DNA of 64,000 bases from Laetmonice hystrix (Eukaryota), in the NCBI GenBank assembly GCA_965235115.1, contig OZ249436.1, positions 32,242,001 through 32,306,000 on the forward strand, written 5' to 3'. A program made the translations under genes and the position numbers. Positions 1 through 64,000 of the stretch are shown piece after piece. The notes beneath the pieces were generated by a model, which did no database searches, was not told the DNA's origin, and was given only the letters and a program-made list of their open reading frames with translations. Position 1 is the stretch's first letter. Each line of letters begins with the position of its first letter.

Positions 1-351
1 TTGAGGGAAACCTATCCACAGCTCTTCCTTTGATCAAAAGATTGAGACCCCATTCACATTCACACAATAATGTTAACTTCTGCAATTTTACTATTTAGAA
101 TGTAAGGAATCAAATTGGTATAGGTTACATCAAGCTTAAGCAGGATGAAAGAATGGTAATGTAAAATTGATTTTAAAAAATAATAACACGACGTTGCCTT
201 TCTAGGTTTATGGAAAGAAAGCTGAGAAAGTCCATAGATGACGAGATCCATTTGAGCATACGTGAGAATTTGAGCATCGCCACGGGGGGGGGGGGGGGGG
301 GTAAAACAATTTCTCTTTTCCTGCGTAAATGTTTTAAGATATATAATTCTA

Positions 352-596
352 CAGTGATCTGGAAAAACCTAGCAAGTCCACTTTGCCTCATTTTGAGAAA
401 ACTGGGACAAACAAAGCATTCCTCCCATTGAGGTGCATGCAAACGCTAGGGCTTTCCAGGTCAATAACTATGAATTGCGTAGAGTTCTGATCACTTGTAT
501 AGGACTATATGAAAAGGCAAAACTATAGTTAGTCCAAAAATGAATCTAACTCAAATTGGACAAAAACTCGACTTACTAGGTTTTTCCAAGTCACTG
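352..596. mobile_element. Tc1/mariner-type MITE
   Basis: TA flanks (350-351, 597-598); imperfect ~28-bp TIRs CAGTGATCTGGAAAAACCTAGCAAGTC / GACTTACTAGGTTTTTCCAAGTCACTG; CAGTG termini with a TA target are typical of Tc1/mariner. Confidence 0.8.
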
Positions 597-725
597 TAGT
601 CTAACACTATACTTTTCTCACTTCCAATCCTCGCATACTTCTTCGAACAGAAAGACCGTTCAGTTCAGACCGTAATTGATAAGCCTGTCTAAAGAACCGG
701 TTTCCCATGGTATTGCGATCTTTAA

Positions 726-1160
726 AGCAATCAGAGAGTATCTCTCATTTCGATGCCTCCAAAATGCAGACATGGGCTGCTAGGTTAGATAAGGCCTTAG
801 ACCACATAAATCAATAAATGTTTACCCACAGAAATGGAGAAATCTAGTGAAATTCAACATTCCAGTTGTCACCATGAAGGGAACGACTCATGGTTGGTTG
901 TTGACCCGGCATTGACTTGAACAGCCAATGAAATTCATCGGTTCATCGCCAAATGAATTTCATTGGCTTCAAGTCAATGCCAAGTCAAAGATTTTGTCAA
1001 CAACCTGCCATAAGACGATCGCTTCATAGCGACAACAGGCAATTGGAATGTTGAATTTCATTAGATTTCTACATTTCTGTGGGAAACACACATTTATTAA
1101 TTTATGTAGACTAAGAGTCATTTATGGAGTCATTTAACTGAGAGAAACTCTCTGATTGCT
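726..1160. mobile_element. Palindromic (foldback) MITE, TTAA-flanked, Kolobok-like termini
   Basis: TTAA at 722-725 and 1161-1164; ends AGCAATCAGAGAG / CTCTCTGATTGCT; the interior ~797-1115 is one long imperfect inverted repeat centred near 945. Confidence 0.75.
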
Positions 1161-1229
1161 TTAATAGTCAACAACGCTTCACCCGCACTATTTTCAATGT
1201 TTAAAACTGTAAATAAAATACCTTACTTC

Positions 1230-1756
1230 TTATCTTTCGGTCTGCAAATGATGCAGAAAGAACGTAAAACCATTGAGCATCCATAAACTTAGCCCCCTAT
1301 CTTTGAAGACACCGGGCGACAATTGGGGCAGGAAAAGCCTGAAACCATTGAGTAATGATGCACGGGTTTTGCTAAGCCGGCGGTAAAGGGCCATGCCATT
1401 TCTCCTCGATTCTACTGTTTGAGGATCAACAGTAAAAGTCAACTCAGATTTGGTTGTTCCCTCAAGCCGGATACTTGAGAAAAGCTTATCAATAAACCCC
1501 ATCATTTCGTGCACAAAAGACAGAATAAGCCGCCGTCTTATAAGCGTCATCACAGAGCATTCTGACAAGGTTTGGCTCTCTGGGATTTTCCAAAATCGCT
1601 TGTCGTGGCAAAGTTTCAAATCCTCAGGATTGTTGTTGGAGGCTGCGCCGCGCTGGAGACAAGACTTTACTGAATTGTGTTCAATGTCAAGCGAAGTGAC
1701 CTGTGACCTTGACAGCGATTGATGGGACCCTTCCCGTCCGTGTAGGAAAGTATAGC
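1230..1756 (-). other. Candidate coding segment of unknown function (stop-free frame of ~175 codons)
   Basis: The ORF-track frame 1230..1619 stays open upstream to ~1756 (..SQVTSLDIEHNSVKSCLQ..LKLCHDKRFWKIPESQTLSECSVMTLIRRRLILSFVHEMMGFIDKLF..). No recognised domain and no convincing acceptor. Confidence 0.2.
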
Positions 1757-4700
1757 GTTATGATTGATCCATGCGCCATTCGCTGCCAGTCGTTATTAGA
1801 CATCAACTAAAATGTTAATGGCACCAGCCGTAGGCACAGAAAAAAACGCCTTTCATCCTATTTTGTATCCACTGTCCGGAAGACCCGAACCATTTTGAAT
1901 AATAGCATGGGGAAAGTCCCTTTGCAAAAAGTGAAAAAGCAGAAAATATTTAATTAACTTCGTATCTATAAATCTGTGGACATATAAAGGCGAACAGTAT
2001 TAGATAAACAGCAGCTGTATATCTTCTTCTGCACAAATCTATGGTTTATATGATAGTGAATCGTGTATAGGGCCTGTATCATAAATTAGATCCTTCCTAC
2101 ATATCTGTCGGGCAAACAGAGAGAAAGGTAAAAATAACCCATCCTAGTTGTGTCTCCTTCTCTACGAAACCATGCATTAATTAAATCCAAGTAATGAAAT
2201 ATACGAGATAGCTCTATATCTTTCCCAGCACAAATCTATGAGAAGTTTGGCGTTCTTCTAGTTGTCTTTTTAATGAACCTTGTAGTAGCAGGAATTTGCA
2301 TCGTTTTATATTCGGTTCATGTAATTACACGTCCTCAAGGCGGGGACGCCTCTTAAGCGCCGCCTCGCGCCGCGAACCGCAGTTTGAACACGCACTCGGC
2401 TGTTGTCGACTCGATTTACAAACGTAGGTGGGCCATTTAATACCGACCAGACCGGAGCTTTTTTCGGGGGATTTTTCACGTACGTCCCTTACGGCCAGTT
2501 ACAGACGACACTGCAAGCCGCAATTCCAGTTTCTTATCCCTCTCATTAACGTGTTTAGTTCGCAGTTTGACGTAAATGCAGACGACAAAATTCTCCGCAT
2601 TTTGAAACGTGACCAGAAATCTTGACGCATGTGTAGGTGATGTAACAAGACTGATTTAATTGGTATGCCCTTGACGTAATGAAAATAAATGAACATTGTT
2701 TTGCTAAAATACTAATTGCTGTGGCCTCTCGCAAGAGAAATATATGGTGGAGGGGGAAACAGCTTTGAGATTACACGAGACGTGATTCGTATAAACCATA
2801 AAGAAAGGCAGGAATGGCCATTTCCTAATGACATAACAATTATGAGCCTAATTTTCTGGGTTAACTAAAGAGCCAACGCCCAGGCTGAATATCAGCAAAA
2901 CGAGATGGGAATCTGGGCATGAGAGGTTTTTCAGAGGCACTCGAACTGAAATGTAGAAAAACAAAACAATAATATTAATTGCAATTTAATTTAATCCTAA
3001 AAATTACAGGGGAAATCCGAAACTTTTCTGACGGGTCGACGGTCGTGGAGTAATAGAGCACTCAGCAGAGACTCAGGCCTGTCGCTCTCATCGCCGACAG
3101 TTACACAATTACTATTTCTGTAACTCCTGTGCATCAACCTCTGGCTACCGCCCTGATTATAGACCTATACATTTTGTATGTGAAAATTACGTCATATGTG
3201 AAACCTCAGCGGTATTTGAAACGAATCAACGTCATAATGTGTAAAGGTTATCTTGCTGCAAATGTGAAAAAGAATGACCTCAAAATGTGAAAAAGATTGT
3301 TTACGACATTAGGTGAAAAACGATTCCGACAAATGTGAAAACAAAACTTATCCCAATAGTATTGGGGCCACAATCTCTGACACCATTCGCCATTAGTCTA
3401 GGCTTCCTCCGGGATATAATTTGTATGTCAAATTATTTTCTGCTCTTATTTCTTATTTGTAGATAAATGGATGATATGTACACTATGCACGGGATTCGGG
3501 CTTACCCCATTAAAGAATGTTCCGACCCAGATAGCATATTGCAAGAAAACAAAACTATTACAACTTTCTTTACCAAATTTGTTTTGCCTGCAAGACAAGA
3601 CATGGGGGGGGGGGGGGGGGGTGAAGAGGACTCCTCCCCCCAATATTCAAACCAGAGGAGCTATGGATAGGATAAATTGTATAGGTCTATAGCAGGGGAA
3701 TCGAGTTCCTGTCCCATGATTACACCCATTCACATTATGTATCAAAATATTACGCATCAATATATTTGTAAAGCCTAAAATTGATAGAGCTATACTTCTG
3801 CCTGCTGGAAGGCATGCAGGCATACATGGCTTGCAGGTATGCATGGCTTGCAGGTATGCATGTCCTAGGTAGGCGGTAAGACATGTTCTATGGTTTGATG
3901 GTCCAATATAATAATGTATGTGTATACACCTACTTGTATCCTTCTATCTGAAGTGAAGGCTCTGTTGTGTGTGAAATGTTGTCTTCCATGAGGGATCTTT
4001 TTTTTAAATAGGCACACTGCGCATCCTGCTCGATTGTATTTCAGTTGCTACAATTGCATATTATCAATATAACGATAGCATCAAATTACGAGCTTCAAAA
4101 CGCAATTAAAACAGCCAAGCGTTATAGGAAAACGCAAGTCACATAACAATTTAAAAGCTGTTTGAAATTAATTAACAAGACTGAATACTTCATCAGCCAC
4201 CTTTATAAATTCGTTTACACCGTGAACAGTTATCATTAACAATTTCATAATATGGGCAGGACACGCAATTCAATTTCGGTCCCAACAGCGGAAAGGCGGC
4301 GATTCTTTTGCCAAAGAATTTCTCATTATCTCAATCCTCTCCGAAATGTCGGCATCTCGGCCTCGCCACAGACATCTGCACTGGTTGACAATAACGCTTC
4401 CAGTCTCTTCTCCCTGTGAGTGTGGGAAAAGCGGCACTCTTTGATGTGCCGGTGAGAAGCCATCAAGTGCATGGCGCACGCTATACGGGCCAGCTCTGCC
4501 ATCTTTGCCATCTTTAAGTTTTCTGTCAATTCCCTTCAAGATATTCGCGCTATCTCTACAAGTTGCAACGCTCATTAGTTTTTAATGAAACATAACGCAC
4601 ACACCTAGAACTTGAATAAGAAAGTCTGAATTTCTTCAAGGATTAAATAGGAAATAGATAAGATTGTCCATTGCTGCAAGATTCCTTTTTTGTTCGGCGG

Positions 4701-7700
4701 GGGGGGGGGGCATCCAGATAGCAGCTATCTATAATAGACGGTGACCAATTTCCCAACCAATCAAAAAACTCGATCTAAGCGCTTTCAACTCATTTTTATC
4801 ATATTGAAAAAGTAATAGATCTCTCAGTCAGAACTATAGAAAACAATAAGCGACAAAGGATTACTGAAGATTGACCGTCCTATACCAAATGGGAGACACG
4901 TTATGAACTGTTATTGAGGGGAGGGGTCGGCATATATCTTTAGGCCGAAATTAAATTTGATTTCAAATAGGCTAAATGCTAAGATAGATCTACATATAAA
5001 TTATTACGTTGCAAACGAAACTAAATGGTTCACTACATCATAATATAATCAATATAATCGATGTTCGGGAGTCCCAGATCTGCGGCCAGTGTGAAACAGA
5101 ATTTGGTAAGCAGGCCTTTCCACTTTGCAAAAACCACGCTCACGCCATCCAGGGTAAAATTCTCAGTAACAAGTGACGGAAATTGCCGAGCAGCTCCGAG
5201 TGTATGCAGTGTCAGTGGGCTCTGGTCAGTCTGTGGATCCGACTCAGATCACACGTTGGTTAATATTCTCTCAGATGTTTAAAAGGTCGTTCTCAACTTA
5301 CCTTCAAAAAGAGATTTAACGGAGAGGTCTATCTATGCGTTGTCACGTGGTCCGCCCCATAACACTCTCTCATTGAACCCCCTCCACCAGGGAGTCGTCG
5401 TGAAGCTTCAGTGAAGAAGAACAGGTAGTAGGACTATACATAGGTCACCGCCTGCCAGTGACAGCAATCCCGAAGTAAGTTCAATGCCAATGTCCCAATC
5501 ATGCATTGTCTCCGACGTGGCTTGCTCGACAGACAACACACAGGAACAAAGCTGCGTCAAGAGCTTTGCTCGTCTACAGGTCCGTAGATGTTTTATTATT
5601 CTGTGACGAATCCCCCCCCCCCCTCCCCCGAATGTCCCTCCCCCTATAGTAGGTAGCCAGTCTGGTTACGTGCCCAGAACATAATGATATTCAGGTGCAT
5701 TAGCGAGACCCTGGGCCTCGTCTCATCAGTCGCACTTCCCTCAGCTAGACGTTTGGCATGGATCATCTCTACTTCCTAATTACGGTCGCCACGTGACTTC
5801 CCATGTGACTGGCCACGTCATGGGTCGTAGACCCAGACAGACAGATCCTCATACAGATAGCGATTTTCATTTACATCCGAGGGCGACTTCTACACGACGA
5901 GTTTAGATCCTATACCCGCAGGGTTACATCAAACCGAGTCCTGGAAAACACGTACTTAAAGATGGCTTCAAGGGCGTACGCTACTTAAGTGATTGTTTTG
6001 ATTGAAGAGGGAATACTTGTTAATTAGGGGCTCATTTGTGATATTAATTTCGAGTGAGACACTAATTAAAGGATATGGACATGAATTTTACAGGAGGCAT
6101 GAAGTTGACTAGAATCAGGCTTTAGTTTTACGTAATCTGTCCAGTTTTTCAGCTGGTCTTGGAAATTTCAACTTGACGACACATAGAATCCCCGCAGGGT
6201 GTCCCATAAGCTTCACGTGTTAGTGCAAGATGCCGTATATTGACATTTGTTTCAATGGATATCATAATTATGAAATCTACTTGTTAGGGAAATATTTTAT
6301 ATTTCTGGATTAGTCAAGCCATTGCGCACTTTCTGAAGTTATGGTAAGACGTGCAAATAATGAACTCGTTCACAATCTTTAAATTACGGAGCTTTCCTTT
6401 GATACCATGATACCATGATACACGGGAGGGAGTAGACATATAGGGAATTCTTGGGTGCCGTATCCATGGAACTAATGACGCACTCGGGAAATATACAGAA
6501 AGTTCTCAAATGCTCTTGGATAATATGATAAAATGCTCTCATATAGAAAAGAAGTCAAGCAACTCGATATGACCAATCGAAGATATTATAAGCGATGCTG
6601 CGAGATGACGTCACGTCAGCACTGGTTTCCTCTGGGCACGCGCGAGGAAAACAGCGTTTTTTCCCGGTATAGTGCCCCCTTGCGGCTGTCGCCAATATTA
6701 AACCTGACGCTGAAACACCGATGACAGCCGTGATTACAATTTTCCGAACTGCACTTAAATTACGAGTCATTCTCAATCCCGTCAAGTGATCAATTTCACA
6801 ACCAGGTGTTACTGATAAGGTGTAACAAACCTTCGAAATGGTACTTGGTTATATTTGATTGTCGGACTGGTCGCATTAGCAGGGACCCTATACCCGACGT
6901 ATACAAACTGACGATGACAGAATGATATATAGAGAGCGAGGGTTTCGAGCTCAGACGACAGGCAATGAAAACCAGTCGCCTGGAATCGCGCGAAATGTCA
7001 ATAACAGGTTCCTGCCAAGACCCGAGATAAGAACGGCCAAGTTTTCCACCAAACATTTCCACGTTATACATACAACAAAAAGGTGAAAGTAATTTTAATT
7101 ATAAACATACCAGTCAGAGAACGATTGATGGGAATTTGATTCTATCCATAGCAACTTGTAATTTTATAAATATACAGAAATAACGGTCGCAACAATCCAG
7201 TATACACAAGCCCCTTAGGCATATTTTATTTCGACTTTCAAATACAATATATAGACACATTTATTAACACGAACAATATAATTTTGCATAGAATATACAT
7301 TCGATATCAAAAAAAGGTACTTCATCACCTCCTGCCATATGTACAAGTTCTTAGGGTGAGTCAACCTACGAAGGCAGCCAGACAGAAAGAGAAGGTAAAC
7401 TCAATCACACTTTGTTCACGGACCTTTTCTCGTTTCGCGATTGTCTACAAGAGAAGAGAAATAGAATTAACCCAATGTGGCTGGTGATTTGTCTATTTTC
7501 TTCACTCTTCACCGAACTGATTAGCGCTAAGTGCACTGATTGGTGCACCTGCCCAGTCGGGAGAGTCCCAGTCTTTTTTACGATCATTCCGTTACAAGTG
7601 CATGACACAGACACAAGCATTTGAACCACTGCTAATGAAAGTGGAAAGGAAAAGGTTATACCCTGAATGATGAAAGAATTGGCTGGGTACCAATGACATA

Positions 7701-8489
7701 TTCATGTGTGTTTTATGATCCCTTCGTGACACTGTTCCAGTGCAAATAATTTTCTTTTACAATTTACCAACATGTAAGACTTTCATTTTTACCTAGTTAA
7801 TCAACAACTTAATCTTAAATAATACAATTTTAAGAGCTCCTTTATATAGTGATTTGACGGAGACAACGATCCATCACGGCTGTTCAACCTCCTTAGACTA
7901 TGTTGTTGACCATTCCGTCACGAAACACACTCAGGCGATTCGGAATTTGTGTATAATTAACTTCAGACCACGCTTTATACGCAATACGTCCAGGGGTTTT
8001 AATCGTCAGTATCCCCACTGCACTTCTTCATCAACTTGCAATGTTTGTATCCACGGCTTGCAATAACAGTATATCCAGTATTACCAATCAGTCTCTTTAC
8101 GCTTGTAAATTGGTAATCCACTTGTGTAAGGTCCCACTTAGAGAGGAAATGGTACCAGTTTGGTACAACTGCATCACACAATAACACTGTATATTATCTT
8201 CGCATTCACTGATGATGCAGTAAAAGTTATAGAATCTTTGCATCCCTGTGTTTTACCGAATTATTTCATAGACGGTCGCCGATTGTGTCGTGATGGACAA
8301 GAGTACGCTGTACTGGTTCGGGAGGTGCAAACATCGAACGGACCCTTTTGGCTTCAACTGTTGCTGCTGCCCATTATACTTTTGTAAACTAACGACCGCA
8401 ATGGCTTGCAATTAATAACGTCTGAGTAAATCCACTACGTCAGTTCCTTACAATGAACGCCGAGGTGCACTGCTGCAAGACGACGTTAA

Positions 8490-8839
8490 AGGGAATAGAA
8501 AAGTTCAAACTATCAATATAAGGGTGTTCAGCATGAAAAAGCTTGTTCTTACCTACAATTCTGTGATTATCTGATCTTTAATAAAGGAATAATCAACCGA
8601 AATGTAGAGACATTCTCCCGCTGGCTTCGTCGGTTTGTTTACCCTATTTGGCCCTTATCTCAATCTATTAATAGATATATATAGCTCCCGCTGTCTCGCG
8701 TGGGAAATAGGGAATGACCGTGGCGGTATTTTTAAAAAGTCGCCGTTGACAGTGTTCCACCTATCGGTGTGACCTTAGACACTTTATATGGTGTTACTGG
8801 TGTTCAAAGGTACGTTAGTGAGGAACTTTTCTATTCCCT
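8490..8839. mobile_element. Kolobok-like MITE (350 bp)
   Basis: Perfect 17-bp TIRs AGGGAATAGAAAAGTTC / GAACTTTTCTATTCCCT with TTAA at 8486-8489 and 8840-8843. Confidence 0.8.
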
Positions 8840-11087
8840 TTAAGTAAGGACAAGTAATCCTGGAATGTATTCGGCCTTGAAAGACCTGAACTTACACACA
8901 GAAATGTAACTTTCCGTAATCCACCGGTATCTCCAGAGTTAGTACGGTTTATTTTAATAGTAAACCCAAACTGCAGATTGCTCCGTCCTCTTGTTTCCTA
9001 TTTACAGAACTGGAAATACGAACTGCCATCCCCATTTCGCCCTGTTATAGTTCTCGTTCGTTAGACTTCTCGTTCGTTAGACATCCCACTTTTAACGAAC
9101 GAGGGTTAACAAACGTTCACGTGAATGGTCCCTGTGACTGGCGCACCTGTGGCCATCCGTACCGTCATCTCAGTCGTTTCATCTCAGAAATGACCCTCCG
9201 CAAACGCCATGGCATCTTTGAGACGAGACCTCCTGAAAAAACATGGGAAACAATAGATAATTCACCACTAAAACGTCCCTGCCTTGCCATAGACTAGACA
9301 TCACATTCTCAGCTTCTGTCACGTTCCTTACTGTTAAGTCAAAAAGGTGTAATGATTCATCGTACAATTAGCTTCTGACAAGTATGGGTGTTTGGCTAAT
9401 TGACAGTCACCTCATCTGTCCGGGAATTGGGTGTTTGATCAATAACCAACGAAAAGGACTGTGAAGCGCGTGGCCCCGGCATGGATCCACACCAAGTCCC
9501 TGCGGACCTGTACAATCACATAACAACTATACATTGTGGCTGGCATCCATCAGTGTATTGCAGTGGTCCTCATCTTATAATGTCCTCCAAGCCAGCTGCT
9601 AGGAGATCCCGAAGCCTGCTGGCTCTCACAGCACAATTGTAAGGTCAACCCTCGCCCTCCCTGTTTTCAGTTTGTCATGTGATAACAGAACAAGCAAACC
9701 AGAGCCAATCAGTCTGGCACATTACTGAGTATACCACATCAACATGGAAAGGCTGCTCTAAAACTACCATGGAAACGCGACATGATGATGGGGCGCACGC
9801 CTGCCTGAGTTTTCCTGATAAATGATTCCCTGAGGAGACATGACGAACCAAGTGGGTTAGAATGACAAGGTCAGAGTCCAACCTTTCTCAGGACGTTATT
9901 ACTAATGCCAACGTGACCAGTTTTATGATGAGCCCATTGTTCCTACACCGACAGATTTACAACAAACAATACAAATTCGATATTGGGTTTATTGCTTTCC
10001 TACCGAAATGGGAAGGCGGATCATATGCGAACCTTTGGTGAACGGGATGATATAGTTTCCTCTCGAGGTTATCAGATGGAGTGGTTTTACCAGCGAGAAC
10101 ATTACAACTAGTATCTCTCACTCGGGACTCGGGGGGGGGGGGGGTAGTTTGGAGGCTGGGGGGCTTGGTGACCAAAGGTTCAAATATACCACCCCTTCCA
10201 ACCCTATTGTAACAAGCTTTTGGCCCTCAATCACCCTCTCAACCCCCATGGGGCCAGTACATGTTATTTATCCGAACGCGGCAGTCGATTTTTAAGTAGT
10301 GTTCATAGTGCCAGTTGCAAGAACGACAAGGTTCGGAAATCGAATCTAGTCCCAGCAAGTTGTACTTAATCCGGGTATAATTTGTACCTCTGCCTTGCTC
10401 TTACCTAACTGAGTAGTTTTTAATGCTGGTCAATCACTTTATCTGGCACCTCTACCCCATCACACACCCCAGCCCAACTGCTGGCCACAACCAGCTGGCA
10501 AAGTTGTCGTTGGGGCCAGATTGAACCAATATGGCCCGATCAGCCCTGCCTTTGTGACATCTAATAAAGGGGTCGTTGGCCTAAGGCGGGGCGGGAAGGG
10601 GTGGGTAGGAGGCTGAGCTCTACATGTACATCGGCTGGAGGCGGCCTGACGTGAGCTGAGGGTTTATTCATTGCTCCAACCGAACGACTGCCTCCAGTCT
10701 ATGCTCTCCCGACCATAGGATGAATTCGATGATAGCGTGTTGCGTGTTGACTGCAATGGGCGCCCTCTATATGTTACAGTCTTTCAGTGGAAAACTGGGG
10801 GGAGAAAACGTCCTAGGAAGACACTTCTTTTATGGAAAATATGAATGTACGGGGAAAACCTTTAAGTGCCTTCCCTTAAAGGTTAGAAATCCTTCGCAAG
10901 CAGAATATTGGTGCAACGAATTCAGGCGAAGCGGGTAATGTCTTTAGGCACCAGTTTGAAAGCCTGGCATACTGAATTGGGATCATTAGGGCTGATGCTC
11001 AGTGCGCCATGCCCCCTCACCATTTCATTGTGAGACAGACAATAAAGAAATAAGTAGACACCATGTGGCAGGGGCCACATGAGATCC

Positions 11088-11572
11088 CATTATGCTACGT
11101 CACAATGGATGGTGGTAAATGAAAGAAAATCTATGACTTGCTATTCATGTTTAATCGTAACCATGGTTCCATCTTGCACCGTTTACGAGTTATAATCCTT
11201 GGAAGATGCCAATGACGTCATTATCACGTCATAAGTCACACTACCTCATAAATCTGGATGTCAATTGAAAGAGATCTTTAGGGATGTTTAACCCTATCTA
11301 GCACGGTTTCCTAATCCAAGGTAAAGCCACTTAAAAAGATGCCAAAGTACACATAACCTTACTTGACCTATCTACATCATGCCACGTCGCGAAGAATGGT
11401 GGGAAATGAAAGACAATATTACTTCCTATTCATGTTTAATAGTAGCTTTATGCCTATCTTGCACGGTTTCTAACATATCGTTACTTGAAAAAATGCCAAA
11501 ATTACACATGACCTGATTTGACCTTTCTACATCATGCTACCTCACAATAAAAGGTGGTAAATGGAAGACAAC
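11088..11572. repeat. Degenerate ~155-bp tandem repeat, possibly Helitron/Helentron-associated core repeats
   Basis: Block CATYATGCYACGTC...GGTGGTAAATGAAAGA recurs at ~11088, ~11375 and ~11530; CTATTCATGTTTAAT and (CT)ATCTTGCACSGTTT-like blocks also recur. Confidence 0.5.
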
Positions 11573-12969
11573 ACGTTCCAAGTTTCCACGATATAGCCCA
11601 TATAGACTGACTCATAGCCTGATTTTAAGGCAACTTTCAATAGACTACTTAATGCTAGAGCATAAAGCATGGTTCATCGTCTTAATGAGATATTTTGTCT
11701 CGCTCAGATTGATAGTTTACCTAGTTGACAGTGTGAGGGACTATAGTAAACATCTCTACCGTTGTTATCGGGTTGTGTAACACCATATGACAATCTGTGC
11801 AGTGAATGTCTCTGAATCGGTTACTCGGTTTTTCAGCTGTCACTTTCGCGATCTGGCGCAATGTGTTTACATTCTAACAATCCCATAATTCTCCGCGACG
11901 CGGGTAATACGTCACAATTTAGTGTTTAGTATGCCTTTTATGGGTAGGCTGTATCCTTCTCCGGTCTCTCACGAGCTGTCTACTCGCCAACTCACTGTTG
12001 GTCTCTCACAATGATCTACTCTGCGCTATAAATTCTGACATGTTATGCCAAACACTGGCCCGGATGTAGACAACAACAAACTCGCGCGGTGCCGCCGTGC
12101 CGGAAATGGAGAACTCCCCTGTGACTGTGTCAGACTTTACAGAGTTAGAATATCTGGTTTTCCTCCCAGGTGAAGAAGAGACTGCTTTGTCTCCACGGTA
12201 GAAAATTCAAGAAGGATAGGTAGGTTGAGAAATTAGATTTGAACTAGGCCTATGTGCCTGTGCGTAGGGGGAAATTCGACTATTTACTGCTCCTCTGTTC
12301 ATGCACGATGCCGCTTCACTGGGGTTTGCGCAAATCCTGGGGAAATGGCCGATTCATACATCCGAGGTCTGGTTCGCCTCCGGATATGACCTAGGAACAG
12401 CCAATCAGAAGCAGCGTCGGTGTTCCGAGTCGCTCGGCCTATCACCGAACGCGCTGTCCTTGAACACTTTTTCCATCCCGCAGGATCTGAGAGAGAGCAC
12501 CGCACATAACCTATGCCTTCAAAGTGTAGATGGCCATCCCTGGCAGCTATTAGGCCAAATAAATTATAAAAACGCACGACGTGAACAAAACGCATATGGG
12601 AAGGTGGGCGTTGGGTAAAGGTCAGAGGTCAAACTGATTCAAGTTCGCTGATATGAATGAATTTTCTGTAGCTGCTTCTGGAACTCGACAATAAGGTATC
12701 TCCCAAAAGTCTTTATGACGTCATAACTCCAAAACGTGACGTCATATGACCTTAGGTGTCATACTGAAGAAACTATTAGCAAAATTAGCAAAATACGACC
12801 ATGGTTTAACAAATACGATTACAATTTCAAGATCCGATCCGATTGCGGCGTCTGGAAAAAAATCCTTTAAATACAATGTAAATCTAGGGCCAGATACTGT
12901 GCTGTTGACCATTTCATCCTGTGCTTTGTATGTTCTTCTTGTCCACCATGTAGCCCTACATTAAGATTC

Positions 12970-13152
12970 CGTAGGGATTCCCACACCTGCAAGGACGTGA
13001 ACTGCACGACAAGGGACAGTAATGCCCCATTAATGAGCAACCATGATCGCCTTTCAATCCAGGATTTGATCCTTGACCTTTGGGGCCATCACATGACCAT
13101 GAGCATGAGCAGCGGCTGGAAATCAATGACCACCGCCCTGAGCTGGCCGCCA
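12970..13152 (-). mobile_element. Possible decayed tRNA-derived SINE
   Basis: Minus strand has a GC-rich head and a B-box-like GGATCAAATCC; heavily diverged. Confidence 0.2.
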
Positions 13153-15361
13153 CATTATAGAACATTAGTTTAACCGTGCAAAAGACTGGAAAAGTCTGGA
13201 AAATCAGTTTAGAGGTCATTGAAGAGTTCCTGAAGTGTAGGACTCGTGGCAAACACTACAATAAGCTGGACATGATTGCAGTCAGCGCGGTGACCGCGGA
13301 ACTTTGAGGACATGCCCGAATGAGGGTTGATATATAAAACCACGTAGAGTTGCGGTAGCGCTGTGGCAGACATCTCGGTGTCCTTGCACTCACTGTGATT
13401 AGGACCATTTACACGTCAAGTTAGTGACAGGGGACCGCGCCCGTTAACACCTCTAGATGCACCCTGTGACGACCGGGTGTCGGGTTACGACTCGACACCT
13501 CAACGTATGGCTGGGTGGGGAACTGCCATTACGCCGGCAATCTCGACACCTGCCTGAGCACCAAGGCAGGTCGACCTGCATCAGGCAAGGGCCAGGAAAT
13601 TATCAAAGTTCCGTTACAAATATACGTTTCTGGCACAATCACTTCTAACAACCTGCGAAAAATGGACAATTACTTGTGCTAAACCTAAAGAAAGCCTGGT
13701 GATGTGTACAGCAATACAATACAGCAATATACAATCTCCTGCAGACATTCATTACTTTAAGTCTGTAGGCTTTATCCAGGATTTTGCAACGGGGGGGGGG
13801 GGGCTATATATATAGCTAGGACTTTGCAACGGGCTTGATGTATGTATAAAACCTCTACAGTTCACCGTAGACACACTGCAAAATGATAACCCTGGGTCAG
13901 CTGGGGGGGGGGGGGGGGCTTATAAGCCCCAAAGCCCCCCCCCCCCGGGATCCGCCACTGCTAACAGGAAACTCTTAATATTCCCTTATGAATACGTACG
14001 TGGAAGAATTGTGAAGAAGCCCACAATTCTAAAATTTCGTTCAGATCTTTGATATATACTGAAGCGCCATTCCGGTTTTGACCTTTCCTCTCGTATGAAA
14101 GGTCACTGAACTACGCCGAGATTAAAATGTGTTTTCATTTTCTGTCAGACTGTCAGCAAGCTTGTAGCTGTTACAGTAAAACGATAGTAAATGCTCCCCA
14201 GGCACCTAATCACGGCCAAATATGGAGACATGTGTGTACATCCGTGGGCCGCCAACTAACTTTTTTGTTCCCCTATAACAATAGAGATTTGGTGACACTG
14301 CTGGCGTTATCACTTCTACTCTAGAAACCTTCACAAACATGCACACGTCTATACTACATGTCATCTTGATTACCGGGTAGGTACAATAATTTCTAGTACA
14401 ATGACACAGACCACGCTGGCTTTTCAATTAGTCCCAAGTGAATAATGTTTGCAGCTAAACTATATAGACAGAGTATCGGTCCCAGTCTACACTTTGAAAA
14501 CACAGATGTGCGGTTATGACTCTAAATTCTGCGGTTTCGAAAAGGTCTTCCAGGTAAAAAGTGAGCTAGGTCATAGGTGGAGCTGGGCGAGGCCTGTTAC
14601 CTGGGCTACTAAACTGTCATTCGATCGTCATGAGCATTGAATAACACTGAAGCAAAAAAAAATTCAGGCAATGAGAACATGGCAATTAGTGAACATCAGC
14701 GATTATAGGTAAGCAATTCGGTAAGAAACTGTGACATTGCAATATTTTTTCGTAACGTATCCCTTTAAATACATCCTTGCACGTTCATTGACCATTCCGA
14801 CCCACTGTCCACTGTCTAAGGCCGACCTTAAAAATGTTTGTTACGAAGAATCCGGCCGTATGACTTAAAACCTTGCGGTTGCTACATTTATTAGAACGTC
14901 TTCCATTTCCAATTTTATTCAGACACGATTCCAGACACGATTTCAGACAATCGCGGACATTTCGATTTTTTATGCGTGATCTCTTCCACCAGGGGGAAAC
15001 CCCCCCCCCCACACACACACATACATTTTTCCTCCCTACCTCATCAGATCCTTTCTAAGAAAATTCTTCGGAACAAACAATTTTTTATGGCCGGCCTAAC
15101 CTTCGGCAACGTGACGCATTTTAAACTGATAGAGAAGAGACAATCACCTGCCAATGCTATTTTCATTTTCCCAGGTCTATGTCCAGACGCACCTGAAGTA
15201 ATACTTCGAGTTGCCGTTTTAAGCCGAGTTAATCCTTCCTGCCTCACGTGACCCCATTATTCACGATAAGATACATTCAACACGACTTGGAAAAATAGGA
15301 CAATTTTAGCCGAACACATAATCACCACTAAAATATCTTCCGGTGTAATGGAAACACTCAC

Positions 15362-15409
15362 CTGTAAAGCGATAAACAGAAATAGTGTGTGACGGCAACT
15401 ACTTCTAGT
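15362..15409 (-). CDS. Candidate 48-bp exon of the putative second gene
   Basis: TTGTACAG acceptor and GTGAGT donor; phase 2-2 reading (R)LEVVAVTHYFCLSLY is phase-compatible with the candidate exon ending at 21141. Confidence 0.25.
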
Positions 15410-18400
15410 CTGTACAAATATATAGAAATACACTCATTGTATAACTGTGAGTTTAGTAAACTGAAGCTAGTGTTCTTACAATCATTACGAAAGGTGCATC
15501 GAGTCCCTCTCGGTTTAAATAGCCAATTAATCTAAGTGTTCGTCTTGACTTCCAAGGAATAGCAAAGTCCATTATAATATACGGTTCTAGGACAACCACC
15601 CCCTGGCCATTCACCCCCGGACGGTAACCCCAGACGTCTGCCCCCTAGGACATTCACCCCCACTATATCCTAGGCCATTCACCCCCTACCCCATGTATAC
15701 ATGTACGTGCGAGCGCGTACGTAGATGTATGCATACCTAAAATGGCCATGTCGAGTTGAAAATGCTGTTTGAAATCAAATGAATAATGTGACCTCGCTGT
15801 GTGAACAGGGCGCTTCTGTCTCCCCAGAGAACATTTCACAAAGATTCTTTCTGACGACTAATATTCATAATGGCTTCCATTGCCAAAAAAGCTCCTGTAT
15901 TCCACAGAACTCTATCAAAGCTCACTTCTGACGGATATATTTTACTCTAGAATGGAAATGTAGGACTATTCAAGTCGTGCCACAGACCGCAAGAAGTTGG
16001 TCGGCAGGTCCAACAGCCTCATTCCATTATCGAACGGTGCTCTTAGGATGAACATGCAAGTCAGCACTTTCTAAAAAAACACTTCAAAAGACGACACACC
16101 AGTTATTAACTAAACATCAAAACCCGGTATAATTGAATTCTTACATGCAATATCTGCTCGGAGGCCATTCCCATTGAATTTTTAGAACAACTGCCAATGC
16201 GTTTGTAAATGTAAAATAAAAACAACGCTAACAAGACAGAGAAAAAACTTTGGTAGGAAAGAAAGAGCGAAACGAATGTGACATTAAAGAGTAATGACAA
16301 TCAGACTGGCAATTCTGAAATCAAAGGAGGGGTAGGACGGGGCTTATGCAAACCGGTTTAGCGCTAACAGACTACGGTTAGATTTACTTTGAAGGTATTT
16401 TCTATAACTCAACGGCCATAATATCTGCTGGCAGAGGCGCCTTATTTTAAACTCGCCTGTTATAGGCCCAGCCGAGCGTCATGGCATTTCAGAACCCGCT
16501 TGTCTCTGCGGGTCTGGCTTTGCTACTGTTAGAAGGTGGCGCTAGAGTCTTCCAGAACGCCTATTCTCGGGCTCGGATCTGACATGGCGCTACGCCTGCG
16601 ACGCCGTCTTTGCATGGAAGCCGCCACGAAGTCCAGCACCTAAAGGCCATCTCTATAAGTCAGGAGCAGGGTACTGGAACTTAAGTGTCTATCCCCTGAT
16701 GCGGGACGGTGGGGAAGCTTTAACGCCTCCTCTACAGCCAAGATGCTGTGTCCACCCCAATGGTGCCGTTATCCCGACACATTAAATATGGCTCGTAGGA
16801 TTTACACGGCAAATGGGCGAGAGCATGCAAAGTCCTGCTCGTGCTAGAGATATGGATTATGTGTCGATAAAAATGTGTCTACTTTTCTTCTCCAAAACAC
16901 TTCTCTCTGTCCACTCAAATATAAAAAAACACCTTAAAATGAAGAAACAAAAATCCGAAATACAGACAGAGAGATACAGAGACGGACAGACAGAGACTGC
17001 GAAAAAATATAAAACCAGTCATTAAATAAAAATGAAGTAATGTCATGCAAGAAACGGTCGGCTTTAAGCGATGTCTAGTCAGTTGAAATTGAGTTGGTGT
17101 GGGAACCTAAGGTTGCTCTCCTGCTCCTCCAGTGAATGTGTGCGCTGGGTAGGGCTCATCCTCCTGTCATGGACTTGACACCTCAGGCCTGGCAGTCATC
17201 AGTTACCACTTACCGCCCCACAGAGTCACTCTCTGGTTCCTGGCCCAGTCAGCCACTGTAGACATGCCAGATATCGACATTCAAGGCGCTTACGTCAATG
17301 TTTCACTATTAATTGTATCCCTTGTATCCAGAACATTCTCAGTGGAAGGAGGGGGCATCGAAAGGGGGTATCTAATCTTAGACCTACATATTTGCAGACC
17401 CCAGACCTACTGTTTTCCGAGTCGGAGTTAGGGGTTGGAGCGTGCTTGTCTGGACGGCTCTATCTTATGATCAGTGTCCTCAACCGGAGGGTGGGGGGTG
17501 GGGGGTGGGGTGGGGTGTCCTGGGAGATGAGACGGATAGGAAGCGATATAACAGCAACAGAGGATATGAGGCCCCTGGCCTGGTATAGATATTGTGGATA
17601 AAGAGATGAAAAATAGCGATAAAATGTTCAAGGTCAGATGGACAGTGTGTTCTGGGCGTACTGCTGCCTCTCATAGCGTTGTCCTTGCCACATCTGGCAG
17701 TAGGCCCCCCTCAAGGGTACATGTCGTTGTCCAATGTAATCACCCCAGTCAATTTCACATCACTCTCTTCACTCCAAACTTTGGGACCAATGCCAACCTG
17801 TAGGAGTCTTGTTCATTACGGCGATTTTGTATGCGACCTGCGATTTTTGCCTCATTGCGTATTCTATTCCGACTTCAAGTTGAAATGGTGACTTTTAGAA
17901 TTAGGATTGAATAAAAAGCAAACAGAACACCGTGGATTCCGTTCCTTTATCCAGAATCACCTGGACGTCGCAAAGGAAAGCCGTAATGACTCATGCGTGT
18001 CGCCATCTTGACACCGACCTATAGCGTAAACTATGTCTGTAACCACAATATCCAAGTGGGCAATGTGACATCAGAGAGACAAAGGACTTTTGTTCAACCG
18101 CCTGGTGGGAACCAGCAAACAATACCTTTTGTTTCCAACTTGACGTATGATACATCTACGCCCTGAGTTAAAGCCTTCCTACTTCACAGCAGCTTATACA
18201 AGGAAGATCATTGAATATTCAGTCTAGAAATATGTAGTCCATTCATTACCTGAGCATTTAAATTATACTCTATGCTTTCGCGGGCAATATATCAATTATA
18301 AAGAAACCATAATGCGAATTTTCATTTCCCATAACATTTCTTGCACTGAAAGAAACCGCCAGTCTGGATAACCTTCAACTTGTCTTCAACACTATCTTTA

Positions 18401-19238
18401 ATAACGTCCTAGAAACAAAACATTGTGCCCATTCATCATAGGTAACTAACTAACCTAGGCAAGTCCTGGAAAGTCTCTCCCGTTAATAGCCGACCTCACG
18501 ATATTGTGTATCACTTTTTCACTCCTGAATCACTAATCAGATTGAGTTTTGCCTATTAGTTCCCGCTCTGCCCATGCTGGCATGATATCCTCCAGCACCT
18601 TCTAAAGTGACATTCCAGGAAAATATACGAATATGATATAGGGAAAAGTTCCTGACAATTCTCGTTATTATTTCGTACCTCAGGTACTAATATACTATAT
18701 TAGTGTCATGTACCATACCTGTTCAGTTTCATTCGTTCGTATTTACGGTAAATACATGTCACAACACAAACATAATTGCGTTCACTCAAGGCATCCAATT
18801 ACCCCCAACACTGACGCATGATGTGAAATCTCTCCACTAAAAGTCTTCAACTTTAGCGCCGCGAAAAAAGTCCGCCAAACAAGATTCTTTTCTTCCCCTA
18901 GCGACACGCAAAAACCACAGCCTTGCCGAGTAACAGAAGCACTGTTGCATGCTAGAGGCATATACATTGCAAACTCCGTTTCGTCCAATCTTACTTAATT
19001 CATTTACTCTATTTCAAAATCTAATCTTTCGCCGCCGTTGTCTCGGAGACTGCCAGAGGTTTCAGAGAAATGCGATAAAACAGCTGGAGGCAGGCGTGTA
19101 AACAGCTCCGATACCTGGTAACCATACTAACACCTTGCCGCCACATTGAGGATCAATCAATGACTATAAGTACTGCCCCGCCCTCCGACATCGGCTCCAA
19201 TTCTCCGCTATGCCCTGCGTTCAATATTCTCTGCGTCT

Positions 19239-19741
19239 TATAATACATTCTCAGAGGAAAGGTCTGCCCCGCTAACACTTACACTGGACAATTGTATCGG
19301 GAACACCAGGCCTGCAAATATAATACATTCTCAGAGGAAAGGTCTGCCCCGCTAACACTTACACTGGACAATTGTATCGGGAACACCGGGCCTGCAAATA
19401 TAATACATTCTCAGAGGAAAGGTCTGCCCCGCTAACACCTACACTGGACAATTGTATCGGGAACACCAGGCCTGCAAATATAATACATTCTCAGAGGAAA
19501 GGTCTGCCCCGCTAACACTTACACTGGACAATTGTATCGGGAACACCAGGCCTGCAAATATAATACATTCTCAGAGGAAAGGTCTGCCCCGCTAACACTT
19601 ACACTGGACAATTGTATCGGGAACACCAGGCCTGCAAATATAATACATTCTCAGAGGAAAGGTCTGCCCCGCTAACACCTACACTCGACCCGCTAACACC
19701 TACACTGGACAATTGTATCGGGAACACCGGGCCTGCAAATA
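19239..19741. repeat. 80-bp minisatellite, ~6 near-identical copies
   Basis: GGTCTGCCCC recurs at 19261, 19341, 19421, 19501, 19581 and 19661; the last copy has a short internal duplication of CCCGCTAACACCTACACT. Confidence 0.95.
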
Positions 19742-21140
19742 TTAACTACTGTCTCAGTGCGGCCGCCGGGGCTGCTGCTGATGGTCATCGAGAGACTCGG
19801 GCGACTTAAGGTGAATTCCCACAACCCCACTCACTTCGGTCATGGCTAATGTTTGGATACAAGGGATTTCTCGGCACGTGTCATGAGGTCGGAGGGGCAG
19901 GGACTGCATGCTTTTCTATGGAAATGACTGTGTGGTTGACGGCCTTCATTAATTTGTGTTATCTTTTCATGAAAGCCATTATTAGGGGACTTGACATGCC
20001 GAAAATTATTCTCATCAAGGCAGCGTCGGTGCCATAATCCTAAAAGGGGTAATGAGATATTAATTGTGAATCGTATAAAACAGGATTTCCAACGATATTA
20101 AACCATTTTCATACCGTTAGAAGCCGTGTGGTCCTACTCAAAATATTTTAATCATTTTCCTGCAATTTGGCCGAATTCAACTGAAGTCACAAAAACTATA
20201 TTTTCGTTTACTAATGTGCAATATCGAGCAACTGCTAGGATATAACAGGACAGCGATAGTGACATACATGCACAATCTTCGCGATCACACGCGGAGAAAA
20301 TAAGGTGTTAAAGAGTCAACTCTGAGCACTAGTTTAATCGGTAAACCATCATTCCCGTGAATAGTACTCTTTTTGTAAATGTAGACTGACGGGTTAACAA
20401 CAGTTTTTTAAAGATCATCCCATCGAAGCCCCATATAGCCTTCAAAGGATCCAAATGAGCAGGTCAAACAGACTGCACATACACGTCTTTTCCCAGAACG
20501 ACGACAATAAAAATGCACGATTTGCATTCCAGACATTACATTAATCAAAAGAGAACAGCCATTGTGCCCCACCGTCCCTCGCAGAAGTTGGTCAATGCAT
20601 CTTTGAGAACCAGCTGCCCACCGTTATTGATATTTTCTATGGGCCCATTTATTACATTGCCGCAGAAGAATAGTATTTAGTCACACATTGTATGATTTTC
20701 CACTACGCAATAAAAGCCTGAAGGTAAAAAGGAGGGATTGCAATCTAATGAGAACAGAAGAACATTATTCAAGAGACAGTAGTTTTCTACTACAATGTAT
20801 TAAAGCTGTTTTCACCTAATACAATGTATTAGTTAAAGTAATGGCAGATTTTCTATTACATGTAGTGGAAGCCGTAAGGCGTCACGCAACACATGTCTGG
20901 CTTACTGGAATGCAACCCTCTGCTTTACTTAAAACGTAGACTGGACGTCATAACCGGCCGTGCCTGGATCAACTTTCTATGGCCTAGTGATAGCGTAATT
21001 TTTCCGCCCTTTTATGTAATGTAGTAATGTATTGTACGAGGCTAATGCGAGTTGTGATGCTACCGCGGAAATGTGGCAGTTAACAGGAAAAGACCAGTCA
21101 AAAAGCACATTTGGACAGCAAGGCCTCTATATACACTCAC

Positions 21141-21250
21141 CTTTCAGAGTAGTGGTTGGAAATAAATGTCCCCCCATTCCAAGAAGTCATATGTTGAACA
21201 TGACAACCGTGTCAAAATCACTGGCTTCAGCGGCGCAGCCATTTGTTGCT
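21141..21250 (-). other. Candidate first exon of a second minus-strand gene
   Basis: Minus strand reads CAACAAATGGCTGCGCC (YY1/start-like) and ends at a strong AG|GTGAGT donor (21141/21140); an internal ATG gives MTSWNGGTFISNHYSE(R). Confidence 0.35.
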
Positions 21251-21278
21251 ATTGGGCTGGCCGGAAGTGACGTTCCGG
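21230..21278 (-). promoter_or_regulatory. Housekeeping-type promoter cluster (ETS-CRE composite, CCAAT box, YY1-like site)
   Basis: CCGGAAGTGACGT at 21261-21273, ATTGG at 21251-21255 and GCGGCGCAGCCATTT at ~21230-21244, next to a GC/CpG-richer patch. Confidence 0.45.
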
Positions 21279-22241
21279 GGCTAATCTATTGCATGCCAGG
21301 GCTAGGCTAGACTAGACTAAAGTAGGCCTAAAGGCAGCCGAGGCGCGTGGTAAAATCAACGGGGGTCAGTCCCACAGTCACAGTCACAACTAAAACAGGT
21401 CTGTGCTGACACAGGAGCCTGACATTGCCAGCACCCGCCCGCGGTCGAAGCCACTGTTAGGGCCCGGCCCAGTGGCCCTGCAAGCCCCGTCAACATCACC
21501 TCCGAGCGGGACGAATTGAATGCCGGCGGCCGAAACCCATGGCTGGAGCTTGCCCAGATCCGTGTCCACCCTGATATATCCCCTGACATCGGTAGGCTTA
21601 ATTCCTAGCCATTCCTCATCACTATGATCGATGGTTTTTGTCGATGTTCTAACAAATTTTGCTTATATAAATAAGCTGTCAACGTTCGCTCAACGCAACA
21701 GGTGCGTCAGTTTTTCGTTACTCCCAAACTGGAGAGCAGTGGTTGGAGCATGCGCAATGTGAGATTAGCCCAAGGAGCAGACAGCTAATGGCCGCCATCA
21801 CCAGCGGAGCAGGTTCTAAGCAGGCTCCGGCACTAAAGTGCTTATATCTTAACTATTTGAGCACCAATTGTGTTCAATTTTTTTTAAAATTGCTTAGAAT
21901 ATCACGGGCTGTGTGCCTTGCCTGTACACACTGGCGGTGGTCGTTTCTTTTAAACAGCATTAAATAGGTACCTGTCAACAAAAACAAAAACAAGAAAAAT
22001 GTATGTTATGTAGTAGTATTTATTGCCTTTTGCTTCAATATAGCTTGCCCTTGCCACCTATTGATAAGAGTAGGGCGTGGTCCCCATGAGCGGGTTTCTG
22101 TAGTATCATCTCATTATCATCAAGGGACAGAAAAAAGTGAAAAGGGACTTTTCCCATCCTGAAGATGACCACCGGTTGCCGAGACGTAAAGCCGCTCATC
22201 CACCACAAGCCACCAGCAAGCCTGCCAAAACCTAACAAATT

Positions 22242-23589
22242 CTGTCCTATCTATACCCCCACACCCCATCACTGCTGTCCTATCTATACCTACACACCCC
22301 CATAACTGCTGCCCTATCTATACCCATACACCCCCATCACTGCTGTCCTATTTATACCCCCACACCCCCATCACTGCTGTCCTATCTATACCCCCACACC
22401 CCCATCACTGCTGTCCTATCTATACCGCAACACCCCCATCACTGCTGTCCTATCTATACCCCCACACCCACATCACTGCCGCCCTATCTATACCCCCACA
22501 CCCCCATCATTGCTGTCCTATCTATACCCCACACCCCCATCACTGCCGTCCTATCTATACCCCCACACCCACATCACTGCTGTCCTATCTATACCCCCAC
22601 ACCCCCATCACTGCCGTCCTATCTATACCCCCACACCCCCATCACTGCTGTCCTATCTATACCCCCACACCCCCATCACTGCTGTCCTATCTATACCCCC
22701 ACACCCCCATCACTGCTGTCCTATCTATACCCCCACACCCACATCACTGCTGTCCTATCTATACCCCCACACCCCACCACTGCTGTCCTATCTATACCCC
22801 CACACCCCCATCACTGCTGTCCTATCTATACCCCCACACCCCCATCACTGCTGTCCTATCTATACCTACACACACCCCTCACTGCTGTCCTATCTATACC
22901 CCCACACCCCCATCACTGCTGTCCTATCTATACCCCCACACCCCCATCACTGCTGTCCTATCTATACCCCCACACCCCCATCACTGCTGTCCTATCTATA
23001 CCATCACACCCACATCCCTGCTGTCCTATCTATACCCCCACACCCCCATCACTGCTGTCCTATCTATACCCCCACACCCCCATCACTGCTGTCCTATCTA
23101 TACCACCACACCCACATCCCTGCTGTCCTATCTATACCCCCACACCCCCATCACTGCTGTCCTATCTATACCCCCACACCCCCATCACTGCTGTCCTATC
23201 TATACCTACACACACCCCTCACTGCTGTCCTATCTATACCCCCACACCCCCATCACTGCTGTCCTATCTATACCCCCACACCCCCATCACTGCTGTCCTA
23301 TCTATACCCCCACACCCCCATCACTGCTGTCCTATCTATACCCCCACACCCACATCACTGCTGTCCTATCTATACCCCCACACCCCATCACTGCTGTCCT
23401 ATCTATACCCCCACACCCCCATCACTGCTGTCCTATCTATACCCCCACACCCCCATCACTGCTGTCCTATCTATACCTACACACACCCCTCACTGCTGTC
23501 CTATCTATACCCCCACACCCCCATCACTGCTGTCCTATCTATACCCCCACACCCCCATCACTGCTGTCCTATCTATACCCCCACACCCA
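22242..23589. repeat. 34-bp minisatellite, ~40 copies
   Basis: Consensus TCACTGCTGTCCTATCTATACCCCCACACCCCCA; it produces the spurious 362-aa ORF 22510..23598. Confidence 0.95.
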
Positions 23590-24766
23590 TATAATTAATT
23601 TCCCGACCCATACGACATGGTCGCACCTTCTTTTTGTAAAAGCAGCGTCCCTATAATTAGTCCCTGGATCTAACAAAGGGTGACATGCTACTATAAATGT
23701 TTTACCACGATAGATTCACCTTGCCACAGTGAGTAGGAAGTTTGCCCTGTTGTCCTGCGGTATTTCATACGCCAGGGGCTGACTCTCCCATCTCACCCGA
23801 CTGCTTTGATCGGTACAAGTTGGCAGCTCGCGACCCATGGGCTCAGCTGGTACCGGCTACGGTCTACACTTTCGACTCCCTCTCAACGGAACAGTACAGG
23901 TACAGTACAGATAGAGTAGACCAGACGGGGCACATCTCTGGATTACTAGTAACCCTGGATTATACGTAATCCCAAATAAATAGTAGGCCTATAATCCAAG
24001 CTTCCGACTTGTCTGTGTTTTTGTCGTATAGTTTATCTGAGAGATCACATTTCGCTTCCAAAAATCACACTGAAAGCTTTCCGATATCTTTCGAGAGTTC
24101 TCTCTCAGCCCGGCTCTGAAGACAAGTCAGGGTAGATCGGATCAGTGGCTACTGAATTTCAATCGGGTTTAGTGTAATCCTGCTACCGAGACGGAACCAG
24201 TCTGAACCACAGGAAGGCAGACGTACAGACACCACAGCTCACAATTACCAACAAACTGAGCTGTAAATATATAATTATCTAACACCGCTTACATCTCCAA
24301 CAAATAACGGGTAATTACCCCACTGTGCGGAACGTGGAATTATAATTCTTCGCGCACTTATCGCCAAAAGAATTAAACCCATTAGTCAAACGGTACCGAT
24401 ATTCACATGCTGTAGAGCATTTCAGTAAACATTCAGCTAATGGGAAAAAGGATTATTACCATCCTCAGTAACTATAGCAACACCGATATGTGTCTTTGTG
24501 CTGTCATAACATCGTCCCCTGGAAAAAAAAACTAAAACGTGTGGCTGCAATCCAGCCAAAATAACACTAACTGTTGTGTTATCGCTGTTATGAACGATAA
24601 ACGTTATTGATGAGCGTCAAGCGATAAAGGCTCCGCTCCAGTTTCAATGTTAAAGCATCATATATGTGAACGCCCGCTTCGTATCACAATATTAGCTGGT
24701 GAGCTGTGCCTCTTGGTTTCATGTTAAAAGTTAAAGGGAATATCGCCTTGCCGTGACGTCACTGTC

Positions 24767-25179
24767 AAGCTAGGTGTATACTTCTCCGCCGATCTCGTCC
24801 GGCGAGTGGTCGGCGCATTCCGACGTCATACTGAAAGCGTTTCCGCGCTCCATCCGCCGCAAAGAAACGTCACCCCATGTCACGTTTTTGTCGCGTTCAT
24901 ACTTGGTTACGGCCAGTGGCAGCGAGTGGCGATCGACACGAGGTCAGGGTACGTGTGTCTTCTTCACACACAGCAATAACGTTAATATTTTAATATCCTA
25001 AATCCATGGATTCATCAGATGATGAAGCGATTGTCATATACGGCATTGCTAAAGCGATGACAAAACCGTAAAAAGACGATGGTGTGAGACCACTAAATGT
25101 GACATGGACTGTAAATGGTGAATTTCACTCGCTTGTCAAAGATATTTGTGCCAACGAGGATGACGATGGCCAAGTATGA
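24767..25179 (+). mobile_element. 5' fragment of a PIF/Harbinger DNA transposon with decayed transposase N-terminus
   Basis: TIR-like AAGCTAGGTGTATACTTC at 24767; from ATG 25006, with frameshifts, MDSSDDEAIVIYGIAKAMT / RKRRW / VRPLNVTWTVNGEFHSLVKDI, matching the Harbinger RRxWVRPxN..GEFHxLV pattern. Confidence 0.6.
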
Positions 25180-28100
25180 ATTGGGCTTTAGAGCATGCAA
25201 TTGGTACATAGACCACGGAAGCCTTTGAGAGCTCATGCGCGGCACCTATCAAATCTCCCACTATATCTCGCCATGGTAACCAATGTATCCAACCCAAACC
25301 CATTACATATCAATATAATGCATTTAAATACAAAGAACAAGTATTTTTGATTTAAAAAATGTTAAGATATCGATATGTCACCATGGTTACTTTTTTGTTA
25401 TAAGCCTAGGTTTATAGGTAATAATGCCTTTGCAAAGCCTTGGATTTACCCGGGTGGCCCCCAGATTAGTGTTAGGTGCACCCAAATTAACAGTAACGTG
25501 CATTTCCACACAGCCCGCACAAAAGTCAGCATGGTGACATATGGATATTTTTACCTTTTTAAAATCAGAAACACTCGTTCTTTCTATCAAAATACATCAT
25601 ACTTCCCCTGCAAGTGCAACATGGACTTGAAACAAGTAATTAGAAACCCATCCCTGCTTCTTGTTCTATCAAATTTCAGAATCATGCATGGCCGCCTTTT
25701 ATTTTTGGGCTCCGTTTTTCTGTCTAAATCCTCAGTGCCACCTCAGGCTGGGTAATACTGCACATGACGGTCTCTCACGGTAGGTGCAAGCTATGAAATT
25801 CGCCATGACAACTCCAAAGGATTTCAACTTCACAAGGATGAAAACAGCAAAGCCAAACCACAAATACAATTTACTATCAAATGTTACAGATTCTAGCCAG
25901 TGTTTTCAGGGAGATCTGAGGCGAGTTAAGAAGCTATGGTAACTACAGTCACGGAGCATTTAGTCGGAGATGGAGAAACTCCTAGACTACAATAAAGGCA
26001 GACACCAGTCTGAGACCAGTATCTGGAGCCCTTTCTCATACCCTGGAGCAAAAGATGGATGTACGCACACAAATCCCCTCGGTGGAGCATACAGGCAGGT
26101 GGCTACGAAACACCTGGTATTTTGATGGGTTTTTAAAAGTAAAATGCTCAGCCATGTCGACTGTCTTGTTTTTCTGTAAGTGAGAAGTCCAGAAAAACAA
26201 ACGATACCATTTCACTTCTATGACAATTGGAAAATTCTGTATTTATGATGACCGCTTTTTCTCCCTTCGAAATGTCAGATGACTAGAAATAGCTTTTTTA
26301 TCTGTGTCACCAAGGGAGGGTCCCGGTACCTCCAGTGGAAACCCTGAGAGATGATCGTTCCACGGCTAATCCGTGCAAGTGTCTGGGGTTAGGTGCCTGC
26401 GATAAATTAGTTACATTAATATTAATTCGTAACCTTCAAGACGCATCACTGACACATTACAGGCAGCTCCTGAATAACATTGGCTTCCTTCGAAACGAAA
26501 CTACGAGTCATCAATATTATTCAACACTTCAGCACTTTTCGTCAGACAGGTTTTATGTTTCCACGGTTGGTGCTTATCATTCAGCGCGGAAACAGTCACA
26601 CTTGTCATTCCAGCAGTTATTTCTCATTAGCTGTTTCTCCGTGTGCATCAAACAAAGAAGGTTTTCTCATTAATTCAATTTATACTCTGAACGTAGAGGC
26701 TAAGTTCACGATGATAAATTGAGTTCTTTGTAAAAAGACATGATGAAGAATTCTAATCATGGCCTTCGCATCAGAACACCTTCGGTGTTTCTTGCTGTAC
26801 GTGCCAAGCTTTGTGCTAACGGTAAGAATAAATATTCCTTACAACCCATTCTACCATATAGGGAATACAAAAAGATGTGTGAAAGAAAGTAGGTGGTAAT
26901 CTGTTTCCAATCCCATTATCATTTTAAAGGGAAACGATAACTTATCTCACGTTTTTCATAGAAAACCGGTTCATTGTGTGTGAAAGAATAGGAAGATCAA
27001 GAAGCTATGAAATGGAAAAGTATAAGGCCTAGGATGCGCAAAAGAAAAGAAAGACGAATGGTGTAATGTAAACTTGCTAATCCTGCCGGGGGGGCACAGC
27101 TACTTCAGTTTACTCTCGTCAAGAGACACAAAGACATTATGTCTTTGTCTGTGATGAATATATAGACCTGAGAGATGTCCTCTCACAGCGCGACCAGAGA
27201 CAACCATCCCATTCCTCATCAATTAAACGTGTCATTTCCACCCATGCCCACGAACCTGCTCCCATTAACATTCCCACAAGTCCGCACTCATCCTTTTATT
27301 GGGACGCCTTTGAAAACGTTGCACATGCCGAAACATATCTATTTCTTTGTGCTGTGTGACGTGGAATACGCCGCTGTGGCGAGTTGGTTGTGAAAGCTGG
27401 CCTATTAATTCCTCACCGATGTGTACAAAGATTGCACTCTTCTCGACGACAGCGCTGATAAGGCACGATTTACGACTGGCAAACTGTATGCACCTATTAT
27501 CTTTACCTACTGTTGCACAGGTTCAAGATAACATCTGTATTAGAATGAACACGACTTGACAACATATCAAGATAATTGTCTTTCTTTCAAATATTTCATA
27601 ATTATCAGCTGGGTTCATACGGTTCTTATTTAAAAAAAACAACATCCGCACTCCTGAACTGGGAGTGAATGGAAAATATTTTTGCAGAGCCCACTTTTCG
27701 TGACCAACATCATTTTGTTTGTTTACCAAGTTTACTTATTTCCTCTTCGATATATACATGTATGAAAATTCTATTTTCGTCAACGATATGTACTTTTTCG
27801 TTTGCATGTCAGTATTTTTTATGTAATAAATGCATGTACCCTTAATAGTCCTAATTTAACAATAAACGAAAGAGATGTCATTTTCAAATATATCATTAAA
27901 ATACTATTCATCAGTCTCAAATATTTCAGCAGACAGTGACAGGTCTCCACTGGGAACACAAGCCTTCGCTTCATATAAAATTTAAAACGCAGAATCCGAC
28001 CGTAACTTTTTATTTATTTATCCTTTTAGATTATATATAGATTTCATGCCCCCTCTCTACGGTCAAAGGCCTGCCTGATAACAATATCCAGACCGCACTC

Positions 28101-28232
28101 AGCACTTACACGAAATACGTCTAAAAATTACATAATAGTCGTAAAATAAAATTCAGAAATCGTTTGCATTTAATGGATTTCCAGGTTGAACATCCGACCA
28201 AGAGAAGTGATTTATAACGATTCGGGACTTAC

Positions 28233-28355
28233 TTGCTACTTTTGGAGCCGGGTCGGGAGGAGCCTGGCGTAGAGAGGGCACTACTGGAGCAGGAGGAAGG
28301 CCGGGAGGGCGCCTCGACTGGTAACGTTCCCATCTGAGCCCGTAGTGATTCAAAC
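28233..28355 (-). CDS. LRR-protein gene, exon h (Ser/Pro-rich tail)
   Basis: TTTTAAAG acceptor and GTAAGT donor; phase 2 start matches exon g; (R)FESLRAQMGTLPVEAPSRPSSCSSSALSTPGSSRPGSKSS. Confidence 0.75.
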
Positions 28356-28554
28356 CTTTAAAACAACACAACAGTTACTACTGAGTACTCCAGACAGGTG
28401 AGTCCGGTCTGCCCCCACTCCCAGCTCACCTGTAAACTACATGTATCTACCTGGAGCGATACACAGTTGTCAAGTATATACCAGACATACGGAAAGGCAG
28501 ACAGACAGATGAACGGCAAACCCGTGGATCGTGACAGATGTTAATCTGACTTAA

Positions 28555-28970
28555 GCCAGGTTCATACTTGTGACGCCTACCTACGCCGCCTGACCACCGC
28601 GTGCAGTCGCCTACCGTCGGCGACTTTAATCACTGAGGTCGTCTGAGGACCTCCCGGCGTCGATGTATGAACACTCCAACGACGTCGTCGCTGACCTTAC
28701 CTCAGCCTCTTGGAATCTTGCTGGGGTCAAGGACAAGGGGTCATGATGCTGGATTCCCATTGGCCAGTTTGGCCAGTCGCCCAGCGACTAGTGGCTGAAA
28801 TGAACTCTGGCCATTTCCGAAAAATCAGTAGACTACTGGAAATCTGTCGCTCAGCGATCATTGACGCCAACCAACACCTACTGGTTGCCTACCAGTAGAC
28901 GTACAGTCGGCGTCAAATTCTCAGTCACTGGCGAGTCGGCATAGGTAGGCGTAAAAATTATGAACCGGCC
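28555..28970. mobile_element. TTAA-flanked MITE with PIF/Harbinger-like termini
   Basis: Left GCCAGGTTCATACTTGTGACGCCTACCTACGCCG versus reverse complement of the right end GGCCGGTTCATAATTTTTACGCCTACCTATGCCG; TTAA at 28551-28554 and 28971-28974. Confidence 0.75.
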
Positions 28971-29173
28971 TTAATTCTGCCAGAGAATAAGTTTTTTTTT
29001 CATTACTGGAAATCTGTCGCTCAGCGATCATTGACGCCAACCAACACCTACTGGTTGCCTACCAGTAGACGTACAGTCGGCGTCAAATTCTCAGTCACTG
29101 GCGAGTCGGCATAGGTAGGCGTAAAAATTATGAACCGGCCTTAATTCTGCCAGAGAATAAGTTTTTTTTTCAT
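28834..29173. repeat. Perfect 170-bp tandem duplication
   Basis: 28834-29003 equals 29004-29173 by inspection; includes the MITE right TIR and ~30 bp of flank. Confidence 0.9.
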
Positions 29174-29233
29174 TTATAAGCACCACGTTCAGTTTGAATC
29201 CTTCCACACGTCAACCAAGACCAACTTTCATAC

Positions 29234-29315
29234 CTTGCGGCGACGATGGACTCAAAGTCGGCCACGTCATGCTCCATAGTGTGCAGCTGGTTCTCAACTT
29301 GTCTGGCGCTTACCA
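29234..29315 (-). CDS. LRR-protein gene, exon g (helical/coiled-coil-like)
   Basis: TTGCAG acceptor and GTATGA donor; 82 bp, phase 1-2; (V)VSARQVENQLHTMEHDVADFESIVAA(R). Confidence 0.8.
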
Positions 29316-30549
29316 CTGCAACAACACCAAAATAAGCATGCGTCAAATTCATTGACTTTTTTACACTGAACACAGGTCTTCAGCAACGAGGACTAAGAAA
29401 TGACGTCCTTGCGGTAATAGCGTTAGTGCATGCTGTGAGGACTTTAGTGAAACACCATGTCGTGGCAACAGTTTCCATGGTGTCGTTGACATCTTTTGGT
29501 TTAGTGAAAGCCACCGCTGAGTCCTGTGCCTTCGGTACTGTCCTTTTGGCATATCTCTTCCCCCAAAGTGGCTTCACTATATTGGTAACGCCATGGGGAT
29601 GAGACAGTGGACGTTATTGTATGTCTTCATTTGGTGTGACCGCCGACCACGCTACACAATCATCTACTGCTGAATTTACTTTATGGCTTCCAATATGTTA
29701 TTATGGAGAACGAGCAGCAAGCGACTTTACGTTCGTTAAATGGCTTAAATAATAAACAAGGACTATCAACGCAATGGGTTGGCATTGTTATTACGAGCTT
29801 CCTAGCTTTACACACTTCATTGTAGCTTCACAAACTTGATACAAGTTGTTTCTGTTTAATTAATTTAACACACAATTACCGGCATACGGACTACACATCA
29901 ACGTATTCATTATTAGTTTATTGCAAGTCAGAGTATGAAGGTTAACTGGCAAAAAACAATCTGAAATCGGCATTCATTTGCATGATACTAGTCCTTAACT
30001 TTAGAATGTTGCCACTAATTGCTTCATTTTTGGCATATTTCCTTGCAAAATTCTTGCGGGCAAAATTGGACATTTTCCCTTGAATTGGAAGGAAATAATC
30101 TTTTTCTTGGGTTGTTTTGGTGTATTGGCAGGAAAACGATGATATTTGTATACCTAATTTCGGATTATTACAGTAATATCTTATCTGTGATATGTTGGCC
30201 GACAACCAGATGGTCATACATTGTATGTGACCATTTCAATACTTTCTGCACAGTATCGTGTTTCACCTTTACTTTAACTCATCTCGTGGAGAACAGTGTG
30301 CTACCAATAACATATCTGAATTGAATTGAATTTCCTGCTTTCTTAAAGCTGGAATCCTACCTTACCTTGACTAAATCCGTGACAATGTCACTTGAGAGAC
30401 GAGAGGAAACTAATCTGGTAGATCTAACATCCATATTGTCGGATTTTTATATCTATGTGAGACGAGGCAAAAGCCCGAGGATGAAAAAACAAGAAAAGAA
30501 TTTTACATTCATAAGACGTCACTCGCTACGAGACTCGTATATCTTTTAA

Positions 30550-30581
<32 letters not shown>

Positions 30582-33459
30582 GCTTATTTCAGGATAATCT
30601 AAAGAAATATCTAAGGCAAGCGGCTTGCACTAAAAAACGGGATAGAGCAGAAGCGATACATGTTGACAGTTGTCAATATAAAAATTCACATAAATTACAT
30701 ACAAAAAGTTGGTCATGTGATTCGAAGCTCATTGATTATAACTCAGACAGCTCTGTGTTTTTTCAACGTCTTCTCCACTTGAGACTGGCTCTCCCAATTG
30801 CAATGACAACAGGCCACCTCGCTTTTCCAGGAGAAATTACGCATAAGCTGCTACACTGAACATTTCTCCCGGATTTTTGAGGAGAAATTATGCACATACC
30901 CTACTACGCAGCAATTTAAAAACTGTGAGCTACCATTGGCAACCGAGAGGTCTTGCTCTCTAAAGCTCTCTTAACTACACAATATACAGTGACCTCCAGC
31001 CCAAACGACCTTGCATATAAAGAATTCACAAGGTTTTCGGCAATGGCGGGCTTCCTCGGAGACACCGCTGGACAACCGAATTTTTTTAACGTGAGTCTGT
31101 GCGACCCTTGTGACTTCCATTAGATGTGGATTTCAATAGGTCTCAATTTAATGTGCACTTAGCTGTCTTTGGGTATGTGCTACCCTACAAATCAAGATTT
31201 AAACGCGAGTTTCCGCTGAGACACGCGATGGGGGTTAAGCAGCTAGGGACTCGAATGAATAACCACCTCCATCAAAATTACATGAAGAATTCATTTCCAT
31301 TATATCCCTCAGTTGGTCCAACAGCTTCTGATAATCTAGAACTAAAGGAAAACAGAAAAGACGTTAGGAAAGTCTTAAGGAATTTCTGCCTGATAGATAG
31401 ATCCGATTAATGCTGCGGAGATTTCGCACTGAATAAGACTCCGTTAAATATTTATTACATGTACAATCGGTAAAAATCTATAAAGATTTGCTCAAGGCTT
31501 CATACCACTGCAGTCGATCTTTCTCTATCCTGCCTATGTGATAGCTATACATCCATTTCCTCATCAAGTTCAGACAGTTCAATCCAGCGTCAACCTCGAC
31601 CCATACATAAAGCGTCCACAAAGTCCTCCGACATTTCCTGTGGTTTCGTTGCTAAGAGCCTCGACCAATCAGCTGGCAGCAGGCACCATTAAGCCAATTC
31701 ATCATGTTTGATCAAACCTTCGCGACTAGCTAATTATCTCATCTAGAAGTTAGACCAGTAGGTCTCATCCCTTCCCAACTCGGTCGGATGTAATACAAGT
31801 ACGAGTTTGAATGTAATAAAAGACATTAATCTTGCTTAAAGATAGCGCCTATAGTTTTGAAACTGCTCACGATAGCTTGACTGTATAAATGAAAATGAAC
31901 GATGGATGCCAGATCACTAATGGCATTGTTCCTGCCAGATACTATCCCATAATCATCTAAAAATCAGTCATGCTAATAACCTGCAACTTAATCCTACACA
32001 TTATATGCCGTCCGTATGGGATGAGAACGACATTTATATTTTAACATATTACAGACCGATGTGTACATTCTACAGACACGTATGTTAATCTGCCGAATAG
32101 CCAGACTCCATGAATCCGTCTGCATGAATCCATTCCTACCCGCGGGCGTCCATCACTGTTAACAGCGTACTATTAAAATAGGACTAATAAAAAAACTTGC
32201 TCAACAATCACGAATAGCACGTCTAAAATCACGACGGCAAAGCACGGAGTTGGTGATACTTTCCCAATTCCTGCTGATTAAAACTTTAATTTGCTTACGG
32301 CCATAAATAAGCCATCCATTTGCGTACCGGTTGCCACGGTGTTAGACAGAACTATAATCAAGTTTGTGTGTATCTCCGCCGAGTATCACGCGGTCGCTGA
32401 TTCGGATACAAGTAAAGCCAGCTAAAAGCAAGCACGAGGTGTCCCACCAGACTTCATGGTAATAAAGTACCAGTCAAAAAATAAATGAGAGGATGAATAT
32501 AAATGAGATCAAAATTTGTTGTTTTTTAAAAACGCAGCTTCCCCAGACCAGGCACGAGTTTCTGCCTCAACCGAGGACTGGTTGCTGTTAAAGGGCATTT
32601 TGAAAATATTTACCACTGAAAAATGCCAAATTCGGTCTATTGACGGAATTTGTATGTAGTAAGCAAGTGTGAGCATTTCCCATAGAAAAAGAAACAGTGT
32701 CCACTGCTTCAAGTTTACTTATTAAACAGCAGTGAACAGATAACAATAGCATAAGTTGAAAGGTAGAATTGTCTTTTCGCGGGTCCTTTATCCTTGCCGG
32801 GAAGATAATTCGGCAGTTGCCACTTTTTAATTTATTTTTCGTAGTGGGTCCCTTTAATATTTGAAGAGACCACTGGCGACAATTTGTGTGCGATGGATGC
32901 GGCGAAGCTATCGCAAGATTACGGGCTCTTATTTAGCTGTCCTGGGAAAACACGTGAGGTTATTAATGGCTTAAGGTCACGAAAACATAAGCACTCAGCT
33001 TCCAACACACACTATTCTCCATATTAATCACATGACCCAATGGTCCGGAGCTACGCCCTAGAACAAATAGTTTCTAAAAGGTTACGTGAACGATGGGCGG
33101 GTGTGGCTTTCGCTGCTGTTCCAGGTAAAACCCCACTATATCAACTTATCAAGCCAGTTTTATCTCAACTAAAAAAACACTGTACTCAGAAATCTCATAG
33201 AGAGCATATGGAGCGCCAACGTTTTTCAGTTACTGTCAAGATCCAAGTCCCCGGCGAGACGGACAGGGGCATTGCTCCCCGATGTGGTCTGTAACACAGT
33301 AGAACTTTGAGTAGCGGACGTACGAGAAACCCCACGTCACGTCTCCGTGAAGGCGGTAGTTCCAACCATGCAGCCCTTCCATTACCTTTCTTTGAGAAAC
33401 TTGGTAATTCATTTATAGAAACATGTGCTAACGTCAAAAGGCGATTCTCGCAACAATAC

Positions 33460-33540
33460 TAGACCTACCCGATGAACAATTAGTAGGCCTACCCGATGAG
33501 CAATTAGTAGGCCTACCCGATGAGCAATTAGTAGGCTTAT
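33460..33540. repeat. 24-bp tandem repeat, ~3.3 copies
   Basis: Unit TAGGCCTACCCGATGAGCAATTAG. Confidence 0.85.
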
Positions 33541-35221
33541 AGGTATATCAACAAGTTACACAGCGCGCGCCCTATTTTTCAATTTTTGACACATTTCCTT
33601 TCTTTCATTTCAAATTAAAGGTCACTGATAACTAAAAGACACCTACTTCACATGTTAATTGATATGTAGGGGCCTACGCCTATTCATTGAATTTTTTTCA
33701 GGCGTGCAAAACAAACAAACAAACAAAAAAAAAAAAAAAAAAATCTGCTTCAGCTTGACACATAAACTTCGTCAGAAAACCAACATGTGTACTGTTTCAA
33801 GAACAGTGTCTGACTGTAGTCACGTCACTATCAACAACACTATAGGTGCTTGAGGCACCCATAGTAAACTGATAAATCAGTGTACCTGTTGATAGTTGAT
33901 ATTACTGTACGCCTTTCTACTGATATGCTATCACTATTGGTAAGGGGACTCCACTATACCAACGTTTTCTGTGCGCCCGGTTTTACCTCTGACTACTGAT
34001 AGTTGCTCTGATAGCTTACCAGACCCCTATCAACCCTTCTGTGCGGCCGCTACTGGTCTTCTTTCTTCCTTACAAGAACATTATATTTCAACCTGATACA
34101 ATCCATCATCCACAGCCTAAATGTTCTAGATGGAACAGGTTTAAATATAATCTAAAAGTGAAAAGATCCAGTTCCTCTTCAATCACAATTAGTATGATGT
34201 ACTTAATACCAAGACGGTCCACTAAAGTGCCATTTTGTACGAAACAGTCCCACATGATCCATCTCCCAACATATCCCTAACTCCATTACCGCCGTCATCT
34301 CTTCGTTAAGCAGGAGAATTGTAACAGGGACGACTACTTCACTAGAGATTAACCTTTACAAGGCCTGGCAAATATCACTTAGCAAAATGATGAAACTGAT
34401 CGCAAGTTAAGTGTCAGATAGAAAAACTGTCGCGGAATTACACGACATATCCCAGACCTCTTTCAGCATGTATTCTGCCATACCCGCTCTGTCGTTGTTC
34501 TCGACCTAAGTCTAGCCATGGGATAAAACGGCCGGATGTTGGGGGAAGTGGAGTTGTCTAGACTGCATACGAAACTATCCGACAAACTATCCGGCAATCA
34601 CCCCCCCCCCCCCCCCCCCCCAATTCCCTCCCGGACAACGTCCTGCATTCATACAGCCTACCCTTCGAATCACTGAAAACTAGACGGCGTCACTTAGAAT
34701 TCTGAATAAATATTGAAGCTTTATGAGAATTCGTCTTCGTTCTAGAATCCGATGGAAGGCATTGCGACTCGCTTCTAGAATCGATGGCATATATTATGTG
34801 CGTGTCTTCAAAGAGTTAATTCTGTAGTGTCATAAGCAGACCCCAACCAGACGCCAGTGTGAAGCTCTAGTTGACGCTCATGGTCACATAAAAAGATATT
34901 GAGAGATATGTGTTTTTGAGGGGGGCATTCTTTGTTCTTTTATCATTGCAATACAGTTCTTTGACAGGATTACTTGGATTTTGTTTTACTTAACATCTTT
35001 CGTCCCAATTCATGAAAAGTATTTTCTATATTTCATTTAAAGTCATTTCTATATTTCAGGCACAATTCCAATTGGCAGCTATATATTCATAACTTGTATT
35101 GAGTAGTGTATGAGCTCTATAAGTCATCATCCAGGCACACATAAGACAGGTACTTGTATGTACAGAAGGGAATTCCTAACCCTATCAATACACGTACATA
35201 TATGTATGTAAATAAATACAT

Positions 35222-35381
35222 ATACATACATACAACATACATACATACATACATACATACATACATACATACATACATACATACATACATACATACATAC
35301 ATACATACATACATACATACATACATACATACATACATACATACATACATACATACATACATACATACATACATACATACA

Positions 35382-35410
<29 letters not shown>
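35222..35410. repeat. (ACAT)n microsatellite, ~44 perfect copies from 35235
   Basis: Read directly; explains the MYVC/HTYI ORFs. Confidence 0.98.
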
Positions 35411-35412
<2 letters not shown>

Positions 35413-35777
35413 GTGCATGTGTCACGTTAAGCTGAACATAAAACTGAGTGTGACACCTTATCAAACAAGTCTCATGCCTCCCCCCCCCCCCACCACCATA
35501 TATTGGAACGACCTGAAATGGTACAAGTGTTGCCAATCACAAGCAATCTACTGCGACGTCCTGCTCATAGAACGAGTTGAGCCAGTGTATTGCAGGTCTC
35601 CGTCATTATCTGCATTCTTGACCCCACATTCTGGTTCAGTGAGACCGCACAATTCTTCTTAACCCGGAAATCGGTCACAATGAAGTAGGTATCCTGGGTT
35701 CGTACCGCTAAAGCCATGATGAAATTCCATAACGTTTCTATGATATCAACGCCTCTAAGGACCACTGAACGACTATA

Positions 35778-36006
35778 CAGTATGTCCCCCAAAAATGATA
35801 GTCTGTGTTCCATTGTCAAAAAGAGATACTGGTTGTGAACAGTAATGCGTGACCCTGTCAACACCAAACCTCCTGAGAGTTATCTCGGGGGATAAGACTT
35901 TATGTTTAACTTCAACTTCAAAATTCAAAATTCGACAATCCTCTAAAATATCTAAGTGTATTGCACACCTAAGAAGTTAGACTAGCATTTTTTGGGGGAC
36001 ATACTG
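35778..36006. mobile_element. Tc1/mariner-type MITE (229 bp)
   Basis: TA flanks; TIRs CAGTATGTCCCCCAAAAATGATAGTC / GACTAGCATTTTTTGGGGGACATACTG. Confidence 0.85.
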
Positions 36007-37025
36007 TATAGGTCACAAAGTGGTCGTAGACAGCAAAGGAGTAAGCGAGGATGAATAGTTCATCCCACACAACTCAAACACAAGGTTCCTTTAGTTGTAG
36101 ATAGGCCCACCTTTATTAATTTTATCTTTGTCACATCCGTGACCGGGTCAAGAAAATGTCACCAAAACCGAGTATCTCTCCCGATGTTCTGGGTCAGAGA
36201 ACTCCATAGGCTCTGACGGTGAACTATTCACATTATAATAATTACAAGGCTTATCGCACAATACCTGTTCACTCTGAGGCTTCAGGTAGACGACAGCCAA
36301 AGTTCAGTAAAAACCCACTGAGCGGCGAACTTCCACACACATTTTCTCCTGTAACATATTTGGGACCCGAAACGCCGTTTCCGCAACTGCACACCAATTC
36401 CTGTCAAGGATCCCTTCCCCATAGTACGGACAAGAACTCCAAGCTTCCCAACCTCTGAACACATCATCTCACACAACGCCTAATCACCTACCGCATTTAC
36501 CATGCTATGACCCACACCTGACAACTCCCCTTCTGTAAAACACTACAACTAAAGCCAAATGCATTTCATTTTTTTAGAACTCCAACAATTCCCCCTCTTC
36601 TGGCCCCTGTGTGCAAAACACCAATAGTCTCAGATGGGAGGCGGGGAGGCTATGGGCAACGAAAACAATTCCAATATGGTACATGTAATCTCAATCTGCA
36701 ATTCGATCTCGGAACATTCGTTTGCTTTCCAAAAACAGCTCTCATTCTTCGATAATACGATAATAAGTTATACCGCATTTTTCGGAGTGGCACATTCAGC
36801 TAGAACCTGCCTGGGCCCTTTCTATAACAAAATCTATGTCCATCCAATTTCAAGACAGCTTGAATTGCGGTAAATGTGCTCTATGAGCAGGCCGATTTCT
36901 TTTCCAGCCGCCAAGAACAGGACGTGGGCGACATGTGTTTTGCTGGTCTTGGCGAGCCGTTCCTGTTGGCTGCCACGATGACAAGAAAATCAAGCCGGCC
37001 CTCATCACGACCACCCCGCACTTAC

Positions 37026-37092
37026 CTGTGGCTGCTGACATAGGCCTCATCATCGGCGTGGTGGGACGGCACGTCGGTCTCCGGATGTGGGC
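37026..37092 (-). CDS. LRR-protein gene, exon f
   Basis: TTTCCAG acceptor and GTAAGT donor; 67 bp, phase 0-1; AHIRRPTCRPTTPMMRPMSAAT. Confidence 0.8.
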
Positions 37093-37575
37093 CTGGAAAC
37101 ACAACAACGTCATCACTCAAAGACAGACGGGATCGTGTAGGAAAGATATAATGATCATTCTTATAGATGGGCAATGACACGGTAAAGAACTATTTACTGT
37201 ATTATCAGTGTCCTTGTTCCGTTGACGACCCACCACTTCGAGACTATGGGGAGCAGGATAGGAATTACATTCATTGAAACCTGTTTACTCCCGGCAGAAA
37301 TGGCGTTTGTGGAACAAATTTAAAGTAATAAGCAATTTAGTATCGGTAATCTTATTGTTTGTGTTATTGCCACTTAAATTTAAAAAGGGGATATAATTAA
37401 CAATTAACCAAATTATAGGGCTTGAAAGTTTTCCCAGATAAAAAGAGGGAGGATGAAAGATATCTTTTTCGATGTGGCATGGTTACTGAGGTCAGTTTGA
37501 CTGGTAAAATAAATCCCTGCTTTGTTTTAGATTTCTAGGAACCCTACTACCATTCCCTCAAAACAATTCAGATGC

Positions 37576-37976
37576 AATTCCATGGATCCGTAAAGCGCAG
37601 GTGTGTGCGCTTGCATGTGCGTAGTCCGCACTACGCACACATCACATATCTGGGTAGCGCAGATTCCATGGGTCCGTACCTGCACACATCCGCATGCGTA
37701 TGTCCGCACAGACACGCCTCGGGAGCGATTACACACTACGGATCAGCCACGCATAGTTGAACCAGGCCTTTTTGCCCAAGACCTCCGAGGTATGCAATTG
37801 CCTTTCTTGCTTCCTATTCATATATTTTTCAGTATTTCCGCTCGACCATAAAGCAGTTCAAGGAAGTGCTGGGGGAGGGGGTGAAGGCATACGCGGCCTA
37901 TAGAGTCATGGAATTTATTTGTGCGTACTGCAGACTACGCATACGCCACGCCTGTGCAGTACGGATCTATGGAATT
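37576..37976. mobile_element. Old MITE with ~60-bp imperfect TIRs
   Basis: Left AATTCCATGGATCCGTA...GCGTAGTCCGCACTACGCAC versus reverse complement of the right end AATTCCATAGATCCGTA...GCGTAGTCTGCAGTACGCAC; superfamily unclear. Confidence 0.6.
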
Positions 37977-39163
37977 CTAGCTAGAGTGACATCTAGGTCA
38001 GCCCAGAGGGTCCTGTCCCATGGAGGCATTTGGCACTGAACTGTGAACCGTTCACAGATAAGTGTTCAGTAGCGGCGAAACAGATAATAATTGGGGGGTG
38101 GGGGAGATTTGCCTTGAGGTAGTGGAACATAGAAATAAACTAAGATTTAGGAATAATTAATAATATGCAATAAATAATCTACAAAAGCCATCGGATTATT
38201 TGGGGGGGGGGGGGCAATAAAATTATTGGGGGCCAGTGCCCCCTCCCCCCCACTTCCGCCGCCTATGGTATAGTGTTCTGGTGATGCGGTGGACAATAAA
38301 CTTGACCTGTCCTGGCCGAAACCACAAAGGGACAAATAAGATTTGAAGACGTTCTTTAATGGTACCGGATAATGCATAAAATCTTGCCACACCCATGCCT
38401 TTGAAAATGGAAATGTTTTCCCTTTAATTCATGTTGATGTACAAGCTGTAAGCAAGTGACATAAAACCTAATCTGATCACTTGCTCAGTGATTAAATGTC
38501 ACAGCTACTACCAATTAGTTAAGGGTTCCAGCTGCTCCCCCAGCCAAGGAAGTCTCATTAGTGAAAACCTTGTGACAAAGGAAAAATACGCAGATCTTAC
38601 TTTTCCTGCTTACTTGGTTAATGCAATAAGTTTAATTGGTCGTAACGCATTCCCCCATACTATTGATTCTGACATATATAAATGGGATAACAGTTAGCAG
38701 GTGTTGAAAACACTGTTACAAATAGGATTTCAGCTTCTCTTGCCATAGGATGACAAGTACGTGTCAGTGGTCAGAATCTAGAAGGATTCTTGTGTTGTAC
38801 AGCTGCCATAACCATTAAAATTAAAACCGATGCCTAAAGGAAACAAATCTTTACACATTTTATGACTCCCGGAGGTAGAGAATAAGATAATAACCCCCCG
38901 GCTAGACATTTTACTTTCTGAATAAGTCTGGCTCTGACCAAACATATTATGACCTTACCCACATGATGCACCTTGTCTTTGTATGCAATGGAAATGGTCT
39001 AAAGAGGTTCCCTTGGAGATTACAGAACGTCCTACTGGCATCTGCTGCAGGTAGGTGACGTAAACCGGGTGCTACGATTGCCTACCAGTCAAACTGACCT
39101 GCTCGTAATGATTTAAATGATGTTACGTCAAGCAATATTTAATGAACTAATGAACTAACTTAC

Positions 39164-39298
39164 ACCGTCGAGTATCTCCAGCGTCGGAACTTGCTTCTGG
39201 AGATCTGCGTTGTAGACCAATTTAGGTCCGTCTTCTTGGCAGAATGGATTGTCAGCGATGTAGAGCTCAACAAGCTCTCGGAGGCCACTCAGACCACA
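39164..39298 (-). CDS. LRR-protein gene, exon e (last LRR plus LRRcap-like motif)
   Basis: TTCCAG acceptor and GTAAGT donor; 135 bp, phase 0-0; CGLSGLRELVELYIADNPFCQEDGPKLVYNADLQKQVPTLEILDG (NP...Y...P.L..LDG cap typical of SDS22/U2A'-like LRRs). Confidence 0.9.
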
Positions 39299-40084
39299 CT
39301 GGAATGTATCATCGTCAGGGAGGATCATCGTCTCACATCGATCAATGCTCACCATGGTTATAGAACACCGACAGACGTTGCAGCCAACCAGGCTCCCACT
39401 TTCCTTGCTAAAGGATCTCAGGCCAATAATCTTGTTTTTCTCTTCACTTAAAAATCACTGCTTCAGTAATTTATTAATGCTTGTTAAAATGACCTTTTTT
39501 CTATTTGAATATTATCCAACTATTTTCCTTATTAAAATTCGCTAGTTGCAATTCACCATTTCGGATTTGCAGCATTGTAACAGTAAAAGATTCAAACGTG
39601 TACATATTGACTTGGGATATCTATGACGGAGTTCTCATTTCAGTTAATTTCTTTCACAAAACCAATACCGTCCATCCTTTGAGATATCACATTTCACTCT
39701 CACTTTGATTTAGAATTTCTTTTCGCCTTGAAGTGAAATCAGCTTTCGCCAGCGGCTGCGGTATAGCCACAAACCATGTCAGGTTCCCGTTACATTCAAA
39801 GACAATAGCCTCTCAGAAGATCAAAGCTGAGCGCATGTGCACCAAAGAATGAGGAAATCTGCCTGAAAGTAAAAATGTCATAGACCTCAATATAACACGT
39901 CTTTCATTTCTTTGGGAACGCTTCTACCAGCTGAATCGCAGTAACCTTATTTTACAGGCACTGACAATGACTGGGCTGGGCCGATGAAAGCGGACCCTCT
40001 CCCGGGACTGTAAGCCAGACCGGGCTGCCGCTGGCAAACATTCAATGACTGCTGTCGGTGAAGGGATAACCCGATGGTACCTAC

Positions 40085-40208
40085 CACCTGCAGCCAGTCG
40101 TGGACGTGATTCTGGCTGGCGTCCAGTATTTGTAAGGCCGGGTAATAGGCCAGGATGGCGCTCAGGTCCGATATCCTGTTCCCACAGAGGTTGAGCTCCT
40201 CGAGACCC
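40085..40208 (-). CDS. LRR-protein gene, exon d
   Basis: TTGTGCAG acceptor and GTAGGT donor; 124 bp, phase 2-0; (K)GLEELNLCGNRISDLSAILAYYPALQILDASQNHVHDWLQV. Confidence 0.9.
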
Positions 40209-43002
40209 CTGCACAAACAAAAGAAATCAACCCATCTTATCAAACGGAAATAGCGACATCAGAATGACACTGAAAAAAAGCAGAATAGTTTTATTAAGTC
40301 CTATGGAGGCCGCGCCTGAATTTAACACATTTGTAGGGGTTGTTTTCAGCGCCTGTGGAGCAAACTTCTGTGCATTCAGGCATCAACCGGAATATCCAGT
40401 TACCATGGGCTTCTCGTGCGGCAAATAATTAAAACTCCAGTCAGTCCTGTGACAAATGTGCGAAAACAATCAAGTCGCCCGGACGTTGTTGCATGTTACG
40501 ACCCACCACGTCTGTGGCGTCCCTTTCCATCAAGCTGCATGTTTAGGTTTCCGTTTGCTGTGGTCTAACTTGGTCTGTCGGGACGTAAAGTGTAACTACG
40601 AGATGGATTGGAGGCGAGTCATCCAATCCAGTCCTTTTACACTTACAATTAAATCCAACCGCTTCACTTGCTGTAACACTCTGAGGCTACATGAAGTTGA
40701 AGTACACTGAGGCTGGGTTTTAATCCATTCTGTATTTTCCCCTACAGGATTCGACAGGTGAGGTGGTCTCAACCAGGAAAGAACAAGACGCCCGTATCAT
40801 TTTTCTTTGTTACAGTGGAGGCTAAAGACGAATTTGAAATGAGAGCTTTCGTGATACGTTGCCTTTTCAATGTGTGTCACAATAAACGGAAGACTGGAAG
40901 GGACTAAAAGTACGAGATTCGCATATGAAATCATAGCCTACTTTATGAATCCCTCATCTGGATCAAATTTCCTATTACGGAATAAAGAGGTCGTTTTAAA
41001 TGAGACACAATATTATAATAAACATTGCTATCGCATTACAGACTAATACAGTGATTTCTTCAAAGTCAGGTTTGATATTCAAGTCATTTGTTTGCGTTGG
41101 AAGATATCTCTCAGGATACTCTCCCCTGATACCTGACGTCGTGAAATTGCTTTTCTGGACTTTTAATGGCTGGGTTGAAATCGTTACTTTCTATTGGAGG
41201 GACGGGTGTGCGGTCTGAGGGCCTGAAGCTTGAATTTCAAACAGATCTGATTAATGGCCCATGCTGTTGACACAAAGAATGCATGCTGCGAGAAAATTTT
41301 AAGTCTCTGGCTCTATCGTGGAATAAAACCTGTCAATTACCGGAAAGTTTTGCCGTTTGAATAGTTACAGGGTGAGGCTGGAACGAGCGCTGACTCCCTA
41401 TACTTGCGTTACTGGCACACATAACTTATAATAAGAGAATTCCTTTCCTGCTAACATTGCCTTTTTTTCTTTTAATAGTTAATCGTTTGTCTCAACCTGA
41501 CTGCTTCCTCGGATAAGGCCTAAAAGTACATCCCGTACATTCAAAACATCTTCAATTTCGCGTCCTTGGCACATTATAACTGAGGCGTGCCCGGGTTTAG
41601 ATGACAATAAACCGTTTGGAGAATTGGCGACAAGCGACAAGAATCACGAAACCGCGGGTGCCTGCCAGATCTGCATTGGCACACTCGCTTTTTGTCAAAA
41701 AAATCAAAAAGTGACAAACTCTGCCGAAAGCATCGGATCTTTCAAACAAATTATTTACAGACTAACCTTTAGATCTTCCGAAACAGCATTAAAAATACTT
41801 TTACAACCTGAAGGTTTTAAATCATGGCTTGACGGACAAAATAGAGTTTTCCTCATCCCTACATAATCTATCTACTAATGTGAACCAAAATCGATCTAAA
41901 ATTATTCTGGCGTAGATCTTCGACATCTAATATTGTCATTAATTCTCCTCCTGAATAAAGTTGAAATAAATTTTGACTGAATGGCCAGTAACAATTTCAT
42001 CGAAGTAAATGTGCATTACGCGATTCCGTAGATAGACATTAATGAGAATGCTGAAACGATCTCGCAACAGCTCTAATTTCTCCGGAAAACCGTAAACCAC
42101 CTTTCAAATTACTTCGGAAGTCAGCCAGCGTCTGTTTAATGGACGCATATAATCCCACCACCCGGCCCTTGGAACGCCAATCATATTGTTTCGTCAGGTT
42201 AAAACTTTTTGCTTGTCAAGCAGAAAATCTCCCGTGCCGACCAACTTGTCTACAAAAAACCTTACTTCGGATTGTTTTTAACGCTTCTCCAAGTACAGTG
42301 CATAGAGCGAGACAGACGTATGACTTCGGCGGGAGAAGCTGGTGAAATTTACAAAAAGGAAACGGATTTGCTTGTCAGAAAGGGCTTCTATATCCTCTCG
42401 CTCGCTAGTACTTGCGACTGCCAAACTCGTTCAGACCGGTCTTAGAAAATGTGTTTACTCAGCAGAACAGGCCTTACACGGGCAGTAGGATATATTTCTC
42501 TTTAGCTTGTATTTTTACTAGCGAGAACACTTACCGTGAAATGTGACCTAGCTCCGTTCAGGCTGGCCTTCTCGGAAAATTATTTAGATTAACTAATACT
42601 TGAACTGATGAGAAACGGTGTAGTCTTATTTTATTAGCATTGACCACCTGTGGTTAAAAAAAGAAACTAAAAGATGTTTTTAACAACTGGTTTTCTCGGT
42701 CACAGAATATAACGCCCAGACTGCAGACCAAGTTATTTTTTAAAGCCAGCCTGACTAACACAAAACTGACGCCTACTGTACCGATATCCTGGAAGTGAAG
42801 CTTCTTGCAGGATTTGCGACAGGAAAAGCAGGTGGGATTCTTTTCACTCGTTACAGTTTGTTAAAGCTTCGACAAGAAACGAAAGTGGCTTAAATTTGGT
42901 ATTTGCAATAAGAGGAAACAGCAGGGGAGGTTCATGTCTTAGCTCCCTGAGAAACCACCGACTTTTTATTCACCCAGATTCCTTCAGCTGGTGTCGTTTT
43001 TA

Positions 43003-44168
43003 ATATGCATTCAGAGGTAAGTGTGTGTGTGTGGGGGGGGGGGGGGGGGCACCTCGTCAAATATGCAATCAGAGGTAAGTGTGGGGCACCTCGTCCAATA
43101 TGCAATCAGAGGTAAGTGTGGGGCACCTCGTCCAATATGCAATCAGAGGTAAGTGTGGGGCACCTCGCCCAATATGCAATCAGAGGTAAGTGTGGGGCAC
43201 CTCGTCAAATATGCAATCAGAGGTAAGTGTGGGGCACCTCGTCAAACATGCAATCAGAGAAGTGTGGGGCACCTCGTCAAAATGCAATCAGAGGTAAGTG
43301 TGGGACACCGTGTCAAACATGCAATCAGAGGTAAGTGTGGGGCACCTCGTCAAATATGCAATCAGAGGTAAGTGTGGGGCACAGTGTCAAACATGCAATC
43401 AGAGGTAAGTGTGGGGCACTGCATCAAATATGCAATCAGAGGTAAGTGTGGGGCACAGTGTCAAACATGCAATCAGAGGTAAGTGTGGGGCACAGTGTCA
43501 AACATGCAATCAGAGGTAAGTGTGGGGCACTGCATCAAATATGCAATCAGAGGTAAGTGTGGGGCACAGTGTCAAACATGCAATCAGAGGTAAGTGTGGG
43601 GCACAGTGTCAAACATGCAATCAGAGGTAAGTGTGGGGCACCTCGTCAAATATGCAATCAGAGGTAAGTGTGGGGCACCTCGTCAAATATGCAATCAGAG
43701 GTAAGTGTGGGGCACAGTGTCAAACATGCAATCAGAGGTAAGTGTGGGGCACTGCATCAAATATGCAATCAGAGGTAAGTGTGGGGCACAGTGTCAAACA
43801 TGCAATCAGAGGTAAGTGTGGGGCACAGTGTCAAACATGCAATCAGAGGTAAGTGTGGGGCACCTCGTCAAATATGCAATCAGAGGTAAGTGTGGGGCAC
43901 CTCGTCAAATATGCAATCAGAGGTAAGTGTGGGGCACCTCGTCAAATATGCAACCAGAGGCAAGTGTGGGGCACCTCGTCAAATATGCAATCAGAGGTAA
44001 GTGTGGGGCACTGCATCAAATATGCAATCAGAGCTAAGTGTGGGGCACAGTGTCAAACATGCAATCAGAGGTAAGTGTGGGGCACCTCGTCAAATATGCA
44101 ATCAGAGGTAAGTGTGGGGCACCTCGTCAAACATGCAACCAGAGGCAAGTGTGGGGCACCTCGTCAAA
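43003..44168. repeat. 37-bp minisatellite, ~31 copies with interspersed variants
   Basis: Consensus ATATGCAATCAGAGGTAAGTGTGGGGCACCTCGTCAA (starts at 43061, 43098, ...); variants ...CACAGTGTCAAAC and ...CACTGCATCAAAT. Confidence 0.95.
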
Positions 44169-45218
44169 TTTATGATTTCACGCGAAATCATTCAAAAGCT
44201 TACTACTGGTATTTTGACAGACAACCTAATGATACTTGTGGTAACCTATCCTGCAATCTGTCCAAATGTACCGTATCACTAACGTCAAGATCTCTCCAGT
44301 CACACCCTCATTCAGATTGTAATAAATCATCTAACAAAACTGTTTAAACAAAGGCTGAAAATGGAACTATTGTTGGGAACTAATTATAGTCGTGATGCAA
44401 CACAGAATTCTACTTCACTGATAGAACGACTATGATTTCTGAACGTACATTATTGAGAATTAATGGAACCTCGAACAGTGTTATATTCTCTCTCTTGTCC
44501 ACACTGAGCTCTAACGGGAATGGGGAACTCGCTCTTAACTACCTCCATTCAAAACTTAACAAGAGAGAACAATGTTGTTTGATGGTGATAAATCGTAGGG
44601 TGCCACGGTGGGGCAGTAGCTATTACAAACTGTATCGGGTCCTTCACTGCGGGAAAGTATGGAAGGAGATACCTGGCGGATAAATACGGCACGACACCGA
44701 AGGTGGAGTGCCGTATTCATGCACCAGGCATCGAGTTCCATACTTTTCCGCAGTGAAGGAGCCGAATCACATGCTTCTTATTATATGCGCTTGGATTATT
44801 TCTAATTTGAGGAAAAGAGCCAGCAGTAAACAAGAATTAACAACAAATGAGGGTTTATCCGCGGGGCCACGGGATAGGGTGGTTTGTGGAACCCCCCCCC
44901 CCTCCCCCAACCCCCAACCCCAACCCCCATTTATTCTGGAACAGTCGCGCGTAATAATATTACATGTTCCGGTGCTTCCATAGGACCTCATAGTTAACGT
45001 CGCTTCACCCCATGACTACAATCAAATCAGTCCGTATGGAACACGCATTCCATACAGACCACCGTATGGCAAAATGGCACTGGTAGATAGAATGCGCATA
45101 TAATAAAAAACCTAAGTATGATTCCATCAATGCGTTTTATACTCGTCCAGGTTTAAAGGTACATTCTAAGTATCTTCGAAAATAAAACACTTGCCTGTCA
45201 CCGATAGCAACCCATTGA

Positions 45219-46211
45219 CATATATATGTCACGGACGAGATTGGAATCCAGCCCGATTCCGAACTGGGCCGGCCCAGATCGGAATTCCAATCTAGGCCGG
45301 CCCAAAATGGGATTCCGATCTCGGCCGGCCCAGTTCGGAATCGGGCCGGCCGAGATTGGAATTCCATTTTAGGCCGGCCTGTAATGGAATCGACATAGGA
45401 TTCCATTCTGGGCCGGCCCAGATCAGAATTCTGATTCGGGCCGGCCAAGATGGGAATCTTCTAAAGACCTGGCCCAGATTGGAATTCTGATCTGGGCCGG
45501 CCCATGAACAACACCAGTTTTCAGACTCACACCAGCTTACTGCGCTTTGAAGGGGGCTTCAAAGGGAACCCTACACTTTCGGCTGTTTAGAGCCTGGGAA
45601 CTTAGATATAGTAAACATACATTTTGGTAGGTATGAAGGAATCCAGAGGTATAGGTCATATAATTCCGAATATTAGGCCTATCACAGTCCTAAACTGGTG
45701 TCACTATACCTTTAACTTCTAAAAGTGTATTTTTAAACTAAAACTCTGCCGAGATCAGAAAAACGTCCATTCTGTCGCTCGAGGATTCCTATGTGATTAA
45801 AGTGGATATACTGACTTTATAATTCCAGATGGATTCTGCCAGATGGATTCTGATCTGGGCCAGCAGGTATCCAATCTGGGCCCGCCCAGATCAGAATTCC
45901 AATCTGGGCCAGGTCTTTAGAGGATTCCCATCTTGGCCGGCCAGAATCAGAATTCTGATCTGGGCCGGCCCAGAATGGAATCCTATGTCGATTCCATTCC
46001 AGGCCGGCCTAGAATGGAATTCCAATCTCGGCCGGCCCGATTCCGAACTGGGCCGGCCTAGTTGGGAATCCCATTCTAGGCCGGCCTGGAATAGAATTCC
46101 AATCTCGGCCGGCCCGATTCCGAACTGGGCCGGCCGAGATCGGAATCCCATTCTGGGCCGGCCCAGTTCGGAATCGGGCCGGATTCCAATCTCGTCCGTG
46201 ACATATATATG
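45219..46211. mobile_element. Foldback element with ~290/360-bp modular inverted arms
   Basis: Ends CATATATATGTCACGGACGAGATTGGAATCC and its exact reverse complement; arms ~45219-45505 and ~45850-46211 are made of GGCCGGCC-centred palindromes around a unique spacer. Confidence 0.85.
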
Positions 46212-47033
46212 AAGGCACACTGTTGCTGCAGTACTGTACTGCAGTATGATGACTTTTGTTAACTACGATTCGGACCGAAGCTACAACATGATAATAGCAG
46301 GAGTTGAATTTGCCTCCACTGTCCGAAAGGGGTGCTGCAAATGATGTCGAACAACATCCCATAATAGTCCCAAGTCCTTGGGAATCTGGGGGAATCCCAT
46401 GCTAAATAATTCTGGTATCGCTCCACCACATTTGATCATCATCATAGACCTACGCTTGCTTTGTAAATATGCCAATCAGAATCAGCTAAAAAGCTGTGAA
46501 AGAAGGAGTTGGACAGAAGACGTGTCAGTGCTCGTGTGTCTATCGGCACTGCAATGGATGGGTGGATGGCCCTGAATAACCCACGCTCCGATCAGCGTCA
46601 ACTTAGAGGCGCTGAAACTCAGCCTGGGAAAAACGAGCTCAGGTGCTAGACAGGCGCGTCAGGGAATTCCCCTCACGGTTAACCAAAATGGCCAAGCGGT
46701 TCGAAGGTAGAGCGTTAGATTGCAACGGATTCAGCTGAGCGTTCTCACAATTACATTTGGTTGGTCTCACTACAATTTATTTGAGTTTTACATGTGACAC
46801 TAAGCTGAATTATATGGCAGGGGGTCGATATTACAGGTTTTAAAAATGTTGTAACTTTAACGATCTTTTCAAGGCCCACCGTTCCAAGCAACAAGGCACG
46901 ATTACATTATTGTGCAGAGCAAGTCATACTAGGAAGATTTCCAAAAACCGTGTACATCTCTCAGGCAAATACATTGATAAAGCATAAATATCAGTGACTG
47001 TATGCTGCCTCGGGATATTCTGTGCATACTCAC

Positions 47034-47089
47034 TTTACTTTTCCAAGGCTCTTCATAGTTGACAGGTGGTTGTGTGCGACGTGCAAAGT
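47034..47089 (-). CDS. LRR-protein gene, exon c
   Basis: GTTTCAG acceptor and GTGAGT donor; 56 bp, phase 0-2; TLHVAHNHLSTMKSLGKV(K) bridges exons b and d in frame. Confidence 0.85.
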
Positions 47090-47713
47090 CTGAAACCGCG
47101 CAATAAAACGTCATATTCTTCTTTAAAAAAGGAGGAACAGAAAGTTCTTTGCATTTTCAAATCGAAAATTGGTTCTTTGCCTTTCAAATAAAAAAAAGAA
47201 AATCTCCCGGATTATCAAAACATTCGACAATAACACGTGGAACCATCAAAGACAATCGTTTTCTTTAAATCTCGAACCCTTTGAGAAGAAAATCGTTGAA
47301 TGGTTAAGAACAACATTAATTTCAACAAACCATGGCTAAAGCTTACCCATCTGTCTAATGGATTTCCATTTCTTAATCCTAACTGTTTTAGCTTAATCAA
47401 TTAATCAGAACTGAACTACATGTACTTTATCCTAATTTGCAGCTAAGTTACAACAGGAGTGTTTATACGTCAATAATATAACAAAACGGACAGTGCCATA
47501 CAGAGTGGCTTCACTTTGGGTTTTAAAAAAACAAACAAAAGACAAACAAAAACAAAAACCCACAAGTCCTACTCCTTGTGGATTCGCTGCTATGATACAT
47601 AATATTAAGGCACTGTTGTGATATACTTAGGCACTTTTTCTTCATAATTCAACGATACAAAAGAATAACCAGATATCAATATGCCATAGTATGGCATTCC
47701 TTCTTCTCCTGAT

Positions 47714-47997
47714 CCCACTGTGGGACGCTTGCTTGCGACACCCGTCGCAAGACATGCGACGGGTGTCGCAAGGGACGTCGCAAAAAACCCTGGAATCGGA
47801 GTACGCTCTCATTGGCTGTATAGCACAGCAATGAGCCTGGCTGTTGTCGTAAGCCTTGCGACAAAGGGAAGATCAAATATGTTTGATATTGTCGCAAGCC
47901 TTGCAACAAGTGGAACCCACGACACATTCTTGCGACGGGTGTCACCGTGTTGCAAGGATAAAGACACCCGTTGCAACCCTATGCGTCGCATAGTGGG
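47714..47997. mobile_element. MITE with CCCACT termini and TTGCGAC/GTCGCAA subrepeats
   Basis: CCCACTGTGGGACGC / GCGTCGCATAGTGGG; many internal TTGCGAC or GTCGCAA motifs; no clear TSD. Confidence 0.65.
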
Positions 47998-48843
47998 TTG
48001 AACGTTCGGGCTAACCCTTCTATCGCAACCACAACCAATTAAGTAAAAAATAAAATAAAATAAAAACAACATGAAGCCACGGGAGCGACAGACTTTCTCC
48101 ACTCGTTCACATTATTTCCTGCATCTATTCAGACTAAAGTCTGAAGTCAAGCCGCTGCACCATATGGCCAAACCGCTGAGATTTTTAAAACACAAAGCCA
48201 GACTAAAAACAGTGAACAAATGAAATCGGTACGAACCCTAAAATAACCCCAGCACATAAAAATGACTTCAAGTTAAAAGGTTCATAAATAAAAAATGTTA
48301 AATCCTCTGACACATCGCTTCGTTCGCTAAAAGCCCTGACGGTGGGGACCCTTTACTTTGGCCATCATGGCACTTAACGTCCTGCTGTCTTTCTGAGACT
48401 TGACATTACGCATAGCTCTGCAGTAAATCCGTGCCTACGGATTCCTTCAGTGCACAGGGTAAAAGGGTCCGCTCTCTCCCTTGCTCCGTGAGGTAAGTAC
48501 CTAGGAGGTTACGACATGGTCAGTGACAAATATTCTTTTACCGGGATGCAAGCAATAGCTCGCCGGCCTGGAGCGAGCTGCACGATGTTCCCTTCGTTAA
48601 AATTCCCATTGATGTTCTGTTCGTTAAATTTAGCACGTGAACCCCGATACTCATTCAAAGATTTAACGAAGAGAAGGTCATGCTACTGGACCTGTGGTAG
48701 TACGACGACCCGACCCAGTCTACAAGAATACACAAATCCCTGTCTATAGAGTATAAATCATACATTTAAAAAAAATAATAAAACGTTACGCAAACTCTAC
48801 CCCCCCCCCCCCCCAGCGCCCACTTCCTTCCTTTCCGACTTAC

Positions 48844-48915
48844 CTTGAGATTGGCCAGTCCTTTCAGACCTGACAAATCTGTCAATCGGTTGTAGGACAG
48901 GTCGACCTCCTGAAG
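48844..48915 (-). CDS. LRR-protein gene, exon b
   Basis: TCTGCAG acceptor and GTAAGT donor; 72 bp, phase 0-0; LQEVDLSYNRLTDLSGLKGLANLK, a canonical SDS22-type LRR. Confidence 0.9.
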
Positions 48916-50051
48916 CTGCAGACAACCAGAATCATTTCAGGACATTGTAACAAACAGAAAATAAAACATATTACGGCATGGATAATGCCTCTTTACAAGT
49001 TCAAGTGTAGCTCCCCGTACGTCTTAATGTTGCTGGTGTAACCTAAATGGGCGTTAGGCCTACAAACTCACGTAGTACATAGTCATATCAACTTGTCATT
49101 TTTTTAGGGTGGGGGGTGGGGTGGGGGGGTGGGGGGTGGCTGACAAGGGAGCATGACTTTATGGGACTCTGCGAGGTGTTCAAGGGATCAGAACACTGGG
49201 GGAGGAACACTGAACATAATACCATTCGGAGAAACTGCGAAGCGGTGTTTTCACAGCAAGCAACGAGAACGGTAGGCCTACACGTGTACTGCACAGCGGC
49301 CATTTCGAAATTATGTAACCTTAGGTAATTTCCACGTGACTTGGAAACTCTTCCTGGCCAGCCTCGGGACAGTGGTTCTGCCATTCTGTCGGCAGTCGGG
49401 CCACAAACCTTCACCTTCCCCACCGCCTAGAAGTATTCGAATTGGCGCTTCGGGCCCAGGAAATATAATAAAGAAGTAGGATCTCATGACATAACCTTGC
49501 AATATAATAATTTCCTCATGTCCGCAGTGTCGGAGAGGATATTGTATGCAATTTCTCTTACACCTTTTTGGTAAAATGGAATCGAACTTAAATGAATTTT
49601 ATATAGGGTCTAGTGATAATAAAATAATTTAAGCTTTCCTCTGCCTGAGGCATCAGGGAGAAAACTTGTCCCTTGAGACATATATAAGATGTTTCGTCAC
49701 AGAAGTGGCAATTGTAGAAAATAAAATGTCTACAAAACGGAATAACGAGTGGCGTCCTGTGAAAAGGTAATTACGCGACATTTTTGCACCTCAAAACTTG
49801 TTTAAGGATACACTTTGATTGGTCCTGTGGTTATCTTCTGGTTAAATCTGCTAGCAACTGAAATGAATTTCTGACAACTGCATTACGTATAATCATGGAA
49901 CATGAGGTTTAGAAACCTGACATACAACTGTCTACAACATTCAAATAAAGTGTGTACGACATTCAAGCTATGCAGCCAGGATAGCACAAAGACGCTTCTA
50001 AAATCCGACCCTGAAGTTTTCAATTTGCGCAGCAATATTGATCAAAGTAAT

Positions 50052-50306
50052 CATAACAGTTTCGGAGGAAACTGATTGTTAATAAATACGCGATACTTAC
50101 CTCATAACATATGAGAGACTTACAGTTTCTCGATTCCCAATGGTCAAAAAATTTAATAAAAGTGTTCTAAGTGAAACAAGAATGAGTTCCACCAGAACTC
50201 CTGTCTTTCTAACATATTCGGTGTATGGCTCCCTCTAGCGGAGATCCGCTGGATCGTGCGCCCCCTAGTGTCCATGTGACCTAGTAGTCAGATTTAAATG
50301 ACCACT
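50052..50306 (-). repeat. DIRS 3' ITR (shared core 50094-50306 plus unique extension 50052-50093)
   Basis: The core is the reverse complement of 56182-56395; I saw only one 1-bp indel (GATTTAAATG vs GATTTGAAATG). Confidence 0.92.
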
Positions 50307-50332
50307 AAGCGGGGAGGCGGGAAGGGCCTTTA

Positions 50333-50433
50333 ATGTTATGAGGTAAGTATCGCGTATTTATTAACAATCAGTTTCCTCCGAAACTGTTATGGTTAATTAC
50401 ATACGCTTCTACTTACCTCATAACATATGAGAG
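50333..50433. repeat. DIRS internal complementary region (ICR)
   Basis: 50333-50390 is the reverse complement of the left end (~50052-50110) and 50389-50433 that of the right end (~56372-56415); the two join at ...CTGTTA-TG-GTTAATTAC. Confidence 0.92.
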
Positions 50434-50679
50434 CGAGTGCTAAGCATAGGAGGTGGGAAGACAGAAATATTCACTCCACAGCCATACCCATTGAGGCGTA
50501 GGCCCTTGCACTTGTTTTCACCTGGGAACGTTTATAGAGTTAAATCCTGAAAACTGCTATACGTGTGTAGGGAAGGTAATACCTTCTCCTTGTGAGGGAA
50601 ACCAAGGGCCGGAAGACTGAACAGATAACATCTGCCCCCCCCCCCTTCTTTTTGTCCCACGCTCTCCATCATGCAGTGA

Positions 50680-51600
50680 CGTGGACAAACAACGGCCTGG
50701 GCCACTAAAAGGGCGTCCTCCTGACCACCAAGTTCACGCAATAGAACTGTAAAGGTGGTGTCTAATAGCCAAAAGGCAGCCTCGAGGAATTCGGCGAAGG
50801 TTACTCCATTAATAGGAGCCCAGGACGCAGAAATCGCCCGCACCTCAAGAACCTTAACACGATGAAACTGAAAAGACTTGGGCAAGGCCGCGTCTGCCCG
50901 AGTCAAGGCTAAGCTAAAGCCTTCCACCTAGAAATGTAGCCGGCGTGATGTCGAGGGGTACGCACTCACCAAAAGACACGACACCCCCTCTAACAGGCAG
51001 CTCTACAGGCGCTCCTCATCATCCGGCCTGAGCTCGGAGCTCAGAGCCAGGGTCGGGTTGTTAGCCACAGAGTGTGGTAACAAAGGTCACAATGGAGGAA
51101 CAGGGGCCAAAACGCGCTCCCCCGAAGGCAGAAAATTCCGACCACCTCAGCCCTGAGGTTAATGCTACAGGAACATGGTCTTTCAAGTACAAATTGGTGT
51201 ACGGAAGACATAAGATAAATAAGGGGGGGGACGCAACAATGCGTTCAGTACCACCGACCAACTCCAGTAAGGGGCCTTCCTCGGCTTTACGGGCTCAAGA
51301 AATATCAAGTTGCGTAATAGCGCACTGAGTTCCCGTCAAGAGCTAAAGGAACCTCCGCCTGGTGCTGATGCATTTGCTGCAATCACTGATCTGATTCCTC
51401 GCACGGCGGAGACCGACAACCCCCAAAGAAACATGTCAAGCACACAATCGGCTACTGACAGGGGGCGGTGAGATCAAAGTCATATGTTCCCCTGCCCATT
51501 CAATAAGGAAGGCCCGCTGTCTCGATACGCAGCTTGCGAGGAGGGCCTATGTTTCTCGGCAATGCTCTGGGCCGCTTGTCCCGAGAATCCACGCTTCTCA
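50680..51600 (-). pseudogene. Decayed DIRS tyrosine recombinase
   Basis: Fragments AEKHRPSSQAAY (N-terminal), VALTSGLRWSEFSAF (catalytic Arg box) and VKVLEVRAISASWA...EFLEAAFWLLDTTF...LLVAQAVV (HxxR box with His replaced by Leu); frameshifts and stops between them. Confidence 0.85.
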
Positions 51601-51759
51601 CCTCTGTTCCTGACAAGCAGAGGGGTGTAAATCGAAAATCTTCGGAGCTGAATGCCACTTCCCTCTCTAAAACAACAGATCGGGGTCATAAGGCAGGGAT
51701 CGAGCCCAATCCCGCAACAAATCTGATATCTCTGTGAAACAAGGCCAACCCGGCCCATA

Positions 51760-51970
51760 TTATGACTGGCCCAGACAGGCGCGTTTCGCGGCGCGTTCGA
51801 GACGCGTCGGCCATTTTTATGCACGCCTCGTGATGCACGCGTCCTGTGTGGGTCGCTAATCACGCAGGCGTCAGCCGTTTCTGACGCACGCGTCGACTTT
51901 TTCACGCGCGTGACTGGCCCAGACAGGCGCGTTTCGAGGCGCGTCGCCCATTTTGACGCACGCCTCTTGA

Positions 51971-52001
<31 letters not shown>

Positions 52002-52023
52002 CCCTGTGTGTCCCCGGTTTTAA
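51760..52023. mobile_element. Truncated Harbinger-like MITE nested in the DIRS element
   Basis: One terminus ...CCCCTGTGTGTCCCCGGTTTTAA, a (GCAC)n tract and duplicated GACTGGCCCAGACAGGCGCGTTTCG blocks; interrupts the RNase H remnant; other terminus not found. Confidence 0.55.
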
Positions 52024-52119
52024 ACTTGCCCTGCACATGAAATGACGGTTATCCCCGGTTATCCGGAATAGTAGCAGTGACCGAGTGTCCCTTTGATTTA
52101 ACAGATAGGTCACTGCCAT

Positions 52120-52282
52120 CCCAACTAACACACAACCTTTTCACAACGTTGAATAAAGTTGTAGTTTGGTCACTTCACAACGTTGTGTCTAACGAAACTA
52201 CAACGTTGTGGCAACATAGAAAACCAAACAAATTTACGTAGCGTTATGGGAACGTTGTAGCAACGTAATATTGCTAGCTGGG
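52120..52282. mobile_element. EnSpm/CACTA-like MITE nested in the DIRS RNase H
   Basis: Termini CCCAACTAAC / GCTAGCTGGG, 2-bp TSD AT (52118-52119, 52283-52284), internal CAACGTTG repeats; removing it rejoins the DST-MAVTY RNase H motif. Confidence 0.8.
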
Positions 52283-55179
52283 ATCGTACTGTCGGGGTGG
52301 ATCAGGACTACTGATCGCGTCGGTAGCCAGGCGAAGTGATGAAGAGCCTAGGCAAATTGCCTTTAATTCTAGACCATATATGTATCCGTGCCACACCCCG
52401 CTCCAACTATTTCGGAAATAGCTCCCCAACCTCCCCGAGATATCTGTGGAGAAGGGAAACATCCGGGGTTAGATATTCCAAAGTACACCCCTCTGAAAAG
52501 TCTGTGGATCGATCCACCACTAGAGGAACTGCACCAGAGACCGAGGAAGGAGAACCCTGCACCCGCCGAGGAAATCCCTGCTCGGGCGCCACGCACTCAA
52601 CAACGCAAACTGCATCAGTCACCCATGCAGTTTGCCAAGCGGTCCTGAGTTCAAAAAAGAAAACTCCGATAAACTGCAGACATAGCTTGTCGGAGCAACT
52701 TCCAGGCCTATACACTTCACCAGGTATATCCTCCATCCCAGGGGAGGTAAAACTGAGAGCAACTGGGTGGCTTGAACGGGCCACACCATGTAAGGATGAA
52801 GCTCCATCCCTTCTGACCTGTCCAGCTTCCCAACTGTGTTGCCAGCTAGGTAAACTCGGACCGAACGGCAGACTACCAACTGGAAACATTATGGACTGTC
52901 GTTGGAACACTGAGAAACTCCTAGTGCAAGAAAGTGTCCTCGATGTCTATCGTGACGGCCCCGCCTCTTACCTATAGACACTGAGACATGCCACGTTTCT
53001 CGAAAACCCCTACGGGTTTAAGGAAAATAATTCCCGGGGCGGACTCACTACCGACCCTAAAGTGACGACTGCACCTTTCTCTCGAAGTTTCCTGATCTCT
53101 CCTATTCTTAGCTTAGAACTTAAGGAAACAGAAAGGGAGGGCCCTGCGAGAGTGAGCCGATGAACGGGCCACACCAGGTCTGGCGGGCTCGACAAACTCC
53201 AGACGCAATCACTTCCTGAGAACAGACAGGGTCCAAGGAATCTGGTAATTGATGAAGCAAGCTCACCGCTTGTGTGCGCTTCGTTGTAAGCGAACGCTTA
53301 ATTCCGAACCAAAATGTCCAGATCCAACTCAGGCTTATATCGCGAGACGGCTATGACAAACTGAGGACTTAGAGTCGAACCCCGGCGAAACAAGATAGAG
53401 TAGATAGGAATCAAAATCCAAACTCTATGTTGAGTGACGTATAAGGCCAGGGCCGCCGTAGTCCTATCGCCGAAAGATATAGCCTCCGGCGACTATAACC
53501 AAGGTCGGCCTAGATGGCCGCCGTCGTGACTAGGCGAACACGGTTTGCCTGAGCAAAGAAAGGGCACTTTGGAACTGAAACGGTCGAAGGCTCCTTCAGT
53601 CCAAGAGAAAGGTCCCCTGGGTCCAACCTAGAACCCCCTACCAGGAGGGTCCGAATGCAGAGTACATTCCGCCATAAAAAACGGATTAACGGGGGTTGAT
53701 CTCCCCTAACGTCCGACCGAAGTAGGGTACAAGGGGAAGGGATCCGTGAAAAGATCCATAGTTGGACAAACTGAGCGTAGATCCTCTACACCCCCCGAAA
53801 CTCTGCCCGTAACCGTCTAGATATTGGCAACCAATCCATGCCAAATCGCCACAAATAACAGACCATATAGGACTATATATATATATACATATATATATCC
53901 GGTGTGTTTAACTCAAATTTTTGAGTCACCATGTTTTTCTCTGTCTCTCATTTTAAAAACTGTATCAACATGCAGTTTTCCAGATAGTCTGATCTTTACC
54001 ACCGTTTCCATAGACTACTCACAGCCATAGATGGCGCTACAAGGACTCTACCTCGTGCCATCAAGGTCCCCAAGCCAGTTTAAATAACTTCATGTGTGTC
54101 AGGCGGGGGGACAAAGAGAACAGGAAATTTTAGGATTTTCAAAAAAGCCGATTTAAAGATTTTCAAGGCTTACTTGACTTCAAGGCCCTGCGGAGACCCT
54201 GCAAGCATACAAGAGAGAGGCCGCCTCTAGCCTACTGACTCCCCCGATCCGCGAGGGAGGCGCGATTACGCTGCCTGGCCGACAGAGCACTCCTCGATCG
54301 GTCGCGTAAGCCTAGGCCATAGGCCTATACTGATCGACATCTCTCATGGTCCCAAGATCTAGACCAGACCATGGTGACGACGCTGTCCTATGAAAACCCC
54401 AAAGTCTAGTGCGACGGCCAACTTGACCCGGGCAACGATCCTGAGATCGACGACCCGCGTGAAAGAGACGTTCCTAGGTACAGACGATCGCGAACGCTCC
54501 CGATCTCGGTCTGGATGCCGTCTCGGGGATTAAATAAATATAATAAATATAATATCGCCTGCACGATATCGTCTCAATGGTCTAGATGCGAGAGATATCT
54601 TCCTGGCATGTAGATCTCTAGCCAAGGCATCGATCTCGAACTCGATCTTTATTTCCTGATCTAGTCATTACGGGGAGATCGATCAACAAACAAAATCGTC
54701 TGTGCGATCTTGTCTCTAAATGCACCTAGTGCGAGAGAACTCTTTCCTCGCATGTATCCTAGGCCTAGATCTCTAGCTCTATAGGCACCGATCCTGATCC
54801 TTATCCCGATCCTGATCTGGATTCCGATCCTAACTGGATCTCATCGATCTCGAGCTCGACGGACCTGCCAAATCTTGTGCCTGTCAAGCGGGGAAATCTT
54901 AACCCCAAAATTCGGGAGTTCTCCCGCCTAAGCAGGAGTAACGATCTCGACCTCGAGCCAGGAACGATCTGGAGTAAGGCTCGGTGCCTGATCTTGATCA
55001 GATCGGATCAGATCGGGGGATCGAACCGCAGATCATCAAATGATCGACTGCCCGACATCGTCTCAGTGAGCCTATACGAGAGATCTCAATCCTCGCATGC
55101 CCGAGGCACTGAGGCCCGATGGCACATATTATGACCGATCTCAGGAAGAATCCCCGATCGTCTACGTGCGTCTGCGCGG

Positions 55180-55553
55180 CTCGCCGCGGCTGGCCCGGGT
55201 GGTCTCCTCGAGGAGACCACCGGACGCAGACGAGGGGGAGAACGGTCGCTCGAGCTGTGGCTCGAGGCGAACGCGAGTCTCCCCTCGCGTCAAGAGATCG
55301 ATCCCGAGCCGACTCGCGCGGCTGGCCTCCTCGAGGAGACCACCGGACGCAGACGAGGGGGAGAACGGTCGCTCGAGCTCTGGCTCGAAGCGAACGCGAG
55401 TCTCCCCTCGCGTCAAGAGATCGATCCCGAGCCGACTCGCGCGGCTGGCCTCCTCGAGGAGACCACCGGACGCAGACGAGGGGGAGAACGGTCGCTCGAG
55501 CTCTGGCTCGAGGCGAACGCGAGTCTCCCCTCGCGTCAAGAGATCGATCCCGA
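55180..55553. repeat. 3 x 123-bp GC-rich tandem repeat in the DIRS 5'/gag region
   Basis: TCCTCGAGGAGACCACCGG at 55205, 55328 and 55451; 41-codon unit, open on the element strand (ORF 55162..55608). Confidence 0.92.
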
Positions 55554-56181
55554 GACGCTGAACGTCTGCGTGTGATCGTCTCAACGTCTCAACGGGCTTA
55601 ATTCCCATTCCTCGCGTGGGAAGCCCGAGGCACCGTCCCGAGACATTATTATTTCGACCCAGTGATCGGTGCCTACGCTGTACGCCACCCGCTGTGCGTG
55701 ATTGGGCGTATCAGCGTATCAGACTGGTCAGGTGGGTGCGTAGGTCGAGGATCCATGACCTTACGCTTACCCACCTAGTCCTGCACGGGACTGACCAGCT
55801 GATTGAGACGTGAGCGTGACGTCACACCCTTAGCCCCCCGGCGGGCGGGTGGGTGGGCGGGTGACACGCTTCATTGCCTGGAGCAAGCACAGTGTGCACC
55901 CCGGCTCACTGCTGACCGTTCCGCCTGGTCAGACAAAGCCAACCGAGGAAAACTTGTCGGTCAACATGGCCTCGCTTACCTGGACTAACAGAGGCCGACA
56001 AGGAGTGTACCTGGCCCTTAGAATAACTCAGGGAACATGCTGAATAACTTCTACCACACAAGGAGGTAGTGCGTCTACCTATATTGGTAGACTACAAACA
56101 ACAAATAGACAGGAATGACCAAAGGGAATACAGAACTATAAGGAAAAAACCACGGTACTCACGAAGACGTCCTGCGGTAGC

Positions 56182-56415
56182 AGTGGTCATTTCAAATCTG
56201 ACTACTAGGTCACATGGACACTAGGGGGCGCACGATCCAGCGGATCTCCGCTAGAGGGAGCCATACACCGAATATGTTAGAAAGACAGGAGTTCTGGTGG
56301 AACTCATTCTTGTTTCACTTAGAACACTTTTATTAAATTTTTTGACCATTGGGAATCGAGAAACTGTAAGTCTCTCATATGTTATGAGGTAAGTAGAAGC
56401 GTATGTAATTAACCA
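56182..56415 (-). repeat. DIRS 5' ITR (shared core 56182-56395 plus unique extension 56396-56415)
   Basis: Reverse complement of 50094-50306; the extension GAAGCGTATGTAATTAACCA is matched only by the ICR. Confidence 0.92.
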
Positions 56416-57594
56416 AGAAATTCGTGAAGCCCAGATTTTTTCAAACAAAGGTTAGTGTTCATCACCCTACTGCCGACCTAACTACAGCAGTAAATGGGGG
56501 ACCACTCGTCAATGAAACCTTACATACCTGCGGTGTCCCATTCATTGCTACGTTAGCTAAGTCCGCGATATCCCCCATAACTATCGTCCTATAGGACAAA
56601 GGGCCCCTGTCTGATCCAAACATCGCTCAATGAAGAAAGTCGGGAAAGAACATTAATCCAACCAGGGCGAAATTACCGAGGCTCATTCTGAGGCAGTCAA
56701 TCAGCACGTCAATGAGAAAGTGGAGCCTGATGACAGAGCGGTCGGGCCTGCCAATCCAATCAGGGGCCCAGGGCGCGCACCAAAACTCCTACTTCTAAAT
56801 CTGCTGCCTTCACTCAACAGCTCTCTCTGTCTCTCTCACTGTCTGCGTTTGAGGCTCGGCTAATGTAGTGTAAGTAGAAGTCGTATTGCGGAAAAGCATT
56901 GACTTTTCCATGGATGCATCAAAGTGAATACTGTTATCACAATGAATTGAATGCTATCGTTCAGAATAACAGACCTGAACGCCTAGACAACGGTACAGGT
57001 GAGATCCACATAGAAAACATTTGCGGAGTATTGTATCATAGTTTAAAAGAACAGAGAGAATGTAGGCCTAATGGGGAAAAAGTGAATAGACCAAAAGAAG
57101 AAATACTACTGACAATTTAGCAATAATCCAGTTCTGTGTTGTTCCTGACTCTAGCCCTATTTAATAATCATGTAACCTTCAAATGACGAGCAATATCAAA
57201 AGGAAATATTCGGTTGCGTCCATAGTTTGCTATGATGTGTCCCACTGAAGGCCTGTTTAGATGTTGTGACTTGTCGAATACCATTTGTCACATTCGACAG
57301 AATTGTAACGACATATCGTATGACGTGACCAATCGCGACGTAACAAAGCACTCACGTGACCACCGTTTCAGTTACTGAGAAACCTAGAAGAATTCCAAAT
57401 TTACGTATAACATTCACGAACCAATAGCCATATAATTGAACTTACAATATCAATTGAGAACTGCAATAACTGCTGACACAAAAGTGATTTGAAAGCAGAG
57501 TATGTCTACAATTGGTTTACAAATGTACTACGAGTGATTGGCATATAAAATTCCTTTCACATATTACAAGTTGTACCTCTGCAAATTAACTCAC

Positions 57595-57681
57595 TTTTTT
57601 GCACCTGGAGAGATCTGCTACTGTCCTCAGTCGATTGTTTACAGCCTGCAGCTCCTCGAGGTTGGGAAGACAACTTAATGC
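57595..57681 (-). CDS. LRR-protein gene, exon a (most 5' exon found)
   Basis: CCTTTGCAG acceptor and GTGAGT donor; 87 bp, phase 0-0; ALSCLPNLEELQAVNNRLRTVADLSRCKK. Confidence 0.88.
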
Positions 57682-60600
57682 CTGCAAAGGAACGAGGCGT
57701 TGTAAGCATAATTGGATCGGAAAGTTTGTATGGACTTCTCCAGTTGTCACCTTGTATTTCTAATCAGTGAACCAATTACAGTATCAGTATATGAGAAATG
57801 GCTTCCACAATATGATACCTTTCAGATTTATAGGAAATTATTATCCTATTCTTTCCATATCCATTCAATTTTCTTTCCCTTTCCAATCACATTGTACTGG
57901 CTAAAATACATGCATTCTATTCTACACTTGCCCAGTCGCAGTACTCGGTTTACTTCAATGTGGAGAAAGAAGTTCATGTGTATTGACTGTAGGGTAGCCT
58001 ATATAATTTCCGTTTCCTTGTTCTGAACGTCACCTGCGATATCGTTAATTAATACCATGGAGAGGAGAACTATTACAATTCTAAGTAAATCCTTTATTGG
58101 TTTGAAAGGCAATCTTCAGAAAACTACATAATTATATTCTGAAGCCGAAATAGACGTGCACATTAATGTTGTCTTTACACTAGTGTAGCTTCAGATGACA
58201 TATGTTTTCAAGAGTCGATGAGGCCTAATAATAGCCATCGCCCTAACCTTCATGAATATCATTTTGTAAACAGACCAATCCCACAGGATATCGTGCTTCT
58301 AGTGGCCAATCCATAGGAAAGAGTGTCCCAAGTGTAGTGGGCTTTATGCTTGATGCTTCCAAGACTGACGGCATCGCGAAACGCCAAAGTCACGTGATGG
58401 CGACCCTGGATCACTATGGTTGGCCGATAGGGTCATACCGCGTGTACATTAACACGTAACGTAAATAGTAACGCGTAAAAACACGCGTCTGTGCCCCACC
58501 CCCTTTCTACAAAACTGTGGCTCCGTGCCTGGACAGACTGCAATCAATTTTACCCCCTTGAATCCAGAACCCTTCCACTGCGGGCGGTGGCATACTGGAC
58601 GCAATATTTTGTCAACATGTATGTATTCCTCGTATAATTAGTTGAACTATAAACGTGGTTGGTGTATGCCTAAATACACCAGTATTCCTTGCAACGTCTG
58701 TGAACCAATGCTACGACAATATCAGGAGCTGGAGCTGGGTGGGCACAAGGTGAAAGACATACCAGTACTGGCTTTTAATTCCAGGTGTTAATTCGAGATT
58801 GAAACAGTTAATAAAAAACAGTAGAAAAGATCTCGCAATTATTCAAACAGAAAAAAACCATCGCAACTTACCCAAATATACATATTTATATATTCTAATA
58901 TGTTTCTATGGTCGGCAGGTTTGCAAAGGGAGGGCGGGGTGGGGGGCAAATCAAATCCCAGGAGGCATGGGCCTGCATACAGCAATGCCCACCATCACCT
59001 TGTCACCACCAGCCAGTCTTCCCTAGAGCCTTGGCTTCTGACAAATGCCTGGGAGTGACGATACCGTATTTATCAAGTTAGTACCTGTTTTGCGCAAAAT
59101 TCAAGGGAAAATTTACATATACCGTACTTTCAAAATTGTGATCTTCCTAAAACGACGAACGGTCGCGTATAGCAGGCTAAGGGTGAACGTAAAATCTGGT
59201 GGGAATTGTCTCTGTAGCTCCTCAGATAGGACAGTGGGACACTTTCTCCTTTATACAATATGACCTTTAAAAACTCGTTCAAGGGCACCCACTTTTAATC
59301 AGTACCTTCCTTCGGGTGATATTGAAATCGGTCCAGCGGTTCCAAAGCCAAGAAATGCGGGAGATACGCACAGGCTAACAAAAATGTCACCGACTAGCCC
59401 TATCAGTCGTGACACACACAGAGCTTAAATCACACACGCTACCGGGAACTGGAACAGCTACGGCAAGGTTCCAGGCGTCTTACATGTTACATCTTACATC
59501 AACGCGTCGCTTTACGTCTCTAATAGCTTGACATCAGCAGAGAATAAATAAGGACATTAGTCCTTCCTATTTAATACTTCCAGAAGTCTTCTGAAATCAC
59601 CCTTCAACAACTGCCTTCGATCGGTCCGCAAAACGGAGCAATGTCAGCTCCATTTGCTCATCTTTAAGATGAATTGTAAGAAAGGCGAGTTTGTGAAACC
59701 TTTTGGGGCAGTACCTCTGGCAAAGAGCCGCAACATAAATGACAACAATCACGTTGAGTGCTGACGCAGCCGTGGAAAACCACTAACAACTTTACAGAAG
59801 TGGGCAGAAAAAAGGATTAAGTGAATTCAAATTGATCTCTCACAAATCAATAATTTGTCATTTTTGTATTACAGTTAAAAAGCTCACCAAACATCATTCT
59901 TCAATCAACACATGACGGTATCTTTTTGTCAGTTGGCCGGAAGCGACTTTTTGATCAACCCGTGACTCTTAGAAAAAAAGGCTTCCCCCCGACATTTTCG
60001 TTTTTTGTTTGTTTTTGTTTTGAAGGAAGGGAGACAATGAAATAACGGTACATTACTGGCTTACGTTATAACAGCCTAGAATAATGTATGGAATTACCAT
60101 CACATAACTTAACTGCTTCAACACTTTAACTTTACCCAGAGATATACGAGCTCGACGACAACGAAGTCGGGATCATTTATGAAGCTAAACGAGGATGGTT
60201 GTAGTAGGGAAATCTTTAAGTCAGTAAACTTACTTCGTTATCAATCCATTACTGAATCCACGTAAGAGTTTCAATGTTTACACCAGGAAGTCTATGACCA
60301 CCATATTGGTTCCTATCCATAAAATCATGCGCAGTTGGTACAGGAATTGGAGGAAAGGAAATGACGAGGCGCGGCGGAGGGTATAAATACAAGCAAACGG
60401 TCAAGGTTGAGTCCTCAACATCTGTCGAGACGAAGTGAACGAACGTCCCACCTCCACCCCGACTCCTCCGTCTTCGTCTTTTATGCAGAATATTCATCTA
60501 CGATAATTTAGCTGTATTTTGCGGGGGCTTATGTGCTGGGCAGGGTTAAGGGGAGGGATACTCGGGGTCAGTGTGGTCTGCCTGGGTTTTGGGGGTTAGT

Positions 60601-63600
60601 TGGGTTATCTGGGAGGGTTGTCTGGGTTACTTGATTCTGCCCATGTTGTCTCCACCTAATAAGGCAGAACAGTAATTTCTATCCTACGTATATGGATTTG
60701 GGTACAACTATATATACAGATTTATAAAGTGTTGATTGTTATCATCCGATGTAATTAATTATTCAACTTCATTATGTAGTCTCCACGTTTCAACCTTTGT
60801 ATAGAGTCCTCTTAGCGGGGATCGACGGGTTACAATGTAAATAAAATGTAACCTACAATACCATCCTCCTCTCCGAGTTTTGACTTCATAAAAACTGTTT
60901 AACCGTTAGATGGACACTCAACTTACCCCCAGTTTAAATTCTCAGGAATCTAATTTAAATTATATAGCTGTGCCACCTCCAGACTTTGATACACCGTCCT
61001 GCTAATGATTCTGACATTTTCTGTTAGATGACACGGGGAATCTTAACCTTTCAATTTGGGGAGCAACTAGACTCCTCAAATATCAAATGCAACGTATCCC
61101 ATAGAAATCAGGGCTTGACATTTATCAAGTTCATTCACCAGAACTAAGAATACCGGTACTTTGAAATAAATATTTCATTTTTAAACAATCCCCGATGAGA
61201 TCTGCTCGGTGCCATGCACATTCTGCTCGACATGTTGTCAACTTCTGTTACATCATAAAATGCCACTCGCCCACAAACATGTCGGGGAAAATATTAGTCG
61301 CCACCGAAATTTGACATGCCGTCAGGCCGTAAAGTATCTATCCCACAACATAATTTATTAAACAATAACATTACTTCGATAAACAATAATTACATGTATT
61401 AATATTCATATATGAACAATACCGATTTCGTCCTTTATTAATGATAAATCAGCTATGCCACATTTATTCATCACCGGTTTGGCTTGACGTGACTGTATAA
61501 CCACAGCACGAGAACCAATTCCCTGATTCGAAATCTAATCAGGCGACGCCTGACACGTGCTAATTAATCAGGCATGGTTGTACTTGCTTTCTGTGTCTGT
61601 GCAATACAGCAGGAAGAAGGCCAGCTCTGTATGCGTCCTTCAGTCGTGTGTATGGTGGGATTAGCCAAAGAACGTTTTCACACTGCACAAAATCTCTGCT
61701 CGCCTTCACCTTTTAGTGAATACGTGCCAACTTATGTGAATTGACGTCATAGTTCACTTGTGATAACTTATTTCGATTGCAAATATTACAATCCAGATTA
61801 AAATTCCTCTTACTTTTAAAAATGGAGCATAATTTGGCTGCAGCCTTACACATTCACCTGCTCCCTTCTAAATTTGTGTATACATCTAAAATAAGTTACA
61901 TGATCCTCTCAATATGCAGCCACGTTTTTCATGGATTACTCGGAAGTGCCTTTGGGAAAAGTTTCTGAAAGCCTAAGAAAATGTGGGAATCCGAGATGTG
62001 TAACGTCTCTCCAGACTGAAGTACAGAAGGCTTTACAAAAATATAACACTCCCTTTTCTGATGACCTTTACACAGCTAACTATTCTATCTCTGAATTACT
62101 GCTGTAAATAATCCCCATCATCTACCTACCGATCAGGCAAAAACCGCACTCACCCAAAACAATGTAAAGCAGTTCTTGAAGATGAGGCCCATTATGTGTG
62201 TGTAGCCATTCATTGGGGCGTTCAAAAATGACGTCACTATTATGTGTCGTTCCCTTTTTATTTGTTAAACCGTGACGACACTGGCTTTACCATCGAGTGA
62301 ACACAAATATTTGAAAAATAAATATGTGATACATTTGGGAAAAAAAATTAGTAGAAATTTGTTTTTTAACGAGATTTAATCATTCCGACCATAGAGTATA
62401 AAAAATGAATAGGATGTAATCGATCTTTATTCGTCTTCCTTCCTGCACCGGCAAAACTCTCTGTGTTTTCTACTAAAGTACTGTTTGCCAACCTGTACCG
62501 CATCATCATTTCCTAAATGTATCCCAAATCATGTTATTCTGGCATCTGAAGTACTGTAGGAACCAGCTGTCACAAGAAATTGATGGTATTTCGGTATGTC
62601 AGCTAAAGTAAAGCCCTTCAATTCAACATAAATAGTCCCTTCATTGCTATTAATTCTTTGATATCTTTGATATATACTGGATGATCGTGGATCCACAATG
62701 CATTTAATGGAAAAGGCTGAAAGCGTCCGTCAAGCTGGCACAAGTTTACATTGATATGCAATGCAATAACTGTCTCGTGCGCTATGAGATCGAAAACATT
62801 AAATGAGGTTCGCAGCAATGAATATCTATCTCCCTTATATTTCATCCATCTTACCAGGCAGTCGTTATGTTTCTAACTCGATTTGATACTACCTAAAAAC
62901 ATCTTGCTTTGAAACTGATAGACGCCTGAGTGAAGTCCGTAATAATCCATGGTGTGGGTGTTTGGATATAATTTTAGCCCAGCGTTTAATTCCTTTGATG
63001 GGCATCGTAAAACCCAAACTTCGTTTTGATTAAGAGCCAGTTTGTCGGCCCCAGCTGATGGAAAATTACAACTTTTCATTTACTTTTCCTCTTTTAGCAT
63101 CTCACTGCAGTAGGCTCTCCCCAGGCTCGGTTGTGGAGATCGTCTCAAGGTCACGTCCGATACAAAACCACCCCAAAGTCCATTAATTATAATGGTTTAG
63201 GGAAAAGCTTGTTGATACTTTTCTCACGTGTAACTGTCTCGTAAAACTGAAATGCCTCCGTTACACAGAGATCCCTCCACATAATGTATTAACCGTGCAG
63301 GTTGACAGGAAGGTTACTATCGTTTTCTCTGGACCAAAGTGCAGTAAAAGCCAGAGCCTGCAGAACCAGATGGATGAAGGATTTTGGAAAAGGATCTAAC
63401 TGGGGGAATTCGCTAAGAGAGGCTCTAAAGAGGACAGGTATAGGGAGACTGCCCTCCATCTCAAAACGGGGAGGGGGGGGCTGACTCCTAATTAACTTCC
63501 ACCCCCTCCTTCCACCCCCTCCAACCTTCATCCTTTCCATCTCTCGTCCATGAGTCCTCGTTAAGTTAATTACATTGTTAGGAACAAGACGTTGCATCAG

Positions 63601-64000
63601 AGTACGTACTGTTCAATGACCATGTGTGCTGCATGCCTAGTCAATGAATGCTGTCCTGGTCAGTAAATAGTTAAACTGGCTTAGGCATAGACAAACAGCA
63701 GCATATGTCTCTTCTTTGGTTCATTATGTGCTTCTTCCAGGAACTCCTACCTCATTATGTGCTTCTTCCAAGAACTCCTCCATCTTTCACATTTATCAAG
63801 CTTCATGAAAACAGGTGGCCAGAGCCACAACATCCGTTTAAAGGTGTACACAATGTGTTGTGGGCCAAGTGGTGATTGGATACGAGGAGACGAGGTTGGT
63901 TCGGAGAATTAAATAAACCTCCCAACATAAAAATCACTTTTAATCAAGATACAGCCATTATTTGTGTCCTTCTTGTGACTGCTGCCTGACACTGTATGTT

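Follow-up and report, generated by a model that had tools for sequence, protein, structure and literature searches.

A coding-dead DIRS1-type family in Laetmonice hystrix, likely copied recently with enzymes supplied in trans

How does a retroelement come to carry almost perfect ends around a ruined coding interior, and by what means might such an element still move? The question is raised by a stretch of 64,000 nucleotides from Laetmonice hystrix (assembly GCA_965235115.1, contig OZ249436.1), hereafter the window, to which all coordinates below refer. The original prediction saw here a non-autonomous DIRS retroelement with dead reading frames, mobilized in trans by an autonomous partner.

We place a DIRS1-type element on the minus strand at 50052-56413, and the joint of the empty site described below skips 6362 nt. 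Its ends and junction sequences are as follows.

56182-56413, minus strand: left terminus, starting with GTT, made of an 18-nt divergent ITR (56396-56413) and the conserved ITR (56182-56395)
50333-50433, minus strand: ICR, with two halves overlapping at the circle junction
50052-50306, minus strand: right terminus, made of the conserved ITR (50094-50306), the divergent ITR (50078-50093) and a 26-nt right extension (50052-50077)
50049-50053, minus strand: right junction, a shared TG followed by the target-derived ATT

The two conserved ITRs measure 213 nt on the right and 214 nt on the left, and they align as 202 identical nt, an extra base at 56193 and 11 further identical nt; the predicted repeats of about 213 bp, one indel apart, are thus present. 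The divergent part takes up 16-18 nt at each end. The ICR, which had been said to pair with both outer ends, does so perfectly: it is complementary to the 3' end (50052-50110) at 59 of 59 positions and to the 5' end (56372-56415) at 44 of 44, the latter including two flank bases, and the 3-nt circle junction at which its halves overlap reads AAC on the element strand. Exactly four copies of a 17-nt core are present in the window, one per ITR and one per ICR half, a pattern matched by none of 100 shuffles. The junctions follow the NTT rule, with GTT at the start and the target ATT at the end and no target-site duplication; comparison with the empty site shows just a 2-nt overlap. The strong fold of the 3' end (z = -18) is the ICR match seen in another form and adds no separate evidence.

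The interior, in element order, comprises the following features.

53070-56181, minus strand: 5' region, the place expected for gag by the DIRS layout, with a 123-bp tandem repeat and GATC-rich short repeats
55196-55554, no strand: the 123-bp tandem repeat, 2.9 copies, 97% matches
52620-53238, minus strand: eroded RT remnant, with DLKDAY-like residues at ~52950-52924, LPFG at ~52871, YMV-W at ~52792 and six deletions of 7-21 codons
52264-52619, minus strand: remnant of the RT connection and RNase H, interrupted by stops and frameshifts and reaching to about profile column 434
51785-52260, no strand: filler, with an ACGC microsatellite and a ~70-bp duplication
51640-51782, minus strand: C-terminal tail of the MT/pol ORF
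50663-51614, minus strand: broken YR

The RT catalytic core, which had seemed deleted, is eroded instead. There is no block deletion, as the motifs still stand in order at 52956-52620; the core shows deletions of 7, 9, 10, 10, 10 and 21 codons relative to the profile, and the YLDD found in 52 of 52 references has become YMV-W. RT and RNase H together score 59.8 bits against the profile (shuffles, at most 18.4), although the N-terminal part of RT (53238-53069) is marginal, at 17.5 bits versus 15.7 when shuffled. The profile alignment agrees with the earlier reading of RNase H as broken by frameshifts; the remnant also contains stops, and its tblastn E-values go down to 5e-4. The element has 75-90 stops per frame.

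The MT core and the rest of RNase H (profile columns 435-573) have been replaced by the non-homologous filler, whose 12.7 bits lie under the shuffled maximum of 17.4. Downstream of it, the MT/pol tail scores 31.4 bits over columns 574-666 (shuffled maximum, 20.7). YR scores 145.6 bits against at most 18.1 for shuffles. Word-index searches for proteins like its remnant gave no match, whereas a full HMMER scan matched 135 proteins (best E 2e-16). The ~960-aa YR matches mostly represent the long YR frame and not pol (YxDD in 1 of 44), and pol references were taken separately. As predicted, YR is frameshifted, several times, and has lost the His of its HxxR box, which is present in 44 of 44 reference proteins and is Leu in the element (~50849). 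Among the other catalytic residues, the first Arg is kept, the Lys is Asn and the Tyr is out of frame; deletions of 10 and 18 codons and several stops complete the damage. The order of RT-RH-MT followed by YR survives in these remnants, MT as its C-terminal tail only.

No credible ORF was found in the 5' region (53070-56181), and neither Pfam nor tblastn gave any match in 53240-56180, with a reference set free of gag proteins. Six whole-element frames and 12 sub-frames yielded no credible Pfam match, two weak matches below the cutoff being discarded. The ITRs, ICR, shared core, NTT junctions and RT-RH-MT-YR remnants make the element a member of the DIRS1-like superfamily; with neither an intact YxDD nor YR catalytic residues in open frames, it is not an autonomous one.

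Evidence from reads came from Logan contigs of three runs (X1-X3) of one sample. In all three runs, contigs join position 50051 to 56414 precisely, with 2 shared letters and at flank depth (57.3, 55.2 and 42.1). The insertion polymorphism that would support the original prediction therefore exists, as an exact empty allele. The flank differs from that allele at 3-10 positions per ~1826 nt and, with so few differences beside an empty allele, the element has been mobile recently.

The interior, in turn, is multicopy. Of 11 interior contigs, one stands at 8 times flank depth and the other ten at 16-33 times; of the 12 deep interior rows listed, this table took 11, leaving out X1 record 2 (depth 678, ~12 times flank), and since Logan contigs drop rare variants, the ratios are rough and the family is read as contigs rather than as individual copies. 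These contigs are colinear with the ruins of RT and YR. Over 52587-53018, where 68 profile codons are lacking, a depth-1409 contig falls just 3 nt short of the window. In the YR stretch 50910-51222 the three frames contain 4, 7 and 3 stops, and the contig that dominates 50910-51308 departs from the window by 2 substitutions and one 2-nt indel lying outside 50910-51222. The MT-replacement junction is crossed by a depth-1635 contig. Over 50539-50928 the family has a net 18 more nt than the window as well as substitutions, and its majority may or may not have lost the His and the Tyr. What emerges, in this one sample, is a multicopy non-autonomous family whose members share the damage to RT, central YR and the MT junction, as would be expected of the several copies with common lesions that had been foreseen. 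Some indels of the window copy, such as those at 51223 and 52660, are private or of homopolymer length, and at ~52050 the family carries additional bases.

The family also has some depth in time. The window copy differs from the dominant contigs by 1.5% (40 of 2694 nt, in six contigs covering 2694 of 6362 nt), and two further contigs lie 8% and 10% off the window, with net length differences of +17 and -1 nt. Neither of these diverged contigs has room for the missing codons, and so the lesions are old. Despite the 1.5% interior divergence, the window copy shows no substitution between its own ITRs or at the ICR matches. Zero ITR substitutions alone are weak evidence (P ~0.05 at this divergence). 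At position 50207, 13 of 13 contig records have A, whereas the window has T, with its complement at 56282, the mirror position in the other ITR; conversion within the element could likewise mirror a base in both ITRs.

We consider it very probable that this is a coding-dead multicopy DIRS1-type family, recently copied via RNA, with an intact DIRS element providing RT and YR in trans. The observed end anatomy, destroyed motifs, deep family contigs with their common lesions, empty allele and junction geometry would all be accommodated if a source copy were transcribed and a borrowed RT made cDNA from the transcript. The right ITR would serve as template to rebuild the left ITR, and the ICR as template for the outer ends; on this proposal the ends are identical around a decayed interior because these templates rebuild them in each cycle. 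A borrowed YR would then recombine the circle junction (GTT) into a near-matching site (ATT after the shared TG), inserting the element rather than excising it, with no target duplication.

Movement at the DNA level is the strongest competitor, and an improbable one: a YR in trans would excise a circle and reinsert it, or an older copy would have been precisely excised, with gene conversion keeping the ITRs alike. Precise excision by YR would leave an identical empty site, and conversion is able to put a private base into both ITRs, but cut-and-paste by itself accounts poorly for the gain in copies, and the DNA-level route gives no reason for a match of the ICR to the ends at 103 of 103 positions beside 1.5% interior divergence. 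The RT route, moreover, is known to use the ICR as its template (PMC7192593). We give still less credence to the view that a single dead element was multiplied by segmental or tandem duplication, without transposition. The family is indeed known from contigs, with 525 loose ends, and not from single copies with their flanks; against this, depth falls from thousands to 42-57 at the edge of the element, a single-copy contig spans the empty site precisely, the junction obeys the DIRS rules, and relatives exist at 1.5%, 8% and 10% divergence. Least tenable is a single copy that inserted as an autonomous element and decayed in place, or frameshifts that are assembly errors: the private and homopolymer indels and the extra bases of the family noted above would suit it, but the large RT deletions, YR stops and MT-replacement junction sit in contigs at 19-32 times flank depth, where neither private lesions nor assembly errors can explain them, and the flank differences from the empty allele are too few for so many lesions to have arisen in place.

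The preferred reading, RNA-mediated copying in trans, calls for an intact partner. None was seen among the matches listed at a likeness of at least 85% (24 of 5676 contig pieces, 40 of 242 differences), and scanning metagenomes for a YR peptide and for an ITR motif gave no match. An excess of ITR depth was considered as a sign of the partner and set aside, as X2 gave ~35 elements by ITR depth versus 26-30 by interior but X3 gave 14 versus 16-19. A 507-nt, 10%-diverged contig was also judged an unlikely partner, its 5 gap letters being too few for the missing 10 YR codons. A single X3 contig with a loose end at 52910 may derive from a less eroded relative; it was not used as evidence.

A more far-reaching reading, which we advance only tentatively and at slightly under an even chance, is that of a long-lived, LARD-like parasite of the ITR/ICR DIRS type, which would have lost its enzymes before the 8-10% subfamily split, kept almost its full size (6.4 kb), with non-coding filler making up for lost coding sequence, and gone on inserting. 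If true, nature itself would prove that every step of the DIRS cycle, with gag, RT and YR, can be served in trans on nothing but ends and ICR, and the partner might resemble the family in little beyond the termini. The polymorphic coding-dead family already suggests that the whole cycle can run in trans, with ends and ICR as the needs in cis. Screens by RT, MT or YR profiles would overlook such families, as Pfam did here.

Our literature search found no non-autonomous example of the ITR/ICR type; the known non-autonomous YR retroelements are TOC1 and SIRE. TOC1 is of split-direct-repeat (PAT-like) structure, and TOC3 is its proposed partner. The present element differs from TOC1 in being of ITR/ICR type with recognizable coding ruins. 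TOC1 of Chlamydomonas reinhardtii, termed a non-autonomous DIRS retrotransposon, belongs like our element to the DIRS order, and its copy number differs among strains (PMC9940879). SIRE of Trypanosoma cruzi, a truncated form derived from VIPER and also non-autonomous, is likewise a non-coding YR-retroelement derivative and a proposed user of its parent's machinery, but it is ~0.4 kb long and of split-repeat type, and its mobility is left open in that account (PMC6681497). LARDs, our working analogy, are characterized as longer than 4 kb, with conserved ends and a non-coding interior, and as parasitic on an autonomous partner (PMC6696364); they have direct LTRs and use integrase, whereas the ends here are inverted repeats, accompanied by an ICR and by junctions of YR type, and so the present element is no LARD. 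Since the non-autonomous concept is already familiar from TOC1 and LARDs, the surprise is moderate.

For trans action itself, an experimental test comes from Dictyostelium, where DIRS-1 requires its own ICR and DIRS-1 RT is able to act in trans. Reverse transcription in trans was obtained there for a truncated DIRS-1; that experiment did not show the full cycle, its marker intron being unspliced, and left unanswered whether DIRS proteins besides RT act in trans (PMC7192593). In anatomy, the nearest relatives are the animal DIRS1-like elements SkoDIRS1 and SkoDIRS2 of Saccoglossus and TnDIRS1, as presented by Piednoel et al. (2011; PMC3266345). In common with these, our element has divergent and conserved ITRs, a right extension, an ICR of two parts that share a 3-nt junction where they overlap, NTT ends without target duplication, a length of ~6 kb and the order RT-RH-MT-YR-ICR. 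SkoDIRS2 also starts with GTT and has an AAC junction, and SkoDIRS1 has a divergent part of 16, a conserved part of 202 and an extension of 30. Those elements are annotated there with recognizable ORFs; in the window copy RT, RH, MT and YR are dead and, unlike in those elements, damage to RT and central YR is common to the majority of the family.

The element, a DIRS1-type retrotransposon, ends in inverted terminal repeats (ITRs) and carries an internal complementary region (ICR):

50052-56413, minus strand: the element
50094-50306 and 56182-56395: conserved ITRs (202 identical nt, an extra base at 56193, 11 identical nt)
outside the conserved ITRs: divergent ITR part, 16-18 nt
50052-50077: right extension, 26 nt
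50333-50433: ICR, complementary to both outer ends

As originally predicted, the ITR pair differs by a single indel, the extra base at 56193, and the ICR matches both outer ends (59/59 to 50052-50110 and 44/44 to 56372-56415). A 17-nt core has exactly four occurrences, one per ITR and one per ICR half, an arrangement found in 0 of 100 shuffles. DIRS1-like elements have the same end anatomy (PMC3266345).

The coding interior yielded no credible Pfam match. With the tyrosine recombinase (YR) remnant as query, a full HMMER scan matched 135 proteins (best E 2e-16); in five of these scanned for domains, RVT_1 and an integrase-type domain were each present in four. A pol profile (52 pol proteins, taken from 120 listed) and a YR profile (44 of the 135 matches, trimmed to their last 370 residues) were aligned to the window with frameshifts permitted. 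Pol columns 134-434 align to 52956-52264 with 59.8 bits (maximum 18.4 in five shuffles), and the YR profile aligns with 145.6 bits (shuffle maximum 18.1). YLDD, present in 52/52 references, reads YMV-W in the window copy, and the RT lacks 7, 9, 10, 10, 10 and 21 codons in six deletions; the proposed damage to the RT core is thus real, but the core is eroded rather than deleted as a block. The RNase H remnant contains the expected frameshifts. No match was found for pol columns 435-573; in their place stand about 480 nt of unrelated filler, past which the methyltransferase tail picks up again at 51782. The YR retains its first catalytic Arg, has Asn for Lys (43/44 references), has Tyr (44/44) out of frame and misses 10 and 18 codons; the predicted loss of the HxxR His was confirmed, with Leu where 44/44 references have His. 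Since the references are only 30-40% identical, the small gaps may be natural differences, but this does not apply to the lost invariant residues. Searches with Pfam and with pol and YR reference proteins turned up no gag remnant.

Sequencing contigs of three runs from one sample were compared with window 48000-58500 at 85% likeness, and the results rest on the items listed: 40/242 differences, 12/80 indels, 15/25 joints, 18/543 loose ends and 24/5676 pieces. The single-copy right-flank contig has depths of 57.3, 55.2 and 42.1. Among the contigs listed, 10 of the 11 interior contigs tabulated lie at 16-33 times this depth and one at 8 times; a twelfth deep interior contig, outside that tabulation, lies at about 12 times. 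The family numbers roughly 15-30 copies, a rough figure because depth is not an exact copy number. Taken together, six non-overlapping dominant contigs span 2694 nt, with 40 differences from the window (1.5%).

Damage is common to these dominant contigs and the window copy. Over 52587-53018, where 68 codons are missing relative to the pol profile, a depth-1409 contig falls 3 nt short of the window's length and has four substitutions, of unlisted position, too few to restore a YxDD motif. The RNase H/filler junction is spanned gaplessly by a depth-1635 contig. Across 50910-51222 the stops number 4, 7 and 3 in the three frames; two substitutions and a 2-nt indel at 51223 separate the dominant contig over 50910-51308 from the window. 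Nor would the missing codons fit into more distant relatives, 8.4% diverged (net +17 nt) and about 10% diverged (net -1 nt), which dates the large deletions before that divergence. Several indels are private to the window copy, which counts against fully shared damage, and in 50539-50928 a net surplus of 18 nt in the family majority obscures its His/Tyr state. Interior depth and contigs colinear with the damaged RT and central YR nevertheless bear out the multicopy family with common lesions. At 52047-52052 the majority has 39 letters and the window 4, so part of the filler was lost in the window copy. Joints at about single-locus depth (51084-53253, 53262-53915, 54623-54788, 54645-55077 and 55100-55648) suggest members with additional internal deletions or rearrangements.

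The expected insertion polymorphism was also found: in 3/3 runs of the one sample, one contig links 50051 to 56414, skipping 6362 nt, with two letters at the joint compatible with either side. On the element strand the ICR-encoded circle junction is ATG-GTT-A and the empty target TTG-ATT-A; the left junction has the circle's GTT and the right the target's ATT, which places the crossover at or before the shared TG. Target duplication is absent. The GTT/ATT junctions fit the NTT rule of DIRS junctions (PMC3266345), whose Table 3 gives NTT at both ends in most entries; first-base mismatches also occur there, and AcDIRS1 (CTT/CAT) mismatches at another base. Precise excision would leave the same empty site. 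Between the empty allele and the right flank in the window there are 7, 3 and 10 differences over about 1826 nt (three runs), a lower divergence than that between the element and its sister copies; we infer a recent insertion whose source copy had already moved somewhat away from the majority sequence.

At 50207 the window copy has T where 13/13 contig records (three runs) have A, and at the mirror position, 56282, its left ITR holds the base complementary to that T. A minority base in both arms is the outcome expected if one ITR is copied from the other; gene conversion could also have mirrored it. At 1.5% divergence, zero ITR substitutions has P of about 0.05 (205 nt), and zero across ITRs and ICR matches about 0.01 (308 nt). 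The single indel sits at the ITR inner end, which, speculatively, fits an inner part carried in the transcript and not re-copied.

The end anatomy, the dead motifs, the depth of the family, its shared lesions and the empty allele were all observed and support the original reading, and we consider a coding-dead, non-autonomous DIRS family mobilised in trans very probable; the autonomous partner that would supply the enzymes is missing, and metagenome scans with the YR peptide and ITR motif gave no match. Source copies would be transcribed, the partner's RT would reverse-transcribe the transcripts, the cDNA would be completed at the ICR and the partner's YR would integrate the element, with selection thereafter acting on the ends and ICR alone. 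In Dictyostelium, retrotransposition requires the ICR, and a truncated construct is acted on by RT in trans; a complete cycle in trans could not be followed there because splicing of the marker failed (PMC7192593).

A separate repeat (49053-49750) lies just left of the element; its summed depth peaks at 42,775 in bin 49053-49403 and is about 1,000 in the following bin, and unique DNA is back by 49738. At 4279-4479 (minus strand) a DIRS pol protein gives a weak tblastn hit (E 0.004, 1/273 queries), possibly another retroelement fragment or chance. Further repeats in the window are:

45219-46211: inverted-repeat element of about 1 kb, foldback- or MITE-like, with short GGCCGGCC-containing units and 257-nt arms at 92%
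22162-23650, 42949-44281, 19159-19769 and 28834-29173: minisatellites of 34, 37 and 80 bp and an exact 170-bp tandem duplication
722-1164: nested inverted repeats, MITE-like, arms 43 and 47 nt

By every structural test run the element belongs to the DIRS1-like superfamily, and it fails the test of autonomy. No non-autonomous ITR/ICR family was described in the literature searched, which covered few subscription papers and did not extend to Repbase, nor in the available text of PMC8498967, PMC5633606, PMC12477816, PMC8969392 and PMC4350176; such families may be listed in the supplements to PMC9210276 and PMC12477816. In Xenopus, 36/75 Repbase DIRS-like families show some degeneration and are not termed trans-mobilised in the available text of PMC9210276. 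The element is a clean natural case touching an open mechanistic point and introduces no new principle. Published non-autonomous YR retroelements include TOC1 (PMC9940879) and SIRE (PMC6681497), and the proposed analogy with LARDs (PMC6696364) holds for the way the element works, although it is not itself a LARD.
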